A DNA stretch of 64,000 nucleotides from the NCBI GenBank assembly GCA_964492965.1, contig CAZBME010000010.1:11031-75030 (forward strand), given 5' to 3'. How positions within the stretch are numbered: position 1 is the first letter of the stretch; each line of letters starts with the position of its first letter. Positions 1 through 64,000 of the stretch are shown piece after piece. This stretch comes from an uncultured Syntrophaceae bacterium. GTDB lineage: Bacteria; Desulfobacterota; Syntrophia; Syntrophales; UBA8958. A program made the translations under genes and the position numbers. Under the pieces are notes generated by a model. The model made no database searches. It saw only the letters and a program-made list of their open reading frames with translations, and was not told where the DNA came from.

Positions 1-2735
1 ACCACACCGCCGATCGAGGCGAAAGGCAGCACCAGGATAATGAGGGAGGCATAACGCAGAGAGCCGAACAGCAAAAAAAGCAAAAAGAAAATTGCGGCGA
101 TGGTCACCGGCACAATGATCGTTAAATGGCCCATTGCCCGTTCCATGTTCTGAAACTGGCCGCCCCACTCCAGATAGTAACCCTCCGGCAGTTTGACTTT
201 GCTGTCCACCGCCGGTTGCAACTCCGCTACGAATCCGCCAAGATCACGGTCCTTTACATTCACTCCCACCACAATGCGGCGCTTGCCCTTCTCTCGGCTG
301 ATCTGGGCCGGCCCGTCAGCGACACGGATGTGAGCCAGATTTTCCAACGCTACCAAAGCGCCATTGGGAGAACTGACGAGAAGATCGCGGATTGTCTCTA
401 TGTCACCTCGAAATTTCTCGGGAAGGCGCACCACCGCTTCGAAGCGGCGCTCACCTTCATAGATCGTGGTCGCCGTCCGGCCTCCAATGGCGGACTCTAT
501 CACGTCATGGATATCCGACACATTGAGGCCGTGACGAGCGATGGCTTGGCGGTCGATCTCGATGGATAGATACTGCTGGCCGGTCACCCGTTCCACTTTT
601 ATGTCCTGCGCCCCCTTGACGGCAGCGGCTACTTTGGCGATGGCGTCAGCTTTCTGTTTGAGAAGGTCCATATCATCTCCGAACAGCTTGATCGCCACAT
701 CAGAGCGCACCCCCGTTACCATCTCATCCACGCGATCAGAGATTGGCTGTGCCATAACGATCTGTACCCCCGGCAGGGCGATCAGTTTATCCCTGATGCC
801 TGCGGCGATGTTGTCCTGGGTCCAACCCTTGGGCCACTCGTTACGGGGTTTGAGACTGACAATGGGAGTGGATTCATTATGCCCCTGCGCATCGGCGGGG
901 CTCTCGCCACGACCAACCCCGGAAATGGCGGACTTAACCCCGGGCACCTGCATCACCAGGCGCATCGCCTCCATCTCCATTTTGATGCATTCCTCCAGCG
1001 AGATGTTGGGTACGCGATTGATGCCGGGTACGATCGAGCCTTCCTTCATCTCGGGAATAAAGGCTGTCCCGAGGAAAGGTAATAGAAGGATGGCACCGAC
1101 AAACAATCCGGCTGCAGCAAGGATGGTCTTCTTGCCATTGATCAGCGTCCAGTCGAGCAAACGCAGGTAGGGTTTCTTCACACAGGCCACCAGTCGAGTA
1201 TCGTGCTCGTCTTTTCCCACCAGCAGGTAGGAGCAGAGCACCGGGATGAGGGTAAAAGCCAGGACCAGTGATACTAGCAACGCAATGGCTATGGTAAAGG
1301 CGAGAGGGGCGAACATCTTTCCCTCCATGCCTTTCAGGGTCATCAGGGGAAGAAATACCACGATGATAATGGAAACGCCGAAGATTACCGGCATCCCCAC
1401 TTCCGCAGCAGCATCCAGAACGATTCGAACCCGGCTCATCCCCTTGCCCTTGCTTTCAGCCATCCGCTGGAAGGTATTCTCGACCACCACCACCGAACCA
1501 TCTACAATCAGACCGGTGGCAATGGCCAGGCCACCAAGGGACATCAGGTTTGCGGAAAGGCCGTAACGATTCATTACCATGAAGGTGATAAGCGGCGTCA
1601 GCACCAGGGACGCCACAACGACAAGGGACGAGCGCACATCGCCGAGGAACAGGAACAGCACGATGATCACCAGCACCATGCCTTCGATCAGCACTTTCAC
1701 CACCGTTTTGAGCGCAGCATCCACCAGTTCACTGCGGTCATAGTAGGGGATAATCTTGAGGCCGCCGGGGAGCATACCCTTGTCATTGATCTCCTTGACG
1801 CGTTGCTTTATGTTGGACACCACCTTCTTGGCGTTGCCGGCGCGCACCATCATCACGATGCCCCCTACCGATTCGGTGACACCGTTCTTCAGAAGGGCGC
1901 CATAGCGCACTTCGTGTCCTATCGTGATTTCGGCCACATCGCGCATCAGCACCGGCACCCCGTCCTGCTCCTTGAGCACAATGCTTCGAATGTCATCGAG
2001 ATCTTTGATCAGGCCGATGCCGCGGATCAGGTACTGCTCGGCATAATGGGGCAGCACGCCCCCGCCGGAATTGGCATTGTTTCTGGCCAGTGCCTGATAA
2101 ACGTCACGAAGCGTGACCCTGTAATGGCGCATGCGATCGGGATTGACCAGCGCCTGGTACTGTTTGACATAGCCGCCCTGCGAGTTGATTTCCGCTACGC
2201 CGGGGATTCCGCGGAGCAGCGGGCGCACTACCCAGTCTTGGGCAATGCGCCGCTCAGTAAGTTCTTCATGGTTGAGTGCCCGCATGCCGTCGTCGGGACG
2301 TTCCAACGTGTATTGGTATACCTCTCCCAACCCGGTGGACAGCGGCCCCAACGTCGGCACCACACCCTGTGGCATGCGCCCTGCCGCTTCGATCAGCCGC
2401 TCCATCACCAGCTGTCGTGCAAAATAAACATCCGTGGCGTCAGTGAAAACCAGGGTGATCTGCGACAAGCCCGGTTTGTTGAGGGATCGCATTTCCTCAA
2501 GCCCCGGCAGGCCGGTCATGGCCATTTCCAGCGGTACCGTTACAAAACGTTCGACTTCCTCAGGCGAGCGGCCGCGGGCTTCGGTAGCAATCTGCACCTG
2601 TATGTTGGTGACATCAGGGAAAGCGTCCACCGAAAGCTTGCGCGTTGCATCCAGCCCGAATGCCAAGAGACATACGGCTACCACAACTAAAACAAGGCGC
2701 TGCTTAAGTGCAGCGCGTATTATAGACTTTAGCAT
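1..2735 (-). CDS. Heavy-metal-efflux RND inner-membrane pump, CusA/CzcA family (5' ~911 codons; the 3' end runs off the left edge of the window)
   Basis: Absent from the ORF track because no stop lies in the window. The reverse complement from ATG 2735 reads MLKSIIRAALKQRLVLVVVAVCLLAFGLDATRKLSVDAFPDVTNIQVQI... and stays open to position 1. The TM4 region reads GGLAIATGLIVDGSVVVVEN. The start lies 1 nt after the adaptor gene stop. Confidence 0.9.
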   Translation of the reverse strand, partial: MLKSIIRAALKQRLVLVVVAVCLLAFGLDATRKLSVDAFPDVTNIQVQIATEARGRSPEEVERFVTVPLEMAMTGLPGLEEMRSLNKPGLSQITLVFTDATDVYFARQLVMERLIEAAGRMPQGVVPTLGPLSTGLGEVYQYTLERPDDGMRALNHEELTERRIAQDWVVRPLLRGIPGVAEINSQGGYVKQYQALVNPDRMRHYRVTLRDVYQALARNNANSGGGVLPHYAEQYLIRGIGLIKDLDDIRSIVLKEQDGVPVLMRDVAEITIGHEVRYGALLKNGVTESVGGIVMMVRAGNAKKVVSNIKQRVKEINDKGMLPGGLKIIPYYDRSELVDAALKTVVKVLIEGMVLVIIVLFLFLGDVRSSLVVVASLVLTPLITFMVMNRYGLSANLMSLGGLAIATGLIVDGSVVVVENTFQRMAESKGKGMSRVRIVLDAAAEVGMPVIFGVSIIIVVFLPLMTLKGMEGKMFAPLAFTIAIALLVSLVLAFTLIPVLCSYLLVGKDEHDTRLVACVKKPYLRLLDWTLINGKKTILAAAGLFVGAILLLPFLGTAFIPEMKEGSIVPGINRVPNISLEECIKMEMEAMRLVMQVPGVKSAISGVGRGESPADAQGHNESTPIVSLKPRNEWPKGWTQDNIAAGIRDKLIALPGVQIVMAQPISDRVDEMVTGVRSDVAIKLFGDDMDLLKQKADAIAKVAAAVKGAQDIKVERVTGQQYLSIEIDRQAIARHGLNVSDIHDVIESAIGGRTATTIYEGERRFEAVVRLPEKFRGDIETIRDLLVSSPNGALVALENLAHIRVADGPAQISREKGKRRIVVGVNVKDRDLGGFVAELQPAVDSKVKLPEGYYLEWGGQFQNMERAMGHLTIIVPVTIAAIFFLLFLLFGSLRYASLIILVLPFASIGGV

Positions 2736-2736
2736 A

Positions 2737-3885
2737 TCAGCCTTCCAATTCTTTGCGTTTGCGCTCGTTGTTGAGGTGGAACGCCCCATCGGTAACGATA
2801 CGCTCGCCGCTCTTCAAACCGATCTGCACCGGGATGTATCCGTTTCTTTCCTGTCCCAGAATAACGGGGCGCAATTGGAAACGCTTGTCATCCAATTGGA
2901 CGAAAACATGATCTTTGTTGTTCTCGCGTACCACAGCTACAGCAGGAACCAGCAAGCGGCGTTGCGGGATGCCCTGTATCAGCATGGAGGCGAGCATTTC
3001 CGGTTTGAGAAGGCGCTCGGGATTTTCTACATCCATGCGCACTGTTACCGTGCGTCTATCCGGATTGACTGTATCAGCAACATAAATCAACCGACCTGCG
3101 ATGCGTTTCCCGTTCAGCGCCGGAATCTCGGCCTGTGCCGCTTCGCCCTTTTTGATCAGGCCGGCCTGCTGCTCAGGCACTTCGGCCACCAGCCAGACAT
3201 GTGACAGGTCGGCCACGGTAAAGAGTGAAACCGCCGGCTGCACAACCTGCCCCGGTGTCACCTTGCGCTCGATAACCACCCCATTGAGCGTTGCCGTAAT
3301 CGAGGACAGGGAATGCACGGTGCGGGTGGAGGCGAGCGTCCGGATCGCACTCGCGGACATGCCCAGCACGTTGAGCTGGCCTTCTGACGCCTGCATTTCG
3401 GCCTGAGCCTGGGCTAACTCGCTCTCGCGCTTCTGCAGTTCCGCCGCGCCGATCACATCGGAGGCAAACAGCAACTTGGCCCGTTCCACGGCACGGCGCT
3501 GCAATTCCGATTGGGCCATTGCCTTGAGGTAGGCCAATTGGGCGGTGGATAGTTCGGCGCTGTGGAGCGTAGCGAGATGTTCCCCACGCTGTACCTGCTG
3601 ACCAAGTGTGGCATGAATCTGGGTCACGCGACCGGTCACGGCGGCGCCGATACGGGCCACACGCTGCTCGTCAACTTCGACACGAGCCGGCACACGCAAG
3701 GTTTCGCTTGTCTCGCCTTCACCGGCAGAGGAGATTTGCAGGCGTTTGAGAAAATCAGCCTGCACCGTCACCAGCATAGGGTCTGCTGGAACCGCAGCGG
3801 TAGAGGGAGCTTCTTTGCCTTTGCAACCACTCAGTGCAGCAGCAAACAAGACGAAAAACAGGATAGATAAAAGAAGTCGCTTCAT
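2737..3885 (-). CDS. Efflux RND periplasmic adaptor (membrane fusion protein, CzcB/CusB-like)
   Basis: 382-aa ORF with an N-terminal lipoprotein-like signal (MKRLLLSILFFVLFAAALSGCKG). It has a coiled-coil/HlyD-like middle section. Its start overlaps the upstream gene stop (ATGA) and it abuts the RND pump gene. Confidence 0.85.
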   Translation of the reverse strand: MKRLLLSILFFVLFAAALSGCKGKEAPSTAAVPADPMLVTVQADFLKRLQISSAGEGETSETLRVPARVEVDEQRVARIGAAVTGRVTQIHATLGQQVQRGEHLATLHSAELSTAQLAYLKAMAQSELQRRAVERAKLLFASDVIGAAELQKRESELAQAQAEMQASEGQLNVLGMSASAIRTLASTRTVHSLSSITATLNGVVIERKVTPGQVVQPAVSLFTVADLSHVWLVAEVPEQQAGLIKKGEAAQAEIPALNGKRIAGRLIYVADTVNPDRRTVTVRMDVENPERLLKPEMLASMLIQGIPQRRLLVPAVAVVRENNKDHVFVQLDDKRFQLRPVILGQERNGYIPVQIGLKSGERIVTDGAFHLNNERKRKELEG

Positions 3886-5147
3886 GGTTTCCCTCCGCGA
3901 ATGGAAGTGGCACGCAGCCGCTCGATCTCAATCAAAGCGGCTTGCAGTTCATAACGGGCATTGAGGAAGTCCACGCGGGTGGTTCGCAGCACGCGCTGTG
4001 CGTCAAGGTAGTCTAGAATCCCTCGCTCGCCGAAGCGGTAGGCCGCCTCAGCCACCTTCATTGCGTTTTCCGCTTCCATCATCAGGCCGGTTTCGAATGT
4101 CTGCACCTGGCGTTTGGCAATTTGGTAGCGGCCGTAAGCCTGATCCAACTCCGCCAGCAGGAGAAGATGGACCTGCCGCACTTCCGCTTCGGCCCGATGC
4201 ACACCAGAAACGGCCTCGCTGATGGGTCCCTCGCGGCGGTTCCACAGCGGTAACGGCAGAACCACACCGACACGCCACTGGTTCATATCCGGATCTCGCT
4301 CAGTGCTAAATCTTATGGTGGGCTGGGGTAGTCGAGCAGCGCGCTCCTGATCCAATCTTGCCTGGGCGCGGCTGGTTTCTGCCACGGCAATTTTTATCAT
4401 GGGTTGGCACGCCAGCAAATCTCGTCGCAGTTCAACAAGTTCCGGCAGGTTGGCTGTTAACGGCGGCTCAGGAACCACCTCAAAGCTTTCCTTAAGCGGT
4501 GCGCCTATCAGCGCCCGCAGTTGATCACGGGCCTGGGTCACACGCAGCTCGGCACTCCGGGCGGCACTTTCCGAAGCAAGAACTTCGGCTTCCGATTTCA
4601 CCAGTTCGTAGCGTGGCGATTCGCCGACCTCCACCTTGATTTTTACACGATGGCGGATTCGCTGCAGCAGGGCATGGTTTTCTGCGGCCAGGTTGGCCTC
4701 TTCCTGGCGGCGCAACACGTCAAAGAAAGCTTGTTTCACGGCAGTATGCTGGTTAAGTTGGGCATGTGTCAGTGCCGCTGTGCCTGAGGCAATACCGGCT
4801 TCTGCGCCCTGACGCCGCGCGGCGCGCAGGGAAGGCAGTTCGAATTGCTGGGACAACCCAAACAATTCATTGCTCCCGTTCATTCCGCCAATCTGGCGCG
4901 GGTATGAGGCGCCGGAAGCAATCTCGATCTCAGGGTTGGGATAGGCAATGGCCGTTTTCAGAAAGGCATGGGCGCCGAGTTCCTGGGCTTTTGCCGCAAG
5001 GAGTTTCGGGCTGTGCACTGAGGCGAGGCGTAAGGCTTCGTCCAGGGTGAGCTGTTCTGCAGTGGCCATAGGCACGCTGAGCACGGTAAAGGCCAGGAGC
5101 CATAAGCAGGCTTGCAAGGGGGTCCGCTGAATAAAGTGCGATGTCAT
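3882..5147 (-). CDS. TolC-family outer-membrane efflux protein (CzcC/CusC-like)
   Basis: 421-aa ORF with a signal peptide and the two-repeat alpha-helical composition typical of outer-membrane factors. It is the first gene of the C-B-A order. Confidence 0.8.
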   Translation of the reverse strand: MTSHFIQRTPLQACLWLLAFTVLSVPMATAEQLTLDEALRLASVHSPKLLAAKAQELGAHAFLKTAIAYPNPEIEIASGASYPRQIGGMNGSNELFGLSQQFELPSLRAARRQGAEAGIASGTAALTHAQLNQHTAVKQAFFDVLRRQEEANLAAENHALLQRIRHRVKIKVEVGESPRYELVKSEAEVLASESAARSAELRVTQARDQLRALIGAPLKESFEVVPEPPLTANLPELVELRRDLLACQPMIKIAVAETSRAQARLDQERAARLPQPTIRFSTERDPDMNQWRVGVVLPLPLWNRREGPISEAVSGVHRAEAEVRQVHLLLLAELDQAYGRYQIAKRQVQTFETGLMMEAENAMKVAEAAYRFGERGILDYLDAQRVLRTTRVDFLNARYELQAALIEIERLRATSIRGGKP

Positions 5148-5315
5148 GTTGAAACCTTTGAATGTGTCATTTTACAATCGGGTTTGTCCTTAATCCCTCC
5201 GTATTATGACAAGGGAGTAAAGGCCAGGAATCAGAACTGTCCGCGGAGTACTAAGCAAAACCGGAAGCGGATTTCACCAGCGGCAAGCGTGCCGGAAAAC
5301 TCTCAGCTTGTAGAA

Positions 5316-5633
5316 TTATGATTTGGCCGGGGGGGCCTTGTTGGGGCAGAGATAACCTGCATGGGAAGAGATGAAGATGATTGTGTCTTTATGGGCGATA
5401 GGGGCCCACAAAGGGTAAACTGCCGCAAGGCCAAGAGAGACGGCCGTCATTGCCGGGACGGAATTGAGCTGTTTTTTGCTCATGGTTCCGGAAATAGACG
5501 TTTTGACCTTGCAGATGGAGCAGGATTTCAGCAAAAAAGCGTTGTCATGGTGATGGAAGGCCACGGCCACAACGGCTAAGAAGAAGCCGGAAAGGGCAAG
5601 TAATAGAATCTTTTTGATCATTGACTGATACAT
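5316..5633 (-). CDS. Small membrane-anchored His/Cys-containing hypothetical protein
   Basis: 105-aa ORF. A hydrophobic N-terminus (KKILLLALSGFFLAVVAVAF) is followed by HHHD and CSIC. It lies on the same strand, 168 nt upstream of the outer-membrane factor gene. No family recognised. Confidence 0.45.
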   Translation of the reverse strand: MYQSMIKKILLLALSGFFLAVVAVAFHHHDNAFLLKSCSICKVKTSISGTMSKKQLNSVPAMTAVSLGLAAVYPLWAPIAHKDTIIFISSHAGYLCPNKAPPAKS

Positions 5634-5854
5634 ATTGCTAGTGCTGCCTCGTTGCCCTCGTAAATTTGGTTGCCCCTACCATCTATATCAAAGGCCTGTC
5701 AAGGGATATCATCTTTGAGCCAAGGAGATCAATTTCTCTTAGACCTTCCTTTCTTGTGCAAAAAAGCATAGAAATTATGGCTTTTGATATCAAGGCAATG
5801 GGAGCGAAGATATCGATTGACAACGTCAGTGTCTAATTGTACATCACCCAGTAT

Positions 5855-5968
5855 ATAAAGGGGAGTAGCTTCCGTCGGGTGTTCCGTCGGGCCGCGTTCA
5901 CCAATACGGTGGAATTTCCACCTGGACGCGGCATCGTGACTGACGTTGAGATTGAGCAAGACCTTTAC
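5855..5968 (+). promoter_or_regulatory. yybP-ykoY (Mn2+) riboswitch aptamer
   Basis: AAAGGGGAGUAGC (5857-5869) and UUGAGCAAGACCUUU (5952-5966) are the two conserved halves of the yybP-ykoY motif. Internal helices are GCCGCGU/ACGCGGC (5891-5897/5926-5932) and GGUGG/CCACC (5908-5922). It lies directly 5' of a TerC-family gene, a classic target. A candidate promoter is TTGACA (5817-5822) N17 TACATC (5840-5845). Confidence 0.85.
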
Positions 5969-6011
5969 ACACAGCATCTTAAGCCATGCTGCGGGTAAAG
6001 GTCTTTTTTTT
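5958..6011 (+). terminator. Intrinsic terminator forming the riboswitch expression platform
   Basis: AAGACCUUUAC (5958-5968) pairs with GUAAAGGUCUU (5995-6005) and is followed by a U-run to 6011. The 5' arm is the 3' strand of aptamer P1, so the aptamer and terminator are mutually exclusive. Confidence 0.8.
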
Positions 6012-6040
6012 GCCCTGCAGCGGCAAATGGAGGAAGATCG

Positions 6041-6778
6041 ATGATTGACTTGGGTTCGTTAGGCCACATCGCTTTTACTTGGGAGTTTCTGGCCGCTGTG
6101 ATCAGTATCATTATGATCGACTTGGTTCTGGCCGGCGACAACGCCGTGGTGATCGCAATGGCTTGCAAAAACCTGCACGGCAGGGAACGTAAACTGGGAA
6201 TTATTCTAGGGGCGGGTGGCGCTGTTGTCATCCGGGTGGCCTGTACCTTTATGGTGGCCCAACTGCTCACGATGCCATTCATAAAACTGATAGGCGGTGC
6301 GGCGATCGTATGGATTGCCGTCAAGCTGCTCACCGACGGCGCCAAAGAAGATTGTCCGGAACGCGAGTGTTTAAGCCTCTGGCAGGCGCTATGGATCATT
6401 ATCGTGGCTGACCTGAGCATGGGCATTGACAACATGCTGGCCGTCGGCGCTGCCAGTCACGGCAACCTGATACTGCTTCTTTTCGGACTGGCCCTTTCAA
6501 TCCCCTTCGTGGTGTTCATGAGTGGTATGCTTTCTAAAATGATAGACAAGTATCCCCTTATTCTTTGGGCAGGCGCAGCGATCCTCGGCAAGGTCGGAGG
6601 TGAGATGATGATCACCGATCCATGGCTCCAGGGCCTATTGACCCCTCCCAAGTGGTTAGAATATGTCATGATTGCATTCTCGGTGGTCTTCATTTGCGGG
6701 GTGAGCAAGATGATCATACGCAAACGCAAGGCAGCGCTTTCGGGCGGACGTCCTGCCGTCATCGAGCAGGTGCTCTAA
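6041..6778 (+). CDS. TerC-family integral membrane protein (putative Mn2+/metal exporter)
   Basis: 245-aa polytopic ORF with the TerC-like LAGDNAVVIA and GIDNMLAV repeats. RBS GGAGGAAG lies 5 nt upstream. Confidence 0.9.
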   Translation: MIDLGSLGHIAFTWEFLAAVISIIMIDLVLAGDNAVVIAMACKNLHGRERKLGIILGAGGAVVIRVACTFMVAQLLTMPFIKLIGGAAIVWIAVKLLTDGAKEDCPERECLSLWQALWIIIVADLSMGIDNMLAVGAASHGNLILLLFGLALSIPFVVFMSGMLSKMIDKYPLILWAGAAILGKVGGEMMITDPWLQGLLTPPKWLEYVMIAFSVVFICGVSKMIIRKRKAALSGGRPAVIEQVL

Positions 6779-6901
6779 AGGTTATCATGCAGCGACAACC
6801 AAGAGAAGAACAGGTGTCCTTGGCTACCGTACAGGCTATAATAGCTAACAGGCCTTTTAGTCCGATGACTGCAAAGTATCATAGAGAGAAGTGATCTTAA
6901 T

Positions 6902-8443
6902 TTAAGTGTCCACAATAGTATTAAGGCCTCTCGCCATGACAAAAAACGGCGCATGATTGGACGTAAAAACGGGCGGGTCGCGCTTCAGGATGGCGGCTGT
7001 CACGGGATGGCGCTTGAACTGCCGGTCCAGGAAATGCCGGATTTGCGGACGATTCCAGCCCTGCGGGTGAACAAAATCCTGATACAGGGACAGATCGCCG
7101 TCATAGAAATCCCTCGTTTCCAGGTCCCCGGCGGAATCGATGGGCAGGTTGAAAATCGCCACATTCAGAAAGTCGATGAACTCGCCGTGACGGGCGACAA
7201 AATCCAGGGTTTTCCCGGCATCATGCGGTGTTTCCGGCGGCGTTCCGAAGAGAAGATAGACGTAGGTGGCAATACCGGCTTCCTTCAGGGTTCTGAGGAC
7301 GAGGGAGGCCGTCTCCAGATCAATCCCCTTATGAAGGCCGTTCAGGACATCCTGCGACCCCGATTCGAGGCCCAGCTTAAGCATGACGCAACCCGAATTT
7401 TTCAGGCGGCGGCAAAAATCCCCGTCTGCCAGATGATCCGTGATGCGGACGAAGCCGTACCAGGGGACGCCGATGCTCCCGTTTGAGAGCGCCTTCAGTA
7501 GGGCCGGGCTCATGGCATTATCCAGAAAATGGATCAGGGAGGGCTTTTCTTTCATTGTTAACACTTGAAGGTCCGCCATCACCTGATCTGCGGGAATGGG
7601 GTTGTAGGAATTCCCCTCCGCCGTCTCCGGGCAGAAGGAGCACTTCCGCCAGTAGCAGCCCTGCGAGGCGCTGTAGGGCAGCACGACAGGGGGCGACAAA
7701 TAGTTCGGCAACAGGAATGCGCTGTAATCGGGACCTGTCGCCGACCCGTCGTGGGATTTGCCGGCCATGGCCAGCAGGGGATTTTCTCCCGGTCCGGCGA
7801 TCAGGTCATCCACAAGCCCGGCAAAAGGGTTTCTGCCCTGCAGGCGTTTGTGCCATGAAGTGACCAGCCCGCCGCCGAGGACAATCCTGGCGGAAGGCGC
7901 CGCCTGATGGAGAAAACCGATCATGGCAAACGCGCACAAGGCCTGGCTGAGATAATTGAGGGATAACCCGATGATCCGGGGTTGTTCTTCCCGCAGGACG
8001 GGAAGCAGACGGTCACGGAAATAGGGATGAAAAGGATTTCCTTCCGGCCTTTGCGCGGCCCGGATCAGATCGGCGCTTCTGACGGGGGACAGAAGGCGAT
8101 CTTCATAATTGGCCAGGCCGATCTGAAGGCGGGCGTCCACTGTTTTTTCAAGAATCCGCGACAGATCTGAAACGGCGCGCCGATAGCGGTCCGGATGATC
8201 GTAAAGCGGCTGTGCCCGAAGGGCTTCCATGTGGGTTAGACCGTGGCGAAAGGCCCGCCGTGTCCAGGTATCGACGCCTGCGGTGGGTGCATTCCGCCCC
8301 TGAAGAAGATAGAGAAGCCCTTCCAGAGAGGCATCGATGACGCGATATGGAACGGCGTGATGCTTCAGGGCGCCGGCCAGTTTTGCAAGGCCCGCCGGGG
8401 CTTCGCCGGGTTTGCTGACGGGAGGGTGGATAAGAAGAATCAT
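6902..8443 (-). CDS. B12-binding-domain radical SAM enzyme
   Basis: 513 aa. The N-terminal MILLIHPP...LAKLAGALK resembles a cobalamin-binding Rossmann-like domain. The cysteine cluster is GCYWRKCSFCPE. Downstream is GCVMLKLGLESGS. It is the last gene of a four-gene operon. Confidence 0.8.
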   Translation of the reverse strand: MILLIHPPVSKPGEAPAGLAKLAGALKHHAVPYRVIDASLEGLLYLLQGRNAPTAGVDTWTRRAFRHGLTHMEALRAQPLYDHPDRYRRAVSDLSRILEKTVDARLQIGLANYEDRLLSPVRSADLIRAAQRPEGNPFHPYFRDRLLPVLREEQPRIIGLSLNYLSQALCAFAMIGFLHQAAPSARIVLGGGLVTSWHKRLQGRNPFAGLVDDLIAGPGENPLLAMAGKSHDGSATGPDYSAFLLPNYLSPPVVLPYSASQGCYWRKCSFCPETAEGNSYNPIPADQVMADLQVLTMKEKPSLIHFLDNAMSPALLKALSNGSIGVPWYGFVRITDHLADGDFCRRLKNSGCVMLKLGLESGSQDVLNGLHKGIDLETASLVLRTLKEAGIATYVYLLFGTPPETPHDAGKTLDFVARHGEFIDFLNVAIFNLPIDSAGDLETRDFYDGDLSLYQDFVHPQGWNRPQIRHFLDRQFKRHPVTAAILKRDPPVFTSNHAPFFVMARGLNTIVDT

Positions 8444-8455
8444 GAGCGGTACGGA

Positions 8456-9481
8456 TCAGGCCAGGAGAGGAACCCCGTGGTCCTTGTCATCCGTCAGGAT
8501 TTCAAAGGCCGCCCGGTTCTTCGTGAAAAGGACTTCCCGTTTTGTTCCTTTGCCGCGACGATCTTCGAACCGGACCTCGCAGGAGGCAATCTTCGTATTG
8601 AGGCAATGCTTCATGCCGCCGGGGGGATTGTGATAGGCCAGCGCCACGAAGGATTCTTTCGGCGCGGCGATCGTGCCGTCAATGCGTATCCCCCGGGTTT
8701 CGGCCCGGAAAACCCAGGTGAAGTTGGAAAAGGAGCCCCGGGAATCGCAAAGCTTGAAAAAGGTGTTGAAGGCAAATTCCTCTCCGCGATGGCGCAGGAC
8801 AACCGGTGTGACATAAGGCGTCCGCAGGGAACCCCAGCGGAGGCAGGCCGTTGCCGCTTCCAGAAAGCTCTGCTGATGGGTGTCGAATCCCGCAACCTGC
8901 CCCCAGGCGTAGTCGTCCGTATGCCGCGACCCCCAGTTGTGGTTCTGGGAACCGACCCAGTTGTCGATCTCGTAACGTTTGTCATCAATGGCGAGAAATC
9001 CGTTGAAAACAGCCAAAGGCAATCCCACCAAGCTCTTGGCCCTCGGGAATTTGCTTTTATAGCGGTTTGACGGCAGGAGAAACAAAGGCTTCTCCCATCC
9101 CTGAAAATCCATGCGCCAGGTCATATGATGCCCCCCGGAGGCCGCACTTCCTTGAAGAACCCCTTCGCCCAGAGTAGCATCACCGATTTGTGCAAAGAAA
9201 CGTGAGGCGTCAAAGTTACATTCGGTGATGGGAACGATCTTCTTGACGGCGGCGTGCCGTCCCGTTTCCCCGTCAAACCAGACGCCCCATAATTCCCCTA
9301 TCGTTTCTTCCGGCCGCAGGCGCGGATTGAAAAGGGTATAGCGGATCCAGAAGGCCAGGGGCCGTTCGGCATGATTCGCCCGGACAAAATAGCTCTCGTA
9401 GAATCCCGATGTGTCCCCGGGAACATAACGGGAGAAATTGGCCTGTCGGCGCAGGGTATCCAAATCGACGGGCATAGCCAT
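8456..9481 (-). CDS. Tocopherol-cyclase-like (VTE1-family-like) protein, function unknown
   Basis: 341 aa. The blocks GFYESYFVR...AFWIRYTLFNP and KFPRAKS...YEIDNWVGSQNHNWG parallel the FFEGWYVR...NP and FPRA...NWG blocks of cyanobacterial tocopherol cyclase as I recall it. It abuts the methyltransferase gene (TAAATG). Confidence 0.5.
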   Translation of the reverse strand: MAMPVDLDTLRRQANFSRYVPGDTSGFYESYFVRANHAERPLAFWIRYTLFNPRLRPEETIGELWGVWFDGETGRHAAVKKIVPITECNFDASRFFAQIGDATLGEGVLQGSAASGGHHMTWRMDFQGWEKPLFLLPSNRYKSKFPRAKSLVGLPLAVFNGFLAIDDKRYEIDNWVGSQNHNWGSRHTDDYAWGQVAGFDTHQQSFLEAATACLRWGSLRTPYVTPVVLRHRGEEFAFNTFFKLCDSRGSFSNFTWVFRAETRGIRIDGTIAAPKESFVALAYHNPPGGMKHCLNTKIASCEVRFEDRRGKGTKREVLFTKNRAAFEILTDDKDHGVPLLA

Positions 9482-10318
9482 TTATTGGGCAATGACCTCC
9501 ATTAAAATGATGCGATTCTCATCAAGATTCCGGGCTACATTTTGGGACATAAGGCGTATTTCCGGCCCCAGAAGGATTTGCAGTCCTAGGGGCGGTTTCC
9601 CTCCCTCTTGCTGCTTTCTTTTGGCGGCTACCTCACGAAACCAGTTTCGGCCCAGTTCCGATGTATCACGAGCGCTCAAAATTTTAAACCCCGTTTTATC
9701 AAGGAGCTCATACAAAGCTTCCGGAGACACGAGGAAACTCATGGACGGGTCTCGCGCCCAGGGAAGCGGGAAGAGGGGAGGCCCGCCCGGACCGGCCAGG
9801 GCATCGTACATGGCAAAAAGGCCGCCGGGTTTCAATACCCGCCGAATTTCCGCATAAAGCCCGGTCTTGTCTGAAATATTCATGGCGGCATGCTGTGTCC
9901 AGACCACATCAAAAGCGGCATCCGGAAACGGCATTGCCAGGGCATTGCCGTGGAGATAGGTCAAACGGGAGGTCATGCCCAGCCGCTCGGCAATCATCCG
10001 GGCCGCCTCGCAGTACGGTTCCGTCAGGTCGAGGCCGGTGACATGGCAGCCGAATTCGTAGGCCAGATGCCGGGAAGGGCCGCCAATGCCGCAGCCGACA
10101 TCCAGGACCCGATGCTCAGCGCGCAGGCCCATCTTTCCGGCCAGCTCCAACGTGGCCTCCCGCCCCCGGACGTGAAACTCATCAATGGGCGCCGTATCTT
10201 CCGGCCGGAGATGGTCCGTGTCCTTGCCGAGGGCTGTCAGGGCCGACAGAATCGCCTCTTTCAGATCCCGGGGGGCGTAATGTGTCTCCAGGCTGTCCAT
10301 AGAATATCTGTCTTTCAT
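9482..10318 (-). CDS. Class I SAM-dependent methyltransferase (gamma-tocopherol/MPBQ-methyltransferase-like)
   Basis: 278 aa. Motif I is VLDVGCGIGGPSRHLA and the post-I/II blocks are DLTEP...GNALAMPFPDAAFDVVW...LKPGGLF. ATGA overlap with the upstream gene. Confidence 0.8.
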   Translation of the reverse strand: MKDRYSMDSLETHYAPRDLKEAILSALTALGKDTDHLRPEDTAPIDEFHVRGREATLELAGKMGLRAEHRVLDVGCGIGGPSRHLAYEFGCHVTGLDLTEPYCEAARMIAERLGMTSRLTYLHGNALAMPFPDAAFDVVWTQHAAMNISDKTGLYAEIRRVLKPGGLFAMYDALAGPGGPPLFPLPWARDPSMSFLVSPEALYELLDKTGFKILSARDTSELGRNWFREVAAKRKQQEGGKPPLGLQILLGPEIRLMSQNVARNLDENRIILMEVIAQ

Positions 10319-12426
10319 TTGAGTTGTTTAGTTGCCGGTTCATGAAAGAATACCCGGGCATCGACAATGGATACTCCCTTCCCTTCGGGATGAACAATCA
10401 CGGGATTGAGATCCAGTTCGCGAATCTCCGGGCACTGATGCATCAGGGATGATACGCGGCAGATGATCTCGACCAGGACATCCATATCGGACCGTCCCTG
10501 CCCCCTGGCCCCCTGCAGCAGGGGATAAGCCTTGAGCTCTCCGAGCATATCCTTTGCCTCCAGCTTTGTTACCGGTGCCAGGCGAATAGCCGTATCCTTG
10601 AAAATCTCTATGAAGATGCCGCCCAGCCCGACCATCACGATAGGACCGAAAACGGGATCACGCCGCCCGCCGACAAAACACTCGATCCCCTTCGGCGCCA
10701 TTTCCTGCACCAGAAAACCGTCGACTGTCGGACGCGGCTCAAGCTTTTTCATCGCCGCTTCCATCTCGGAAACGGCCTTGGTTAATGCTTTTTTCGTACG
10801 GATATTCACCTTCACACCGCCGACATCGGACTTGTGGGAGGCATCCCGTGACAGTAGCTTCAAGACGAAGGGGGGTCGTAAAGAAAGGCCGCCTACGGAT
10901 TCGGCGTCACGGATCACCTGTCCCTTCACGGGCATGATGCCTGCGGTCCCGCAGATGGCCAGGGCTTCGTCCGTCAGGGGAATCCGACCCTCTCCGGTGC
11001 ATTGTTCTTGTATGCCCCGGATGGCCTTAAGGCCGATATTATAAATAGCTTCCGGCCCGCGGCTGTCCCGTGCGGTTTTGCGTTCATGGTAGGTTGCGGA
11101 GAGGTCAAGGGCCATCGCCGCCTCCAGGGGAGACGTAAAGATGGGGTAAGGGTGATGCATCGACAAATCCACAATCTCATGCCGATCAGAAACCATGGCC
11201 ATGGAGACGGGCTTCTGATATTTTTTCACAAGCTCGTCCACGCCGGTCAGGAATGTCCGCGACATCTCGGCCTCATAATGGGACTGGTAGAGATGATTGA
11301 AAAGAACGCCGTCCACCTCTTCAAGTTTCATGGCCTCTTCCAGAATATTTGTAAAGATGGTGTAATCAAATATTTCTCCCAGATCCAGTGGATTTTGGTG
11401 GGCAATGACCCGGGTATTGTAAATGGTTTTGAGCTTCTCGATAAAGGAGGGCGGAAAGGGAACCATATCGAAGCCGTATTTCTCACAGGCGTCAGCGGAC
11501 AAAACAGCATGTCCGCCGGACCGGGAAAGCACGGCGACGCGCCGGCCTTTCATCAACGGAAGGCGGATCATTTTCACAGCGTTGACAAACTCCAGTTCGT
11601 CATCCACACGGATGACCGCCGCCTGTCGAAACGAACTGTCGACCACCGCATCATCGCTGGAAAGGGCCGTCGTATGGGATTGGGCGATCCGGGCGCTTAC
11701 AGGACTCCGGTTTGATTTCTGAATAATGATGGGTTTTTCGGCTTTCATGGCAAGATCGAAGAAAGCCCGGCCCCGTTTGAAACCTTCCAGATAAACCGTG
11801 ATCACATCGGTTTTCTCGTCCTGAAGAAAATATTCCAGAAAATCCGCTTCGTCGAGCATCAGCTTGTTGCCGATGGCCGCAAATTTCCCCGGAACGATAC
11901 CGTGTCCGGCCACGGCACGCATATAGGTCCCGCCTATGCCGCCGCTCTGAGCAATGAGGCCAACCCGGCCCCCGGTCTTGATGTCCTTATAAAAGCCGAA
12001 GGGCATCATCATCTTGATATCGAAATTAACCGTTCCCACACAGTTTGGCCCGATAAGTTTCATCCCGTATTTTTGGGCAATGGCCAGCACGTCCTCTTCC
12101 AGGGAATGATCGCCGTGGGAATACTCGCTGAAACCGCCCGATTCGATGACAATGCGTTTGATCCCTTTTTTACCGCAGGCCTCCAAGAGGGCCGGGATTG
12201 TTCTTGCCGGCGTCAAAAATATTGCGACCTCAGGCGTTTCAGGAAGGCTTGCGACATCCGTATAAACGCGAACACCACCGATTTCGCCTTCCTGGCTGCC
12301 CACACCATAGAGGTTTCCTTCATATCCATTCTGCTTGTTGTTCAGAAGAACGATCTGCCCCAGATTCATTTTGGTAACCGATGCCCCGAATACGACCATA
12401 CTGCGGGGATAAAAAAATTTTTCCAT
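10315..12426 (-). CDS. Acetate--CoA ligase family protein, ADP/NDP-forming (fused alpha/beta acyl-CoA synthetase)
   Basis: 703 aa. The N-terminal part is a CoA-binding domain (FFYPRSMVVFGAS...GPNCVGT), the middle is a ligase-CoA domain, and the C-terminal part is an ATP-grasp domain (VLKLLSRDASHKSDVGGV). Confidence 0.85.
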   Translation of the reverse strand: MEKFFYPRSMVVFGASVTKMNLGQIVLLNNKQNGYEGNLYGVGSQEGEIGGVRVYTDVASLPETPEVAIFLTPARTIPALLEACGKKGIKRIVIESGGFSEYSHGDHSLEEDVLAIAQKYGMKLIGPNCVGTVNFDIKMMMPFGFYKDIKTGGRVGLIAQSGGIGGTYMRAVAGHGIVPGKFAAIGNKLMLDEADFLEYFLQDEKTDVITVYLEGFKRGRAFFDLAMKAEKPIIIQKSNRSPVSARIAQSHTTALSSDDAVVDSSFRQAAVIRVDDELEFVNAVKMIRLPLMKGRRVAVLSRSGGHAVLSADACEKYGFDMVPFPPSFIEKLKTIYNTRVIAHQNPLDLGEIFDYTIFTNILEEAMKLEEVDGVLFNHLYQSHYEAEMSRTFLTGVDELVKKYQKPVSMAMVSDRHEIVDLSMHHPYPIFTSPLEAAMALDLSATYHERKTARDSRGPEAIYNIGLKAIRGIQEQCTGEGRIPLTDEALAICGTAGIMPVKGQVIRDAESVGGLSLRPPFVLKLLSRDASHKSDVGGVKVNIRTKKALTKAVSEMEAAMKKLEPRPTVDGFLVQEMAPKGIECFVGGRRDPVFGPIVMVGLGGIFIEIFKDTAIRLAPVTKLEAKDMLGELKAYPLLQGARGQGRSDMDVLVEIICRVSSLMHQCPEIRELDLNPVIVHPEGKGVSIVDARVFFHEPATKQLK

Positions 12427-12504
12427 CTACGATTGCTCCTTCCGCTGCACGCTTGAAATAATGGTATTGGGGAGGCTGCGGCCCGCTGACCCGGAGCCCC
12501 GCCC

Positions 12505-12541
12505 CGTATAGATTAATTAAGGTTGATGTGTCAAGTTGACA
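12505..12541 (-). promoter_or_regulatory. Candidate promoter with palindromic -35 region upstream of the 12426-6902 operon
   Basis: A 13-bp palindrome TGTCAA-G-TTGACA lies at 12529-12541. On the minus strand it supplies TTGACA, followed after 18 nt by TATACG (12505-12510). Confidence 0.3.
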
Positions 12542-12585
12542 TTGCCAATCCTGCTATCCTGAGGCTAAACTCAGTTATAATGATA

Positions 12586-13251
12586 TTATTTTAATACGAT
12601 TGCGTCGGCTAGCAGCTTCTCCGCGATATTCAGGGTGGTCTTTAAATACTTATTGGCCTGGGATTGTTTCGTGGATTTCATATCCATGACCTGGGTAATC
12701 CCGAGGAAGAGTGACCAGATGATGTCGGATAGGGCAAAACTATTGATCTCCTTGATCAGGCCCTGCGCTATCGCTTCTTCGATGATCCGTCTGGCGATTT
12801 CAAAATCGTATTTCCCTTTGCTGCTGATAACCGACCGGGATTCGGGGTTGAGTTGATTGATCAAATCCTGATGCTGGAAAAAGGTATTCGCCACCCGCAG
12901 AGAATCCGGTGCTTTTTCGTAACTGCGGACGAATATCTTAAAAAGATCTTTCACGAGGTCTCTGCCGGTTATATATTTTTTATCATTGAGCTTCTTCGCA
13001 ATGCGTTCGAACTGTTTGCCGAATTCTTCCAGAAACGGCAGCATCAGATAAGAGTACAGATCATCTTTCGTGCTGAAGTATTGATATATGGTCGGTTTGC
13101 TGATCTGGGCTTCAAAGGCGATTTCATCCATCGTCGTTTTCATGTAACCCTTTGAGAAAAATAGTGTTTTTGCCGCTTCCAGAATGCTTTGAATCCGTTG
13201 GTCCTTTTCCCGGGTTTTCCTCTCCCGGATTGCCTGCTGATGTTTTTGCAT
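12586..13251 (-). CDS. TetR/AcrR-family transcriptional regulator (AtuR-like position)
   Basis: The HTH block is TTMDEIAFEAQISKPTIYQYFSTKDDLY. The start was moved to ATG 13251 (MQKHQQAIRERK, GAGG 6 nt upstream) because the ORF-track start at 13332 falls inside the predicted promoter. Confidence 0.85.
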   Translation of the reverse strand: MQKHQQAIRERKTREKDQRIQSILEAAKTLFFSKGYMKTTMDEIAFEAQISKPTIYQYFSTKDDLYSYLMLPFLEEFGKQFERIAKKLNDKKYITGRDLVKDLFKIFVRSYEKAPDSLRVANTFFQHQDLINQLNPESRSVISSKGKYDFEIARRIIEEAIAQGLIKEINSFALSDIIWSLFLGITQVMDMKSTKQSQANKYLKTTLNIAEKLLADAIVLK

Positions 13252-13320
13252 CGATCGCCTCAAATAATGAAATATGAAAAACCTGTGTGAAGACATGGAT
13301 TTTACCAATACTTCGAGTAT

Positions 13321-13348
13321 AATATATACCAACAGTATATAATGTCAA
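13321..13348 (-). promoter_or_regulatory. Sigma70-type promoter of the TetR gene
   Basis: The minus strand reads TTGACA (13348-13343) N16 TATATT (13326-13321). Confidence 0.5.
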
Positions 13349-13409
13349 GCTGAAATCCCTCTGTACGGTTGATTCTTCAATATCAGAACAAAATATACAA
13401 AAATTTATA

Positions 13410-13450
13410 TTGACTTTAAATAAACCGTTAGTTAAATATCTACTCACGGT
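13410..13450 (+). promoter_or_regulatory. Candidate promoter and operator of the carboxylase operon
   Basis: TTGACT (13410-13415) N17 TAAATA (13433-13438). The imperfect inverted repeat ACCGTTAGT-N9-ACTCACGGT (13424-13450, 8 of 9 bp) overlaps the -10 element. Confidence 0.35.
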
Positions 13451-13506
13451 AGATTAATTAACTAGAAGTTAACAGCATAGAATATCGCATGAAAGGTGGA
13501 AAAGCC

Positions 13507-15123
13507 ATGGATGTTATAGAAACCGGAATCGATAAGAACTCCGATGAATTCAAGAAGAATTACGAGGCCATGGCATCTCTCGTGGCGGATCTCAAGTTGG
13601 AATTAAAAAAAGCGCGGGAAGATCGGCCCCAGAAAGTAATCGACCGGTTAGCCGCCCAGGGTAAGATGCCCGTGCGGAAAAAGCTGGATCTGCTCCTCGA
13701 TAAAAATACCCCGTTTCTGGAGATTGCGCCACTGGCCGCCAGAGGTGTGTATGACGGAAAGGTTCACGCGGCAGGGCTTGTGAGCGGCATTGGCGTGGTG
13801 GAGGGCCGCGAGGTCCTTGTCGTTGCCAGTGATGCCACGATCAAGGGCGGGTCGGTTTATCCCCTGGGCGTCAAGAAAAACCTTCGCTGTCAGGCCATCT
13901 GCATGGAAAACCGCCTGCCCATGGTTAATCTCCTCGATTCTGCCGGCGCCTATCTGCCCCTGCAATCGGAGATTTTCCCCGACGTCGATGACGGCGGGAG
14001 AATTTTCTACAACCAGGCAGTCATTTCCAAAATGGCCATCCCCCAGATAACGGCGGTCATGGGCCTTTGCACGGCAGGCGGCGCCTATGTGCCGGCCATG
14101 TCAGACGAGGTCGTTCACGTCAAGGGCACCGGTGCGATCTTCTTGGGCGGTCCGCCCCTCGTTCTGGCGGCTACGGGCGAAGAAGTGACCGCGGATCAGC
14201 TCGGTGGCGCGGAAGTGCACTGCATCGAGTCGGGTGTATCGGACTATTTTGCCGAGGATGACGCCCACGCCATTGCGATTGTCCGTAAAATTGTCAAAGC
14301 CCTTCCGAATAACGAGAAGGCCCGGTTGAGCCTGCGGGAGCCCAGGCCGCCTCTCTACGATCCCCGGGAACTTTACGGGGTCGTAAGCCGGGATCTGAAG
14401 GTTCCCTATGATTGCCGGGAAGTCATCGCCCGCATCGTTGACGGCAGCGAATTCCTCGAATTCAAGGAGCTCTATGGACCGACGCTTGTTTGCGGATTTG
14501 CCTATATCCACGGTTATCCCGTGGGTATCCTGGGAAATAATGGGATTCTCTTCTCGAACAGCGCCCTCAAGGCAACCCAGTTTATCCAGCTATGCGACCG
14601 GCGAAAAATCCCCCTTGTCTTCCTGCAGAACATCAACGGCTATATTATCGGCAAGGAATACGAGCGACTTGGCATCACCAAAGATGGACACAAGATGGTT
14701 AATGCGGTTTCCACCTGCACTGTACCCAAGTTCACCGTCATTGTGGGCGCCTCCTTTGGTGCAGGCAATTACGGCATGTGCGGGCGGGCCTATTCGCCGC
14801 GTTTCCTGTGGATGTGGCCTAATGCCCAGATCGGCGTTATGGGGGGCGAGCAGGCGGCAGGGGTCCTGATGACCCTCAAGAATGACCAGAACGCCAAAGC
14901 GGGACTGCCGCCCATGACCAAGGAAGAAGAACAATTGATCCGGGGGCCGATCGTGGAAGCCGCCAAGAAGGAGGGCGATGCCTACTATAGTACGGCAAAT
15001 CTATGGGATGACGGCATCCTCGATCCGGCCGACACCCGCAATGTCCTGGGGTTGGCCATCTCCGCTGCCCTTAATGCGCCTATCCGGGATGATGTGACGG
15101 GATTCGGGATATTCAGGATGTGA
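13507..15123 (+). CDS. Acyl-CoA carboxylase carboxyltransferase (beta) subunit, methylcrotonyl-/geranyl-CoA carboxylase type (LiuB/AtuC-like)
   Basis: Starts MDVIETGIDKNSDEFKKNYEAM...AAQGKMPVRKKLDLLLD. It also carries MGLCTAGGAYVPAMSDE and the end IFRM. Start placed at ATG 13507 behind AAAGGTGGA; the ORF-track start is 13489. Confidence 0.9.
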   Translation: MDVIETGIDKNSDEFKKNYEAMASLVADLKLELKKAREDRPQKVIDRLAAQGKMPVRKKLDLLLDKNTPFLEIAPLAARGVYDGKVHAAGLVSGIGVVEGREVLVVASDATIKGGSVYPLGVKKNLRCQAICMENRLPMVNLLDSAGAYLPLQSEIFPDVDDGGRIFYNQAVISKMAIPQITAVMGLCTAGGAYVPAMSDEVVHVKGTGAIFLGGPPLVLAATGEEVTADQLGGAEVHCIESGVSDYFAEDDAHAIAIVRKIVKALPNNEKARLSLREPRPPLYDPRELYGVVSRDLKVPYDCREVIARIVDGSEFLEFKELYGPTLVCGFAYIHGYPVGILGNNGILFSNSALKATQFIQLCDRRKIPLVFLQNINGYIIGKEYERLGITKDGHKMVNAVSTCTVPKFTVIVGASFGAGNYGMCGRAYSPRFLWMWPNAQIGVMGGEQAAGVLMTLKNDQNAKAGLPPMTKEEEQLIRGPIVEAAKKEGDAYYSTANLWDDGILDPADTRNVLGLAISAALNAPIRDDVTGFGIFRM

Positions 15124-15249
15124 CGGCCTTGGAAAAAGCCCATCTGCTTCGACCTTTTGGCAAGGCCGCTAAGACATGCATTGAAGACATGATCCGTAAG
15201 TTCGAAGAGATCGGATGCTATCTCCGACTAAGCTGAGAGAGGAATCAAA

Positions 15250-16737
15250 ATGTTTGAAAAGATACTTATTGCCAACCGGGGGGAAATCGCCGTCCGTATT
15301 ATGGCTACCTGCCGGGAAATGGGCATTAAAACCGTGGCCGTCTATTCCGAAGCTGATCGGGAGGCCCTCCATGTGATCGAGGCAGACCAGGCAATCTGCC
15401 TGGGCCCTGCGGAACCATCCGAAAGCTATCTCCACACAGACCGCATCATCGCTGCTGCCAAGGATACGGGAGCGCAGGCCATCCATCCCGGCTACGGGTT
15501 CCTGGCGGAGAATCACGCTTTTGCAGACCGATGTGCACAAGAAGGTGTCATCTTTATCGGTCCCCCTGCCAGGGCCATCCGGAATCTGGGAGACAAGACG
15601 GTGGCACGGCGGATCATGATCGAAAGCGACGTGCCCGTCATTCCGGGGATGATGACGGCGGAAGGGGATCCCGATATTCTGGTGCAGGAAGCCGAAAGGA
15701 TCGGCTATCCCGTTATGATCAAGGCCGCCGGCGGCGGAGGCGGAAAGGGGATGCGGATCGTACGGAATCCGGCAGAATTCCGGGAAGCCGCCGTCTCTGC
15801 CGCAAGCGAAGCCAAAAGCGCCTTCGGCAACGGAGACATTTATCTAGAAAAATATATCGAGCGGCCGCGCCATATTGAATTCCAGATTCTCGCGGATAGT
15901 CGGGGAAATGTCATTCATCTACTGGAACGGGAATGCTCGATCCAGCGGCGGCACCAGAAGATCATCGAGGAAACGCCGTCGCTTGCTCTGACGCCTGCCC
16001 TCCGGGACATCATGGGCAAAGCGGCCGTGGCCGCAGCCAAGGCCGCCGGATACGTAAACGCCGGAACGGTTGAATTTTTACTCGACGAGACGGGTAATTT
16101 CTATTTTCTGGAGGTCAATACCCGTCTCCAAGTGGAACACCCCATCACGGAGATGATCACAGGAATCGATCTGGTGCGGCAGCAGATCGAAATCGCTGCC
16201 GGCAACCCCTTGAAACTTACCCAGGAAAAAATCGTCGGCCGTGGCCACGCCATCGAGTGCCGTATCTATGCCGAGGACCCCTTGAGTGACTTTATGCCGT
16301 CACCGGGGAAAATCCACTTCGTCAAGGAACCCAGGGGGGGCGGCGTCCGGAATGATTGCGGCATATATTCCGGCTATACGGTCCCCATGGAATACGACCC
16401 CATCCTCTCAAAACTGATTACCCATGCCGAAACGCGGGAAGCATGCATAGAGCGTATGATCAGAGCCCTCAGAAGCTATGTGATCCTGGGTGTCCTGACG
16501 CCCATCCCGTTCCTCGTCGATGTGATTTCTTCGCAAGCCTTTCGTCAAGGGGAGACCTGCACGGATTTTATTGCCGCCCATTTTGGCGATTGGCAACCTT
16601 GCCTCGGGAATATCAAACTGGCGGGCCTCGCCTATGTGGCGGATCAGGTCTTGCCGCGCGGCATGAAGAACAACCTGATTCCCACAGCAGGTCAATCGCT
16701 TTCTCCGTGGCTGACGCTTGGGCATTTCCGACCCTGA
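15250..16737 (+). CDS. Biotin carboxylase subunit (BC domain plus part of the BT region) of the acyl-CoA carboxylase
   Basis: Starts MFEKILIANRGEIAVRI. It also carries GYPVMIKAAGGGGGKGMR, EVNTRLQVEHPITE and the ATP-grasp fold. Confidence 0.92.
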   Translation: MFEKILIANRGEIAVRIMATCREMGIKTVAVYSEADREALHVIEADQAICLGPAEPSESYLHTDRIIAAAKDTGAQAIHPGYGFLAENHAFADRCAQEGVIFIGPPARAIRNLGDKTVARRIMIESDVPVIPGMMTAEGDPDILVQEAERIGYPVMIKAAGGGGGKGMRIVRNPAEFREAAVSAASEAKSAFGNGDIYLEKYIERPRHIEFQILADSRGNVIHLLERECSIQRRHQKIIEETPSLALTPALRDIMGKAAVAAAKAAGYVNAGTVEFLLDETGNFYFLEVNTRLQVEHPITEMITGIDLVRQQIEIAAGNPLKLTQEKIVGRGHAIECRIYAEDPLSDFMPSPGKIHFVKEPRGGGVRNDCGIYSGYTVPMEYDPILSKLITHAETREACIERMIRALRSYVILGVLTPIPFLVDVISSQAFRQGETCTDFIAAHFGDWQPCLGNIKLAGLAYVADQVLPRGMKNNLIPTAGQSLSPWLTLGHFRP

Positions 16738-16772
16738 CAGGCAGTCGAACACTGAACAATAAGGAGGCCTCC

Positions 16773-17312
16773 ATGGAATACAACCTGAAAATCGGGAAAC
16801 TCAATCTTCCCGTTATCGCCGATCTCCCGGATGACGGCACGTTGTCGGCATCCGTCGGGAATGAGACATATGCCGCCCGCAATCGGCGAATTTCGGATAA
16901 CCAGATCCACATGGAACTCGACGGCAGGAGCCTCTGCGTCTATGTGGTTGACCTGCCGGACGGCAAACTCATCAATATCGAGGGGACGTCCTATCTGATC
17001 GAGGATGCCGACAGCCTTGCCCGGAAAAATCCCCGGAAGCGCGCGCAAAAGGAGGGCACCGGGGAGATTACCCCACCCATGCCCTCAGTGGTTGTACGCA
17101 TCCTGGTGGTGGAGGGTGAGCGGGTGGAAAAGGACCAAGGCATCATTGTGGTCGCGGCCATGAAGATGGAGGCCACCCTCTGCGCATCCTACAATGGGAT
17201 CGTTCTCAAGGTAAACGTCTCCGAGGGGGATAAGGTCATGCCCGGCCGGATCCTCGTCGATATTAAAAAAGAAGAAGCGGAAATTCCACAGCAAGATCAT
17301 CCAGTCGCTTGA
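16773..17312 (+). CDS. Biotin carboxyl carrier protein (separate BCCP subunit)
   Basis: ATG 16773 lies behind AAGGAGG (16761-16767). The C-terminal biotinyl domain carries VAAMKMEA. The ORF-track start at 16356 overlaps the BC gene and is rejected. Confidence 0.85.
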   Translation: MEYNLKIGKLNLPVIADLPDDGTLSASVGNETYAARNRRISDNQIHMELDGRSLCVYVVDLPDGKLINIEGTSYLIEDADSLARKNPRKRAQKEGTGEITPPMPSVVVRILVVEGERVEKDQGIIVVAAMKMEATLCASYNGIVLKVNVSEGDKVMPGRILVDIKKEEAEIPQQDHPVA

Positions 17313-17330
17313 TGAAAGGAGACAGGAGAG

Positions 17331-18101
17331 ATGACGGAAGACCATGTGCTCTATCGCCTGGAAAACCATGTGGCCCATATCACCCTTAATCGCGAAAGCC
17401 AGAGAAATGCCATCACCACGGAGGCCCTTACTCTTTTCCTCGCTTATCTGGACCGGGCCGAGGCCGATGAAGCCGTGCGGGCCGTACTGATTACCGGAGC
17501 GGGGGAAAAGGCCTTCTGTACGGGAGCCCAATTGGGTGACGGCCTGTCGGCGGAGGGGCAAAAAGCATTCCGGGACTATGCCCGGTTGCTCAAACGCATT
17601 GCTACGTTTCCCAAACCTACCGTCGCCCGGGTGAAGGGTTTCTGTCTGGCCGGCGGCATGGGCTTTATGCTGGCCTGCGACATCGTCATCGCCGGCGAGG
17701 ATTCCCGGTTCGGCACCCCGGAGGTCAACGTGGGCCTGTGGCCCATGATGATCGGGGCCCTGATCTTCCGCAATGTCCCCCGGAAAAAAGCGATGGAAAT
17801 GATCCTCCTGGGCGAGCGTCTCAGCGCCACGGAAGCCCTGGGTATGGGGCTGATCACGCGTGTTGCGCCGATGGATCAATTGGAAGAAACGGTTGGGGCC
17901 ATTCTGGAAAGTCTTATCGCAAAGAGTCCCATCGGCATCAGGATCGGCAAGGAGGCCTTCCATGAAGCCTCTTCCATGTCCCTGGATGAGGCGCTGGATT
18001 TTCTCTCCGAGAAGTTTCTGGCGGTAACCTCGACGGCAGATGCCCGGGAAGGCATTACGGCCTTTATCGAAAAAAGATCCCCGCAGTTTACGGGGAAATA
18101 G
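17331..18101 (+). CDS. Enoyl-CoA hydratase/isomerase family protein (methylglutaconyl-/isohexenylglutaconyl-CoA hydratase position)
   Basis: 256 aa with the crotonase fold: ITLNRESQRNAIT, FCTGAQL, CLAGGMGFMLACD. Confidence 0.85.
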   Translation: MTEDHVLYRLENHVAHITLNRESQRNAITTEALTLFLAYLDRAEADEAVRAVLITGAGEKAFCTGAQLGDGLSAEGQKAFRDYARLLKRIATFPKPTVARVKGFCLAGGMGFMLACDIVIAGEDSRFGTPEVNVGLWPMMIGALIFRNVPRKKAMEMILLGERLSATEALGMGLITRVAPMDQLEETVGAILESLIAKSPIGIRIGKEAFHEASSMSLDEALDFLSEKFLAVTSTADAREGITAFIEKRSPQFTGK

Positions 18102-18113
18102 AGGAGAAAACGC

Positions 18114-19895
18114 ATGGGACAAGAGGATAACAAGAACAGAGGCACGGTTGTCATCGCCAATTGCAGCGGGTTTTTTGGCGATCGTTTCAGCGCCGCCAAA
18201 GAAATGATTCAGGGAGGACCGATTGATTTCCTGACCGGCGATTATCTTGCGGAACTGACCATGGCGATTCTCTTCCGGACCAAAAGCAAGGACCCGAACG
18301 GCGGATATGTATCAACCTTTCTCAAGCAGATGGAACAGATCATGGGAGAGTGCCTTGACAGAAAAATACGCGTGGTTTCGAACGCCGGCGGCCTGAATCC
18401 GCAAGGCCTGACGGTGGAATTGGTTCGTATCGCCGAAACTCTGGGCCTCCATCCCCGGATTGCCTATATCGAGGGGGATGATCTCATGGATCGCCTGAGC
18501 GACCTTCAGGCACAAGGAGAACCCTTCCTTCATCTGGATAAGGGAACCGCCCTGAAGGATTCCCGGGCCATCACCATCTCTGCAAATGCCTATCTGGGGT
18601 GCCGGGGCATCGTGAAGGCCCTCGATGAAGGAGCCGACATCGTTATCGGCGGCCGCCTCGCCGACGCTTCCCTGGTGGTCGGTCCGGCGGCCTGGTGGTT
18701 CGGCTGGTCGTCCAATGACTGGGACAGGCTGGCAGGGGCCACGACAGCGGGTCATATCATCGAATGCGGCGCTCAGGCCACGGGCGGCAACTACTCCTTT
18801 ATCGACGAGGTTCCCAGTTTCAAAAACGTCGGTTTTCCCATAGCCGAGATTTCTGCCGACGGCTCCTTCGTCATCACCAAGCACCCGAATACGGGCGGCC
18901 TTGTCTCCGTGGACACGGTCAAGGCGCAGTTGCTCTACGAAATAAGTTCTCCCCGCTACCTGACGCCGGATGTGGCGGCCCGATTCGACACCATCAGGAT
19001 CTCTCAACAGGGCCCCGACCGGGTGCGGGTGGAGGACGTCCGGGGCGAACCGCCTACGGCCACCGCCAAGGTCTGTATCAACACCCTGGGCGGGTTTCGC
19101 AACGCCATGACCATTATTCTCACAGGGCTGGATATCGAGAAAAAGGCCCATATCCTGGAAGATACCCTCTTTGATGCCTTGGGCGGCAAAGATCAATTTC
19201 AGCAGGCCCATGTCCAACTCATCCGGTCCGACAAGGAAGACCCCGCCACCAATGAAGAAGCCTTTGCCTATCTGCGCATTACGGTAGTCGATCCCGATCC
19301 CAAGAAAGTGGCCCGGGTTTCGTCCGGGATTGTCGAGCTGGCATTGGCCAACATCCCCGGCTTTGCAGGGACCGCGCCGCCGTCCAAGGGAACGCCCGCC
19401 ATCATGTACTGGCCGGCTCTCGTGTCGAACCGGCATATCCGGCAAAAAGTGATCATCCATGGGGAAGAATTCATCATCCCGGTCCCTACGCCTGTGGAAG
19501 AATTTGTTGTGCCGGAGCCCCTATCCGTTGTCCTTCCTCCCGTTCCGTCCGGCAAAACGGTCCGGATGCCCCTGGGCCGCATCTTTGCCACCCGTTCCGG
19601 CGACAAGGGTGGGAATGCCAATCTCGGGGTGTGGGCCAAAACGCCGGAGGCCTTTGCTTTCCTGCGAACCTATTTAACCCCGGAACGCCTGCGGGACCTC
19701 CTCAAGGATATTAAAAATTATGAAATCGAGCGCTACGAACTGCCCAACCTTCTTGCCGTGAATTTTTATATCCGGGGCCTCCTGGGCGAAGGCGTCGCCT
19801 CATCGTTCAGACTGGACGGGCAAGCCAAGACCCTGGGCGAGTACCTGAGGGCCAAGATGGTGGACATGCCGGAATCGATAGGACAAGGGAAATAG
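18114..19895 (+). CDS. AtuA-like acyclic-terpene-utilisation protein (DUF1446 family), biochemical function unknown
   Basis: 593 aa with IANCSGFFGDR, FLTGDYLAELTM, GGRLADASLVVGP...GHIIECGAQATGGNYSF. The length matches full-length AtuA. Confidence 0.75.
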   Translation: MGQEDNKNRGTVVIANCSGFFGDRFSAAKEMIQGGPIDFLTGDYLAELTMAILFRTKSKDPNGGYVSTFLKQMEQIMGECLDRKIRVVSNAGGLNPQGLTVELVRIAETLGLHPRIAYIEGDDLMDRLSDLQAQGEPFLHLDKGTALKDSRAITISANAYLGCRGIVKALDEGADIVIGGRLADASLVVGPAAWWFGWSSNDWDRLAGATTAGHIIECGAQATGGNYSFIDEVPSFKNVGFPIAEISADGSFVITKHPNTGGLVSVDTVKAQLLYEISSPRYLTPDVAARFDTIRISQQGPDRVRVEDVRGEPPTATAKVCINTLGGFRNAMTIILTGLDIEKKAHILEDTLFDALGGKDQFQQAHVQLIRSDKEDPATNEEAFAYLRITVVDPDPKKVARVSSGIVELALANIPGFAGTAPPSKGTPAIMYWPALVSNRHIRQKVIIHGEEFIIPVPTPVEEFVVPEPLSVVLPPVPSGKTVRMPLGRIFATRSGDKGGNANLGVWAKTPEAFAFLRTYLTPERLRDLLKDIKNYEIERYELPNLLAVNFYIRGLLGEGVASSFRLDGQAKTLGEYLRAKMVDMPESIGQGK

Positions 19896-20029
19896 ATGGC
19901 AAGGAGACGTTCGCCGTCTTCAAAGACCCGAAGATCTTAGCATTTCGCTCCGGGCTTTCCCCGTCGAGTGTGGGTAAGGTGCTGCGCCGGGTCCTCAAAA
20001 ATGAGGGACTGACGAAGCGGAAAAGATAG
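19895..20029 (+). pseudogene. Possible relic of the C-terminus of an AMP-dependent ligase
   Basis: The frame starting at 19895 reads DGKETFAVFKDPKILAFRSGLSPSSVGKVLRRVLKNEGLTKRKR*. The pattern PK-I-F...P-S-GK-LRR-L resembles the conserved ligase C-terminal end. Confidence 0.3.
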
Positions 20030-20069
20030 GAGAGTCCGAAGTTCAAGTCGTTTATCAGGAGATGGTCCT

Positions 20070-20340
20070 ATGAACAGAAACCAGTTTTGGCGGCGGTCCT
20101 ACGACGACAACAGGGAAGACATCCCTCCCGGTCTGTTTTAACCCCCCTACACCCGGGTGATCCGGCCCTGAAAGAGGGTATTCTTGCGTTTTTAAGGGAC
20201 AAACTGGCGTCTTTCGAGATGCCGAAATGGATCGAGTTCATGAAGAAGCTGCCCCTGATGCCGGAGGGAAACTCGACAAGAAAGTCCTGCGGAGGGATGC
20301 GCCGCATCGGCTGTCGGGGAATTTTAAGGCTGAAGGATAA
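20070..20340 (+). pseudogene. Internally deleted, frameshifted acyl-CoA ligase (FadD/AtuH-like) pseudogene
   Basis: An RBS (GGAGA) and ATG 20070 give MNRNQFWRRSYDDNREDIPPGLF*, a ligase-like N-terminus. The next stretch reads HPGDPALKEGILAFLRDKLASFEMPKWIEFMKKLPLMPEG in another frame. After a shift near 20262 it reads GGKLDKKVLRRDAPHRLSGNFKAEG*. The ~480 central codons are missing. Confidence 0.6.
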
Positions 20341-20402
20341 TAATATCATTTGCTTCAGCCTTCAGCCTATTCACCTCAATAATACAAAGACAAGGAGAAA
20401 CT

Positions 20403-22205
20403 ATGGGACAGAATTTTTACAAGCGGGATGACCGGGATGTGCGGTTCGTTCTGAAAGAACATCTGGGCGTGGAACAGCTTCTCAATTTCGACGTCTATAG
20501 GGGATTTACCATGGCGGATTTTGACATGATCCTCAACCAGGCGCAAAAGATTGCCCTGAACGATCTCGCCCCGGCCTTCCAGGATGGCGATCGGGAGGGC
20601 TGCCGTTTCGATGCCGGGACAGTCCGGGTGCCCGCCTCATTCCACCGTTTATGGGATGTCTTCCGTGAAGGCGGCTGGTTTTCCCTGGCCAATAACCCGG
20701 AATACGGCGGTCAGGGCTTGCCTCTCATCATCGCCGAAGCCGCGGCGGAATTCTTCATCAGCGCCAATTTCGGGTTTTGCACCTTCTCCGGGATGGGACC
20801 GGGAAACGGCTACATGATTGAGAGCTTCGGCTCGAAAAAGTTGAAGGACCTCTTCTGTCCCAAGATGTACGACGGGACCTGGTGCGGCACCATGTGCCTG
20901 ACAGAACCCAGTGTGGGGTCCGACGCCCATATGGTGACGGCCAGAGCGATTCCCGAAGGGGAATACTACCGGATCCAGGGTACGAAGATTTTCATCACAT
21001 CAGGGGAGCATGATCTGACGGAAAACATCATCCATCTGGTCATCGCCCGGATTGAAGGGGCGCCCGCCGGGGCGAAAGGCGTTTCGCTTTTTGCCGTGCC
21101 GAAGATCTGGGTGAACGAGGACGGGTCCCTGGGAGAGCTCAACGACATGGCTTGCATCGGCATTGAGCACAAGATGGGATTGAACGCCTCTGCGACATCC
21201 GTCCTGAATTTCGGAGAGAACGGCCGCTGCCGTGGCCACCTCATCGGCGAGACGGGCATGGGACTGGCCTACATGTTCCAGATGGTGAACGGCGCGCGGA
21301 TGGCCGTAGGGCTCGAAGCGGTGGCCTTCGGGGCCAACATTTATGCGAACATCCTCGCCTATGCGAAAGAGCGGGTTCAGGGAACGCCCTTCGGCAAGGG
21401 CGGCGACCGGGTCCGGATTGTGGAGCATGCCGACATCCGCCGGATGCTCATGAATCTCAAGGCGCTCACGGAGGGTATGCGGGCCCTGGTGTACAAAGCC
21501 TATCTTGAGGAGGATCTCTCCCATAACTGTCCCGATGAGGAAAGACGCAAGAAGGCCAAGCGGCGCATGGAACTGCTGACCCCCCTGGTCAAGGCGTACT
21601 GTTCGGACCGGATCTTCGAGATGGGTCGCGACGGCATCCAGATTCTCGGAGGGTACGGCTTCACCAAGGAATACCCCGTGGAGCAATACACGAGGGATTG
21701 CAAGATCCTCTCAATCTGGGATGGAACCAACTACATTCAGTCCGCCGATCTGGTCGGTCGCAAACTGAACATGTCGGGCGGCAAGGTTTTTGTCGAGTGG
21801 GTTGAGGAGGTAACGGCCTTTGTCCGGGAACACCTCGAAGACAAGACTTTTGCTCGGGAGATGGCCCTTCTGGAAGAGGCGCTTCAGACGATCATCGGTC
21901 TGGCCGCAGACTACGGCCGCTTTTTCCAGGAGGGGAAAATAGATCTGATTCCCTTCACCTCGACACGTTTTCTTGATTCCATGGCGGAAGTGGCCATCGG
22001 CCACCTGTTCCTCGAACAGGGACTCATCGCCCAGTCGAAACTCGCTATGGGCGGCCTCGATGGGGCAGACCGGAATTTCTACGCCGGTAAGGTGGAGACG
22101 GTACGCTACTACTGCCGGAACTTCCTCCCCCAGGTCTTCGGCCGGGCACGGATCATCCGGATGGAGGATATGACGGCGATGAATATCCCCGAGGAACAAT
22201 TATAA
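20403..22205 (+). CDS. Acyl-CoA dehydrogenase, long (~600 aa) form with C-terminal extension domain
   Basis: Carries WCGTMCLTEPSVGSDA, YRIQGTKIFITSGEHD and ILGGYGFTKEYPVEQYTRDCKILSIWDGTN. Confidence 0.9.
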   Translation: MGQNFYKRDDRDVRFVLKEHLGVEQLLNFDVYRGFTMADFDMILNQAQKIALNDLAPAFQDGDREGCRFDAGTVRVPASFHRLWDVFREGGWFSLANNPEYGGQGLPLIIAEAAAEFFISANFGFCTFSGMGPGNGYMIESFGSKKLKDLFCPKMYDGTWCGTMCLTEPSVGSDAHMVTARAIPEGEYYRIQGTKIFITSGEHDLTENIIHLVIARIEGAPAGAKGVSLFAVPKIWVNEDGSLGELNDMACIGIEHKMGLNASATSVLNFGENGRCRGHLIGETGMGLAYMFQMVNGARMAVGLEAVAFGANIYANILAYAKERVQGTPFGKGGDRVRIVEHADIRRMLMNLKALTEGMRALVYKAYLEEDLSHNCPDEERRKKAKRRMELLTPLVKAYCSDRIFEMGRDGIQILGGYGFTKEYPVEQYTRDCKILSIWDGTNYIQSADLVGRKLNMSGGKVFVEWVEEVTAFVREHLEDKTFAREMALLEEALQTIIGLAADYGRFFQEGKIDLIPFTSTRFLDSMAEVAIGHLFLEQGLIAQSKLAMGGLDGADRNFYAGKVETVRYYCRNFLPQVFGRARIIRMEDMTAMNIPEEQL

Positions 22206-24226
22206 TGGATAAGGAGGTTTTAAGGATGACCGAAAAGATTTTCAGTTTGAAAAGAGCAGAGGGAAATATCGGCATTTTGACATTCAATGTCTTCGATGAA
22301 TCAATGAATACGTGGACCAAAGCGGCCATAGCCGCCTTTGGGGAAATCGTCGCGGAGTTGGAAAAATCCAAGGATCTCTCAGGCCTCATCGTCATCTCCG
22401 GAAAGCCTACCAACTTTTGCGCCGGCGCCAACCTGAAGATGGTTGAAGAGTTAAAGGATGCCGCCGAAGGCCTGGCCCTGATTCGGAGTTCCCATGACGG
22501 TTTCAACCGTCTTGCCGCCTTGCCCTATCCCGTCGTGGCGGCCATCAACGGCGTCTGCGCCGGTGGCGGCCTGGAATTGGCCCTCGTCTGCACGGGCCGG
22601 ATCGCCACGGACGCCAAGTCGAGCCTCATCGGTCTGCCCGAATGCAATGTCGGCCTCTTCCCCGGCGGCGGTGGAACCCAGCGCCTGCCGCGCCTCATCG
22701 GCTACGGGGCCATTGAACTCATTCTCAAGGGCAAACTCCTTCCGGCAGCAAAGGCCCTCGAACAGGGGATCATCGACCGGGTCATTCCGGCCGAGGCAAA
22801 CCTCCTCGCTGAGGCCAGGGCCTTCCTCCAGGAAATCGTGGCGGGCAGGGCGGACCTGAAGCGGCCGGTCCAGGATCTGTCGCAGATCGGGGCTATTGCC
22901 GCCATGGCCAGGGACGGCGTCCTTAAGACCACGAAAGGCCGGTGGATACCCGGCCCCATGCTGGCCATCAAAGCCATGGAGGAAGGGCTCATGTGTCCCC
23001 TGGCGGAAGGATTGGAGATCGAGATCAAATATTTCATGAAGACGGCCATGTCCAATGAGGCCAAAGGGAGCATCAACACCTTCTTCATCAAAACCCTGAC
23101 GGACAAGCCGCAAGGCATGATGGCGAAGGGCTTTGTGCCGAAGCCCGTCAAAAAGGCCGCCGTCCTGGGATTCGGCACCATGGGCCGGGGGATCATCATC
23201 GAAATTTTGAGGAACATGCAGATCCCTGTGATCGTCAAGGATTTCCCGGAAACCTTTGAAGCGGGCAAGGTGTTTGTGCGGAAGATTCTCGATGGGATGG
23301 CCCAGAAGAAACGTCTGAAGACTCCTGTGGAAGAGCTCATGGCCCTTCTCTCGACGACTGCCGAATACGGCCCCGAATTCAAAGAGGTGGATCTTGTGGT
23401 GGAGGCGGTCTTCGAGGACATGAAGGTGAAGGAGCAGACCTACAAAGAACTTTGTAGCGCTGTGCGTGACGATTGCATCATCGCCAGCAACACATCCTCC
23501 ATCATGATCACAACCATGTCCCGCCATGTTTCCCATCCGGAACGGTTCGGCGGCGCCCATTTCTTCTCTCCCGTCTGGATGATGCAACTTGTGGAGATCG
23601 TTCGCGGGGAGGCCACGAGTCAGCAGACCGTGGACAACCTCCTGAACTTCGCCGCTGCCATCCGGAAACGCCCCATCGTCTGTAAGGACAACCCGGGGTT
23701 TGTCGTCAATGCCCTTCTCGTTCCCTATTATATCGGGACATTAGGCTATATCGAAGCGGGCAATTCTATCGAAACGGTGGACGGGGCCATGGTGGCCTTC
23801 GGAATGCCTCTGGGGCCGATCCGCCTCATCGATGAGGTGGGCATCGATATCCCCTACAAGGCGTTTCTGGGGGCGGGGATCAGGCAGGATACATTGAGAC
23901 ATGTGGTGGAGGCGGGCCGCCTGGGCCTCAAGAAATCCGGGAAGGGATTCTTTCTGGCCGACGGCACGGTGGACCCGGAAGTTCTCCCCCTCATCGCCCG
24001 CCGCCCCCCACAGGAGGCCACGGCGGAAGAGATCCGGATGGGGTGCCTCACGGCCATGGTCCAGGTCGGCAAGGACCTTCTGGACAGGAAGGTGGTCGAT
24101 GATCCGCGCATGATCGATGTGGGCATGATTTGGGGAACAGGCTTTCCCCCCGACAAAGGCGGCCCCATGAAATGGGCGGATCTCATCGGCCTGAGCGAGA
24201 GGCTCTACGGGAAAACCTTTTACTGA
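22205..24226 (+). CDS. Bifunctional enoyl-CoA hydratase / 3-hydroxyacyl-CoA dehydrogenase (FadB/FadJ-like)
   Basis: The N-terminal part is a crotonase fold (FCAGANL, GVCAGGGLELAL). The C-terminal part is an NAD-binding dehydrogenase (AAVLGFGTMGRGI, SNTSS). An alternative start is ATG 22226 behind AAGGAGG. Confidence 0.9.
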   Translation: MDKEVLRMTEKIFSLKRAEGNIGILTFNVFDESMNTWTKAAIAAFGEIVAELEKSKDLSGLIVISGKPTNFCAGANLKMVEELKDAAEGLALIRSSHDGFNRLAALPYPVVAAINGVCAGGGLELALVCTGRIATDAKSSLIGLPECNVGLFPGGGGTQRLPRLIGYGAIELILKGKLLPAAKALEQGIIDRVIPAEANLLAEARAFLQEIVAGRADLKRPVQDLSQIGAIAAMARDGVLKTTKGRWIPGPMLAIKAMEEGLMCPLAEGLEIEIKYFMKTAMSNEAKGSINTFFIKTLTDKPQGMMAKGFVPKPVKKAAVLGFGTMGRGIIIEILRNMQIPVIVKDFPETFEAGKVFVRKILDGMAQKKRLKTPVEELMALLSTTAEYGPEFKEVDLVVEAVFEDMKVKEQTYKELCSAVRDDCIIASNTSSIMITTMSRHVSHPERFGGAHFFSPVWMMQLVEIVRGEATSQQTVDNLLNFAAAIRKRPIVCKDNPGFVVNALLVPYYIGTLGYIEAGNSIETVDGAMVAFGMPLGPIRLIDEVGIDIPYKAFLGAGIRQDTLRHVVEAGRLGLKKSGKGFFLADGTVDPEVLPLIARRPPQEATAEEIRMGCLTAMVQVGKDLLDRKVVDDPRMIDVGMIWGTGFPPDKGGPMKWADLIGLSERLYGKTFY

Positions 24227-24267
24227 TCACCGTGATTGACGGCCATCACAAAAAATCCGGAAAAGGC

Positions 24268-24303
24268 TCTCCTCTACTGTATGAGAGAGGAGATTATTAT
24301 TTG
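24268..24303 (+). terminator. Candidate intrinsic terminator after the FadB-like gene
   Basis: An 8-bp stem pairs UCUCCUCU (24268-24275) with AGAGGAGA (24286-24293). A U-rich tail UUAUUAUUU follows. Confidence 0.45.
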
Positions 24304-24368
24304 ATCAATAGGCCTTGACAGCAGCCGGCGACCTGGCGTAGTTCTTCCGTTATGTTACCTTTTATTAA

Positions 24369-26258
24369 ATGAGGATGCCTATGTTTCAGGAAAAGTGGCG
24401 ACAGCAGCACCCGGATAAATTCGCTTCGGAAGAGGCCATTTTCGACAGGATCCATCGGGGCGACACGATATTCATCGGCTCGGCCTGTGCGGAGCCGCAA
24501 TATCTCGTCCAGGGGTTGATTCGTTATGTTAAATCCCACCCGAAGGCGTTTGTCGATGCCCAGGTTCTCCATATCCGCTCCCTTGGCGTTGCCCCTTACG
24601 CAACGGAAAAGTTCAAACAGAATTTCCGCCATAACTCTTTCTTCATCGGCGACAGCACCCGTGATGCCGTAAACAGCGGTGTCGCCGACTATACCCCGAT
24701 ATTTCTATCAGAAGCGCCGGGTCTTTTCCGCCGTGGCCTCGCCCGTATCGATGTGGCGCTTATTCAGGCAACCTTGCCCGATGAGCATGGGTATATGAGC
24801 CTGGGTATCAGCGTGGATGTCGTCAAGGCGGCGGTGCAGCACGCGGATGTTGTTGCCGTTCAGGTCAACCGGTTTATGCCCCGCGTCCTTGGGGACGCTT
24901 TCATTCATATTGACGATGTCGATTATATTGTCCCTCATGATGAAGAGCTTCTCGAGTACAGCCCGGAAGCCGACAGCGACATTGCCAGGCGGATCGGCCA
25001 ATACGTGGCGCGGCTGATTGAAGACGGCGACACCCTGCAGGTCGGCTATGGCCGCATCCCCAACGCCGTTTTGTCCAATCTCTCCGGCAAGAAACATCTG
25101 GGTATCCATACGGAACTCATCAGCGACGGAATCGTGGAGCTCATGAAAAAGGGTGTCATTGACAATTCCAGAAAGACCCTGAATCCAGGCAAGACGGTCA
25201 CCACCTTCTGTATGGGCCGCAAATCGACCTATGACTACCTCCATGACAATCCGGCCTTTGAATTCCGGACGATCGACTATACCAACAATCCCCTGAATAT
25301 TGCCCGCCAGGACCGGATGGTCGCCATCAACAGCGCCATGGAAATCGATTTGACGGGACAGTCCACGGCGGAATCCATCGGTACGATCTTCCACAGCGGC
25401 GTCGGTGGACAGGCCGACTTCATGCGCGGCGCCGTCTTCGCCCGGGGAGGCAAGTCCATTTTGGCCCTGCAGTCTACCGCCGCCAGCGATGTGGTTTCGC
25501 GGATCGTCCCGTCGCTCCGTGAGGGAGCGGGTGTCACCCTGACCCGTGGGGATATTCATTATGTCGTTACGGAATACGGGATTGCCTATCTCCATGGGAA
25601 AAGCATTCGGGAGCGGGCCATGGAGCTGATTGCCATTGCCCACCCCAAATTCCGTTCAGGACTCATCGAAGAGGCTAAAAAGCGCGGTCTGATTTACAAA
25701 GATCAGGCTTTTATTGCCGGTGAACGCGGGGAGTATCCCGAACATCTCGAATCTTACCGGACAACCTCCAAGGGATTCAACATTCTGTTCCGCCCCATCA
25801 AGATCAGTGATGAACCGAGGTTGAAGGATTTCATTTATTCCCTGTCCGATCAGAGCCTTTACCGCCGCTTTATGTCCGTCCGGAAAGATGTGCCCCACGA
25901 GGTCCTGCAGAAGCTGGTTGTCATTGATTACACGGTGGAGATGGCCATTCTCGCCGTCGTTCCCCGCGGAGAGGAAGAGGAGATTGTCGGCGTCGGCCGA
26001 TATTATATGGATGATTCAAAGCATTCGGCCGAGGTGGCCTTTGCCGTGAAAGACACCTACCATAATAACGGTATCGGCTCGGAACTCCTGGCCTATCTGA
26101 CCTATCTCGCCAAACGACAGGGCTTGCTTGGCTTTACCGCCGAAGTCCTTTCGGACAATCAGCCCATGATGCGCGTTTTCGAAAAAGGCGGCTTCGACCT
26201 GGAGAAACACAGTTACGCCGGACTCTGGGAATTGAAGATGATCTTCCGGGAGGAATGA
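24369..26258 (+). CDS. Acetyl-CoA hydrolase/CoA-transferase family domain fused to a C-terminal GNAT acyltransferase domain
   Basis: The N-terminal ~440 aa resemble 4-hydroxybutyrate/acetyl-CoA transferases (IFIGSACAEPQ, LHIRSLG, HTELISDG, GQADFMRGA). The C-terminal ~170 aa form a GNAT domain (FRPIKISDEPRLKDF...NNGIGSELLAYLTYLAKRQG). An alternative start is ATG 24381. Confidence 0.8.
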   Translation: MRMPMFQEKWRQQHPDKFASEEAIFDRIHRGDTIFIGSACAEPQYLVQGLIRYVKSHPKAFVDAQVLHIRSLGVAPYATEKFKQNFRHNSFFIGDSTRDAVNSGVADYTPIFLSEAPGLFRRGLARIDVALIQATLPDEHGYMSLGISVDVVKAAVQHADVVAVQVNRFMPRVLGDAFIHIDDVDYIVPHDEELLEYSPEADSDIARRIGQYVARLIEDGDTLQVGYGRIPNAVLSNLSGKKHLGIHTELISDGIVELMKKGVIDNSRKTLNPGKTVTTFCMGRKSTYDYLHDNPAFEFRTIDYTNNPLNIARQDRMVAINSAMEIDLTGQSTAESIGTIFHSGVGGQADFMRGAVFARGGKSILALQSTAASDVVSRIVPSLREGAGVTLTRGDIHYVVTEYGIAYLHGKSIRERAMELIAIAHPKFRSGLIEEAKKRGLIYKDQAFIAGERGEYPEHLESYRTTSKGFNILFRPIKISDEPRLKDFIYSLSDQSLYRRFMSVRKDVPHEVLQKLVVIDYTVEMAILAVVPRGEEEEIVGVGRYYMDDSKHSAEVAFAVKDTYHNNGIGSELLAYLTYLAKRQGLLGFTAEVLSDNQPMMRVFEKGGFDLEKHSYAGLWELKMIFREE

Positions 26259-26361
26259 AAATATCAATGTAGTGCAGGGCTACAGACCTGCTCGCTCAAG
26301 CAGCCCTGAAGGTCTGGGCTACACAAGAATGTCTATTTTGGGTAGTAAAGTGCTATCTTCT

Positions 26362-27711
26362 CTACTTTTTCTTGTTGTCCCACCTTTCCGATACCCATCT
26401 GGCCGCTTCTTGCTTCGTTGAAATTTCCCCATTGAGCTGGGCATCCTCCACGGACTGAAGGATTTCCTTGAACAACGGACCGGCGGCAAGCCCCATGGCC
26501 AAAAGATCGTGCCCGGACAGGAGCCTGGGCGGACGGAGTTCATCCGCCGGCAGCGTTGCCAGGGCATCCCGGCAGAATTCATAATGGTCCAGCATGCCGT
26601 GGCTACCGAGACAGTCCAGACGGTGCAGGGCCAGGTGAAGGTCGAAATCGGGCAGGCGCAAGAAACGCTTCAGGGTGCTTGGCCGCATCTGCCGGACATG
26701 CATGAACCGCATGTGGTACTCAATCAAAGCCAGGATAACCGCCATGTCGGCCCCGGAAAACTTCAGCCGCCGGAGGACCGTTGCCGCAATTTTTGTTCCC
26801 TTCTCGACATGCCCGTAGAAATGAACGCCTTTTTCATCTTCCGAACGCGTGACGGCCTTCCCTATGTCGTGGAGAACCACCGCCCAGGCGAGTCGATGAT
26901 CGGCGTCCTTTTCCCCGTTCTCTGCATGCAAGGCATCGAGCATCAGTAGTGTGTGTTCCCAGACGTCCCCTTCGGGATGAAAAGCCGGGGGTTGTTCAAC
27001 GCCTCTCATTGCTTCCACTTCGGGCAGCAGCTCCCGGAGGAGGCCGGAGGCGTGCAGCAGTTCCATCCCCCGGCGCGCCCCGGGTCGTTTCAGGAGTTTG
27101 GACAATTCCTCCCGGATACGTTCGGCGCTGATTTTTCTTATGGAGGGGGCATTTTTCAGAATGGCGTTGAAGGTGGCCCGTTCCATTTCGAAGTCGAGAT
27201 TGGCGGCGAACCGGACAGCGCGCAGCATCCGGAGATGATCCTCCGCGAAACGTTGTTCCGGGTTGCCGATTGTCCGGATGATCTTTTTACGGATGTCGGC
27301 AAGACCATCGACATCGTCGATGATATCGCCGGTTTCCGGATCCATGGCCAGGCCGTTCACGGTAAAGTCGCGCCTGTGTACATCTTCCCTAAGAGAGCTG
27401 AAGGAGACCCGCGAGGGTCGGCGTCCATCGGTATAACCGTCTTCCGTCCGGTAGGTCGCCACCTCGAAGCTCTTGCCGCCCTCCACCACAAGTACGACGC
27501 CAAAGCTGACCCCCACGGGAACTGTAACGGAAAAGAGTGTTTGAACCTCTTCCGGCCGGGCGGAGGTCACAATATCATAATCGCCGGGTTCCCGGCCGAG
27601 GACGAGATCACGGATACAGCCCCCGACGAAATAGGCCTCATGACCGGCTTCGCGTAGGCGGCGAACGATGCCGTTTGCGTGATCTCGATATGTTTTGCCG
27701 ATATTATTCAT
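26362..27711 (-). CDS. cca: CCA-adding tRNA nucleotidyltransferase with HD domain
   Basis: Carries YFVGGCIRDLVLGREPGDYDIVT, the RRDFTVNGLA motif and an HD domain (VLHDIGK). Confidence 0.9.
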   Translation of the reverse strand: MNNIGKTYRDHANGIVRRLREAGHEAYFVGGCIRDLVLGREPGDYDIVTSARPEEVQTLFSVTVPVGVSFGVVLVVEGGKSFEVATYRTEDGYTDGRRPSRVSFSSLREDVHRRDFTVNGLAMDPETGDIIDDVDGLADIRKKIIRTIGNPEQRFAEDHLRMLRAVRFAANLDFEMERATFNAILKNAPSIRKISAERIREELSKLLKRPGARRGMELLHASGLLRELLPEVEAMRGVEQPPAFHPEGDVWEHTLLMLDALHAENGEKDADHRLAWAVVLHDIGKAVTRSEDEKGVHFYGHVEKGTKIAATVLRRLKFSGADMAVILALIEYHMRFMHVRQMRPSTLKRFLRLPDFDLHLALHRLDCLGSHGMLDHYEFCRDALATLPADELRPPRLLSGHDLLAMGLAAGPLFKEILQSVEDAQLNGEISTKQEAARWVSERWDNKKK

Positions 27712-28006
27712 TTTTCACAGTCGAAGAATTTTGCTTCTTGCCGAAGCGGTTTGTTAAGAAAAAACCGGCGGCGACCATTACCAGGCTCAAGACAAGTAAC
27801 GTGATGTCCATGCGGCCCCCTTTTGAGTAAAAGAACAGGTAAAAGGCGGGAAACAAAAGAATAAGGCCGAAAACCAGAAGAAATATTCCTGCAATCTGGT
27901 ATAATAGCACCGCGATACTCATCCCGGATTCCCTTTTCATCCGGAGGATCACGAAAAGAACAATGGGAATCAGGATCATAAGAATGATCATCACCTCAAG
28001 GGCCAT
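27704..28006 (-). CDS. Small membrane protein (three predicted TM segments)
   Basis: 100-aa hydrophobic ORF. It overlaps the cca start by 8 nt on the same strand. Confidence 0.6.
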   Translation of the reverse strand: MALEVMIILMILIPIVLFVILRMKRESGMSIAVLLYQIAGIFLLVFGLILLFPAFYLFFYSKGGRMDITLLVLSLVMVAAGFFLTNRFGKKQNSSTVKNE

Positions 28007-28040
28007 ATAATCTTTTCCCCTTTTCTCCCGGAGGGTTACA

Positions 28041-28358
28041 ATGGGACATCAAATAATCGTTGTGATATCGAGCTTGGTCGCTGCCGCCTGTTTCTATCTT
28101 GTGTATATGGCCTATGAAGCCCAAGATCACGGCGGCCTGTGGTTTTTTGCGGCATTCGGCCTGATGTTCGCCGCTCTGCCCCTGGCGGACATCGGGAAAC
28201 GCCTTACCAGAAAGAAATTCCCCCGTCTTTATGACCGAATCGCCGGCAAGGAGAAAGCCCGCGCAACGTTTGTGCCACACTGGCAAATGATGTCCATGAT
28301 CGTCATTGCCGTCGTTGCCATTCTCTTATCGATATCCATTCCCCTTCTTTTAAAATGA
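28041..28358 (+). CDS. Small membrane protein (three predicted TM segments)
   Basis: 105-aa ORF with RBS GGAGGG 6 nt upstream. It is divergent from the previous gene, with only 34 bp between the two start codons. Confidence 0.6.
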   Translation: MGHQIIVVISSLVAAACFYLVYMAYEAQDHGGLWFFAAFGLMFAALPLADIGKRLTRKKFPRLYDRIAGKEKARATFVPHWQMMSMIVIAVVAILLSISIPLLLK

Positions 28359-28388
28359 AGGGGAGCGCTTCACGGACAACATCCACGG

Positions 28389-29108
28389 TTACGGCAAGCG
28401 CGGCTCAAACGAAGCGGCCACTTTTTCAAACACCTTCTTATAACGTTCCATGATGTCCTCCGGTGCGGTGTAGTTCAACACATAGAAGCCTTTCCTGGCG
28501 GGGACAACGATGAATTGCCGGGCCATGGCCACCTTTTTGGAAGGCTGAGCGATTTCATATACGAGGCCTTCTTTCATGGGAGGGGGATCCCATGCGGGCA
28601 GGTAGATCAGCTCAAATGTTTCAATTTGAAATTGTTTCGCGACTCGTCCGGCAATCGTCGTATCATGGATGACCGCCTGCTTGTCGTAATCAATGCGCAC
28701 GATGGAATTCAATTGGTTGCGGATGAAGGCCTCATCGGTCGCAAAGATCCCGTCACCGCCGTAAAACAGGACGGATATGGTTATCGGCGCACCGTCTTTA
28801 TTCTTGGGGCCGATCAGCCTGATGCCGGATATCCGGGTCAGGTCGCCATAAGGATGATCTTTCTCGATCTTCTTCCAATTCAGGGGAATCGCTATGGTGA
28901 AGGAATCCCCCTGGGAGGTGTATGATTCGTATTGCCCGGAGATGGGAATTTCATTTTTTTCGATAGGGTCCTGCGTTCTTATGGTTTGGTTTTCATTCGC
29001 AGCCAGGAACTTGCCGCCGGCGCAATAGGCAGGGATTCCCGAAACGGCCAGCCAGGATAGCGTGATAATACCCGCGATGATCACCACTTTTTTCATACGT
29101 TCACTCAC
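28389..29108 (-). CDS. Secreted hypothetical protein
   Basis: 239 aa with a signal peptide (MKKVVIIAGIITLSWLAVSGIPAYCAG). ATGA-type overlap with the thiD stop. Confidence 0.65.
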   Translation of the reverse strand: MSERMKKVVIIAGIITLSWLAVSGIPAYCAGGKFLAANENQTIRTQDPIEKNEIPISGQYESYTSQGDSFTIAIPLNWKKIEKDHPYGDLTRISGIRLIGPKNKDGAPITISVLFYGGDGIFATDEAFIRNQLNSIVRIDYDKQAVIHDTTIAGRVAKQFQIETFELIYLPAWDPPPMKEGLVYEIAQPSKKVAMARQFIVVPARKGFYVLNYTAPEDIMERYKKVFEKVAASFEPRLP

Positions 29109-29917
29109 AAAAGCAGGGCATGCTTCTCCAGTAGCGGGGCGAGGTGGTTCGTCGGCCCATGGCCGCCGCCCAGGCGCAGGGCATGCCTAATGGCGGAAGC
29201 GACATATTTTTCCGCCTCTTCGACGGCTTCGAGAACCGATTTTCCCATGGCCAGGCCCGTTGTGATGGCGGCGGCATAGGTGCACCCAGTCCCGTGGGTG
29301 TCTTTCGTCGGAACCCGCTCAAAGGGAAACTCATAGAAATCACGGCCATCATACAGGAGGTCCACAGCGCCTTCGATCAGATGGCCCCCCTTGATGACGA
29401 CATGCTTCGCTCCCATGTCGTAAATCATCTTAGCCGCCGCCTTCATATCCGAGGGAGATGCGATGATGACATCCGTCAGGACTTCCGCCTCAGGGATATT
29501 GGGCGTGACAACCATGGACAGGGGAAGCAGTTCCCGGCTCAGGATCTCCCTGGCCTCGCGCCTGATCAGGCTCGCGCCTCCTTTGGCAACCATGACGGGA
29601 TCGACGACCAGCTTTTCTACTTTATATTGGCGGATTTTCTCCACGACTACGCGAAGAATCTCCACAGATGCCAGCATCCCCGTTTTTGCCGCATCGATTC
29701 CGATGTCGGACGCCACGGCATCGAACTGGGCCGAGATAAAATCCGGCGGTACTTCGTGAATGGCGTGGACACCGAGGGTGTTCTGGGCCGTCAGGGCGGT
29801 GATGACACTCATCCCGAAGCCTCCCATAACCGTGATGGTTTTCAAATCGGCCTGAATGCCGGCTCCGCCGCCGGAATCGGAGCCCGCGATGGTCAAAACC
29901 CTTGCAATGGTCATCAT
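29105..29917 (-). CDS. thiD: Hydroxymethylpyrimidine/phosphomethylpyrimidine kinase
   Basis: Carries LTIAGSDSGGGAGIQADLKT, VVDPVMVAKGG and THGTGCTYAAAIT. Confidence 0.92.
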   Translation of the reverse strand: MMTIARVLTIAGSDSGGGAGIQADLKTITVMGGFGMSVITALTAQNTLGVHAIHEVPPDFISAQFDAVASDIGIDAAKTGMLASVEILRVVVEKIRQYKVEKLVVDPVMVAKGGASLIRREAREILSRELLPLSMVVTPNIPEAEVLTDVIIASPSDMKAAAKMIYDMGAKHVVIKGGHLIEGAVDLLYDGRDFYEFPFERVPTKDTHGTGCTYAAAITTGLAMGKSVLEAVEEAEKYVASAIRHALRLGGGHGPTNHLAPLLEKHALLL

Positions 29918-29924
29918 GTGCCTT

Positions 29925-30596
29925 TCATGAGGGGAAAATACCCGGCCGGAAATACCGGATCACGACCAGGGAGCCCGATTCGATAACAATGGTGGCTGTT
30001 TCCGAAATCAGGCGGTTGCTCACACCGAGGGGCTTTTCCATGGACAGGGTCCCTTCTTCCAGGGGATATTCAAAGCCGGTAAGCGTTACGCCTTTTGCCG
30101 TACCCATCAAGGGCAGAAGGGACACGGTTTGCCCAATGTCGCCTTTTATTGTACAGGTGTCCGTTGCGAGAAGCACCTCGCACCATTCATCCACCAATTT
30201 AACGGGGATTTTCTTTGCCGTGCCCTTCAAGAGGAGCGACAGGTTGGCCAGGGTGTGATCAATCCTGAAACCCAGGGCCCCAAATACCCAGACCCCGGAA
30301 GGGTTCAGGTCAAGCGCCGCATCCAGGGCCAATTCCGTGTCCGTTTCGTCCTTGCCGGTGGGATGGCGGCGGATGACGGCCCCTCGGGCGGCAAAGGCAT
30401 CGAGAAGATCGGGAGAGACCGAATCCATGTCTCCGACGATCATGTGAGGAATGACGCCAAGGGCGTGGGCATGGCGGGCGCCGCCGTCGGCGCAGATAAT
30501 CGCGGCGGGAGATATGTCGCTGATCCGGGACCGGAGGTCTTCGAGATCCCCTATCTGGCCGCCTGTTATAATAAGTACCGGTTTATCCTTTGACAC
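29925..30596 (-). CDS. Thiamine diphosphokinase (thiamine pyrophosphokinase)
   Basis: 223 aa with ICADGGA, VGDMDS and GKDETDTELAL, plus the C-terminal thiamin-binding beta domain. Confidence 0.8.
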   Translation of the reverse strand: MSKDKPVLIITGGQIGDLEDLRSRISDISPAAIICADGGARHAHALGVIPHMIVGDMDSVSPDLLDAFAARGAVIRRHPTGKDETDTELALDAALDLNPSGVWVFGALGFRIDHTLANLSLLLKGTAKKIPVKLVDEWCEVLLATDTCTIKGDIGQTVSLLPLMGTAKGVTLTGFEYPLEEGTLSMEKPLGVSNRLISETATIVIESGSLVVIRYFRPGIFPS

Positions 30597-31473
30597 TTCT
30601 CCAGTTTCCCGAGTTGATCTGCGACATGCCTTTTACGTTCGATTCCGTCAGATACGACCAGGCCAGACAGGTCTTGCCGTCCGGCATCGTCACCCTGACA
30701 ATCGCCCGGCGGAAAAAGATCTTAGATGCCAGGTGACGATCGGACATTTCCATAAAGTCAAGTTTTTCGAAGGCCCTTTTAAAATTTTCGAGGACATAGA
30801 GCTCCCCCGTGACGGCGTTCTGCCCTGTCATGTCCGGGATCATGCAGGGAAACTCCTTGCCGCTGTTATAGAGTAAACCCGGGGCCGTTGCTTCGACCTT
30901 CGACGACAGATCCGCCCATTCGCCCAGCATGAAATGACGCGGGCCGCCGCTCATCAACGTACCGTAAACAAACAGGTAATCAATCGAGCAGGGCGGGACT
31001 TCGCCCTCCGCTATCGGGGTCAGGAAACAGTCGTTAATGCCATGCGACTTCAGCCCTTCCCGGACAACGCCCAGGTAGTCGGGATGGGGCTTCACAAAAT
31101 CCCCGGTCGTGTGGGCGCTGTCGACATGATAGGCCACAGACAGATGTTCCTGCCCGTCTTCCGTCAGGGTAATGCTGTCAAGATGTTTATACCTATTCTC
31201 CTCAGTGCCTTTGGCGTCCAGAACGGACCAGCCGCCCGGAAGGACCCTGAACAAAACGCCGGGCGTGACCTGTCCTGCCTGATACCTGATGTTGAGCATG
31301 CCTCCCTCGCGGCTTGGCGAATAGTAATTGAAGATCAGTCTTGTATCGGGCAGATAGGCATTGGCCACCTTTTCTCCAAGAGGATAGGCATAACCCCGTT
31401 GCCGGCACCATCGGGTCAGGTCTGCGGCATTCAGATTTGAACCATAAGCAAAATATAGCAGATTGTGTTTCAT
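30583..31473 (-). CDS. Tandem gamma-glutamylcyclotransferase-like (AIG2/GGCT) domain protein
   Basis: Two GGCT-type starts occur in one 296-aa ORF: LLYFAYGSNLN... and YLFVYGTLMSGG... Confidence 0.7.
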   Translation of the reverse strand: MKHNLLYFAYGSNLNAADLTRWCRQRGYAYPLGEKVANAYLPDTRLIFNYYSPSREGGMLNIRYQAGQVTPGVLFRVLPGGWSVLDAKGTEENRYKHLDSITLTEDGQEHLSVAYHVDSAHTTGDFVKPHPDYLGVVREGLKSHGINDCFLTPIAEGEVPPCSIDYLFVYGTLMSGGPRHFMLGEWADLSSKVEATAPGLLYNSGKEFPCMIPDMTGQNAVTGELYVLENFKRAFEKLDFMEMSDRHLASKIFFRRAIVRVTMPDGKTCLAWSYLTESNVKGMSQINSGNWRSVKG

Positions 31474-31534
31474 ATACTCAAATCATGACCAATAGCGGTT
31501 AAAACATCGCCTGTGACGGACATGCTTATCATAT

Positions 31535-32299
31535 TCAGGGTAAGCCGAACAGCGCCCTGGCATTGTTGGAGGTTGCGCGTCCCACCTCTTCACAAGGGAT
31601 TCCCTTGATGGCTGCCACCTGTTGCGCCGTGTGGATCACATAGGCCGGCTCATTGCGCTTGCCCCGGTTCGGGTGGGGGGCAAGATACGGGGCATCCGTT
31701 TCAATGAGCAGACGCTCCAGGGGAACATGCCGGACGACCTCCTGCAGCTTCTCCGATTTATTATAAGTGACCGGACCGGCAATGGAAATATGTAAACCCA
31801 TGTCCAGACAGGTTTGCGCCATGGCAACATCCCCGGAAAAACAGTGGATCACGCCGCCCCGCGTTCCTTTCCACCCCTTGAGCATGTCTAACGTCTCGGC
31901 ATGGGCGTCCCGGTCATGGATGATGAACGGCAAATCCACCTCCTCGGCCATCCGGAGCTGCTCCTCAAAGCGTTTGATTTGTAGCGCCCTGGGTGAATGA
32001 TTGCGGAAAAAATCGAGACCGATCTCTCCCCATGCGACTACCTTTTCATGCCCGGCCATGATTTTGAGCTGGCCGTAAGTCGCCTCGACAATCCCTTTCG
32101 CGTCATGGGGATGAATCCCGATGGCGGCATACACGCAGGGGTACTGCTCCGCCAGGAGAACGGCTTTCCGGCAATCGGGCAAGGTGGTTCCTACCGTAAT
32201 GATATAATCAATTCCGGCATCAACGGCCCTGGCCACGACATCGGGACAGTCGTGATCGAATTCCCGCATTTCCAGATGGGCGTGTGAATCAACAAACAT
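31535..32299 (-). CDS. TatD-family metal-dependent hydrolase/DNase
   Basis: Carries MFVDSHAHL, GEIGLDF, IIHDRDAH, IHCFSG and ETDAPYL. Confidence 0.9.
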   Translation of the reverse strand: MFVDSHAHLEMREFDHDCPDVVARAVDAGIDYIITVGTTLPDCRKAVLLAEQYPCVYAAIGIHPHDAKGIVEATYGQLKIMAGHEKVVAWGEIGLDFFRNHSPRALQIKRFEEQLRMAEEVDLPFIIHDRDAHAETLDMLKGWKGTRGGVIHCFSGDVAMAQTCLDMGLHISIAGPVTYNKSEKLQEVVRHVPLERLLIETDAPYLAPHPNRGKRNEPAYVIHTAQQVAAIKGIPCEEVGRATSNNARALFGLP

Positions 32300-32319
32300 G
32301 GAGAATCAGAAAGGAGAAT

Positions 32320-32490
32320 CTATTTTTTGTATTCCAGGGTAACGGTGATTTCTTCGGCGTTGTAGGATGCATCAGGAAGGCTGTTCAGATAGTCCTTCAG
32401 GGTCTCCTCCGTTATTTCTCCGCTAAGTATCCGTTTCTGGATGATTCGTTTATCCGGATTGCCCGTATAAAGAACGGGTTTCTTGCTCAT
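32320..32490 (-). CDS. Small conserved-looking hypothetical protein (56 aa)
   Basis: ATG 32490 (MSKKPVLYTGNPDKRI...) lies 7 nt behind GAGGAGG. The ORF-track start at 32520 lacks an RBS. Confidence 0.5.
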   Translation of the reverse strand: MSKKPVLYTGNPDKRIIQKRILSGEITEETLKDYLNSLPDASYNAEEITVTLEYKK

Positions 32491-32725
32491 GCCATAACCT
32501 CCTCGATTCAGAGTGCTCAATTTTTAAACACGCTGTTGTCTTTAGATTAAAATAACCAAACCTGTCAACCTCTTTTACGGCCCATCCTATGGGAGATCCC
32601 GTCAGGTTTACAATTGTATTTCATTGCAAAATGACATAGGATGCCCCTACCTGCGGGTGCACATCATATCGACTTCGGCGAAAAACAGGTTCCCTGCATC
32701 CATAATATATGAAAGGGGATTTTAT

Positions 32726-34528
32726 ATGAATCCATATCAACTCGATAAGCCCGACAATCTGATTGATCTGATTGAGGAAAGTGTCTCTAAGTTTGCCGAA
32801 AGAAGAATGATCGGCACGAAAAATAAAGCCGGCGCCTATGAATGGGTGACCTATAAGGAAATCGGCCACCGGATTAATCATCTCCGGGCGGGGCTTGCCC
32901 AGCTTGGCGTAGGCAGTGGCGATGCTGTCGGCGTTATCGCCAATAACCGCAAAGAATGGATCATCGCCGCCTTTGCCACCTATGGCCGTTTGGCCCGTTT
33001 TGTTCCCATGTACGAGGCGGAACTTGTCCAAACCTGGAAATACATCATTGCCGACAGCCAGATAAAAGTGCTTTTGGTTTCAAAGACGGAAATATATGAA
33101 AAAATAAAGGATTTTCCAAAGGAGATCCCCACGCTGCAGAACATCTTTATTATAGAAGACACGGGGGATCGATCCATGGCCGCCCTGGAGAATCTGGGCG
33201 AAGCCCATCCCGTGGACGCCCAGCGGCCATCTCCCGACGATATTGCCGGTTTGATCTATACATCGGGAACGACGGGAAATCCGAAAGGCGTCCTGCTGTC
33301 TCATGCCAATTTCACAAGCAATACCCTGGCCGGCCTGAAAAAGTATCCCGAACTGGTCAACAGCGAGCAGGCCCTGACCCTGGCCATTCTTCCCTGGGCC
33401 CATTCCTACGGACAGACAGGTGAGCTTTATGCCCTCATCCGTATCGGCGGCGCCTTGGGCCTGGCGGAAAGTCCCACCACGATTGCCAATGACATCGCTC
33501 TGGTCAAGCCGAACTGGCTGGTCGCCGTTCCCCGGGTTTTCAACCGGATATACGACGGCCTGTGGGCCAAAATGAACAAGGAAGGCGGCCTTGCCAAAAG
33601 CCTGTTCGTCATGGGTGTCGAATCGGCCAAAAAGAAAAGGGAACTGGCCGAGAAGGGCCAAACGGATTTCATGACCAATCTCAAGTTCAAGATCGCCGAC
33701 AAGATCGTTTTCCAGAAAGTCCGCGATCGTCTGGGCGGGCGGCTGATGGGGGCCATGAGCGGCAGCGCTGCGATGAACCCGACCATTGCACAATTCTTCT
33801 TCGATATCGGGATCCCCATTTATGACTGTTATGGCCTCACGGAAACCTCACCGGCGGCGACCATGAATGCCTCCTATGCCTACCGCCTGGGAAGCGTCGG
33901 CCAGCCCGTCGATAAAGTTAAGATCGTTATCGATGCCTCCGTAGCCGAGGAGGGGGCAAAAGATGGGGAAATCATCATCTACGGACCCAATGTGATGAAA
34001 GGCTATCACAACAGGCCGGAGGAAACCCATGCGGTCATGACGCCCGATGGCGGTTTTCGCACCGGCGACCGGGGGCGTCTGGATAAAGACGGTTACCTGT
34101 ATATTACGGGCCGCATCAAGGAACAGTACAAGCTGGAGAATGGAAAATTCGTCTTTCCCGCCGCCCTGGAAGAAGATATCTGCCTTATACCCTATGTCCA
34201 GCAGGCGGTTATTTATGGCGAAAACCGTCCGTTCAATATCTGTATCATCGTTCCCGACTTCGAGGTTCTCCAGGGTTATGCCAAGGATAAGGGATTGCCG
34301 ACAGCCATTGCGACACTCGTAGAGAGGCAGGACATTGTCGATATGGTCGGCAGCTTGATTACCCATGCCTTGAAAGGCAAATACGGCGGCTATGAGATTC
34401 CGAAAAAGTTCCTGCTCCTGCCGGAACCTTTCAGCCTGGAAAACGGCACACTCACCCAGACGATGAAGCTCAAGCGTCCCGTTGTCCTGAAAAATCTGAA
34501 GGATAAAATCGAGGCGTTGTATAAATAA
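32726..34528 (+). CDS. Long-chain-fatty-acid--CoA ligase (AMP-forming)
   Basis: ATG 32726 lies behind GAAAGGGGA. The AMP-binding motif is IYTSGTTGNPKGVLLSH. It also carries YGLTETS, and TGDRG...ITGRIKE. Confidence 0.9.
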   Translation: MNPYQLDKPDNLIDLIEESVSKFAERRMIGTKNKAGAYEWVTYKEIGHRINHLRAGLAQLGVGSGDAVGVIANNRKEWIIAAFATYGRLARFVPMYEAELVQTWKYIIADSQIKVLLVSKTEIYEKIKDFPKEIPTLQNIFIIEDTGDRSMAALENLGEAHPVDAQRPSPDDIAGLIYTSGTTGNPKGVLLSHANFTSNTLAGLKKYPELVNSEQALTLAILPWAHSYGQTGELYALIRIGGALGLAESPTTIANDIALVKPNWLVAVPRVFNRIYDGLWAKMNKEGGLAKSLFVMGVESAKKKRELAEKGQTDFMTNLKFKIADKIVFQKVRDRLGGRLMGAMSGSAAMNPTIAQFFFDIGIPIYDCYGLTETSPAATMNASYAYRLGSVGQPVDKVKIVIDASVAEEGAKDGEIIIYGPNVMKGYHNRPEETHAVMTPDGGFRTGDRGRLDKDGYLYITGRIKEQYKLENGKFVFPAALEEDICLIPYVQQAVIYGENRPFNICIIVPDFEVLQGYAKDKGLPTAIATLVERQDIVDMVGSLITHALKGKYGGYEIPKKFLLLPEPFSLENGTLTQTMKLKRPVVLKNLKDKIEALYK

Positions 34529-34538
34529 GTTGATGTTG

Positions 34539-34571
34539 CCGGGGGAGGAAAACGGTGATTTCCTCCCCCGG
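34539..34571 (+). other. Perfect 13-bp GC-rich stem-loop between the fadD-like and acetyltransferase genes
   Basis: CCGGGGGAGGAAA (34539-34551) pairs with TTTCCTCCCCCGG (34559-34571) around a 7-nt loop. No U-tract follows. Confidence 0.6.
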
Positions 34572-34590
34572 TCCCTTAAAGGAGCCATTG

Positions 34591-35313
34591 ATGGGGTTGA
34601 TTATCGACCTGACGCTTGAAGAAATTAAAGCCATTTTTGATGACGGCCTCGATGCCGCAGGAACGCAGCGGATACTCAAAATCCTCGACGGGCCGCCTTA
34701 CGCCAGAGAGCTTCTGGAAGAACTTGCCCTTTACAGCGAACTTCTCCCGCTGGGACAGGAGAATCCCTTTACCCGGGAACAACGCTACCTGCATTTCCTC
34801 TGGGACGCTTTCGACAAGCTTCCCATTTGTCTATACGCAACATTCGGCATCCTCTTCCGCAGGCTCATCGCCGAGCGTCTTTTCAGGAAGTGCGGCGCCG
34901 GATTCATTGCCGAAGAACATTGCCGCTTCAACTTCGGGCAAAATATCGAAGTAGGCGATTTCGTATTCTTCAATCGCGGCGTGTTCGTCGATTCAAAAGG
35001 CGGCGTTGCCATTGGCAATCACGTTGCATTGACGGAAAATGTCAATATTTTCACCCACACCCATTCGGAATCCTCTCACATCGTGCGGGAATACCGGCCC
35101 GTTATCATTCGGGACTATGCAAAGATCTATACGGGTGCCACAATCTTTCCCGGTGTGACCATTGGAGAGCAGGCTATCGTTGCCGCCAATTCCCTCGTAA
35201 CAAAAGATGTTCCTCCCAACACCCTGGTGGCCGGTTCGCCCGCTCAGGTCGTTCGGGAAAGGAAGACGGAGGGCAAGGCAGGCGAAGATCTCGACCACCT
35301 CTGGCTTTTCTGA
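34591..35313 (+). CDS. Left-handed beta-helix (hexapeptide-repeat) acyl/acetyltransferase
   Basis: Carries the hexapeptide repeats IGNHVALTENVNIF and IGEQAIVAANSLVTKDVPPNTLVAGSPA. Start placed at ATG 34591 behind AAAGGAG, downstream of the stem-loop. Confidence 0.8.
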   Translation: MGLIIDLTLEEIKAIFDDGLDAAGTQRILKILDGPPYARELLEELALYSELLPLGQENPFTREQRYLHFLWDAFDKLPICLYATFGILFRRLIAERLFRKCGAGFIAEEHCRFNFGQNIEVGDFVFFNRGVFVDSKGGVAIGNHVALTENVNIFTHTHSESSHIVREYRPVIIRDYAKIYTGATIFPGVTIGEQAIVAANSLVTKDVPPNTLVAGSPAQVVRERKTEGKAGEDLDHLWLF

Positions 35314-35431
35314 TCCCGGATGGCTATCCGTTCTAAGAACCCTGTTGTCTTCTAATTGATTAAGAGGTTGTCGCACTTTGTCCTTGACGCCATGCCCTGT
35401 TGTTTTCTAAGATCATATCCAAGAGCCCCTT

Positions 35432-36151
35432 ATGAAAATAAACAAACAGACATTTCTTAAAATCATTATCCTGCTGATCATTGTTGTTCTAAGCACCTAC
35501 GTGTTTATCTATTTCGACCTCCATATTTTCTTTTCGGACCGCAAGCATCTGATCGATTTTGTCGAGTCTTTCGGAGCCCTGTCCGTCGTGGTCTTTATCG
35601 GCCTGCAGATTCTGCAGGTCCTGTTTGCCCCGATTCCCGGTGAAGTAACGGGATTTATCGGGGGCTATATTTACGGATCCGTTCTGGGGACGATTTACTC
35701 CACTATCGGCCTGACCATTGGTTCCTGGCTGGCTTTTGCCCTGGCCCGCTGGCTGGGGCTGCCCTTTGTCGAGAAGGCCGTCAGTTCAAGCATCATCCAA
35801 AAGTATGACTATTTCATGGAGCATCAAGGGAAACTGATCACCTTTATCTTCTTTTTGATCCCCGGATTCCCTAAAGACGCCCTCTGCTATGTCATCGGTT
35901 TGAGCCACATGCCGACGAAAACGTTTCTCCTCGTTTCCGTTGCGGGTCGGTTTCTGGGCACGGCCATGCTTTCCATCAGCGGCGATTTTGCCCGATACGA
36001 CCAGCACGGCGCCCTCTGGATTCTCGTGGCGATCAGTCTGATCAGTTGCGCCATTGCCTTCTTCTATCGCGAAAAATGGCTTCATAAGCTCCGACATAAG
36101 AAACACGCCCACCACGAAAAGTCCTCCCACCATGAGAAACAATCACCTTGA
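35432..36151 (+). CDS. TVP38/TMEM64 (DedA-related) family membrane protein with His-rich tail
   Basis: Carries FAPIPGEVTGFIGGYIYG and LIPGFPKDALCYVIG. The C-terminal tail is HKLRHKKHAHHEKSSHHEK. Confidence 0.8.
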   Translation: MKINKQTFLKIIILLIIVVLSTYVFIYFDLHIFFSDRKHLIDFVESFGALSVVVFIGLQILQVLFAPIPGEVTGFIGGYIYGSVLGTIYSTIGLTIGSWLAFALARWLGLPFVEKAVSSSIIQKYDYFMEHQGKLITFIFFLIPGFPKDALCYVIGLSHMPTKTFLLVSVAGRFLGTAMLSISGDFARYDQHGALWILVAISLISCAIAFFYREKWLHKLRHKKHAHHEKSSHHEKQSP

Positions 36152-36361
36152 AAGAAAGCAAAGCCTTTTAAATCCTCCTTAATTTTCAGGAATAATTCCT
36201 CACAAAAAGGGGAATATTTCCCCAAAAAAACAAAGCCGAAACAAACACAACAATGCTTTGTGCCACGTAAACCATTATATTAATTGTGCTACAGATGGTC
36301 ATGCGGCCTGGCATGCTTTTTGATAATAGAAGAGTAAAATGATGAAAGGAGGTGAATGTAA

Positions 36362-36589
36362 ATGAAGAAGCTAATGTCAATCGTTGTTTCCATCCTGTTC
36401 GCCCTGTCACTGTCAGGTCTTGCTTTCGCTCAGGCAGCAAAAGAGGCAAAGCCCGCAGCAGAGCCCGCAAAGGCTGAGGAGAAGGCTCCGGCAAAGGAGA
36501 AGAAGGCAAAGAAGGAGAAGAAGGCAAAGAAAGAGAAGAAGGCTGAGAAGGCGGCTGAAGAGAAGGCCCCGGCACCGGAGAAAAAGTAA
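36362..36589 (+). CDS. Small secreted Lys/Ala/Glu-rich low-complexity protein
   Basis: A strong RBS (AAAGGAGGTGA) lies 7 nt upstream. The signal peptide is MKKLMSIVVSILFALSLSGLAFA. The mature part is AKEAKPAAEPAKAEEKAPAKEKKAKKEKKAKKEKKAEK... Confidence 0.8.
   Translation: MKKLMSIVVSILFALSLSGLAFAQAAKEAKPAAEPAKAEEKAPAKEKKAKKEKKAKKEKKAEKAAEEKAPAPEKK
36497..36550 (+). repeat. Three tandem 18-bp repeats (GAGAAGAAGGCAAAGAAG) encoding EKKAKK units
   Basis: The copies lie at 36497-36514, 36515-36532 and 36533-36550. Relative to the first copy, the second has one substitution and the third has three. Confidence 0.9.
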
Positions 36590-36626
36590 TTTCCACCAGC
36601 TTTGTCACTTTATACAAAGAAAAAAA

Positions 36627-36655
36627 GGCTCCCGAGAAATCAGGAGTCTTTTTTT
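36627..36655. terminator. Bidirectional intrinsic terminator between convergent genes
   Basis: The stem pairs GGCUCC (36627-36632) with GGAGUC (36643-36648). It is flanked by an A-run upstream and a U-run (36649-36655) downstream. Confidence 0.7.
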
Positions 36656-36714
36656 ATGTTTTTATATCGATTTCAAATCGAAGAAAATATCCGGCCAAGA
36701 GCAAGCGCTTAATA

Positions 36715-37563
36715 CTACCGGCGCAGGCGGGGATCGAGGGCATCGCGGATGCCTTCGCCCAGCAGATTATAGCCCAGAACAGTGATGAGGATCGCCAGGC
36801 CAGGATAGAGAGACAGCCACCAGGCGATATCGATATTATCTTTGCCTGCCGTCAGGATATTGCCCCAACTGGGGGTCGGCGGCTGGACGCCGATGCCCAG
36901 AAAGCTGAGGGCCGATTCCGTCAGGATGGCTCCGGCCACGCCCAGCGTCGCCGCAACGAGAATGGAGGTCATGGCGTTCGGGAGGATGTGCAGGAAGATG
37001 ATCCGCATATCGCCGGCGCCGATGGCGCGTGCGGCCAGGACAAACTCCCTTTCCTTCAGGGAGATGAAATCTGCGCGGACAAGCCTCGTAATGCCCATCC
37101 ATCCGGTGGCGCCGATGATGATCATGATATTCCAGATCGACGGCTCCAGGAAGGCGATCACCGCCAGGATGAGGAAAAACGTCGGGAAACAGAGCATGAT
37201 GTCCACAAAACGCATGATCACGGCGTCAACCCATTTGCCGTAATATCCGGCGACGGCTCCCAGGATTGTCCCGATAATGACCGCCAATCCCGTGGCGACA
37301 AAGCCTACTTTCAGAGAAATCCCGGCACCCCAGATCATGCGGCTCATGACGTCGCGTCCGAGTTGATCCGTTCCGAACCAGTGCTGGGCCGAAGGCGACG
37401 CCAGGATGTTGCCCAGGTCGATTTTCACCGGATCATAAGGAGCAAGCCATGGGGACAGAAAAGACAGGACAAACAAGGCCACCACAATCGCGCTCCCTGT
37501 CAAGGCCAGTGAATTCTTGCGAAATTTTCTCCAGAAATCAGGAAACATTGATCGTCCCTTCAA
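36715..37563 (-). CDS. ABC transporter permease, DppC/OppC type
   Basis: Carries PYDPVKIDLGN, HWFGTDQLGRDV and the EAA-loop region LAARAIGAG. Confidence 0.88.
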   Translation of the reverse strand: MKGRSMFPDFWRKFRKNSLALTGSAIVVALFVLSFLSPWLAPYDPVKIDLGNILASPSAQHWFGTDQLGRDVMSRMIWGAGISLKVGFVATGLAVIIGTILGAVAGYYGKWVDAVIMRFVDIMLCFPTFFLILAVIAFLEPSIWNIMIIIGATGWMGITRLVRADFISLKEREFVLAARAIGAGDMRIIFLHILPNAMTSILVAATLGVAGAILTESALSFLGIGVQPPTPSWGNILTAGKDNIDIAWWLSLYPGLAILITVLGYNLLGEGIRDALDPRLRR

Positions 37564-37569
37564 CAGCCA

Positions 37570-38547
37570 TTATGACACCCGGATCCGCGGGTCCGCCAAT
37601 GCGTAAGACACATCGGCGATCAGATTGCCCAGGAGCGTCAAGATGGCCCCTATGAACAGAATCCCCATTACCGTCGGATAATCCCTCGACATGACGGCCA
37701 TATAAAAAAGTTGCCCCATCCCGGGGATGGCAAAAATGGTCTCGAAAATAACGCTGCCGCCGATCAGCCCCGGCACGGACAGGCCCAGAATCGTAATCAC
37801 CGGCAGGAGTGCGTTGCGCAGGGCATGCTTATAGATGACGACCCGTTCGCTGAGGCCTTTTGCTCTGGCGGTCATAATATAATCCTGGCCGATCACTTCG
37901 AGCATGTTGGCCCGCATATAGCGGGAGAGCCCGGCCAGCCCGCCGAAAGCCGAGAGAAGAACAGGCAGAATCAGATGTTTTACAAGATCCCATACGGCAA
38001 CACCCGGAGGCAGGTATTCGTAATTGAGGGAGCGGATCCCCGAGATGGGAAGCCATGCCAGATGAACGCCGAACAGGATCATGAGGAGCAGGGCCAACCA
38101 GAAGGTTGGGATGGCAAAGCCGATGAAAACGAAAATAGAGGTCATCTTGTCGAAAAGGGAGTCCTTGTGGACCGCCGCCAGGATACCTATCGGCAGGGCG
38201 ATCAACAGAATCAAGCCCAGAGACAAAACGTTCAGGCTGATCGTGACGGGCAGTCTCTCCATGATTTTATCCGCCACCGGCCGGCGGTCGGGAGAGAAGG
38301 ATTTGCCCAGGTCCAAAACGGCTACTTTTTTGACCCAGATCCAATACTGCTGGTAAATAGGTTTGTCCAGGTCATACATAGCCCGCAGGCGTTCCTTCAA
38401 TTCCGCCGAAGCTCGCGGATTCATCTGGGTCTGCAGGTCCGTCGGCGAACCGGGGGCCAGATGCATGACCGTAAAACAGATGATAGTAATCCCGATAAGC
38501 ACGGGTACCATAAATAACAATCTTTTAAGGATATATTGCAGCATCAC
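37570..38547 (-). CDS. ABC transporter permease, DppB/OppB type
   Basis: Starts [24 protein letters not shown]. The EAA-loop is [24 protein letters not shown]. Confidence 0.88.
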
Positions 38548-38600
38548 CCATCCTTTTTACCGCCAACGCTTCAGCCTTTAGTCTTCAATCTGATCCCCTG

Positions 38601-39386
38601 CTACACCATGCCCATCGCCTTCAGATTTTCCAGAGATTGCCACAGGGTTGTTTCGCTATGGGCTTCCAGGGTCATGATGGGTTGGAGGCCTTTATCACGC
38701 AACATGCCGAAAAGTTTAAAAAATGGAAAGGAGCCGTCACCGATGGCCAGGTGTTCATCTGCCGCGCCGCTGTTATCGTGAAGATGCAATTCAAAGATAT
38801 AAGGGGCCATCGTGTTGATCCAGTCTTCAAGAGGCGCCCGGGAAAAAACGTTGAAGTGGCCCGTATCAAAGCAAAATCGCAACCGTGGCGAGGCACAGGC
38901 TTCCACAAGACGATTCAAAATGCCGGGCTGCTTTTCATAGACGTTCTCAAGAGAGATGGTCGTGTCCCATTGTTCGGCAATGGTCAAAAGCGTTTGCCAT
39001 GTTTCAACGCTGTTTTTGAGCCAGAGCTCCTCCGTAGAAACATAATATCGGTTATCGAACGAAGGATGGCATACCACGGAACGGGGGTGGAAATAGGCCG
39101 CCAGATCAAGGACTGTGCGGATGCGGTCCAGGGAGGCCTGACGGATGACGGGATCGATGGCGCCGGGACGCAAATCCATAAAGGGCGCATGAAATGTGGT
39201 TGTGAGTCCCGCATTAAGAATCCGGTCGGCAACCCGCCGGTAATCCTCTGTATTAAAACGTTCCAGCGTGATATGATCAAAACTGATTTCCGGATTGATC
39301 TTCTGTTTAAGGACCAGGGGAAGATATCGGTCATAAAGATCGCGAAAAGGCATATGAGCCTGTATTTTCTGTAATATAGCCTCCAT
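38601..39386 (-). CDS. Sugar-phosphate isomerase/epimerase family (xylose-isomerase-like TIM barrel) protein
   Basis: 261 aa with FHAPF, ISLENV, FCFDTGH and LHLHDN metal-ligand-type blocks. Confidence 0.7.
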   Translation of the reverse strand: MEAILQKIQAHMPFRDLYDRYLPLVLKQKINPEISFDHITLERFNTEDYRRVADRILNAGLTTTFHAPFMDLRPGAIDPVIRQASLDRIRTVLDLAAYFHPRSVVCHPSFDNRYYVSTEELWLKNSVETWQTLLTIAEQWDTTISLENVYEKQPGILNRLVEACASPRLRFCFDTGHFNVFSRAPLEDWINTMAPYIFELHLHDNSGAADEHLAIGDGSFPFFKLFGMLRDKGLQPIMTLEAHSETTLWQSLENLKAMGMV

Positions 39387-39538
39387 GGGCGATCAAAACC
39401 TTTCTGATGAGATCACGTCACATGCAACGGGTAATGCGGTGGTAATGCTCTATCATATGACTTAACGATACTCAACCGGCAAGTGAACTATTGGATTTGA
39501 TGTTGACGGTACAATAAAATTATGTTACTGAAAACAAT

Positions 39539-39967
39539 ATGTTATCTTTACAGGAGGGTTTTTTGGTAAAAAAAGCAAAAAATGATTCAGCAAAGCGCGT
39601 CCTGCAATGCATAAATGCAGCATTACAGAGGAAAGCAAAGGATCTCGTCGTTATGAAAATGATGGCCCTGTCGTCCTTTGCCGACTATTTTATCATCTGC
39701 AGCGGCACGTCGGACCGGCAGGTCAAGGCCATTGCTTCGTGGCTGGACGAAAGCCTGAAGAAGGACGGAATGACGCTGCTGGGTAAGGAAGGGCTTCAGC
39801 ACGGGCAATGGGTGTTGATGGATTATGGCGATATTGTCATCCATATCTTTTATGAGCCTGTCAGGGCGTTTTATGATATCGAACGCCTTTGGGCAGAGGC
39901 TCCAAAGATGGTGATTGACGACGATACCATAGAAATTAGCGTCCTTGATAAGGGTATCGCCGATTGA
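39539..39967 (+). CDS. rsfS: Ribosome silencing factor
   Basis: Carries the iojap-like block FADYFIICSGTSDRQVKAI...WVLMDYGDIVIHIF. A possible alternative TTG start at 39563 lies behind AGGAGGG. Confidence 0.88.
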   Translation: MLSLQEGFLVKKAKNDSAKRVLQCINAALQRKAKDLVVMKMMALSSFADYFIICSGTSDRQVKAIASWLDESLKKDGMTLLGKEGLQHGQWVLMDYGDIVIHIFYEPVRAFYDIERLWAEAPKMVIDDDTIEISVLDKGIAD

Positions 39968-40683
39968 GAAAGCTTCTGACAGGGGTGGCGGATGTCATAT
40001 TTCCGCCCCGCTGTCCGATGTGCCATGCCGTTCTTCAGAACAAAGCCGCCGGACTCTTCTGTGACGAATGCACATCGCGGGTTACAATCATCCGTCCGCC
40101 CTTATGCCCGGCGTGCGGCTTGCCTTTCAAAACAGCGGAAGGATCGAATCATCTCTGCGGCGAATGTATTCTTTCTCCCAAGGCCTTTTCCACGGCCCGC
40201 GCTGTCGGACGTTACGAGGCCGCTCTCCTGGAGGCCATTCACAGCTTCAAATATCAGGGCAAAACGGCCTTGGGGAAAATACTGGGTGTATTCATGGCCG
40301 AACATGACTACGCGGATTTTCGGATTCCGTCTTACACCATGATCGTGCCTGTTCCCCTGCATGTCAGGCGGTTGCGGGAAAGGGCATTCAATCAGTCCCT
40401 GGTTCTGGCCGGTGTTGTTGCCGGGAAATACGCCATTCCTCTTGATTTTACGGCACTGAAAAGGCATATCTATACGCAGCCTCAGATCACTCTGGGTAAG
40501 GCGGAACGTCAGGCAAATGTCCGGGGGGCCTTTCAGGTCAAAAGTCCGGGAAAAATCAAGGGGCAAAAGATTCTCCTGATCGATGATGTTTATACGACAG
40601 GCAGCACCTTGGATGAATGTGCCCGTGTTCTGATGAAAAACGGTGCGGCTGATGTGGGTGTGCTGACTCTGGCCCGCGCATAG
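39964..40683 (+). CDS. ComF-family protein (phosphoribosyltransferase domain)
   Basis: The N-terminal zinc ribbon is PPRCPMC...CDEC...CPACG...CGEC. The C-terminal PRT motif is ILLIDDVYTTGST. 4-nt overlap with rsfS. Confidence 0.85.
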   Translation: MRKLLTGVADVIFPPRCPMCHAVLQNKAAGLFCDECTSRVTIIRPPLCPACGLPFKTAEGSNHLCGECILSPKAFSTARAVGRYEAALLEAIHSFKYQGKTALGKILGVFMAEHDYADFRIPSYTMIVPVPLHVRRLRERAFNQSLVLAGVVAGKYAIPLDFTALKRHIYTQPQITLGKAERQANVRGAFQVKSPGKIKGQKILLIDDVYTTGSTLDECARVLMKNGAADVGVLTLARA

Positions 40684-40831
40684 CATGATGAACTCGTAAA
40701 GGCCGGAATTCCGAATATCCATGAAGTTCCGGAGCCCGGCGTCCGCCGTGGTAAACGTATGGGGCCTTTCTGCGAGGCCGTCAATCACTGGGTCTTGAAA
40801 AACGCATGGCGTTTAAGGCTGGAGGTTGCTC

Positions 40832-41308
40832 ATGGGTAAAATCCTCTCGAAGGAACAATTAAAGGTCCGGCTGGATGAACACCGTCAGGAAGGCAAAAAA
40901 ATCGTCTTTACCAACGGCTGTTTCGATATCCTTCATGTCGGCCATGTCCGGTATCTCCAGGAGGCGAGAAAGCTGGGCGACTTACTGGTTCTGGGGTTGA
41001 ACAGTGATTCGTCCGTGCGGACCCTCAAGGGGGAAAAGCGTCCCCTGGTGCCCCAGGATGAACGGGCCGATGTCCTGGCCGCTCTGGAAGCTATCAATTA
41101 TGTCACCATCTTTGATGAAGCCACCCCCCTGGAATTGATCGAATATCTGAAGCCCGATTTTCTGGTCAAGGGCGGGGACTGGTCGGAAGACGAGATCGTC
41201 GGCGCCGATGCCATCAGGAAGTGGGGCGGGCGGGTGATCGTAGCCCCTTTAATCCAGGGACGATCAACGACGAATGTCGTGGAAAAGATCCTACAGGTGT
41301 ATAGATAA
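40832..41308 (+). CDS. rfaE2: D-glycero-beta-D-manno-heptose 1-phosphate adenylyltransferase (RfaE domain II / HldC)
   Basis: The cytidylyltransferase fold carries [16 protein letters not shown] and FLVKGGDW. Start placed at ATG 40832 behind GGAGG. Confidence 0.88.
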
Positions 41309-41310
41309 TC

Positions 41311-42858
41311 ATGGGCAACGATTACATCCTCGCTCTTGATAATGGCACCCAAAGCGTCCGTGCCCTTTTGTTTGACATCCAGGGCAACCTGAAGGCCAAA
41401 TCCCGGGTCGTTATCGATCCCTACATCTCCCCGCAGGCGGGTTGGGCAGAACAAAGTCCGGAATACTACTGGGAAATGATCTGCCGGGCCTGTCGACAGC
41501 TCTGGCAGGAAACGGATATTTCGCCTGCCGCCATTGCAGGCGTAGCTCTAACCACGCAACGAGCGACGGTTGTCAACGTTGACGATAAAGGAAATTCCCT
41601 GCGCCCTGCCATTGTTTGGCTCGATCAGCGGCGTACGGAAAAGATGAAGCCGCCGGGCGGCTTCTGGGGGATGGCCTTCAAAATATCCGGAAATGCGGAA
41701 ACGATCGCCTACCTCCAGGCCGAAGCGGAGGCCAACTGGATTGCCGCCAATCAGCCCGATATCTGGCGGAGCACCTATAAATATCTTTTTCTTTCCGGCT
41801 ACCTTACGTTTCGCCTGACAGGCCGGTTTGTTGATTCCGTCGGGTCTCAGGTCGGCTATGTTCCTTTCGATTACAAGCATCACCGCTGGGCGGCACGGTG
41901 GAACTGGAAATGGAAGATCCTGCCGATCGAGCCGTCCATGCTTCCCGATCTTGTTCCCCCAACCGCAGAATTGGGACGAATCACGGCCGAGGCGGCCCGG
42001 CAGACAGGCATCCCCGAAGGTTTGCCCCTGATTGCCGCCGCTGCGGACAAGGCCTGTGAAATCATCGGAGCGGGCTGTCTGCACCCCCACATGGCTTGCC
42101 TGAGTTACGGAACCACTGCCACCATCAATGCCACGCACAAAAAATATATCGAGGCCATCCCTCTGATTCCGCCTTATCCTGCGGCCGTTCCCGGCGCGTA
42201 TACGATGGAGATCATGATTTATAGAGGTTATTGGATGGTAAGCTGGTTCAAGAAGGAATTTGCACATGAGGAACAACTTATGGCGAGGGAACAGGGCGTC
42301 GATCCGGAAATGCTCTTTGACGAGCTGGTCAAACAATCGCCCCCGGGCGCTATGGGATTGATTCTCCAGCCATACTGGTCGCCGGGGCTTAAAGTCCCCG
42401 GACCGGAGGCCCGGGGCGCGATCATCGGTTTCGGCGATGTTCATAACCGGGCTCATGTCTACCGGGCCATTCTGGAAGGGCTGGCCTATGCCCTGCGGGA
42501 AGGGAAAGAGCGATTGGAGGAGCGGAGCGGCGTTCCCATTACGGAACTTCGTGTTGCCGGCGGCGGTTCCCAGAGTGACGCGGCCATGCAGTTGACCGCC
42601 GATATCTTTGGCCTGCCCGTGGGAAGGCCGCACGTCTATGACGCCTCCGGACTTGGAGCGGCCATTGTTGCCTCTGTGGGCCTTGGACTGCATAGCGACT
42701 TTGACACGGCCGTCCGGCAGATGACCCGTGTCGGACGCGTCTTTGAGCCGAATCCCCAAACCCGGGACATTTACAACAAGCTCTATCACCGTGTTTACAA
42801 ACAGATGTATCGAAAGCTCAAGCCGCTCTATGAAGAAATCAGGAAAATCATCTCCTGA
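41311..42858 (+). CDS. FGGY-family carbohydrate kinase, substrate unknown
   Basis: Carries [30 protein letters not shown] and the C-terminal VAGGGSQSD. Confidence 0.85.
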
Positions 42859-43013
42859 CGCTCCAATCATAAGGAGGGGGAGGTTTCCTGGAAGGCCGTT
42901 TTGGCATCTATTCCCGTTCAGTCCTGGAACGGAAATAGACGCCGGTGACGACAGATAAATATTGCTTAACTATTTAATACTATAGAGAATAATACTCCGT
43001 CGGCATTTTTTTC

Positions 43014-43042
43014 TTTACAAAAATATTTGTATCGTGTATGAG
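43014..43042 (+). promoter_or_regulatory. Candidate sigma70 promoter of dksA-priA
   Basis: TTTACA (43014-43019) N17 TATGAG (43037-43042). Confidence 0.4.
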
Positions 43043-43085
43043 CTCTCACTTCAATAAAAAAAGTTATACCAAAGAGGTGAGAGTC

Positions 43086-43454
43086 ATGGCTCTGAAGCCG
43101 GAAAGACTTGAATTTTTCCGTTTCATGCTGACGCAGGAAATCAACAATCTGCTGAGCGAGGCAGAGAAGACCGTTTCGGAAATGACCAACGGCAAGGAGA
43201 ATTATCCCGATCCCAACGACCGGGCGTCGCTTGAATCAGACAGGAATTTTGAACTCCGCATCCGTGATCGCGAACGAAAGCTGATCGCGAAGATGAGGGA
43301 AGCTATCCAGCGCATAGATGGCGGAACCTACGGGATCTGCACTTCTTGCAGCGGCGACATCTCCGATAAGCGCCTGACGGCAAGGCCGGTCACAACTCTT
43401 TGCATCGACTGCAAAACCAAACAGGAAAAGATGGAAAAACTCATGGGCGAATAA
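43086..43454 (+). CDS. dksA: DksA/TraR-family RNA-polymerase-binding regulator
   Basis: The coiled-coil tip is DPNDRA (DxxDxA). The C4 zinc finger is CTSC...CIDC. Start placed at ATG 43086 behind AGAGGTGAG. Confidence 0.85.
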   Translation: MALKPERLEFFRFMLTQEINNLLSEAEKTVSEMTNGKENYPDPNDRASLESDRNFELRIRDRERKLIAKMREAIQRIDGGTYGICTSCSGDISDKRLTARPVTTLCIDCKTKQEKMEKLMGE

Positions 43455-43516
43455 AGACCGCCCCGGACCGTATCCATCCCCATTTATACCTTCAGGACAT
43501 TGAGGAGGCCAAAGCG

Positions 43517-45949
43517 ATGTTTGTGAAGGTCGCCGTGAATATCCCTGCCCACAAATCCTTTACTTATAGTGTTCCAGAGGCGCTCCGGCAGAAAATGGCC
43601 GTGGGAAAAGGCGTTCTGGTTCCTTTCGGCCGTCGGCGGTTGACGGGTTATGTCCTGGAGACCGGCGAAAACGCAACCGAAGAAAATATCAAGGAGATTC
43701 TTGATATTACCACACAGGAACCTCTTTTTGACGCATCCGATATCGAGTTTTACCGCTGGCTGGCTGATTATTATCTTTATCCCCTGGGAAAAATCCTTGG
43801 AGACATCCTGCCGGGCGAAGACCTGAAAAGCACCCGACGCATTTCCCTCAACCGGAAGGAAGGTCAGGACCTTCCGGAAGACCTCACCGATGAACAAAAG
43901 CGAATCATAGAAGTCTTACAGTCCTCCGCCCGGGGACTCTCCGTCAATCATCTAAAAAGACAACTTCAACGCCCCGATCTTGATAAGGCCATCCGCGGGC
44001 TCCGGGATAGGGGGCTGATTGAGGAACTCGAACTCTTAGGCGGACGGCCTATTGGGCAGAAGACGGAAAAGATGATCTCCTTGGCTTTGGCAGATGGCGT
44101 CACCGAAAAACTGAACACCGGGCAGTTAGCCGTTGTTAATCTCATCCGCAGCCATGGCGAACTTTCTATTTCCAGTCTGATGGCCCTGTCGGACAAGGGG
44201 CGATCTGTTATTTCCACCCTGATCAGGAAAGGTGTGCTTGTCTCCCGGGACAGGGAGGTCCTGCGCTGTGTCGATCCCGTTGCCGTGCTTGGCGCCCCGG
44301 GAGGCTCGTTTCAGCCGAATAAGGACCAGGTGAAGGCCCTGCGGGGGATCATGAAGGGTCTCGATTCGGGGCGCTTTTCTCCCTGCCTGCTCCACGGGGT
44401 CACCGGCAGCGGCAAGACGGAGGTCTATTTCCTGGCGATCGAGGAGGTCCTTAAAAAAAACGGCGGGGTTCTTTTTCTTGTTCCGGAAATCGGTCTTACG
44501 CCTCAACTCCTGGGCCGGCTCCATGAGCGGTTTCCCGGAGAGCCGGTTGCCGTCATCCATAGCGGCATCTCCGCAGCCGTTCGCTACGATCAGTGGCGCT
44601 GCATCCGGCGCGGCGACATCAGGATCGTCGTCGGCGCCCGCTCGGCCCTCTTCGCCCCGGTCAGGGATTTGCGTCTGATTGTTGTGGATGAGGAGCACGA
44701 TGAATCGTACAAGCAGGACGACCGGATTCGGTACAACGCCCGTGACCTCGCCATTGTCAAAGGGCAGAGGAGTGGCGCGACGGTGGTCCTGGGTTCGGCC
44801 ACCCCGGCCATTCAGAGCTATTATAATGCCATCCTGGGCAAGTATTCCCGGTTTTCCATGCCGAGCCGCGTGGAAGAGCGCCCGCTTCCCCGAATCGAGA
44901 TTGTGGATATGAGGCTGGCGGATAACGGCGATGGCGGCAGAGACAGCGCCCCTATTTTCTCTCGACGCCTGCGGGAGGCCCTGCGGGAAGCCCTGGACAT
45001 GAAAAAACAGGCCCTCCTCCTCTTGAACCGGCGCGGGTTCAGCACGATCATGCTTTGCCGGGATTGCGGGCATGTCCTGAAATGCCGGAATTGCGACCTG
45101 ACCCTGACCCTTCACGCCCGCGAAGAGGCCCTGACGTGCCATTACTGCGATTTTACCATCAAGGCGGCGGCTGTCTGTCCGGAATGCGGGGGGAAGCGGA
45201 TTGCCGGTTATGGTGTCGGGACGGAGCGCCTGGAGGATATGATCAAGACCTTCTTCCCCCAGGCGAGGGTGGCGCGGATGGACCGGGACACAACCGCCCG
45301 GGCGGGAGCCCATGAAGGGATTCTCAGAGCCCTGGCGGCCGAGGAGATCGATATCCTCGTCGGCACACAAATGATTTCCAAGGGTCACGATTTTCCCGGC
45401 GTGGTCCTGGTCGGCGTGATTTCTGCCGATATATCATTGAATATTCCGGATTTCCGGGCATCGGAAAAGACGTTTCAACTCCTCACCCAGGTATCCGGTC
45501 GGGGAGGGCGGGGCGATTTTCCGGGGCAGGTGATCATCCAGACCTTCAACCCCGGTCACTATGTCCTCAGGCGTGTGCAGGATCACGACTACAGCGCCTT
45601 CTACGAAGAGGAAACCGTTCTCCGGCAATCCCTTTCCTATCCGCCATATTCCCGCATGATCAATCTGCACATCTCCTCGCTCAACCGGGACAAAGGTTGG
45701 CAGGGGGCGCAGAGTGTGGGTATGCTGGCCCGTGATTTGGCCCGTCATGCCAGATCTTCAGAAAAAGTGGAGGTGATCGGACCCGCCGAGGCGCCCCTGG
45801 CAAAGATCAGGGGAAGATACCGCTGGCATTTGCTCTTGAAAGGTAACGACAGCCGCATGCTCCACAGCCTGGCCCAGGGTATTCTGGCCCAAAAGGCCGT
45901 CCCGGGAATAGAAGTGAAGGTTGATGTGGACCCGATCAATTTTATGTAG
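43517..45949 (+). CDS. priA: Primosomal replication restart helicase PriA
   Basis: ATG 43517 lies behind GAGGAGG. Walker A is GVTGSGKTEVY and the DEEH box is VVDEEHD. The Cys-rich insert is CRDCG...CRNC...CHYC...CPECG. Confidence 0.93.
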   Translation: MFVKVAVNIPAHKSFTYSVPEALRQKMAVGKGVLVPFGRRRLTGYVLETGENATEENIKEILDITTQEPLFDASDIEFYRWLADYYLYPLGKILGDILPGEDLKSTRRISLNRKEGQDLPEDLTDEQKRIIEVLQSSARGLSVNHLKRQLQRPDLDKAIRGLRDRGLIEELELLGGRPIGQKTEKMISLALADGVTEKLNTGQLAVVNLIRSHGELSISSLMALSDKGRSVISTLIRKGVLVSRDREVLRCVDPVAVLGAPGGSFQPNKDQVKALRGIMKGLDSGRFSPCLLHGVTGSGKTEVYFLAIEEVLKKNGGVLFLVPEIGLTPQLLGRLHERFPGEPVAVIHSGISAAVRYDQWRCIRRGDIRIVVGARSALFAPVRDLRLIVVDEEHDESYKQDDRIRYNARDLAIVKGQRSGATVVLGSATPAIQSYYNAILGKYSRFSMPSRVEERPLPRIEIVDMRLADNGDGGRDSAPIFSRRLREALREALDMKKQALLLLNRRGFSTIMLCRDCGHVLKCRNCDLTLTLHAREEALTCHYCDFTIKAAAVCPECGGKRIAGYGVGTERLEDMIKTFFPQARVARMDRDTTARAGAHEGILRALAAEEIDILVGTQMISKGHDFPGVVLVGVISADISLNIPDFRASEKTFQLLTQVSGRGGRGDFPGQVIIQTFNPGHYVLRRVQDHDYSAFYEEETVLRQSLSYPPYSRMINLHISSLNRDKGWQGAQSVGMLARDLARHARSSEKVEVIGPAEAPLAKIRGRYRWHLLLKGNDSRMLHSLAQGILAQKAVPGIEVKVDVDPINFM

Positions 45950-46009
45950 CACACGGAAATTGTGGTTTAACGGAAAGACCGGCGAAAGTGAAATCGGCAT
46001 AACGCCCTT

Positions 46010-47227
46010 CTATTGAATATTGCCTTTATCCCGGGGATGATCCTTATATTGCGAGGCCAGAACGCTGTAATAGGCGAAAAATAACTCCCTGAAGGAATCC
46101 GTTTCCTGCGTGTTGCTGAATCCGATCTGCGCAAACAGCGGTTCAAAATAGCCTTGCAGGCCTTTGCCCATGAGTTCAGCCTGGGGCGCCGTCATTGCCT
46201 CAATCGCCTTTGCCTTCAGGTCTGGGAAAAGGCCGGTTCGGTCTTTGGCGGCGAGAAGTCGCCGAAGCATCGTCTCATATTCTCTTTCTTGCCAGATAAC
46301 GGCGCCCGTCGCCGTGGCGTCTTCTTCTCTCGCCTCTTCAGCCCTTCTGCGGGCCATCTCCTCTTCCACCGCCTGCAAATGGCATTTCTTGTATTTCTTC
46401 CCGGAACCGCAAGGGCAAGGGTCGTTACGGCCGGTATGGGAGAAACGGTTGATGATCTCCTCCTTCATCAGGCGTTCTTCCTCTTTGGCGTCTTCCTCCT
46501 CCCATCGCTGCTGCCTTGCGTCGATCTCTTCCCTGCTGTAAAAAGCCTCCAGATCTTTCCGGAATCCAGGCTGATGATCGGGGGAGTCGCTGTTATAGAA
46601 ATAATCGAGGTCCGCCCGGCTGATGGTAATCGGGTCATACTCGCCTGCATCCAGAAGCTTTTCGAATAAGGGCCGGAGGTCGTGCCGTTTGAGACCGGCG
46701 AAATCGGCTATCAGATGGCTTTTGATTTCGTAATATTTCCCGGCCGATGCGATGATCGTCATGAAAAAGGCCTCGATATCCTGCCTGGTTTCCGGATATT
46801 TCCCCCAGATGTTCCACAGGCCGTCCAACTCAAACAGGGAAGCACTGTCTTCCTCCGGGTCGTGTTCTTCAAGGATGCGGACCTTGAGTGCGGGGATGGC
46901 TGCGGGGCCTATCCGAACATAGCATTCGCCCAAGGCTTCATACAGCCAATCAATATCATAGGCATCGGCATAGCGGGAAGCTGTCAGGAAGGCCGGCAGA
47001 GATCGTTCATCGGCAAGGATGCCCAGAATATAGGCGGCATGAATGACCCCCCAACCGCGCTCGTCTTCGCCATCGTAATTTTCCTTTTTCTGAAGAACCT
47101 CGCAAAGAAAGGGAACCATGGTTTGTTTGCGTATTTTGGCTTCCTCGACGTAATCAATATCGAGGCGATCCTCTTTTGTGAAAATCAGATTGCAAAATGT
47201 CTTGTCGGATAAGTCCTGATAGTTCAT
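46010..47227 (-). CDS. SEC-C-motif protein with DUF1186-like N-terminal domain
   Basis: The SEC-C metal-binding motif is RNDPCPCGSGKKYKKCH. Start placed at ATG 47227 behind AGGAGA; the ORF-track TTG 47248 is rejected. Confidence 0.75.
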   Translation of the reverse strand: MNYQDLSDKTFCNLIFTKEDRLDIDYVEEAKIRKQTMVPFLCEVLQKKENYDGEDERGWGVIHAAYILGILADERSLPAFLTASRYADAYDIDWLYEALGECYVRIGPAAIPALKVRILEEHDPEEDSASLFELDGLWNIWGKYPETRQDIEAFFMTIIASAGKYYEIKSHLIADFAGLKRHDLRPLFEKLLDAGEYDPITISRADLDYFYNSDSPDHQPGFRKDLEAFYSREEIDARQQRWEEEDAKEEERLMKEEIINRFSHTGRNDPCPCGSGKKYKKCHLQAVEEEMARRRAEEAREEDATATGAVIWQEREYETMLRRLLAAKDRTGLFPDLKAKAIEAMTAPQAELMGKGLQGYFEPLFAQIGFSNTQETDSFRELFFAYYSVLASQYKDHPRDKGNIQ

Positions 47228-47565
47228 GAATATTCTCCTGAACGTCAAAGATTGAAAATGACTGGGTACATTAGCCTAAGTGGCGGAAAAATGCACAGGA
47301 AAAACGCTCAGGCCTTGAGTGAGAGGACGCGCCTTTTGTTCCCAATATGGCATTGAATCGGGAAGCCGTTGTTCTTATACTTGCAGTTGTGTATTTTCGT
47401 ATAGTCAGGAAGAATTATATAAACTGGGGACTTATATAACACCCGGTATCAAGCATCCCGTATGCAGGGGAGCGGGGAGCGATGATTTGAGTAGCTCAAA
47501 CCCTGGCCCACTCCATTAGGGGCGAGGGCCGGGGAGAGAGAGATTGTACATCGGAATAAGGACAA

Positions 47566-48884
47566 ATGCCAGTAATGTCGGACCTGGAAACAAAAAAAGA
47601 AGAAAGCAGCTCCCTGGAAAAACGAACGATGCGGCGCGTAACGCTCCGATTGATTCCCTTCATGTTTATCCTCTACATCGTGGCTTATCTGGACCGGATC
47701 AATGTGGGGTTTGCCGCCTTGCAGATGAATGCGGAGTTGCATTTGAGCCATGCCGTTTTCGGTCTGGGGAGCGGGATCTTCTTCATCGGTTATTTCCTTT
47801 TTGAAATTCCGAGCAACCTCATTCTGCAAAGAGTTGGGGCGCGTTTGTGGATCGCCCGGATCATGGTTTCCTGGGGCCTGATTTCCTCGGCCCTGATGTT
47901 TGTCTCGGGACCGAAAAGCTTCTATGCCCTCCGCTTTCTTCTGGGCCTCGCGGAGGCCGGTTTCTTTCCGGGCATGATCCTGTATCTCACCTACTGGTTT
48001 CCCATCCGATACATGGCGCGCAACGTTGCGCTTTTCATGACGGCGACGTCTCTGGCCGGCGTCATCGGCGGTCCTGTTTCCGGGGCGCTTTTGGAAATGC
48101 ACGGTTTTGGGGGCCTATCGGGCTGGCAGTGGCTTTTCCTCCTGGAAGGAGTCCCGGCCGTAATTCTGGGTGTGGTGGTCCTCTTTTATCTGCCCGAACG
48201 TCCGGAAAAGGCGGCCTGGCTGCCCCAGGCAGAGAAGGTGTGGCTGCTTGATCAATTGGTCACGGAGCAGCAGGATAAGGGAAACGAGGCAGAGCGAAAT
48301 TTACTGCAGGCCTTGAAAAGCGGCCGGGTGTGGGTCCTTTGTCTAATCTATTTCTCGCTTGTCGTTGCCATGTACGGCGTAACATTGTGGATGCCTCTCA
48401 TATTGAGTGACCTGTCCGGATGGCGTGATTTGGGTGTCGGCCTTGTCTCTCTTATCCCCTATCTGGCGGCGGCTTTGTTCATGATCGTTATGGGCGCGTC
48501 TTCGGATCGAACGGGGGAGCGCAGGCTGCACATTTCGGGTTCCCTGATATTGGCGGCCCTCGGATTTATCCTTTCCATTTTTGCCGATTCCCTCACAGGC
48601 AAGATCATCTGCCTGCTCATCGCCGCCGCCGGTATCTGGGGAGCCCTCGGTCCTTTCTGGGCGTTGGCCGGTTCATTTTTGAGCGGGACCGGCGCAGCAG
48701 GCGGCATCGCCCTGATCAATTCCGTCGAAACCTCGGAGGGTTCGTCGGGCCATCTCTGATGGGATTTTTCCGGGACTGGACCGGCTCTTACGCCACAGGG
48801 CTTTCACTGCTGGGCCTAATGATTTTCCTGGGTGGAATGCTTACGTGGCTTCTGAAATTCAGCGGCGGGCACAAGAGTCATTAG
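47566..48884 (+). pseudogene. MFS transporter, anion:cation symporter (tartrate/phthalate-permease-like) family, interrupted by a 1-nt frameshift near 48727
   Basis: The ORF reads ...GGIALINSVETSEGSSGHL*. The adjacent frame from 48729 reads NLGGFVGPSLMGFFRDWTGSYATGLSLLGLMIFLGGMLTWLLKFSGGHKSH* (stop at 48882-48884). This restores the conserved INSxGNLGGFxGP motif and the last TM helix. Confidence 0.75.
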
Positions 48885-48999
48885 CCTGGAGAACCAACAA
48901 TAGCCGGTTTATCTTGCATCCAGTTGCGATTTTGTCTTTTGGATACTACCCAATGAATTCAATGTAATATACTTGCTTATGCCCAGGGGAAAAAACTTC

Positions 49000-49028
49000 T
49001 TGACAAATAAGATGACCGGTCATATTGT
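49000..49028 (+). promoter_or_regulatory. Sigma70 promoter with embedded perfect 12-bp palindrome (candidate TetR operator)
   Basis: TTGACA (49000-49005) N17 TATTGT (49023-49028). The palindrome ATGACCGGTCAT (49012-49023) fills the spacer and touches the -10. The TetR ATG lies 6 nt after the -10. Confidence 0.55.
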
Positions 49029-49034
49029 TCCGCC

Positions 49035-49631
49035 ATGATCAGGGATAGTATTCATATCAAAGAAAAACTGCTGGAAGTCGGCGCCGCCTTATTTTGCGAG
49101 CGCGGATACCATGGTACGGGTATCCAGGAAATTGTAGATGCCATGGGCGTTCCGAAGGGGTCTTTCTACAACTATTTCAAAAGTAAAGAAGGCTTTGCGG
49201 CTGAGATCGTAAAACACTATGCAAACCATGTCTCAGAGGCGTGGACGCTGTTGATTGCCCAGGGACCGGAGGATGACCCGCTTAAAATGTTGCGTAACGC
49301 TTTCGAGTCCATGATCCAGGGCCAGGATGCCTGCCCTGTCAAGACGGGCTGCCTGATCGGCAATCTGGCCGGAGAATTGGCGGAATCCAGCGAATTATGC
49401 CGTATCACCCTACAGTCAGTGATGGTTACGTGGTGTGACCGCGTGGCTTATCATCTTGAGCGCGCCCAGGTTCAGGGTACCGTACGCCGGGACATTAAGG
49501 CAGCGGAACTTGCCCAGTTCTGCTGGGATGCCTGGGAAGGCAGTCTTTTGCGCATGAAGATAGAGAACTCGACGGAGCCCATTCGCCACTGTGTTGCCCT
49601 CTTGTTTGATGTCTTCATGAAGCCAAAATGA
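49035..49631 (+). CDS. TetR/AcrR-family transcriptional regulator
   Basis: The HTH block is GYHGTGIQEIVDAMGVPKGSFYNYFKSKEGF. Confidence 0.9.
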   Translation: MIRDSIHIKEKLLEVGAALFCERGYHGTGIQEIVDAMGVPKGSFYNYFKSKEGFAAEIVKHYANHVSEAWTLLIAQGPEDDPLKMLRNAFESMIQGQDACPVKTGCLIGNLAGELAESSELCRITLQSVMVTWCDRVAYHLERAQVQGTVRRDIKAAELAQFCWDAWEGSLLRMKIENSTEPIRHCVALLFDVFMKPK

Positions 49632-49674
49632 TTTGGTTACTATTTTCATAATAAACAATCAAAGGAGAAAAGAC

Positions 49675-50832
49675 ATGTTGAAGTTCAGCTATCAAAACCC
49701 CACCAAGATTTTATTCGGACAGGGATGTATCGCAGGCATCAAGAAGGAGATCCCGAAGGGGGCAAAAGTCCTGATTACCTATGGGGGCGGCAGTGTCAAG
49801 CAAAACGGCGTTCTCGATGAGGTGAAGGCGGCACTGGAAGGATACGACTTGTCTGAATTCGGCGGTATCGAACCGAATCCCACCTATGAGACACTGATGC
49901 AGTGCGTCGAGCTGGTGCGCTCCTCAAAAATTGATTTTCTCCTTGCCGTTGGCGGCGGATCGGTGATTGATGGAACAAAGTTCATTGCGGCGGCAGTCCC
50001 TTACGAGGGAGAACCCTGGGAGATCCTCGAAAAATACGGCTTCGGGGTCAAGCATGCCTTACCCTTCGGCACTGTTTTGACAATCCCTGCCGCAGGTTCC
50101 GAAATGAACAGCGGCGCCGTAATCACCAGAAAGTCTTTGCAGGCCAAACTTCCTTTTGCCAGCGCAGCGGTATTCCCGAAATTTTCAGCACTCGATCCGA
50201 CCAAGACCTATACGCTGCCGGGCAACCAGATCAGCAATGGTGTCGTGGATACCTTTATTCATATCGTGGAACAATATATCACCTATCCGGTTAATGGAAA
50301 GGTCCAGGATCGCTTTGCGGAGGGGCTGCTGATGACCTTGATCGAAGAAGGTCCGAAAGCCCTGCAGGAACCGGAAAATTTCGATATCCGGGCCAATCTG
50401 ATGTGGTGCGCCACCATGGGCCTCAACGGGCTCATCGGTGCAGGCGTACCCCAGGATTGGTCAACCCATATGGTTGGTCATGAAATTACGGCCTTGCATG
50501 GTGTGGATCATGCCCGGACGCTGGCCGTCGTCCTGCCTGCGATGCTGAAAGTACGCAAGGAAGCGAAACGACAGAAGCTGCTGCAATACGCCGAGCGTGT
50601 CTGGGGATTGACGGCAGGGGATGAAGACAGTCGAATCGATGGGGCCATTGAAAAGACACGTGAATTTTTCGAAGGAATGCAGGTGCGGACCCGTCTCCGC
50701 GACTATGGCATTACCGCCGACAGTATCCCCGTTCTGCTGGAACAGCTGAAAAAGCACGGCATGGTTACTCTCGGTGAGCGTCGCGACGTTACGCCCGAGA
50801 CGATTCGTGAGGTCTTGGAGCTCTGCCTGTAA
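49675..50832 (+). CDS. yqhD: Iron-containing NADPH-dependent aldehyde reductase/alcohol dehydrogenase, YqhD type
   Basis: It is near-colinear with E. coli YqhD as I recall it: ILFGQG...VLITYGGGSVK, FGGIEPNPTYETL, AVGGGSVIDGTKFIAAA, QDRFAEG, GAGVPQDWSTHMVGHE. Start placed at ATG 49675 behind AAAGGAG. Confidence 0.88.
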   Translation: MLKFSYQNPTKILFGQGCIAGIKKEIPKGAKVLITYGGGSVKQNGVLDEVKAALEGYDLSEFGGIEPNPTYETLMQCVELVRSSKIDFLLAVGGGSVIDGTKFIAAAVPYEGEPWEILEKYGFGVKHALPFGTVLTIPAAGSEMNSGAVITRKSLQAKLPFASAAVFPKFSALDPTKTYTLPGNQISNGVVDTFIHIVEQYITYPVNGKVQDRFAEGLLMTLIEEGPKALQEPENFDIRANLMWCATMGLNGLIGAGVPQDWSTHMVGHEITALHGVDHARTLAVVLPAMLKVRKEAKRQKLLQYAERVWGLTAGDEDSRIDGAIEKTREFFEGMQVRTRLRDYGITADSIPVLLEQLKKHGMVTLGERRDVTPETIREVLELCL

Positions 50833-50934
50833 GAACCCTGTGCCGGGTTGATTTGCACGTTTCCTGCAGGGAAATCGCTTTATAACGACGCTATGGCCGC
50901 TTGTAAATGGGCCGATAAAAATAAGGATTTGAAT

Positions 50935-51759
50935 ATGGGTCTTTTTGTGATCGATCAGGAAAAATGTAAACGTGACGGCATCTGTGTGAAAGATTGCCCG
51001 GCCCAGGTGATGGCCATGACTGATAAAAACGCCTTCCCGACGCCGATAGAGGATGCCGAGGAGTTCTGTATCAACTGCGGGCACTGTGTGGTTGTATGCC
51101 CTCATGGCGCCTTAACGCTCTTGACCATGTCTCCGGATGGATGTTCTCCCCTGCAAAAGGATCGCCTTCCCGGACCGGAGGCCATGGGGCAGCTTTTAAG
51201 GGCGAGGCGTTCCATCCGCCAGTACAAAAAAGCACCCGTACCCCATGATCTCTTGGAGGACCTGATTGATACGGCCCGCTATGCGCCCACGGGGAGCAAT
51301 AAACAGCAGGTGCACTGGACGGTTTTTGAAGACCCGGCGGCTCTGAAACGCTTTGCAGCAATGGTGATCGATTTTACAAGGCAGAACCTTCCGGGAATTG
51401 AGGATGCGGACATGGTCAGGCGCATGGGTCGCATCATCACCGCCTGGGATAATGGTAAAGACCGGATCCTGCGCGGGGCGCCGAACTTGATCCTGGTGCA
51501 TTCCCCGGCCGACCTGCCTTTTGCCGAGGCGGACTGCGTGATCGCCCTGACCTACCTGGAACTCTACGCCTATGCCAAAGGACTGGGGACCTGCTGGGGC
51601 GGCTATTTCACGGCAGCGGCCAATTTTTATGCACCCCTGACCGAAGCCTTAAGGTTGCCCGCAGGGCACCAATGCTATGGCGCGGTCATGTTAGGCTACC
51701 CGAAAACCGGCTATGAGCGGATTCCGCAAAGAAATGCACCGCTGGTTAGCTGGCGGTGA
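50935..51759 (+). CDS. Nitroreductase-family protein with N-terminal 2x[4Fe-4S] ferredoxin domain
   Basis: The ferredoxin motifs are CKRDGICVKDCP and CINCGHCVVVCP. The nitroreductase fold follows (RRSIRQY, APTGSNKQ). Confidence 0.85.
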   Translation: MGLFVIDQEKCKRDGICVKDCPAQVMAMTDKNAFPTPIEDAEEFCINCGHCVVVCPHGALTLLTMSPDGCSPLQKDRLPGPEAMGQLLRARRSIRQYKKAPVPHDLLEDLIDTARYAPTGSNKQQVHWTVFEDPAALKRFAAMVIDFTRQNLPGIEDADMVRRMGRIITAWDNGKDRILRGAPNLILVHSPADLPFAEADCVIALTYLELYAYAKGLGTCWGGYFTAAANFYAPLTEALRLPAGHQCYGAVMLGYPKTGYERIPQRNAPLVSWR

Positions 51760-51805
51760 TTAACGCCGGTTGAGATCATAGTGTTTTTTCCACCATGCCG
51801 TTTTC

Positions 51806-51872
51806 CCCCCTTTTGTAAAGGGGGATTCAGGGATATTTTGAAGTTTATGACAAAGTAAAAAATCCCCCCTTT
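51806..51872. repeat. CCCCCTTT-N3-AAAGGGGG hairpin plus a degenerate second copy
   Basis: CCCCCTTT (51806-51813) tgt AAAGGGGG (51817-51824). The second copy is CCCCCCTTT (51864-51872) agc AAAG. Translated, they read PPFVKGDSGIF and NPPFSKE. Confidence 0.6.
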
Positions 51873-51914
51873 AGCAAAGAATGATAAGGACTGTTAAAAG
51901 CAAAGGAGAGCATC

Positions 51915-52976
51915 ATGAAGGACGTTTATCAACGATTGGCGGAGTTTCTTGACACCTTTCCCCAGAGGTATCCGCTCCATACGGAAACGGGAATTGAGCT
52001 GAAAGTCCTGAAGCACATATTCTCGCCTGAGGATGCGGAAATGGTGATGAAGCTCACCCCGATGCCGGAAACGGCCGCGGAGGTTGCCGGGCGCATCGGG
52101 GCGGATCCGGAAAAAACCGAGCAGATGCTCTTTGAGATGTCCCATAAGGGGCAGATTTTTCGTATTGGGAAAGCCGGGAGTTATAAATACATGGCAACGG
52201 CATTCCTGGTGGGGATCATCGAGTTCCAAATGAATCGCATGACTCCCGAATTTGCCAAAGACATGGCGGAGTTTGGGCCGATTCTGTTCGAAAACACCTG
52301 GATGAAAGGAAAAACGAGAGACCTCCGGACAATCCCTATTTCTGAAAGCGTGGACTCGGACGCCCAGGTCATGCCCTACGAAAGCGCCGAGGCGGCCATC
52401 AAATCGGCCAAGTATATCGGCGTTTCCGATTGTATGTGCCGGAGACAGAAAGAGCTTCTGAACGAGCCATGCAGCAAGCCGATGGAGGTGTGTTTTCATT
52501 TCGGCAGCGGTGTGCATTATTTTGTGGAAAACGGTATGGGGCGCTATATTGGACAGGAAGAAGCCCTTGCCATACTGAAGAAAGGCGAGGAAGCCGGCCT
52601 CGTCTGTCAGTTGAGTTCCTCCCAGAATGCCGTCGCCCTTTGCATGTGCTGCGACTGCTGCTGTGGGCCCCTTATCGCCTATAACAAATACGAAAAACCC
52701 TCGGAGATGGTCAACAGCAGCTTCTTTGCCCGGGTGAGCGAAGACGGCTGCATCGGCTGCGAGCTCTGCGAGGAGCGCTGCCCCATGGACGCCATTTCCA
52801 TGGATGATGTCGCCCATGTCAACCTGGACCGCTGCATCGGCTGTGGCGTCTGCGCCGTCACCTGTCCCACCGAGGCCATCAAGGTCTTCAGGAAAGACAG
52901 GGAAAATGAATTCGTCCCGGAAAAAGACCTGTTCACGGCGACCATGGCGATCCATCAGCAACGAAGGGAAATATGA
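51915..52976 (+). CDS. Cysteine-rich Fe-S protein with C-terminal 2x[4Fe-4S] ferredoxin motifs and a winged-helix-like N-terminus
   Basis: The ferredoxin motifs are CIGCELCEERCP and CIGCGVCAVTCP. Extra Cys clusters are CMCRRQ...C...C and CMCCDCCCGP. RBS AAAGGAG. Confidence 0.75.
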   Translation: MKDVYQRLAEFLDTFPQRYPLHTETGIELKVLKHIFSPEDAEMVMKLTPMPETAAEVAGRIGADPEKTEQMLFEMSHKGQIFRIGKAGSYKYMATAFLVGIIEFQMNRMTPEFAKDMAEFGPILFENTWMKGKTRDLRTIPISESVDSDAQVMPYESAEAAIKSAKYIGVSDCMCRRQKELLNEPCSKPMEVCFHFGSGVHYFVENGMGRYIGQEEALAILKKGEEAGLVCQLSSSQNAVALCMCCDCCCGPLIAYNKYEKPSEMVNSSFFARVSEDGCIGCELCEERCPMDAISMDDVAHVNLDRCIGCGVCAVTCPTEAIKVFRKDRENEFVPEKDLFTATMAIHQQRREI

Positions 52977-53006
52977 GAAACGACCATCAAGGAGGAGGAT
53001 ATCGAC

Positions 53007-53684
53007 ATGGAATTAAAAGATGCCATCAGAAAACGGATAAGTGTCAGAGGCTACAAGAAAGATCCCGTTCCCAAGACAATTTTGAGTGAGATCATTGAGG
53101 TCTCTCTGCGGTCGCCTTCGGCGATGAATGTTCAACCCTGGGAGATCACCGTGGTCGCCGGGGAGCCTCTGGCCCAACTCTGCCGGGAGAATATGGCGTT
53201 GCTCCGGGGCGGGCAGATGCCGGGTCCCGACCTGGGGCATGCGAAACCCTATGAGGGGGTGCACAAGGATCGCCAAAGGACTTTGGGATTTGAGCTATAC
53301 GGTCTCCTGGGCATCGCCCGGGACGATAAAGAGAAGAGAAATGAATGGATGATGACCGGTTTTCGCGCCTTTGACGCGCCGGCTATTCTTATTGTATCGG
53401 CAGATGAGAGCCTGGAAGCCAGGCTGGCGGCCTCGGATATCGGGGGGCTGATTCAGACCATCTGCCTGACCGCTCTGGAATACGGCCTCGGCACCTGCAT
53501 CAACGGCCAGGGCATCCTGTTTCCCGAGGTGGTGCGAAAGGTGACGGGGATTCCTGTCTCTAAAAAGATGTATATCTGCATCGCCATCGGTTATCCCGAC
53601 TGGGATCACCCGGCCAATAAGCTGATCAGTGCCAGGGAATCCCTGGAAAACGTCGTGAACTGGGTGGGATTTGAGAAAAATTGA
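53007..53684 (+). CDS. Nitroreductase-family protein
   Basis: 225 aa with RISVRGY, SPSAMNVQPW and LEYGLGTC. RBS AAGGAGGAGG. Confidence 0.88.
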   Translation: MELKDAIRKRISVRGYKKDPVPKTILSEIIEVSLRSPSAMNVQPWEITVVAGEPLAQLCRENMALLRGGQMPGPDLGHAKPYEGVHKDRQRTLGFELYGLLGIARDDKEKRNEWMMTGFRAFDAPAILIVSADESLEARLAASDIGGLIQTICLTALEYGLGTCINGQGILFPEVVRKVTGIPVSKKMYICIAIGYPDWDHPANKLISARESLENVVNWVGFEKN

Positions 53685-53724
53685 TTCTGACCATGATCTC
53701 ATTCTGAAGGAGCATAACTGAACC

Positions 53725-56136
53725 ATGAATATAAAAGAAAATCTTATTCATACCGCCCTGGGTGACGGCATGATCGACAAAGACGGCGCCGCCGTGGCCG
53801 TGGCCCGGATGGACGTGAAAAAATCCTACAGGGGAACGGGGCCCCTGCTCCAGAAAGTCATCCGCGACGCCGATGAAGCGTCCTGGCATGACATCAGGGC
53901 AAAGATCGATTATACCTATGAAAACATCAATGCCGCCCTCACCGCCCTGGAGAAGGAGACGGGGTTTCTTACCCTCCTGCGCGAAAGGCTCGCTCTGGGC
54001 CAGAAGCTTCTCTTCAAGCCGAACCTGGTCAGCACGGAGAATATCGACCCTTATACCTACGGTTCCTCCCCGGGGAGCACGGGCAATACAGAATGGCCCT
54101 TCGTGGCAGCCGTCATGCGCTGGTTCCACGACAAAGGGGGCATCAGCTACTACCGGATGTGCATCGGCGAGGCCGCCACGGCCCTGTCCAGTGTTGCCGC
54201 TCACTACCGCCAAATCAAGACGGCGGGAAGACCCGTGACGACGGAGGCTGTTATCGAAGGGCGCTCCGATGACTTCTACGGGGGCTGGGGCTTCTATTTC
54301 GTCCGCCGGTATCTTGCCGAGGTATCCGATACTTCGATGGGAGACGATCCCATGCAGGGTCTGGAAGAAAGCATGGCGGGCATCTATCTTCCTCCGGGCA
54401 AAGTGGCGGACAAGCTCATGGTCTACGACCTGAACCGGATCTGCGACGACCCCTCAAAAGGACGGGATATCCCCGTTCCGAATGGCGAGAATTTTGATTC
54501 TCTCATTCTCCATAAAGTCATCATCGGCGGCGATCCTTCCGATCCCGCTGATCGGTCAGATTACCCGGGATGCGTTCTTGTCAACCTGCCTCGTCTCAAG
54601 GTTCATGCCCAGGCCCTCTTTACCAATATCATCAAAAATCTCGGCATCGGCCTCTACCCCATGGAAGTCTCCCGTTCCAGCGGCTGTGCCTGGGAATATG
54701 CGACGCCCCACCGGAAGATTCCGGGGATGAAGGGCGCCATCCCTCACCAGGTATGGGTTCCGGAGATGGACCCCGTCACCTGCCTTCCCATGAGAGGTGC
54801 TGACGGGCGCTATCTGGTGAAGAAGACGGGCGGCCTGACGGGAACCATGATCGATATCATTGCCGCCGTGGCACACCAGGACATTTTTATGATGCACATC
54901 GTGGACGCCGTGGAAGGCATCAACCGGGATCATCAGGGTCAAGGCCTGGGCATCAAGGAACCCGAAGGTCTCGTGATAGCAGGCATCGACCCCGTGGCGG
55001 CGGATCTTTTTTGCGCCCGCTACATGTTCAGCAATGTGGGCCTTAAAGAGGCTGAGGAGAGTGGTCTTGATGATGGCATGGGCGGGTATTTCCCCCAGGC
55101 CGTTCCCGTGCCGCGCTATGACGGCCGGGCGATTGTCACCGAAAAAGGCTATGACAGCCCCCTGCGCAGGGATTACTGTTTCGAGCGGGCGGAGCGGCGC
55201 GGTCTGGGAAAACGCTCCTATTATGTGGTCGGCCATGATGGCATCACGGGGCACCCCCTGGCCTCCTTCCGCGGTCGTCTGGGCTTTGTGGAAGGGAGCC
55301 GGTTCAGTGAAATTGTCACCAGTGCCCTTTATTCCGACACCTACAAAATGCCCTGGGATCTGCAGAAGACATTTTTCGGATACATGGATGCCGTTGACAC
55401 GCTGGAGGGGACATCCCGGAAGCGCAGCTTTCTCGACGCCTTCGACGAAACGGGCGACGGTACCGTGACCTATGAGGAATACGGGAAGAAGGGACTCTAC
55501 GGGCCAACCAATATTTTGGGCGGTCTCAACATGAGCACCAAGGCGGAAGAAGATGAATCGGAACCCTTCCGGGCCTTCTACGCCATGCTGTCAAACGTCC
55601 CGAGGTGCTCAAACCCCAAGTGGAACCCCGAGGGGCACGACTTCACCAGAGAACAGGTGTATGGGCTGGTAACCGTTGTCGCCCAGATGATGTCCCAGTC
55701 GCCCAAAGAGGAAGAAGATCCCTTTGTTGCCGGCCTCCTGTGGGGGAAAGGGAAATGGCCCAGCTATGCCCTGGCTTTCGATCGGTACATCAAACAGGTC
55801 CTTTATGGATGGAAATTTCCCGCCAGGATCGGGATATCGAGCCTCTACGGGAGCGCTTGCGCGTTTGCCGATCACCGGCAGAACGGCCGGACCCTCCTTG
55901 GCCATGTCCGCGGTGTCCCCGATCCCGAGGCGGCGCAAAAATATGTGGAGGCTGTGCGGGAAGGCCGCATGAAGCCTCTGGATTTCACATTTTATACACT
56001 TCCGGGCTATGGCGGGAGCCATCTTCCCAATGTGGAGGAGTCCTCCGACCCGGCAAAAGTGCTCACGGTCGTCTTCGAAGGGGAAACAAAACGGTGGCCC
56101 GACCCAAGAACGGATGACCTGGAATCTAATTCATAA
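53725..56136 (+). CDS. Large (803 aa) DUF362-like protein with insertions and an unassigned ~330-aa C-terminal region
   Basis: Three blocks are what I associate with DUF362: LLFKPNLV, NLPRLKVHAQALFTNIIKNLGIG and VDAVEGINRDHQG...GLVIAGIDPVAADLFCARYMF. They are spread over ~450 aa. The C-terminal part contains an EF-hand-like loop, DETGDGTVTYEE. Confidence 0.6.
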   Translation: MNIKENLIHTALGDGMIDKDGAAVAVARMDVKKSYRGTGPLLQKVIRDADEASWHDIRAKIDYTYENINAALTALEKETGFLTLLRERLALGQKLLFKPNLVSTENIDPYTYGSSPGSTGNTEWPFVAAVMRWFHDKGGISYYRMCIGEAATALSSVAAHYRQIKTAGRPVTTEAVIEGRSDDFYGGWGFYFVRRYLAEVSDTSMGDDPMQGLEESMAGIYLPPGKVADKLMVYDLNRICDDPSKGRDIPVPNGENFDSLILHKVIIGGDPSDPADRSDYPGCVLVNLPRLKVHAQALFTNIIKNLGIGLYPMEVSRSSGCAWEYATPHRKIPGMKGAIPHQVWVPEMDPVTCLPMRGADGRYLVKKTGGLTGTMIDIIAAVAHQDIFMMHIVDAVEGINRDHQGQGLGIKEPEGLVIAGIDPVAADLFCARYMFSNVGLKEAEESGLDDGMGGYFPQAVPVPRYDGRAIVTEKGYDSPLRRDYCFERAERRGLGKRSYYVVGHDGITGHPLASFRGRLGFVEGSRFSEIVTSALYSDTYKMPWDLQKTFFGYMDAVDTLEGTSRKRSFLDAFDETGDGTVTYEEYGKKGLYGPTNILGGLNMSTKAEEDESEPFRAFYAMLSNVPRCSNPKWNPEGHDFTREQVYGLVTVVAQMMSQSPKEEEDPFVAGLLWGKGKWPSYALAFDRYIKQVLYGWKFPARIGISSLYGSACAFADHRQNGRTLLGHVRGVPDPEAAQKYVEAVREGRMKPLDFTFYTLPGYGGSHLPNVEESSDPAKVLTVVFEGETKRWPDPRTDDLESNS

Positions 56137-56179
56137 TTTAATAAAACCGAAACACGCAATTATTCAAAGGAGAAGAACG

Positions 56180-58138
56180 ATGAAAACATTAGAACATCTG
56201 CTGGCCCCCCTGCGGGTCAAGTCCATGAATATCCCCAACCGGGTCGTCATGCCGCCCATGGGAACACGTCTGGGCAACAATGACGGCACTGTCAGTGAAG
56301 CGACCCTGGCCTATATGAAGCGCCGGGCCCGTGGAGGCGCCGGGCTGATCATTACGGAGATTACGGAAGTCCACCCCCTGGGCTCTGTATCGCCCCAATG
56401 TCTGGCGGTGTGGGATGACCAATTCATTCCGGGGCTTGCAAAGCTTGCCGCTGTGGTCCATGCCGAAGGCGGCAAGATCGCCATGCAGCTTCATCATTGC
56501 GGCCGCGAGAGTCTGTTCCAGACCCAAAGGAAGACAGCCGTCGCCCCCTCGGCCATCCCGAGCTACATCTACGGCATGCTCGGAACGCCCAAGGAGATGA
56601 CTCTGGAAGACATCCGGGAGACCATTGCGTCCTTCGGCACCGCGGCCGTTCGTGCCAAGGCCGCAGGCTTCGATGCCGTAGAACTCCACGCCGCCCACGG
56701 CTACCTCCTCATGCAGTTTCTCTCGGCCCATTCCAATCAGCGGACCGATGCATATGGCGGTGACTTCCGGGCCCGGGCCCGATTTATGATCGAGTGCCTG
56801 GAGGAGGTCCGCAGGCAGGTTGGGGAAGATTTTCCCGTCTTGATCCGCATCTCCGCAGAGGAATGCATCGTGAACGGCTATAGTGTCTCCGATATGCAGA
56901 CGATCATCCCCGATCTCGTTTCCGCCGGCGCGGATATGATCAACGTCTCCTTCGGCACACACGCCAGTGCTGCCGTCAGCGTCGATACGCCGAATGCGAG
57001 CGCTCCGATTGAATATGAACAGGGATTCAATGTCGGCCTGGCCCGCAAGATCAAAGACGTGGCAGGAGTGCCCGTCATCGCCGTGGGCCGTTTCACGGAT
57101 CCTTATGTCATGGATGAAGCCATTGCCCGTGGTGATGCGGACATGATCGCCGTGGCACGCCAGCATCTGGCCGATCCCGATTTCCTGAAAAATGCCATGG
57201 CGGGACATTTGGAAGATACGAGCGAATGCCTCGCCTGTAACCAGGGTTGTATCGAACGGCTCATCCTGGAGCAGCAGTCGGTGCGTTGCGCCATCAACCC
57301 CGAAACGGGGCAGGAACTGATCTATCCGACACAGCCGGCGGCCGTTTCCCGGCAGGTGTGGGTAATCGGGGGCGGTCCGGGCGGTCTTACCGCGGCCTAT
57401 GAGGCGGCGAGGCTCGGCCATCAGGTCATTCTTTTCGAACAGGAAAAGGAGACAGGCGGGCAGATACGTTTTGCTGAAAAGGCCCCCCATAAATCAGCCT
57501 ACGGCATGTGGATCAGGACCCTTACGGCCAAGTGCCGGAAGAGGGGCGTCGATATCCGGACGGGAACGGAAGTTACGGAAGACATGATTGTCCAGGGAAA
57601 CCCCGATGTCGTCATTCTGGCCATCGGCGCCGACAAGTCCACCTGTCCTGCCGAGGGCATGTCATCCTCTGTTGTCTGCGATGCCTGGCAGATCTTGAAT
57701 GGCGAAGTCGCCCCCAAGGACCATGTCGTTGTCATCGGCGGGGGGCTCGTGGGTATGGAAACAGCGGATTTCCTCTGCGCGAAGGGTGTCAAGGATGTTA
57801 CCCTGGTCGAAATGCTGGCCGTTCCGCCTGTGCCGCCGGTCTCGGCGCATGGCAAAATGCTGCATCGGCGCCTGGGAGCTGCCGGGGCCAAGCTGATGTT
57901 CAACACGGCCGTCCAGGCCATCGAGGAAGGGTCGATCCTGGTCAGCACCGAGGGGAAAGAGCGAAGACTGGAACCCGTCAACCAGGTCATCGTGGCCGTC
58001 GGCGTCACTCCCCGCAACACTTTCAAGGACATGCTTCGGGAAAAAGGCATCCGTCACTTCATCATCGGCGACGCCAGCTCTGCACGGCGTATCATCGAGG
58101 CCACAACAGAGGGGGCAAAGGCGGCCTGGGACATTTGA
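56180..58138 (+). CDS. Old-Yellow-Enzyme-type flavo-FeS oxidoreductase with C-terminal FAD/NAD(P) domain (2,4-dienoyl-CoA reductase / 2-enoate reductase family)
   Basis: The OYE barrel carries PNRVVMPPMGT and HAAHGYLLMQFLS. The [4Fe-4S] motif is CLACNQGC...C. The dinucleotide folds are VIGGGPGGLTAA and VVIGGGLVGMETA. Start placed at ATG 56180 behind AAAGGAG; the ORF-track start 56009 overlaps the previous gene. Confidence 0.88.
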   Translation: MKTLEHLLAPLRVKSMNIPNRVVMPPMGTRLGNNDGTVSEATLAYMKRRARGGAGLIITEITEVHPLGSVSPQCLAVWDDQFIPGLAKLAAVVHAEGGKIAMQLHHCGRESLFQTQRKTAVAPSAIPSYIYGMLGTPKEMTLEDIRETIASFGTAAVRAKAAGFDAVELHAAHGYLLMQFLSAHSNQRTDAYGGDFRARARFMIECLEEVRRQVGEDFPVLIRISAEECIVNGYSVSDMQTIIPDLVSAGADMINVSFGTHASAAVSVDTPNASAPIEYEQGFNVGLARKIKDVAGVPVIAVGRFTDPYVMDEAIARGDADMIAVARQHLADPDFLKNAMAGHLEDTSECLACNQGCIERLILEQQSVRCAINPETGQELIYPTQPAAVSRQVWVIGGGPGGLTAAYEAARLGHQVILFEQEKETGGQIRFAEKAPHKSAYGMWIRTLTAKCRKRGVDIRTGTEVTEDMIVQGNPDVVILAIGADKSTCPAEGMSSSVVCDAWQILNGEVAPKDHVVVIGGGLVGMETADFLCAKGVKDVTLVEMLAVPPVPPVSAHGKMLHRRLGAAGAKLMFNTAVQAIEEGSILVSTEGKERRLEPVNQVIVAVGVTPRNTFKDMLREKGIRHFIIGDASSARRIIEATTEGAKAAWDI

Positions 58139-58225
58139 AGCATTTTATTTTTAAGCCTGTGCAATGATAACCAGGTGCAAAGCCCGCAAATGCCTGAACA
58201 AAAGTACCGTTGATTGTTATCTAGG

Positions 58226-58669
58226 ATGAGAAGAAATATGCAAAGAAGAACGGATCTTTCAATTTTTGGATTCTTGGTGCTTGTCTTGTTTTGGACAGCG
58301 ACACAAGTGATGGCCTCCGACCTGAACGGTCAGATGCGCAAAGGTGCTTACTCTGACAATTCCCATAGGCAACTGGCGCAGACGGACTCGAAAACGGCAG
58401 GTACCCCCCAAATATCAAAACATGCCGGATCAGGCATTAAATGCGTCAGCTGTCACGGAACGGGTCAGCAACAAGAACGAGTGACCATGGCCAAATGTCT
58501 CCAGTGCCATGGCAGTTACGAAAAACTGGCCAAAGCCAGCAGTAAGTTAGATCCGAACCCCCATGCCTCCCATGAAGGACAGGTCCGTTGCGGGTTATGC
58601 CATGCGGAGCATGGAAAATCGGTTCTTTCCTGCAAGGAGTGCCATGTCTTCGAGATGAAAGTCCCGTAG
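58226..58669 (+). CDS. Tetrahaem c-type cytochrome with N-terminal signal/anchor
   Basis: Four CXXCH motifs are present (CVSCH, CLQCH, CGLCH, CKECH). The hydrophobic N-terminus is LSIFGFLVLVLFWTATQVMA. The start is ambiguous (58214, 58226 or 58238). Confidence 0.85.
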   Translation: MRRNMQRRTDLSIFGFLVLVLFWTATQVMASDLNGQMRKGAYSDNSHRQLAQTDSKTAGTPQISKHAGSGIKCVSCHGTGQQQERVTMAKCLQCHGSYEKLAKASSKLDPNPHASHEGQVRCGLCHAEHGKSVLSCKECHVFEMKVP

Positions 58670-58817
58670 ACGGCTTTTCCCTTTGCCAGAGATAAAATGA
58701 AAAGCGACGATTGTTGCTGGCTCGCTTCCTATGGTGGGAGTACTAAAGGAAGGCCTGAAAACAGTATTTTGAAATATAGTCAATTCGCAATAAATAACCA
58801 AGGAAAGGAATACCATC

Positions 58818-60389
58818 ATGATCGAAAAGAAGAGCATTAGCAGACGTAATTTTCTTAAAACGGCGTCGATCAGTGCCGGTGTAGTGGCCCTCGGCGGTCT
58901 AACCGATACGACGGCCATCGCCGAGGCTGCCGCAAAAAAAGGCAAATGGGACAAAACCGTTGATGTTGTTATCGTCGGCTACGGCGGTGCGGGGGCGGCC
59001 GCTGCGATCACAGCCCATGACGCCAAGGCCAAAGTCCTTATTGTCGAAAAAGGAGAGGCCGGTGGGGGTTCCACGAATTATTCCGGAGGGTTTTTTGTAA
59101 GCCCCCGTGACGTGGACGGTGCAGTAAAATATCTGCTGGCTTGCGCCAAAGCGGCTGATAACCAGTTTTTTGACGTTGATCAGGAAGGTCTCACCGTCTG
59201 GGCAAAAGAGGCTGTACAGAATGAATCATGGGTCAAGGGCCTGGGGGCAAAGGAAGTCTTTATATCTCTCAAAGGCTGGTACGATACAGAGGGCGCCGCA
59301 TCGTACACGGCCTGTCAGGTCAAACCCAACCCGACAGGGGTGGGGCTCTGGACCGTCCTTTCCCAAGCCGTAAACGACCGGAAGATCGAGATCCTTTACA
59401 ACGCTCAGGGAAGTGATCTGGTTGTTGACGAAGGGAAGGGAGGTGCCGCTCCCGAGGTTCGGGGCATCATCGTCAAAGTCGGAAATAAAAACGTGGCCAT
59501 TCAGGCGAAGAAGGCCGTTATCCTGACCTGCGGAGGCTTTGACTATGATGAAAAAATGAAAAAAAACAATCTTTTCCCGTACCCGCTATACTCTACCGGC
59601 CATTTAGGCAATACTGGAGACGCCATCAAGCTGGCGGCAAAAACCGGTGCGGATCTGTGGCATATGAACCTGGTGCCGGGGGTCATGACCCATAAATTCC
59701 CCGAGGTTCCCGTTGCCTATCCTTCCATGATCCAGCTTCGGGCAACTAATATGCCGATGATTCTCGTCAGTAAATACGGCAAACGATTTACCAATGAGGC
59801 GATGACCTCTTACGATGCAGTCGTCAGGGGTTTGCATACCTATGACGCGAACAAGCGGGAATTCCCTAATCTCCCCTGCTGGACTATTTTTGACGAGAAG
59901 GCGCGGACCTCGGGACCTGTCGGTGTCGGCGTGCCTATGGGGAAGCCTGTTTACACCTGGAGTCGCGATAATTCGGAAGAAATCGCCAAGGGCTGGATCA
60001 TCAAGGCAGACACCATCGAGGAGCTTGCCCGCAAAATCGATATCGATCCTGCTGTACTGGCCAAGACCATCGAAACATACAACAGCAACTGTGTTCAGGA
60101 AAAAGATCCCGATTTCGGCCGCAAGAAGGGCCTGATTCCTTTGGTAAAGGCCCCTTACTATGCTGTCAAGGGCTATCCCGGTTGCTGGGCAACGGGAGGA
60201 GGACCGAAGATCAATACGAAAGCCCAGGTGATGGATACCAAGGGCAATGTTGTGCGCCGGCTCTATACGGCAGGCAGCGCCTCCACTTTTGCTGCGGCCT
60301 TCCTCTATCCTCTGAGCGGCACGGCCATTGGAGATTGCTTTGCCATGGGTCGGATTGCGGGACGAAACGCTGCCGCTGAAAAAGCATAA
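58818..60389 (+). CDS. Tat-exported FAD-dependent reductase of the fumarate-reductase/KstD flavoprotein family
   Basis: The twin-arginine signal is SRRNFLKTASISAG. The FAD fold is VVIVGYGGAGAAAAITA...VEKGEAGGGSTNYSGG. The C-terminal block is LYTAGSAS. Confidence 0.85.
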   Translation: MIEKKSISRRNFLKTASISAGVVALGGLTDTTAIAEAAAKKGKWDKTVDVVIVGYGGAGAAAAITAHDAKAKVLIVEKGEAGGGSTNYSGGFFVSPRDVDGAVKYLLACAKAADNQFFDVDQEGLTVWAKEAVQNESWVKGLGAKEVFISLKGWYDTEGAASYTACQVKPNPTGVGLWTVLSQAVNDRKIEILYNAQGSDLVVDEGKGGAAPEVRGIIVKVGNKNVAIQAKKAVILTCGGFDYDEKMKKNNLFPYPLYSTGHLGNTGDAIKLAAKTGADLWHMNLVPGVMTHKFPEVPVAYPSMIQLRATNMPMILVSKYGKRFTNEAMTSYDAVVRGLHTYDANKREFPNLPCWTIFDEKARTSGPVGVGVPMGKPVYTWSRDNSEEIAKGWIIKADTIEELARKIDIDPAVLAKTIETYNSNCVQEKDPDFGRKKGLIPLVKAPYYAVKGYPGCWATGGGPKINTKAQVMDTKGNVVRRLYTAGSASTFAAAFLYPLSGTAIGDCFAMGRIAGRNAAAEKA

Positions 60390-60415
60390 TCCGACCAAGA
60401 TACAATGCCTACCGG

Positions 60416-60458
60416 GACCGGCCGCCTGACTCAGATCGGGCGGCCGGTCTTATATTTT
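60416..60458 (+). terminator. Strong intrinsic terminator closing the redox cluster
   Basis: The perfect 11-bp stem pairs GACCGGCCGCC (60416-60426) with GGCGGCCGGTC (60439-60449). The tail is UUAUAUUUU. Confidence 0.8.
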
Positions 60459-60463
60459 GTCCT

Positions 60464-60548
60464 GAAGGCATCCCTAAGGTGTCCGCAGGTGACATTCTGG
60501 AATGTCGAATTCCTTACAGAAGGGGCAAAGGCGACCTGGGACATATAA
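60464..60548 (+). pseudogene. Decayed 3'-end relic of a FadH/enoate-reductase-type gene (paralogous to 58044-58138)
   Basis: It reads ...VEFLTEGAKATWDI*, against ...IIEATTEGAKAAWDI* at the end of the intact gene. 30 of 35 nt are identical over 60516-60550 versus 58106-58140, and both end in an in-frame stop. Weaker similarity extends back to AAGGCATCC. Confidence 0.6.
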
Positions 60549-60625
60549 AACGTGTAATTTAGGTCTTGGCAAACCTGTTCATGTGGGATTGTTGATTCTC
60601 CGTTAATGATTCTTTCGTCTGCACA

Positions 60626-61948
60626 TCAGTAAAAAAGGAAGGGCCACCAGTTTTTCATGGGTTTGCCTTGCACATCCTTTTGCCGGTTATCCAGTCCGGG
60701 GAAGTTCTGCCGCCAATAGATCAGCCATGGCCCCATGCAATCAGGCGCGAGTTTGTGATAAGGAGAAAAGGCTTTGCTGTTCCAGGGCCGGGCGAGGTCT
60801 CGCCCATCTGGGCCGCTGCCGATTCGCCAGTCTTCGATGGTCGACATGACGCTTCGCTCGCCCTGTAAATCGTAATGGAAACGGCCATTGGGGATGAAAT
60901 GGACGTTGCCGCCATGGGCGACGTAATTGTCCAGAGTGATTCTGTTTCCATCACGGGATACGACAGCTGTCTGGGATTCGGGGAAATCGATGCGATCCCT
61001 GGGATTGAGGGTGTAGAAGGAAGCCCAAGGAAATTGGGGATAGCGCTGGTTCAGGTTCATGTCGGCAAAGTCTTTAAAATATCGGCTGAGATAGGGAATG
61101 GCTTCTGATTTTGCCGTCCCTTCGAAGCCGTGACAGAGACCTTCTATGTAGCAGCCGATACCGCGCGAGGCATTGACGAATCCGATCCGCAGACTGCGGC
61201 CGGTCCATTTCTGTGCGGCATCACCGCCATTGCCCGCCTGCACCCAGTGCTCACCGATGCGACGGAAATCATCGTCATAGCGCGGTTTTTCTTCCACTAC
61301 TTCATAGGCGCGAAGATTTTCGTCATGTTCGACAAAAAACCAGAGTTCATGTACGTAGCCCTGCTCGACCAGTTCATCGAGGCGCAGGAAGCGGGACGGC
61401 ATTTTCGGATTGCGAACTCCGTAATAGCGGGCGAATTCATCGCTGAAGAAACGGTTGTAGTCTAGGTTGAAACCCGGATTCATGCCTGCCTTGAGAGGAA
61501 GCCTTTCAGAGTTTCCTCCGCCGGCAGCCACATCTCGAAGGTCAACAAACCTGAATAGTTGATACTGGAGAAAAACCGGCGCAGACTTATTTTTATAGCC
61601 CTGATAGCGGCTGCCTTCGGCCAGTGATGCGATGATCGCGTCAAGCATCCGGTCGAGATGATCGCGCCTGGCCCGGTTGGAAAAATTCAGCACCAGCAGC
61701 CGTGGCTTCATCAGCCGGATCAGGTCGTGATTTTCAACCAGCCAATGGTCGCTATTGGCACGGCTGAACCGGTTCGGCCAGACGGCAAGATCGGCGGGAT
61801 CACCTGCAGGGGTGGAAAGGGTTGCTGCATGAATACACGGTGCACAGGGCAGCAGTGTCATTGCGCAAAGTAAAAGCGCCAGAGCAACATGGCACCGGTA
61901 TTTCCAGAAGAGCATGCCCGTTAATTTGTCAATGCCTGGTTCTCCCAT
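60626..61948 (-). CDS. Secreted hypothetical protein (440 aa), no family recognised
   Basis: The hydrophobic signal-like N-terminus is VALALLLCAMTLLPCAPCIHAA. The C-terminus is KNWWPFLFY. The start is ambiguous (61948 or 61915). Confidence 0.6.
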   Translation of the reverse strand: MGEPGIDKLTGMLFWKYRCHVALALLLCAMTLLPCAPCIHAATLSTPAGDPADLAVWPNRFSRANSDHWLVENHDLIRLMKPRLLVLNFSNRARRDHLDRMLDAIIASLAEGSRYQGYKNKSAPVFLQYQLFRFVDLRDVAAGGGNSERLPLKAGMNPGFNLDYNRFFSDEFARYYGVRNPKMPSRFLRLDELVEQGYVHELWFFVEHDENLRAYEVVEEKPRYDDDFRRIGEHWVQAGNGGDAAQKWTGRSLRIGFVNASRGIGCYIEGLCHGFEGTAKSEAIPYLSRYFKDFADMNLNQRYPQFPWASFYTLNPRDRIDFPESQTAVVSRDGNRITLDNYVAHGGNVHFIPNGRFHYDLQGERSVMSTIEDWRIGSGPDGRDLARPWNSKAFSPYHKLAPDCMGPWLIYWRQNFPGLDNRQKDVQGKPMKNWWPFLFY

Positions 61949-62028
61949 GGAAAAGGGTTAAATATGATTTGCAATCGATATCTTTACAGTTGGTGTCCCA
62001 TGTTTCCTTTGGCGCGGGGCCTGAGTCA

Positions 62029-63195
62029 TCAAGACAGGAACATGGGCTTTCCCAGCATGTCGAGCACCTTGGGCTTATAATTTTCTGAGTCATATAGGGC
62101 TGTTACGTCAACGCACTTCTTCCCGGCAATGACCAGATCCAGCGGGACGGTCGTATAAATGCCGTGTTGGAGAGCAACCATCCGTCCGGTGTGCCCTTTG
62201 GCGGCCTGATCCAGGGCCAGATGGCCAAAAGAAATGGCCACCATTCGGTCGAGGGAATCGGGCGCGCCGGTGCGCATGACATAGGCCAGGGGCTGATACA
62301 TGGTGTTCAGTCCGAACCTTTTGATTTCTTCAGAGATGTAGTATCCGATTCCTCCGAGTTTCTGGTGTCCGTAAGCGTCTGCTTCGCCGCACTGCTGAAT
62401 GACGCCGCCGATGGGATAGGCGCCTTCCGAAACCGTCATAATGGCATAATGTGAGGGATTTCTTCTACGGTCTTCCGCAAGAAAATGGATCAGTCGTTCC
62501 ATTTCAAACGGCACTTCCGAGATGACGGCCCGGTCCACGTCCGCCAGATAGGCCGCAAAAAGGGAGGTTTCTCCGGAGTTTCGCCCGAACAATTCCACCA
62601 CACCGATGCGCTCATGGGATCCGACGGAGGTGCGGAAGGCGGTTATCGTCTCCACGGAACGCGTCACGGCGGTAGAAAAACCGATGCAGTAATCGGTGCC
62701 GAAGACGTCATTGTCCATCGTTTTGGGGATGGCCACGACGCGAACACCCTCTTTGTGGAGACGCCTGGCAAAGCTGAGGGTGTCGTCGCCGCCGATAGGA
62801 ATGAGGGCGAAAAGGGCGAGATGATCGAGGACACGCAGGACATGCCTGGTGCAATCGATGGTGCCGGAAGGGTTGATTGCCCTGTCTTCGTCACGAACCC
62901 AGGCAGGCACGTCGTCCGGTCTGACGTTACTGGGATTGGTGCGGGACGTGTGCAGGAAGGTGCCGCCGGTGCGGTCGATCTTGCGCACCGTCTCCACATC
63001 CAGCGGCATCGTCCACTTGTCTGCGGCGCCCGGGTCGTCCGGATCGATGTTCAACATGCTCATCCAGCCCCGTCTCAGGCCGACAATCTGGATATCGTAG
63101 GCCTGTGCCCTCACCACCGCCGCCTTGATGGCGACATTCAATCCGGGAACATCGCCGCCGCCTGTCAGAATACCGATACGTCGTTGGGCCGTCAT
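62029..63195 (-). CDS. 6-phosphofructokinase, residues suggest the pyrophosphate-dependent type
   Basis: Carries IGILTGGGDVPGLN, PIGGDDTL and AIPKTMDNDV. Start placed at ATG 63195 behind GGAGGAG; the ORF-track start 63258 is rejected. Confidence 0.88.
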   Translation of the reverse strand: MTAQRRIGILTGGGDVPGLNVAIKAAVVRAQAYDIQIVGLRRGWMSMLNIDPDDPGAADKWTMPLDVETVRKIDRTGGTFLHTSRTNPSNVRPDDVPAWVRDEDRAINPSGTIDCTRHVLRVLDHLALFALIPIGGDDTLSFARRLHKEGVRVVAIPKTMDNDVFGTDYCIGFSTAVTRSVETITAFRTSVGSHERIGVVELFGRNSGETSLFAAYLADVDRAVISEVPFEMERLIHFLAEDRRRNPSHYAIMTVSEGAYPIGGVIQQCGEADAYGHQKLGGIGYYISEEIKRFGLNTMYQPLAYVMRTGAPDSLDRMVAISFGHLALDQAAKGHTGRMVALQHGIYTTVPLDLVIAGKKCVDVTALYDSENYKPKVLDMLGKPMFLS

Positions 63196-63353
63196 AAGCA
63201 ATCTCCTCCTGGATACCATCACAGATCGAAGCGCCACGCGGCCCTCGGTCTGCTGCACCTATTTAAAAAGGGTTGGAATTGATCTTATCAAGCCGGTCAG
63301 AACGAGTTCATGATACCACCATTTGTAAAAAAAACTACAAAAAGGTGCAAACA

Positions 63354-64000
63354 TCAAAGCCTTGTCCAAAGGGCTATCTGATAGGCAAGAACGCCACCGA
63401 CGAAGGAGACGGCAAGCATGAGTGCAAAGGATGCGCCGAACCATCTCCAGCTGTTCAGTTCCCGTTTCATGACCGCCAGCGTGGCCGCACAGGGGATAAA
63501 CAGCATGAGAACGACCAGAAAGGCCAGGGCGGAGGCATGGCTCATCACGGTCGGCAGGGCATGGACCAGTCCTTCCCGACCGACGCCGTAAAGGACTCCC
63601 AGGGTGGCCATGGAATTTTCCTTGGCAATGATGCTGGTCAGAAGAGCCGTCATCATCTTCCAGTCGAGTCCCATGGGATGTCCGATGGGTTCGATGAATT
63701 GCCCGAATAACGCCAGATAACTGTCTTCGATCCGTCCATGGGGCAGGTGGGCCAGAATCCAGATCCCTACGGAAACAAGCAGGATAACCGTCCCGGCCTT
63801 CTTGACAAAAGAGAGGATGCTGGCCCAGATGACCATGCCGATCGTCTTCGGGTCCGGCTTGTGATAAAGGGGCAGTTCCATAATAAAGGGCATGGCGCTC
63901 TCCTTGAGGATAAAACGGCTGGCGACCATACCCGTCAAGCCGAGAACCATCATGTCCGCCGCCAGAATGGACCACGACACGACGGTGGCGGCATGGGGGA
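63354..64000 (-). CDS. feoB: Ferrous iron transporter FeoB, C-terminal membrane part (the 5' end lies beyond the right edge)
   Basis: The frame is open to the window edge. It carries FIMELPLYHKP, the gate-motif region and polytopic C-terminal helices. Confidence 0.85.
   Translation of the reverse strand, partial: PHAATVVSWSILAADMMVLGLTGMVASRFILKESAMPFIMELPLYHKPDPKTIGMVIWASILSFVKKAGTVILLVSVGIWILAHLPHGRIEDSYLALFGQFIEPIGHPMGLDWKMMTALLTSIIAKENSMATLGVLYGVGREGLVHALPTVMSHASALAFLVVLMLFIPCAATLAVMKRELNSWRWFGASFALMLAVSFVGGVLAYQIALWTRL

Follow-up and report, generated by a model that had tools for sequence, protein, structure and literature searches.

A tocopherol-cyclase-like protein and a radical-SAM enzyme form the conserved core of a Syntrophales operon that may tailor lipophilic chains without oxygen

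Results

A compact four-gene operon

We analyzed a 64-kb stretch of DNA (hereafter, the window) from an uncultured Syntrophales bacterium and find a predicted compact operon of four co-directional genes (Table 1). These encode, in order of transcription, an acyl-CoA synthetase, a methyltransferase, a tocopherol-cyclase-like (TC-like) protein, and a radical-SAM enzyme (rSAM). The close packing claimed in the original prediction was confirmed by reading the junctions base by base. The synthetase stop overlaps the methyltransferase start (ATGA, 10318-10315), the methyltransferase and TC-like genes meet at TAAATG (9484-9479), and a 12-nt spacer (8455-8444) separates the TC-like stop (TGA, 8458-8456) from the rSAM ATG at 8443. 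The four ORFs are real genes, because full-length homologues exist for all of them. The surrounding genes suit the anaerobic context that had been claimed (ferredoxin-type proteins, Fe-ADH, and nitroreductase-Fer4). The claim that homogentisate prenyltransferase and HPPD are missing was also borne out: the window ORFs that were scanned include neither HPPD nor a prenyltransferase, and no candidate substrate pathway was seen near the operon. The sequencing runs that contain this DNA are exclusively rock-metagenome DNA runs.

Table 1. Coordinates of the operon genes and neighboring features within the window.
Feature	Position	Strand	Basis
NDP (ADP)-forming acyl-CoA synthetase, fused alpha-beta type, 703 aa, first operon gene	10315..12426	-	Pfam
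Class I SAM-dependent methyltransferase, 278 aa	9482..10318	-	Pfam
TC-like double beta-barrel protein, 341 aa	8456..9481	-	PF14249, AF2, Foldseek
Class-B-type rSAM, 513 aa, last operon gene	6902..8443	-	Pfam, alignments, AF2
Operon leader/promoter region	12427..12585	-	Read from sequence
12-mer TTAATTAATCTA, candidate TetR operator half-site	12509..12520	-	Exact copy at 13450-13461
Second 12-mer copy, within an imperfect palindrome between the TetR and carboxyltransferase genes	13450..13461	-	Sequence search
TetR-family regulator, directly upstream of the operon	12586..13332	-	Pfam TetR_N
Divergent branched/isoprenoid acyl-CoA metabolism cluster (context, not an operon member)	13489..26258	+	Pfam, NCBIfam

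The synthetase and the methyltransferase

The synthetase, whose ATG is preceded by AAGGAG, has the complete fused architecture of NDP-forming acyl-CoA synthetases (ACD; CoA_binding_2, Succ_CoA_lig, and ATP-grasp_5), with a histidine in the expected SHT (residues 250-252), presumably the phosphohistidine motif. It differs from characterized ACD-type enzymes in its scores: at 415-436 bits against the NCBIfam acetate- and 4-hydroxybutyrate-CoA ligase models, it is far under the equivalog cutoffs, reaching about one third of them.

The methyltransferase had been called gamma-TMT-like, and this assignment is weakened. It is a generic class I enzyme that matches Methyltransf_11/25/31 and, partially, Ubie_methyltran, with motif I (VLDVGCGIGG) at residues 70-79. 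Its top NCBIfam match, the DVU_1556 family, reaches 80 bits against a cutoff of 155, while quinone methyltransferase models score about 47-54 bits, no closer than many others. Its best PDB relatives (6UV6, 3BUS, and phosphoethanolamine methyltransferases) are sugar O- or phosphoethanolamine N-methyltransferases. Homologues carry automatic JGI labels of UbiE or, for some, "MPBQ/MSBQ methyltransferase"; the latter label is the sole tie to the methyltransferases of the tocopherol pathway.

The TC-like protein

The original assignment to a tocopherol-cyclase-like family stands at the superfamily level. The window protein itself matches PF14249 at E 0.0019 and 17.8 bits, below the 26.6 cutoff, but 39 of 56 diverse relatives match this family (best E 6.7e-17). 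It thus belongs, by remote family-level homology, to the wider tocopherol-cyclase superfamily. Like VTE1 and Slr1737, it keeps NWG and (Y/W)xWxQxxxF from the signature region. The motif diagnostic of true tocopherol cyclases, YxEKNWG (PMC4963081), is missing, and its position reads SQNHNWG. This and the sub-threshold PF14249 score rule out a bona fide tocopherol cyclase. The protein is also smaller than Arabidopsis tocopherol cyclase (341 versus 488 aa; PMC4963081).

The AF2 model (pLDDT 95.7) returned AttH (2ICH), kievitone hydratase (7A0Q), decalin pericyclases, and 25-phosphosteroid lyase (9G4C) as top Foldseek matches. Similarity to AttH-fold enzymes is structural (probability 1.0, TM 0.5-0.57), at 8-14% sequence identity; a Pfam scan and a profile search of the PDB gave no HMM-level match to AttH or CrtC. 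The modeled double beta-barrel is shared with the AttH-fold hydratases and lyases (CrtC carotenoid 1,2-hydratase, 7A0Q, AttH NE1406 2ICH, and 9G4C), whose substrates are hydrophobic isoprenoids. The predicted fold resembles those of enzymes acting on isoprenoid C=C bonds by addition or elimination, such as AttH, kievitone hydratase, and 25-phosphosteroid lyase. Alignment of the family identifies E29, W45, G111, G161, H181, and E327 as invariant, and the conserved acidic, histidine, and many tryptophan residues would fit carbocation chemistry. Judged by sequence position only, an HxW (H181, W183) with an acidic E208 about 27 positions on may resemble the CrtC motif (H239xW241 ... Y266xD268; PMC4717167).

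The radical-SAM enzyme

The rSAM combines a B12-binding-like Rossmann domain at the N-terminus with a radical-SAM barrel, as do the class-B enzymes AprD4, TsrM, OxsB, MgmA, CysS, and the PhpK family. The earlier description as a B12-radical-SAM enzyme holds for the Radical_SAM domain (37.3 bits), while the B12-binding match remains sub-threshold (27.7 versus 32.1 bits). AprD4 (6FD2) is the closest PDB sequence, and the AF2 model (pLDDT 90.8) matches AprD4, TsrM, OxsB, MgmA, and CysS in Foldseek. All NCBIfam scores are far under their cutoffs, the highest being 80 bits for the PhpK family, whose cutoff is 600. In two alignments the cluster motif is an invariant, non-canonical Cx4Cx2C (C263, C268, and C271), whereas known class-B enzymes have CxxxCxxC. 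In one lineage (L173, L175, and L176), btuF-like, FecCD, and TonB-receptor genes accompanied by cobalamin riboswitches lie downstream of the rSAM gene in the same orientation. Cobalamin dependence of the enzyme is probable but not proven, given that AprD4, its best structural match, works without cobalamin.

The rSAM family is broad, with at least 5857 homologues at E ≤ 0.001 among 8000 candidates scored. Homologues at 54-61% identity are stand-alone in all 83 sampled loci, often flanked by an AP_endonuc_2 gene and lepA-hemW. A general role unrelated to the TC-like protein is therefore possible, and the enzyme may act on protein, RNA, or a cofactor.

Upstream region and regulator

A candidate operon promoter consists of TTGACA (12534-12529), 18 nt, and then TATACG, overlapping the 12-mer TTAATTAATCTA (12520-12509); a promoter scan made no call at this site but found a strong promoter-like site at the TetR gene (13348-13321). 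The 12-mer has only two matches in the 64 kb, even at 2 mismatches, and both are intergenic. Of 2000 shuffles, 5 produced a 12-mer common to both intergenic regions (p about 0.0025). The TetR regulator weakly matches FasR and FadR-type regulators in NCBIfam and is foreign-looking in composition (43% GC versus about 57%). It is absent from the operon loci checked (L004, L005, L009, L010, L011, L016, and L055) and is thus specific to the arrangement of the window genome. The divergent cluster beyond it encodes carboxyltransferase, biotin carboxylase, BCCP, enoyl-CoA hydratase, AtuA, acyl-CoA dehydrogenase, a FadB-like protein, and an acetyl-CoA hydrolase/transferase-GNAT fusion.

Conservation of the gene pair

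We find the TC-like and rSAM genes adjacent in 11 loci (the window, L004, L005, L009, L010, L011, L016, L055, L172, L173, and L175/L176). The four-gene set claimed as syntenic recurs in the same order on only two other contigs (L004 and L172) and is not a fixed unit: the synthetase gene is present in 4 of the 11 loci and the methyltransferase gene, preceding the TC-like gene, in 5. The conserved core is the TC-like/rSAM pair; the methyltransferase and synthetase are optional add-ons. Since 39 of the 56 TC-like relatives match PF14249 and the four-gene order recurs, neither of the two bioinformatic grounds for abandoning the original prediction (no tocopherol-cyclase-family match and no synteny elsewhere) was found. 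Gene spacing is 0-16 nt in most linked loci, consistent with coupled expression. Downstream flanks vary (BrkB-cNMP, BtuF, or TerC), and one locus (L011) has an inserted metallo-beta-lactamase gene.

Both families are otherwise mostly stand-alone, and 75 of 80 TC-like genome loci have no rSAM neighbor. In a neighbor-joining tree of more than 80 proteins, built without support values, all eight rSAM-linked TC-like proteins form one clade with no unlinked members, and other Syntrophales TC-like proteins form a separate stand-alone clade; the three remaining linked loci carry TC-like copies that are 74-80% identical. This single clade points to a TC-like paralogue specialized for work with the rSAM. 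Because the linked loci are confined to a single order, shared ancestry of the gene order may account for some of the adjacency. Elsewhere, TC-like relatives are scattered in heterotrophs beside acyl-CoA enzymes rather than quinone genes. As raw counts, their neighbors include AMP-ligases (7 loci), acyl-CoA dehydrogenases (7), GMC oxidoreductase (6), enoyl-CoA hydratases (5), and SDRs (5); the alkene degrader Desulfatibacillum alkenivorans is among the species with such loci.

Discussion

We tentatively propose, with a probability of roughly 0.4, that the TC-like protein and the rSAM form an oxygen-independent chain-tailoring module. In its logic, this module would resemble an archaeal system in which the gene for a B12-radical-SAM desaturase, Ted, overlaps that for an AttH-like hydratase, Hgs, the two together making hydroxy-GDGTs (bioRxiv 10.1101/2025.10.20.683597). 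From the observed gene structure, family and fold assignments, and conservation pattern, we infer the following substrate, order of steps, and chemistry. The substrate of the pair would be a lipophilic chain, alkyl or isoprenoid, that starts out saturated. By abstracting hydrogen at an unactivated C-H, the rSAM would either desaturate or C-methylate it. By analogy with its fold relatives, the TC-like barrel would then protonate a trisubstituted C=C, to which an oxygen nucleophile would add. Addition of water would yield a tertiary alcohol, as for CrtC, kievitone hydratase, and Hgs, whereas attack by an internal hydroxyl would close a cyclic ether, as for tocopherol cyclase. Where present, the methyltransferase may methylate the product, and the synthetase may turn a carboxyl into a CoA thioester that can be transferred or metabolized further.

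Alternatively, the four genes might share no pathway and be co-transcribed by historical accident. The synthetase would then convert acetyl-CoA to acetate and ATP, the rSAM would retain a general modifying role in housekeeping, and the TC-like protein and methyltransferase would act on unrelated substrates. Fewer than half of the related loci carry the synthetase gene, and the same holds for the methyltransferase gene; this agrees with the alternative, as does the mainly stand-alone occurrence of the rSAM and TC-like families. In L092 and L104, moreover, the rSAM gene sits at the same position, beside the hydrolase/transferase-GNAT gene, without the other three genes. However, the exclusive clade of linked TC-like proteins and their close copies, the survival of the link through turnover of flanking genes, the tight spacing, and the independent experimental precedent for such a pair (bioRxiv 10.1101/2025.10.20.683597) argue against an accident.

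A catabolic role, in which lipophilic compounds of branched, isoprenoid, or alkene type are degraded anaerobically, is more doubtful still. Here the TC-like protein would be an alkene hydratase or lyase, the synthetase would form the CoA ester, and the TetR-controlled carboxylase/AtuA/beta-oxidation cluster would finish the pathway. The operon does lie just downstream of the TetR gene and divergent from this Atu/Liu-like cluster, and both promoter regions share the exact 12-mer. Furthermore, TC-like genes recur beside acyl-CoA-type genes, including in D. alkenivorans, and one fold relative of the TC-like protein, 25-phosphosteroid lyase, functions in catabolism. Yet the regulator has a foreign-looking GC content, and none of the other related loci checked has the TetR gene or the Atu-like cluster. 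At loci with a known upstream flank (L004, L009, L172, and L173), the hydrolase/transferase-GNAT gene takes this place, directly upstream and divergent. The rSAM orthologues occur in housekeeping contexts, and radical-SAM enzymes usually consume SAM, an expense for syntroph catabolism.

Least probable is the chromanol-type prenylquinol pathway originally envisaged, in which a VTE3/VTE4-like methyltransferase acts on a quinol ring, the TC-like protein closes a chromanol on, for example, menaquinol, and a B12-rSAM methylates a non-nucleophilic carbon. In its favor are the homology to PF14249, the retained signature parts, a cyclase chemistry of the same proton-initiated O-addition to C=C, a class I methyltransferase gene adjoining the TC-like gene in a way reminiscent of VTE3/VTE4 and VTE1 (5 of 11 loci), and the MPBQ/MSBQ labels. 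Against it stand the altered YxEKNWG motif and sub-threshold PF14249 score, a methyltransferase no nearer to quinone methyltransferases than to others, TC-like relatives that adjoin acyl-CoA enzymes, a non-phototrophic anaerobic host, and neighborhoods, in the window and the related loci examined, with no prenyltransferase, HPPD, or quinone-biosynthesis gene. Known menaquinone radical-SAM methylases are, in addition, HemN-like class C enzymes, not class B. Modification of a lipophilic molecule remains plausible, but nothing in the window or the related loci examined ties the module to quinones.

The proposed tailoring of lipophilic chains by the TC-like/rSAM pair has several parallels with Ted and Hgs (bioRxiv 10.1101/2025.10.20.683597), which we compared by description only; a PDB profile search gave no sequence-level tie of the pair to AttH or CrtC. 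In both cases, a class-B radical-SAM gene adjoins the gene for an AttH-fold barrel, probably with co-expression, and a broad rSAM family meets a phylogenetically restricted barrel partner in anaerobic hosts. The proposed chemistry, radical C-H activation and then proton-initiated addition of oxygen to a C=C, is also alike. In contrast to the archaeal system, the host is bacterial (Syntrophales), the barrel comes from the tocopherol-cyclase branch (PF14249-like) rather than the AttH/CrtC Pfam families, the gene order is barrel then rSAM with a 12-nt spacer instead of an overlap, and the rSAM carries Cx4Cx2C. The window operon also adds a methyltransferase and an acyl-CoA synthetase, and a GDGT could be the substrate only if the organism produces it. 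"Tocopherol cyclase-like" proteins without an assigned function have been on record in heterotrophs since 2016 (PMC4963081). By analogy, those linked to an rSAM in Syntrophales may belong to a Ted/Hgs-like module built from different bacterial families.

Results

Operon structure and boundaries

The four genes lie in the same direction and encode, in order, an NDP-forming acyl-CoA synthetase, a class I SAM methyltransferase, a tocopherol-cyclase-like (TC-like) beta-barrel protein, and a radical-SAM enzyme (rSAM). Read base by base, the synthetase/methyltransferase junction is ATGA (10318-10315), the methyltransferase/TC-like junction is TAAATG (9484-9479), and a 12-nt spacer (8455-8444) separates the TC-like TGA from the rSAM ATG. 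This is exactly the arrangement given in the original prediction, whose observation of a four-gene operon is confirmed. Its interpretation, that a tocopherol-cyclase-like and gamma-TMT-like pair modifies a prenylquinone or membrane lipid, is partly supported. Full-length homologues were found for all four ORFs. The window DNA is present in rock-metagenome DNA runs only; no RNA run carries it.

An Rfam search of the operon leader detected no riboswitch, and the stability of a GC-rich leader hairpin did not exceed that of shuffled sequences (z = 0.28). A terminator scan yielded fewer sites than shuffles did, none of them at the operon end. Directly 5' of the TerC gene lies a weak, sub-threshold match to the yybP-ykoY (Mn2+) riboswitch (18.9 bits, E 0.062), of which TerC is a classic target.

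Features of the window and of related loci (L numbers denote sampled loci on other contigs or genomes)
Locus	Feature	Positions	Strand	Remarks
Window	Synthetase gene	10315-12426	-	703 aa; ORF list and reverse-strand sequence
Window	Methyltransferase gene	9482-10318	-	278 aa; ORF list and reverse-strand sequence
Window	TC-like gene	8456-9481	-	341 aa; ORF list and reverse-strand sequence
Window	rSAM gene	6902-8443	-	513 aa; ORF list and reverse-strand sequence
Window	TetR gene	12586-13332	-	Upstream operon boundary; same strand as operon
Window	TerC gene	6041-6778	+	Downstream operon boundary; convergent to operon
Window	yybP-ykoY-like match	5848-6025	+	
Window	12-mer TTAATTAATCTA, copy 1	12509-12520		Between TetR gene and operon; overlaps TTGACA-N18-TATACG promoter-like site
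Window	12-mer TTAATTAATCTA, copy 2	13450-13461		Divergent TetR/carboxyltransferase region; inside imperfect palindrome TAGTTAATTAATCTAC...GTAGATATTTAACTA
Window	Atu/Liu-like cluster	13489-26258	+	Carboxyltransferase, biotin carboxylase, BCCP, enoyl-CoA hydratase, AtuA, large acyl-CoA dehydrogenase, FadB-like hydratase/dehydrogenase, hydrolase/transferase-GNAT fusion
Window	Acetyl-CoA hydrolase/transferase-GNAT fusion gene	24369-26258		
L004	Acetyl-CoA hydrolase/transferase-GNAT fusion gene	4922-6799		Also in L009, L092, L104, L172, L173
L173	Cobalamin riboswitches	5515-5683, 7545-7668		
L175	Cobalamin riboswitches	4017-4185, 6047-6170		
L176	Cobalamin riboswitch	3995-4170		
L011	Metallo-beta-lactamase-fold gene	11042-12223		Between TC-like and rSAM genes
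L001/L002	Alkyl-sulfatase-type metallo-beta-lactamase gene	5969-7936		Directly upstream of stand-alone TC-like gene
L086	TC-like gene neighborhood	6814-12516		Desulfatibacillum alkenivorans DSM 16219
L174	Hydrolase/TC-like fusion (P0241)	3157-5148		

Synteny and evolution of the module

We compared 80 genome loci anchored on TC-like genes with 83 loci anchored on rSAM genes, of which 3 came from individual look-ups and 80 from metagenomes, and added further loci by targeted look-ups. The diverse TC-like alignment (A1) varied too much to serve as a seed for finding loci; this was done with a closer alignment (A2). Among the loci sampled, the four-gene order occurs in three places only: the window, L004 (a 288-kb JGI contig), and L172. 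One locus carries synthetase, TC-like, and rSAM genes (L005), two carry adjacent TC-like and rSAM genes (L009 and L016), and three have a 1.2-kb gap between these two (L010, L011, and L055). In L173 and L175/L176, the order is methyltransferase, TC-like, and rSAM, followed by B12-uptake genes. The TC-like and rSAM genes thus occur together in 11 loci, 5 of which have the methyltransferase and 4 the synthetase. Co-occurrence of the four genes was found in other assemblies, but not as a fixed unit: TC-like and rSAM are the constant pair of the module. A lack of any common pathway for the four genes is unlikely; the synthetase could plausibly stand outside one, the TC-like and rSAM pair less plausibly.

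The two families also exist apart. No rSAM gene is present in 75 of the 80 TC-like-anchored loci, and the 83 rSAM-anchored loci include none with a TC-like or methyltransferase gene. In a neighbor-joining tree of TC-like proteins, the eight copies encoded beside an rSAM gene (linked copies) form one clade with no unlinked member inside; the copies from L172, L173, and L175, found after this tree was made, are 74-80% identical. The remaining Syntrophales TC-like proteins, whose stand-alone genes adjoin a GYD-domain gene, make up another clade. Linked rSAM copies are instead interleaved with unlinked ones in the rSAM tree. The simplest reading is that, in one Syntrophales lineage, a specialized TC-like paralogue came to lie ahead of a resident, broadly distributed rSAM, and that the methyltransferase and synthetase were added later in some members.

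Several neighbors recur around these genes. An acetyl-CoA hydrolase/transferase-GNAT fusion (76-91% identical in intact copies) is a conserved neighbor of the module or of rSAM: in L004, L009, L172, and L173 it is found upstream of the module in divergent orientation, and in L092 and L104 it is upstream of rSAM genes that stand alone. A small ORF and the GYD-domain gene come after the stand-alone Syntrophales TC-like paralogue (L006-L008 and L001/L002), which in L006-L008 sits between two pst/phoU/phoR phosphate-uptake clusters. Metallo-beta-lactamase genes adjoin TC-like genes both in L011, whose spacing is repeated in L010 and L055, and in L001/L002; these neighbors may hint at ester-bearing substrates. 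In D. alkenivorans, a cultured alkene/alkane degrader, an AMP-forming ligase gene and a 223-aa ORF precede the TC-like gene, and a small methyltransferase and an enoyl-CoA hydratase follow it.

The TetR gene and the Atu/Liu-like cluster

Upstream of the operon in the window, beyond the TetR gene, lies an Atu/Liu-like cluster whose AtuA belongs to the acyclic terpene utilization family. Its gene content points to methyl-branched or isoprenoid acyl-CoAs as substrates of an anaerobic metabolism. In the 64 kb, the exact 12-mer TTAATTAATCTA is present at two sites only, and sharing of a 12-mer was seen in 5 of 2000 shuffles. We regard it as a candidate TetR operator that would connect the operon with the Atu-like cluster, in the window genome only. 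The other operon loci checked have neither TetR nor the TTAATTAA-type operator, so the putative TetR regulation is specific to the window genome. The TetR gene has a GC content of 43%, compared with about 57% in all neighboring genes, and the adjacent intergenic region (13333-13488) has 29%. From this composition, the TetR gene looks like a recent insertion, without counterpart in related loci.

This neighborhood bears on a possible catabolic role for the operon. Such a role would fit the adjoining TetR gene, carboxylase, AtuA, and beta-oxidation genes, the 12-mer confined to the two promoter regions, and the acyl-CoA genes that recur near stand-alone TC-like genes. It is nevertheless quite unlikely, given that no other related locus checked carries the TetR and Atu block and that the TetR gene itself is aberrant in GC.

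The TC-like protein

The window TC-like protein matches the tocopherol cyclase family PF14249 with an E-value of 0.0019 and 17.8 bits, below the cut-off of 26.6. Among 56 diverse relatives, 39 match at E <= 0.01 (best E 6.7e-17), and the homology is therefore real but remote, placing the protein, on profile evidence, with tocopherol cyclases at the superfamily level only. True tocopherol cyclases carry the signature YxEKNWG, then FPxWxWxQxNxF, and heterotrophic bacteria are known to carry “tocopherol cyclase-like” proteins of unknown function (2016 study, PMC4963081). The window protein has SQNHNWG at 178-184 and YAWGQVAGF at 191-199; it keeps NWG and W.Q...F, but the Glu and Lys are substituted, so it does not qualify as a bona fide tocopherol cyclase. 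We therefore retain the predicted likeness to the superfamily and reject the name “tocopherol cyclase,” as the PF14249 score is below the cut-off and YxEKNWG is not kept. The family comprises 3861 homologues in a 90% clustered collection (1487 clusters at 50% identity), from Syntrophales, Chloroflexota, Binatia, Sorangium, Rhodocyclales, Desulfatibacillum, and Bacteroidota.

An AlphaFold (AF2) model built from a 56-sequence input (pLDDT 95.7) predicts an AttH-like double beta-barrel fold. Foldseek comparison with the PDB retrieved AttH (2ICH, E 8.8e-11), kievitone hydratase (7A0Q), and 25-phosphosteroid lyase (9G4C and 9FZN), with probability 1.0 for 7A0Q and 9G4C; the fungal decalin pericyclases Phm7, Fsa2, and CghA are also among the top matches, which have TM scores of 0.5-0.57 and sequence identities of 8-14%. 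AttH-fold hydratases and the lyase catalyze addition to, or elimination at, isoprenoid C=C bonds, and decalin pericyclases catalyze cycloadditions in polyketide chains. Family invariants are E29, W45, G111, G161, H181, and E327, together with many near-invariant Trp residues. The conserved H181-N-W183 and F206-L-E208 are similar, in sequence spacing only, to the catalytic H239xW241 and Y266xD268 of CrtC (PMC4717167). Neither the window protein nor its 56 relatives match the CrtC/AttH Pfam families. A PDB sequence search returned one chance match for the protein alone and nothing for the family profile, and the literature on Rv3169, a weak NCBIfam match, yielded no functional lead.

In one protein on a single contig (P0241, L174), an alpha/beta hydrolase (Hydrolase_4, lysophospholipase-like) is fused to a TC-like domain 50% identical to the window protein. 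This single-contig fusion could hint at a lipid-ester substrate.

The synthetase and methyltransferase

The synthetase combines CoA_binding_2, Succ_CoA_lig, and ATP-grasp_5 in one chain (Pfam), a full fused architecture that bears out its assignment as NDP-forming. Its SHT at 250-252 is presumably the motif with the catalytic His. The second gene is a generic class I SAM methyltransferase (Methyltransf_11/25, Pfam). Its top NCBIfam match is the DVU_1556 family (80 of 155 bits), and quinone methyltransferase models score 47-54 bits. The predicted gamma-TMT likeness extends to the generic class I fold, and a VTE3/VTE4-specific relationship is at best possible; we do not use the name “gamma-TMT,” whose defining features these matches do not establish. 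In line with the original prediction for the window, neither HPPD nor homogentisate or other prenylquinol prenyltransferases were found among the window ORFs scanned, nor in related loci. A chromanol or prenylquinol pathway is very unlikely: the methyltransferase gene does precede the cyclase homologue, and some methyltransferase homologues carry the automatic JGI label MPBQ/MSBQ methyltransferase, but the loci examined show no quinone context, and neither the altered tocopherol cyclase motif nor the generic methyltransferase favors it.

The rSAM enzyme and cobalamin

The predicted B12-radical-SAM enzyme has a Radical_SAM domain (PF04055, 37.3 bits, Pfam) and a putative N-terminal B12-binding domain (PF02310, 27.7 bits, below the cut-off of 32.1). 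All 60 aligned sequences keep C263, C268, and C271, within the motif GCYWxxCSFCPE, giving a non-canonical Cx4Cx2C spacing. At least 5857 homologues were found at E ≤ 0.001 among 8000 candidates scored, many of them 56-61% identical across phyla. No NCBIfam model matches near its cut-off (best, PhpK family, 80 of 600 bits). The closest solved proteins by sequence and fold are AprD4, TsrM, OxsB, MgmA, and CysS, consistent with a class-B architecture; the predicted fold resembles AprD4, TsrM, and OxsB alike, of which AprD4 is cobalamin-free.

Directly 3' of rSAM in L173, L175, and L176 are btuF-like, FecCD, and TonB-receptor genes with cobalamin riboswitches, and an ABC ATPase gene was also seen in this block in L175. 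The btuF-like gene of L175 begins 49 nt past rSAM, with no riboswitch between. These uptake genes and riboswitches support cobalamin use by rSAM in one lineage, by context only.

The Cx4Cx2C family is widespread as a stand-alone gene in anaerobic bacteria (e.g., L089, L090, L156, and L125), often after an AP_endonuc_2 (xylose-isomerase-like TIM-barrel) gene and before lepA-hemW. These neighbors, together with amidohydrolase, inositol monophosphatase, and PilZ genes, gave no functional clue.

Discussion

The closest parallel to the TC-like and rSAM pair is archaeal. Ted, a B12-rSAM enzyme, anaerobically desaturates saturated GDGT tails; its gene overlaps that of Hgs, an AttH-like hydratase that hydrates the Ted-made double bonds to give hydroxy-GDGTs, and Ted homologues are widespread while Hgs is restricted (bioRxiv 10.1101/2025.10.20.683597). 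Compared by description only, the bacterial pair also places a class-B rSAM beside an AttH-fold barrel, conserved in 11 loci, and likewise joins a broad rSAM family to a restricted partner, a single TC-like clade. The module is thus best described as a putative bacterial variant of the rSAM and AttH-fold lipid-tailoring logic, a likeness drawn from descriptions of Ted and Hgs.

Because the pair has the same anatomy as Ted-Hgs and a fitting chemical logic, we propose that it tailors a lipophilic chain. The rSAM would attack C-H bonds of an inert chain by radical chemistry, leading to its desaturation or its B12-dependent methylation, and the TC-like barrel would then protonate a C=C bond and add water or an internal hydroxyl. 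Tocopherol cyclase is the cyclizing version of such proton-initiated oxygen addition to C=C. The methyltransferase and synthetase would supply optional tailoring and activation steps. We put the probability of this sequence of rSAM and TC-like chemistry, in which substrate and all steps are inferred, at roughly 40%. A broader extension is more doubtful: that syntrophic deltaproteobacteria functionalize inert lipids independently of O2, a cobalamin rSAM desaturating or branching the chain, a TC-family barrel hydrating or cyclizing it, and a methyltransferase capping it, to yield undescribed hydroxylated, methoxylated, or cyclic-ether (chromanol-like) lipids.

Our literature search found no published description of a bacterial TC-like and rSAM module. 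The operon genetically couples two large uncharacterized families, TC-like and Cx4Cx2C class-B rSAM, and this coupling provides a concrete handle for experiments. Should the pair act as Ted-Hgs does, anaerobic desaturation followed by hydration or cyclization of inert lipid chains would also occur in bacteria. This would bear on O2-free membrane remodeling by strict anaerobes and on where the hydroxylated or cyclized lipid biomarkers of anoxic sediments and the subsurface come from. Were a chromanol-type quinone pathway encoded instead, no earlier example would exist beyond phototrophs. Under the broader, more doubtful reading, the O2-independent lipid system would stand as the first counterpart of Ted-Hgs in bacteria, and a first function could be assigned to two families, the heterotrophic “tocopherol cyclase-like” proteins and the very large Cx4Cx2C rSAM family.

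Follow-up and report, generated by a model that had tools for sequence, protein, structure and literature searches.

A conserved ~800-residue branch of the DUF362 family with a predicted LarA-like fold and an EF-hand-type loop

The gene at 53725-56136 (+ strand) encodes a member of a conserved and uncharacterised "long" branch of the DUF362 family, with proteins of ~800 aa. It lies in a window of 64,000 nucleotides, the whole stretch of DNA analysed here, from an uncultured Syntrophaceae bacterium. The frame is open throughout and yields an intact 803-aa protein, and its full-length homologues measure 795-820 aa at 45-92% identity. An AF2 model of the 803-aa protein reached a pLDDT of 91.2 and a pTM of 0.91. 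The explanation that fits best, and that we consider somewhat probable, is an intact, soluble cytoplasmic enzyme that belongs to a discrete long DUF362 branch and adopts a LarA-like alpha/beta fold. Our verdict is a soluble catabolic enzyme with no reaction assigned, a variant form of a family that is recognised but functionally uncharacterised. To our knowledge, no member of DUF362 has been assigned a substrate, a metal or an activity. The gene and the parts of its product are laid out as follows.

53707..53712, + strand: Shine-Dalgarno AAGGAG, 12 nt before the ATG, read from the sequence
53725..56136, + strand: long-form DUF362 gene (ORF and translation), 803 aa plus stop
53725..53982, + strand: N-terminal extension, residues 1-86 (~90), modelled as three short beta strands followed by helices, outside the core
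53983..55239, + strand: DUF362 core, residues 87-505 (hhalign, PF04015), with insertions at roughly 153-245, 327-369 and 440-480
54016..54024, + strand: K98-P99-N100, invariant in 64/64 homologues; canonical DUF362 has the same KPN
54169..54171, + strand: E149, Glu in 63/64 and Asp in 1/64 homologues, aligned with the conserved Asp78 of canonical DUF362
54598..54645, + strand: K292-x-H294-x9-K304-N305-x-G307, all invariant by column counts over 64 homologues
54730..54747, + strand: K336...H341 (K in 62/64, H in 64/64), after an inserted loop; candidate counterpart of canonical K165-x3-H169
55330..56133, + strand: C-terminal domain, residues ~536-803 (~300 aa), mostly helical with a small sheet in the model
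55444..55479, + strand: EF-hand loop DETGDGTVTYEE, D574 to E585 (residues 574-585), by PS00018 and Pfam in homologues

A first-pass annotation had read the product as a DUF362 protein with three named blocks separated by large insertions, and both parts of that reading hold. The Pfam DUF362 model (PF04015) matches at E 1.5e-11 with 45.2 bits against a cut-off of 24, and the blocks are invariant in 64 homologues. This match is restricted to residues 284-432, which correspond to profile positions 101-200, as long insertions in the first half would produce. When a profile of 64 long-form sequences was compared with one of 33 canonical DUF362 sequences by hhalign, residues 87-505 were paired with canonical positions 29-266 (probability 98.5%, E 2e-15), the match beginning at residue 87. 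As 238 of the 419 query residues were aligned, ~180 residues are insertions. At the level of profile comparison, residues 87-505 are thus shown to be a complete DUF362 core with ~180 inserted residues, not a fragment.

Earlier hhalign runs with 4- and 2-sequence profiles were too weak (77% and 0.2%); the 33-sequence canonical profile settled the DUF362 side, while the LarA side had only two sequences. The matches listed in a homologue search with a canonical DUF362 query were all 72-78% identical and therefore added no diversity, and diverse canonical copies were drawn from genomes instead. Searching with the long form itself, phmmer misses canonical DUF362 and recovers only 269 clusters (50% identity) at E<=1e-3. 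No well-characterised family takes in the whole protein: its sole match in an NCBIfam scan, at E 0.17, is meaningless, and neither the protein nor the family profile, used as query, found a usable match among PDB sequences. The sole PDB sequence match, AsbB, was discarded as noise at E 0.096. The protein does match DUF362, and the earlier description of it as an uncharacterised enzyme candidate is upheld.

The two forms share the whole alignable core, including the KPN, the K-x-H-x9-K-N-x2-G element and the later Asp; both occur mainly in anaerobes and both are found in genomes that lack nickel-pincer biosynthesis. Canonical DUF362 proteins are 280-420 aa long, and most have a 2x[4Fe-4S] ferredoxin domain at the C-terminus or a Tat signal. 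The long form, in contrast, has neither and is twice as long, with its ~180 inserted residues, ~90 further residues at the N-terminus and ~300 at the C-terminus that include the EF-hand. It also has Glu in place of Asp78, and the K165-x3-H169 element is displaced or replaced. The canonical signature consists of KPN, Asp78, K-x-H-x9-K-N-x2-G and K165-x3-H169, in the numbering of L084.

Conservation in the long form extends well beyond the named blocks. D394 and D427, in the third DUF362 block, are invariant in the 64 homologues, as are H135, H263 and H403. Altogether the branch has five invariant or near-invariant His residues, and numerous Asp, Glu, Lys and Arg positions never vary. The position of the second canonical His is less clear. 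H341 may be the counterpart of H169, a pairing favoured by spacing and invariance, but hhalign disagrees: it sets W168-H169 of canonical DUF362 against W323 and residue 324, which is variable. Judged from the alignment columns, the conserved His, Asp, Glu, Lys and Arg residues argue for catalysis over scaffolding.

The first-pass annotation had left ~330 C-terminal residues unassigned, and so they remain beyond the EF-hand: in a Pfam scan of 42 members only EF-hand families match this region, and a separate, confident model of residues 436-803 (pLDDT 89) found no fold relative in the PDB by Foldseek, the best probability being 0.08. An EF-hand-like loop with Thr at position 3 had been noted in the same annotation; the description is exact, and the family supports it more strongly than was supposed. 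PROSITE PS00018 is matched by 40/64 homologues, all at the same column, whereas shuffling all 64 sequences once yields 0.225 matches on average. At loop position 3, Asp or Asn occurs in 54/64 homologues and Thr in the clade of the window, whose copy fails PS00018 there; the Pfam EF-hand models reach only E 0.27-0.49 on this copy, below threshold. EF-hand_1 matches 25/42 members at E<=0.01, with a best value of 1e-5. In the predicted structure, a helix (565-573) leads into the loop (574-582) and a short helix follows from 583. Like known EF-hands (PS00018, EF-hand_1), the family loop D-x-[DN]-G-D-G-[IV]-[VI]-x-Y-E-E thus lies between two helices; unlike them, it occurs singly, with no partner loop, within a prokaryotic enzyme domain. 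The family pattern strongly favours 574-585 as a calcium-type EF-hand loop, and it most likely holds a structural or regulatory Ca2+ ion in this putative site.

The gene is surrounded by further genes on the same strand, identified with Pfam and NCBIfam unless stated otherwise.

49035-49631, + strand: TetR regulator (AcuR-like)
49633-50832, + strand: YqhD-like Fe-ADH
50848-51759, + strand: Fer4-nitroreductase
51915-52976, + strand: 353-aa Fe-S protein
53007-53684, + strand: nitroreductase-family protein
56180..58138, + strand: FadH/BaiCD-type Fe-S flavoenzyme (Oxidored_FMN and Pyr_redox_2, by Pfam), 43 nt after the stop codon and with its own AGGAG

As all genes are on one strand and downstream of the AcuR-like TetR gene, control by this regulator is likely. 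The product of 56180-58138 scores 546 bits against the NCBIfam BaiCD model, below its 825-bit cut-off. Enoate reductases of this FadH/BaiCD type are the commonest recurring neighbour of the family, present in 12/81 loci and adjacent in 8. The order of the window's upstream genes (49035..53684) recurs in L001-L003, the closest relatives, and in no other locus. ORF clustering around 80 loci revealed no universal partner gene. Across loci, the neighbours include FadH/OYE-type reductases, alpha/beta-hydrolases, the ADC (acetoacetate-decarboxylase) family and BKACE; acyl-CoA dehydrogenases, thiolases, enoyl-CoA hydratases and acyl-CoA synthetases; and GlcD/GlcF-like proteins and ABC/MFS transporters. 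The long-form gene is thereby shown to sit in varied catabolic or detoxification operons, and with neighbourhoods this heterogeneous and no universal partner, no single pathway can be named. The first-pass annotation had placed the gene at the centre of a redox cluster, which fails as a general rule in view of how widely the neighbours vary.

The structural comparisons point to one group of enzymes. LarA stands for the lactate racemase superfamily (DUF2088/Lar_N), whose members are 2-hydroxyacid racemases and epimerases that depend on the nickel-pincer cofactor (NPN). A Foldseek search of the PDB with the whole model retrieved the LarA-like 9q3k_A (probability 0.97, E 6.9e-3) and two chains of 9q3j (0.85 and 0.80). 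The match to 9q3k_A is modest, with TM scores of 0.19 (query) and 0.30 (target) that are low because of the extra domains in the long form. On the predicted model, LarA-like enzymes are the only meaningful fold matches. Sequence methods were less revealing: Lar_N/DUF2088 (PF09861) has no match in the 803-aa protein at E<=1, and comparison by hhalign with the genome's own pair of LarA homologues, the only LarA sequences in the profile, gave a probability of 0.2%. DUF362 and the DUF2088 domain of LarA nevertheless belong to one Pfam clan, CL0471 (PMC11770544).

With LarA as the only structural relative, it is natural to assume that DUF362 proteins are hidden nickel-pincer enzymes. The long form would then work like LarA, with Lys304 tethering the cofactor, His341 ligating nickel and His294 acting as catalytic base, and a hydride shuttle would racemise, epimerise or isomerise a hydroxy or keto acid. 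Besides the fold matches and the shared clan, this reading draws on a common motif: the His-x9-Lys spacing is found in the long form, in canonical DUF362 and in both LarA homologues of this genome (H166, K176, G181, H192). The spacing of the long-form His-x9-Lys...Gly...His would mirror that of the catalytic His, tethering Lys and Ni-ligand His of LarA, H294-x9-K304 having the LarA spacing and H341 being a possible equivalent of the nickel ligand. This genome also has LarC and LarE, genes for GlcD/GlcF-type D-2-hydroxyacid dehydrogenases lie directly upstream in two Dehalococcoidia loci, and NPN is used by non-LarA folds too (PMC13524815). Against it stand the missing Lar_N match, a much larger architecture and the loss of LarA's first catalytic His, whose place we take to be occupied by Glu149 from motif order, not alignment. 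Above all, the distribution of the long form does not follow that of LarC or of LarE, the two genes by which NPN co-occurrence was scored. Three 100%-complete carriers (G074, G116 and G184) and one that is 88% complete (G241) lack LarC at E<=1 and have no LarE above cut-off. LarC occurs in 5/9 carriers against 52% of the class, and in 41/50 carriers against 89% of the phylum sample, where the 50 include Chloroflexota and archaea with unmeasured base rates; the resulting 82% is no enrichment, given the 89% base rate of the phylum. Canonical DUF362 is likewise present in at least 15 complete genomes without LarC. Because complete carriers lack LarC and LarE and carriers show no LarC enrichment, dependence of the long form on the nickel-pincer cofactor is unlikely. 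It is rejected on these phyletic tests, and the full LarA-like scheme is highly improbable.

Two other readings turn on what the long form has lost and gained. It could be the catalytic subunit of a ferredoxin-dependent redox enzyme, in which the separate Fe-S protein (51915-52976) or the Fer4-nitroreductase takes the place of the ferredoxin domain found in cis in canonical DUF362 proteins. Canonical DUF362 paralogues (282-420 aa) have an eight-Cys ferredoxin motif in 29/33 sampled, the C-terminal 2x[4Fe-4S] domain described above, and the DUF362 fold is therefore often coupled to Fe-S electron transfer. In the window and its closest relatives the gene has genes for Fe-S proteins and flavoproteins on either side, and an AKR-Fer4 protein or a canonical DUF362 lies near it in a few other loci. 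The first-pass annotation had pointed to the separate Fe-S protein two genes upstream, but a replacement of this kind does not generalise: no more than 7/81 loci have a member of the 353-aa Fe-S protein family, the window's gene order is confined to the closest relatives, and in most loci no Fe-S gene adjoins the long form, its place being taken by hydrolases, decarboxylase-family proteins, beta-oxidation enzymes and transporters. That annotation was right to see no ferredoxin domain in the protein itself. A Pfam scan gave no Fer4 family match and there is no invariant Cys column among the 64 homologues, which rules out Fe-S binding by the long form; the alignment shows a branch without an Fe-S site, with neither conserved Cys nor a recognisable redox cofactor site. 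We regard this redox role as rather unlikely. Less probable again, and in our view very unlikely, is a protein that is no enzyme and instead uses a dead DUF362 fold as the frame for Ca2+-responsive binding, sensing or scaffolding. The conserved EF-hand, the large additions without catalytic annotation, and the degenerate, truncated paralogues of related genomes, which lack KPN and KxH, would suit such a protein. Yet bacteria and archaea, at 45% identity, share every DUF362 signature residue without variation while the truncated paralogues have lost them, which indicates selection on a functional site, and the gene is embedded in enzyme operons, not regulatory modules.

For the preferred reading, a catabolic enzyme of the long DUF362 branch, we infer a catalytic proposal from conservation and context. 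The putative active site would be a cleft homologous to the cofactor and substrate site of LarA. There His294, Lys304, His341 and Glu149, together with H135, H263, H403 and D394, may bind a carboxylate-type substrate, and a divalent metal would probably be bound directly in the cleft. The step itself would be redox-neutral: an isomerisation, a hydration or dehydration, a ring or ester opening, or a (de)carboxylation. In this genome it might come just before or just after the reaction of the neighbouring FadH/BaiCD-type C=C reductase. A bolder version of this reading, which we put forward as doubtful, would make the long form the first catalytic member to be recognised in a class of LarA-fold enzymes that dispense with the nickel-pincer cofactor. 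Its ancestral His-x9-Lys...His site would hold another cofactor or a directly bound metal, under the control of a new Ca2+-binding EF-hand domain whose fold has no known relative. Such an enzyme would act at a step, as yet unassigned, by which anaerobes degrade or detoxify unsaturated or beta-oxo carboxylic acids, and its gene would have moved more than once among Deltaproteobacteria-type bacteria, Dehalococcoidia and Asgard archaea.

DUF362 is among the commonest uncharacterised families in anaerobes: of 61 genomes sampled from this phylum, 53 have it, in as many as 12 copies per genome. The phyletic test argues against a nickel-pincer role for both long and canonical forms and shifts attention to other cofactors or metals. 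For such work the long form offers a handy entry point, as a self-contained protein with no Fe-S cluster, a high-confidence model and a putative Ca2+ site. In syntrophs, alkane degraders and Asgard archaea its gene adjoins those of enoate-reductase-type enzymes within inducible operons, and its reaction might close a gap in how anaerobes metabolise carboxylic acids or electrophiles. Once found, that reaction would annotate hundreds of genes.

The distribution of the long form is patchy, spanning anaerobic Thermodesulfobacteriota, Dehalococcoidia, Asgard archaea and Bathyarchaeia. GTDB genomes contain at least 162 such loci, and one orthologue (L019) belongs to Desulfatibacillum alkenivorans DSM 16219. 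Within the class, a full-length copy is present in 9/301 genomes and absent from a genome of the same genus. Archaeal sequences fall at three or more places in the tree. The gene is thus shown to have moved horizontally among anaerobes, with several transfers between domains, including into archaea.

Long DUF362 is an intact, conserved and soluble protein with a LarA-like core in which the signature residues are retained. Its gene is an open frame with a Shine-Dalgarno sequence ahead of the ATG, and 43 nt separate its stop from the next gene, which carries its own AGGAG. Pfam assigned the protein to PF04015 (E 1.5e-11; 45.2 bits, cut-off 24) through a match limited to residues 284–432, corresponding to profile positions 101–200. 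EF-hand Pfam models reached E 0.27–0.49, no ferredoxin family was matched by Pfam, and NCBIfam and PDB sequence searches returned nothing. Thus all of the elements described in the first-pass annotation, which had flagged a DUF362-like protein without a ferredoxin domain, were found where it had placed them.

Features of the window discussed in the text (bit scores against cut-offs)
TetR regulator: AcuR-like, 147 bits, below cut-off (247 bits)
Fe-ADH: YqhD-like, 628 vs 645 bits
Fer4-nitroreductase: Pfam Fer4 and nitroreductase
51915-52976, +: 353-aa Fe-S protein, Fer4 at C-terminus only
Nitroreductase-family protein: Pfam nitroreductase
12 nt upstream of the long DUF362 ATG, +: Shine-Dalgarno sequence AAGGAG
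53725-56136, +: long DUF362, open frame, 803 aa; PF04015, 45.2 vs 24 bits
FadH/BaiCD-type Fe-S flavoenzyme: BaiCD, 546 vs 825 bits
c3-type cytochrome: Pfam Cytochrom_c3_2, 67.6 vs 25 bits
Tat-exported flavoprotein: flavocytochrome-c/KstD-type, TIGR01813, 190.5 vs 285.45 bits, below cut-off

An AlphaFold2 model of long DUF362, built with 38 homologues, was very confident (pLDDT 91.2, pTM 0.91). Following an extra N-terminal module (residues 1–86), residues 87–505 were aligned by hhalign with canonical residues 29–266 (probability 98.5%, E 2e-15), using profiles of 64 long-form sequences and 33 diverse canonical DUF362 proteins from the window's phylum. Because only 238 of these 419 residues align, the long-form core contains about 180 inserted residues, at roughly 153–245, 327–369 and 440–480. 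The conserved canonical set comprises K40 (of KPN), D78, K142, H144, K154, N155, G158, K165 and H169. Across the 64 long-form sequences, K98-P-N100, K292, H294, K304, N305 and G307 are invariant or nearly so, as is E149 at the canonical Asp position. The counterpart of K165/H169 is ambiguous in the alignment: in hhalign, W168-H169 falls opposite W323 and the variable residue 324, while K336 (62/64) and H341 (64/64) sit after the inserted loop at near-canonical spacing. An Fe-S cluster is excluded by the alignment, because no Cys column is invariant in the 64 sequences and, of the columns where Cys is partly conserved, several have no Cys in the protein encoded in the window. A separate model of residues 436–803 (pLDDT 89) had no fold relative in the PDB (best probability 0.08), and Pfam matched no family beyond EF-hand in the C-terminal part of any of 42 members.

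The EF-hand-like loop reported at first pass recurs across the family. At the D574 column, the consensus of the 64 sequences is D-E-[D30/N24/T9]-G-D-G-[IV]-[VI]-[TS]-Y-E-E. The strict PROSITE pattern PS00018 is satisfied by 40 of the 64, always at this one column; a shuffled-sequence control gave 0.225 matches per set (maximum 2). Pfam EF-hand_1 reaches E<=0.01 in 25 of 42 members (best 1e-5), and the modelled loop lies between helix 565–573 and a helix from 583. Sequences and model thus point to a real EF-hand loop. The window's clade typically has Thr at loop position 3: eight of the nine sampled Thr sequences belong to it, and in this same clade the gene adjoins the FadH/OYE-type gene. That long DUF362 acts as a non-catalytic Ca sensor seems highly improbable. 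We infer catalysis, because the signature residues are invariant across the domains of life and lost in truncated paralogues.

A word-indexed search gave 873 relatives, of which the best 120 are nearly all 790–830 aa (identity 53–92%, query coverage 95–100%); the named entries among these 120 carry the label "DUF362 domain-containing protein". Exhaustive phmmer searching of 1.84 billion cluster representatives at E<=1e-3 recovered only 269 clusters, made up of the long form, fragments and some 830–950-aa variants, and did not reach canonical DUF362. Relatives are encoded at 162 loci in GTDB species genomes. Bacterial carriers include Syntrophales/Smithellaceae, Desulfatibacillum (among them cultured D. 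alkenivorans DSM 16219), Desulfarculus, Desulfobacterales, Dehalococcoidia, Methylomirabilales and Sandaracinaceae; archaeal carriers include Promethearchaeota, Hodarchaeota, Odinarchaeota and Bathyarchaeia. In a survey of 301 genomes of the window's class, only nine had a full-length copy, and the genome from the same genus had none. A maximum-likelihood tree places archaea at at least three positions: eight Asgard sequences nest within deltaproteobacterial ones, two Promethearchaeota fall inside the window's clade and one Bathyarchaeia sequence lies within Dehalococcoidia. Patchy carriage and scattered archaeal placement mark long DUF362 as a horizontally transferred accessory gene.

DUF362 and the DUF2088 domain of LarA (lactate racemase) belong to the same Pfam clan, CL0471 (PMC11770544). 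The only PDB matches of meaningful Foldseek probability were LarA-like nickel-pincer enzymes (9q3k_A, 0.97, E 6.9e-3; two 9q3j chains, 0.85 and 0.80). The conserved core of LarA consists of a catalytic His, a cofactor-tethering Lys and a Ni-ligand His (PMC12611868). Its spacing is H166-x9-K176-x4-G181-x10-H192 in the two LarA homologues of the window's genome; canonical DUF362 has H-x9-K-x3-G-x10-H and the long form H294-x9-K304-x2-G307. On contig C45 of this genome, a 355-aa canonical DUF362-ferredoxin gene (L085:1132-2196(-)) adjoins a 416-aa LarA homologue (L082:850-2097(-)), which hints at a functional link between the two clan branches for some canonical members.

The LarA-like His-x9-Lys spacing made dependence of the long form on the nickel-pincer nucleotide (NPN) attractive, and the window's genome does encode LarC and LarE, the NPN biosynthesis proteins, as well as its two LarA homologues. 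The phyletic distribution of LarC and LarE contradicts it, and we regard an NPN enzyme as very unlikely. Four of the nine full-length carriers lack LarC even at E<=1 (the 100%-complete G074, G116 and G184, and G241 at 88%); none of the four has LarE above cut-off, G184 having only a stop-interrupted fragment. Carriers of the long form thus need not have nickel-pincer biosynthesis. LarC occurs in 5/9 carriers of the class against 158/301 (52%) class-wide. Nor is it enriched in GTDB carriers (41/50, Chloroflexota and archaeal genomes included) over the phylum sample (178/201, 89%, a base rate for the window's phylum only). The common motif is most plausibly a feature inherited with the fold, put by DUF362 to a use other than NPN. 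For canonical DUF362, LarC was present in 51/53 positive and 4/8 negative genomes of a 61-genome phylum sample. This co-occurrence looks like an effect of genome size or lifestyle rather than dependence, because at least 15 complete genomes of the window's class without LarC keep 2–6 canonical copies.

Across 81 family loci, no neighbour is present at every one. A FadH/OYE-type reductase occurs at 12, directly adjacent in eight. Other recurrent neighbours are an Opp/Nik-type ABC transporter with SBP_bac_5, alpha/beta-hydrolase, the acetoacetate-decarboxylase family, BKACE, acyl-CoA dehydrogenase, thiolase, enoyl-CoA hydratase, acyl-CoA synthetase, a GlcD/GlcF-like dehydrogenase, LCIB-like carbonic anhydrase and canonical DUF362. 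This pattern fits a self-contained enzyme recruited to different organic-acid or CoA-ester pathways. It is at odds with a fixed redox-complex subunit, and a ferredoxin-dependent redox subunit is accordingly an unlikely reading, if less so than the sensor or the NPN enzyme. For the self-contained enzyme, the active site would be the LarA-homologous cleft, with a carboxylate substrate held by His294, Lys304, His341 and Glu149, perhaps via a directly bound metal. The reaction would probably be redox-neutral and coupled, in the window's operon, to the adjacent C=C reductase. As one statement, this general interpretation seems to us slightly better than an even bet; any specific chemistry is far less certain.

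Databases already file the family under DUF362, and in the searchable literature none of the 14 papers that mention DUF362 deals with its function. This analysis newly delimits the long form, aligns its full core and the insertions within it, and reports the EF-hand as family-wide, the C-terminal domain as a fold orphan, the transfers between domains of life and the negative nickel-pincer result, which extends to canonical DUF362.

The window's gene order is kept only in its closest relatives (L001-L003). At 49035-50832(+), the TetR regulator is most like acrylate-responsive AcuR and the next gene lies almost at the YqhD-type aldehyde reductase cut-off, which suggests that the operon may respond to an acrylate- or acrolein-like electrophile. 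In the 353-aa Fe-S protein, the Pfam match is limited to the last 80 residues (2x[4Fe-4S]), with no Pfam family in the first 270; its family occurs at only 7/81 loci, including the Promethearchaeia locus L039. At 58214-60389(+), a small c3-type cytochrome (weak Cgr1 match) precedes a flavoprotein that has a Tat signal and is of the flavocytochrome-c/KstD/vinyl-phenol-reductase type; together they resemble a periplasmic C=C reductase in the style of Cgr1/Cgr2, added to the cytoplasmic cluster. A 440-aa ORF at 60626-61948(-) has no Pfam or NCBIfam match. At two Promethearchaeota loci (L008, L014), an LCIB-like beta-carbonic-anhydrase-family gene (PF18599, E 2e-32) lies directly downstream of long DUF362, which may point to CO2 or bicarbonate chemistry.

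One Thermodesulfobacteriota MAG carries two full-length long-form genes in tandem (L026, 2543-4942 and 5038-7473), and several genomes have two or three unlinked copies (for example L020, L023 and L067 from one MAG). Paralogues thus arise within the family and probably differ in substrate. Short ORFs of ∼335–364 aa (open frames 351–364 aa) in G150 (L120:2136-3143(+)), G055 and G233 match only long-form positions 51–305, with E near 1e-60. In the G150 copy, the only one read, RPA stands in place of KPN and LEK in place of KVH, and the sequence beyond the first half is absent. These ORFs are degenerate truncated paralogues or pseudogene remnants.
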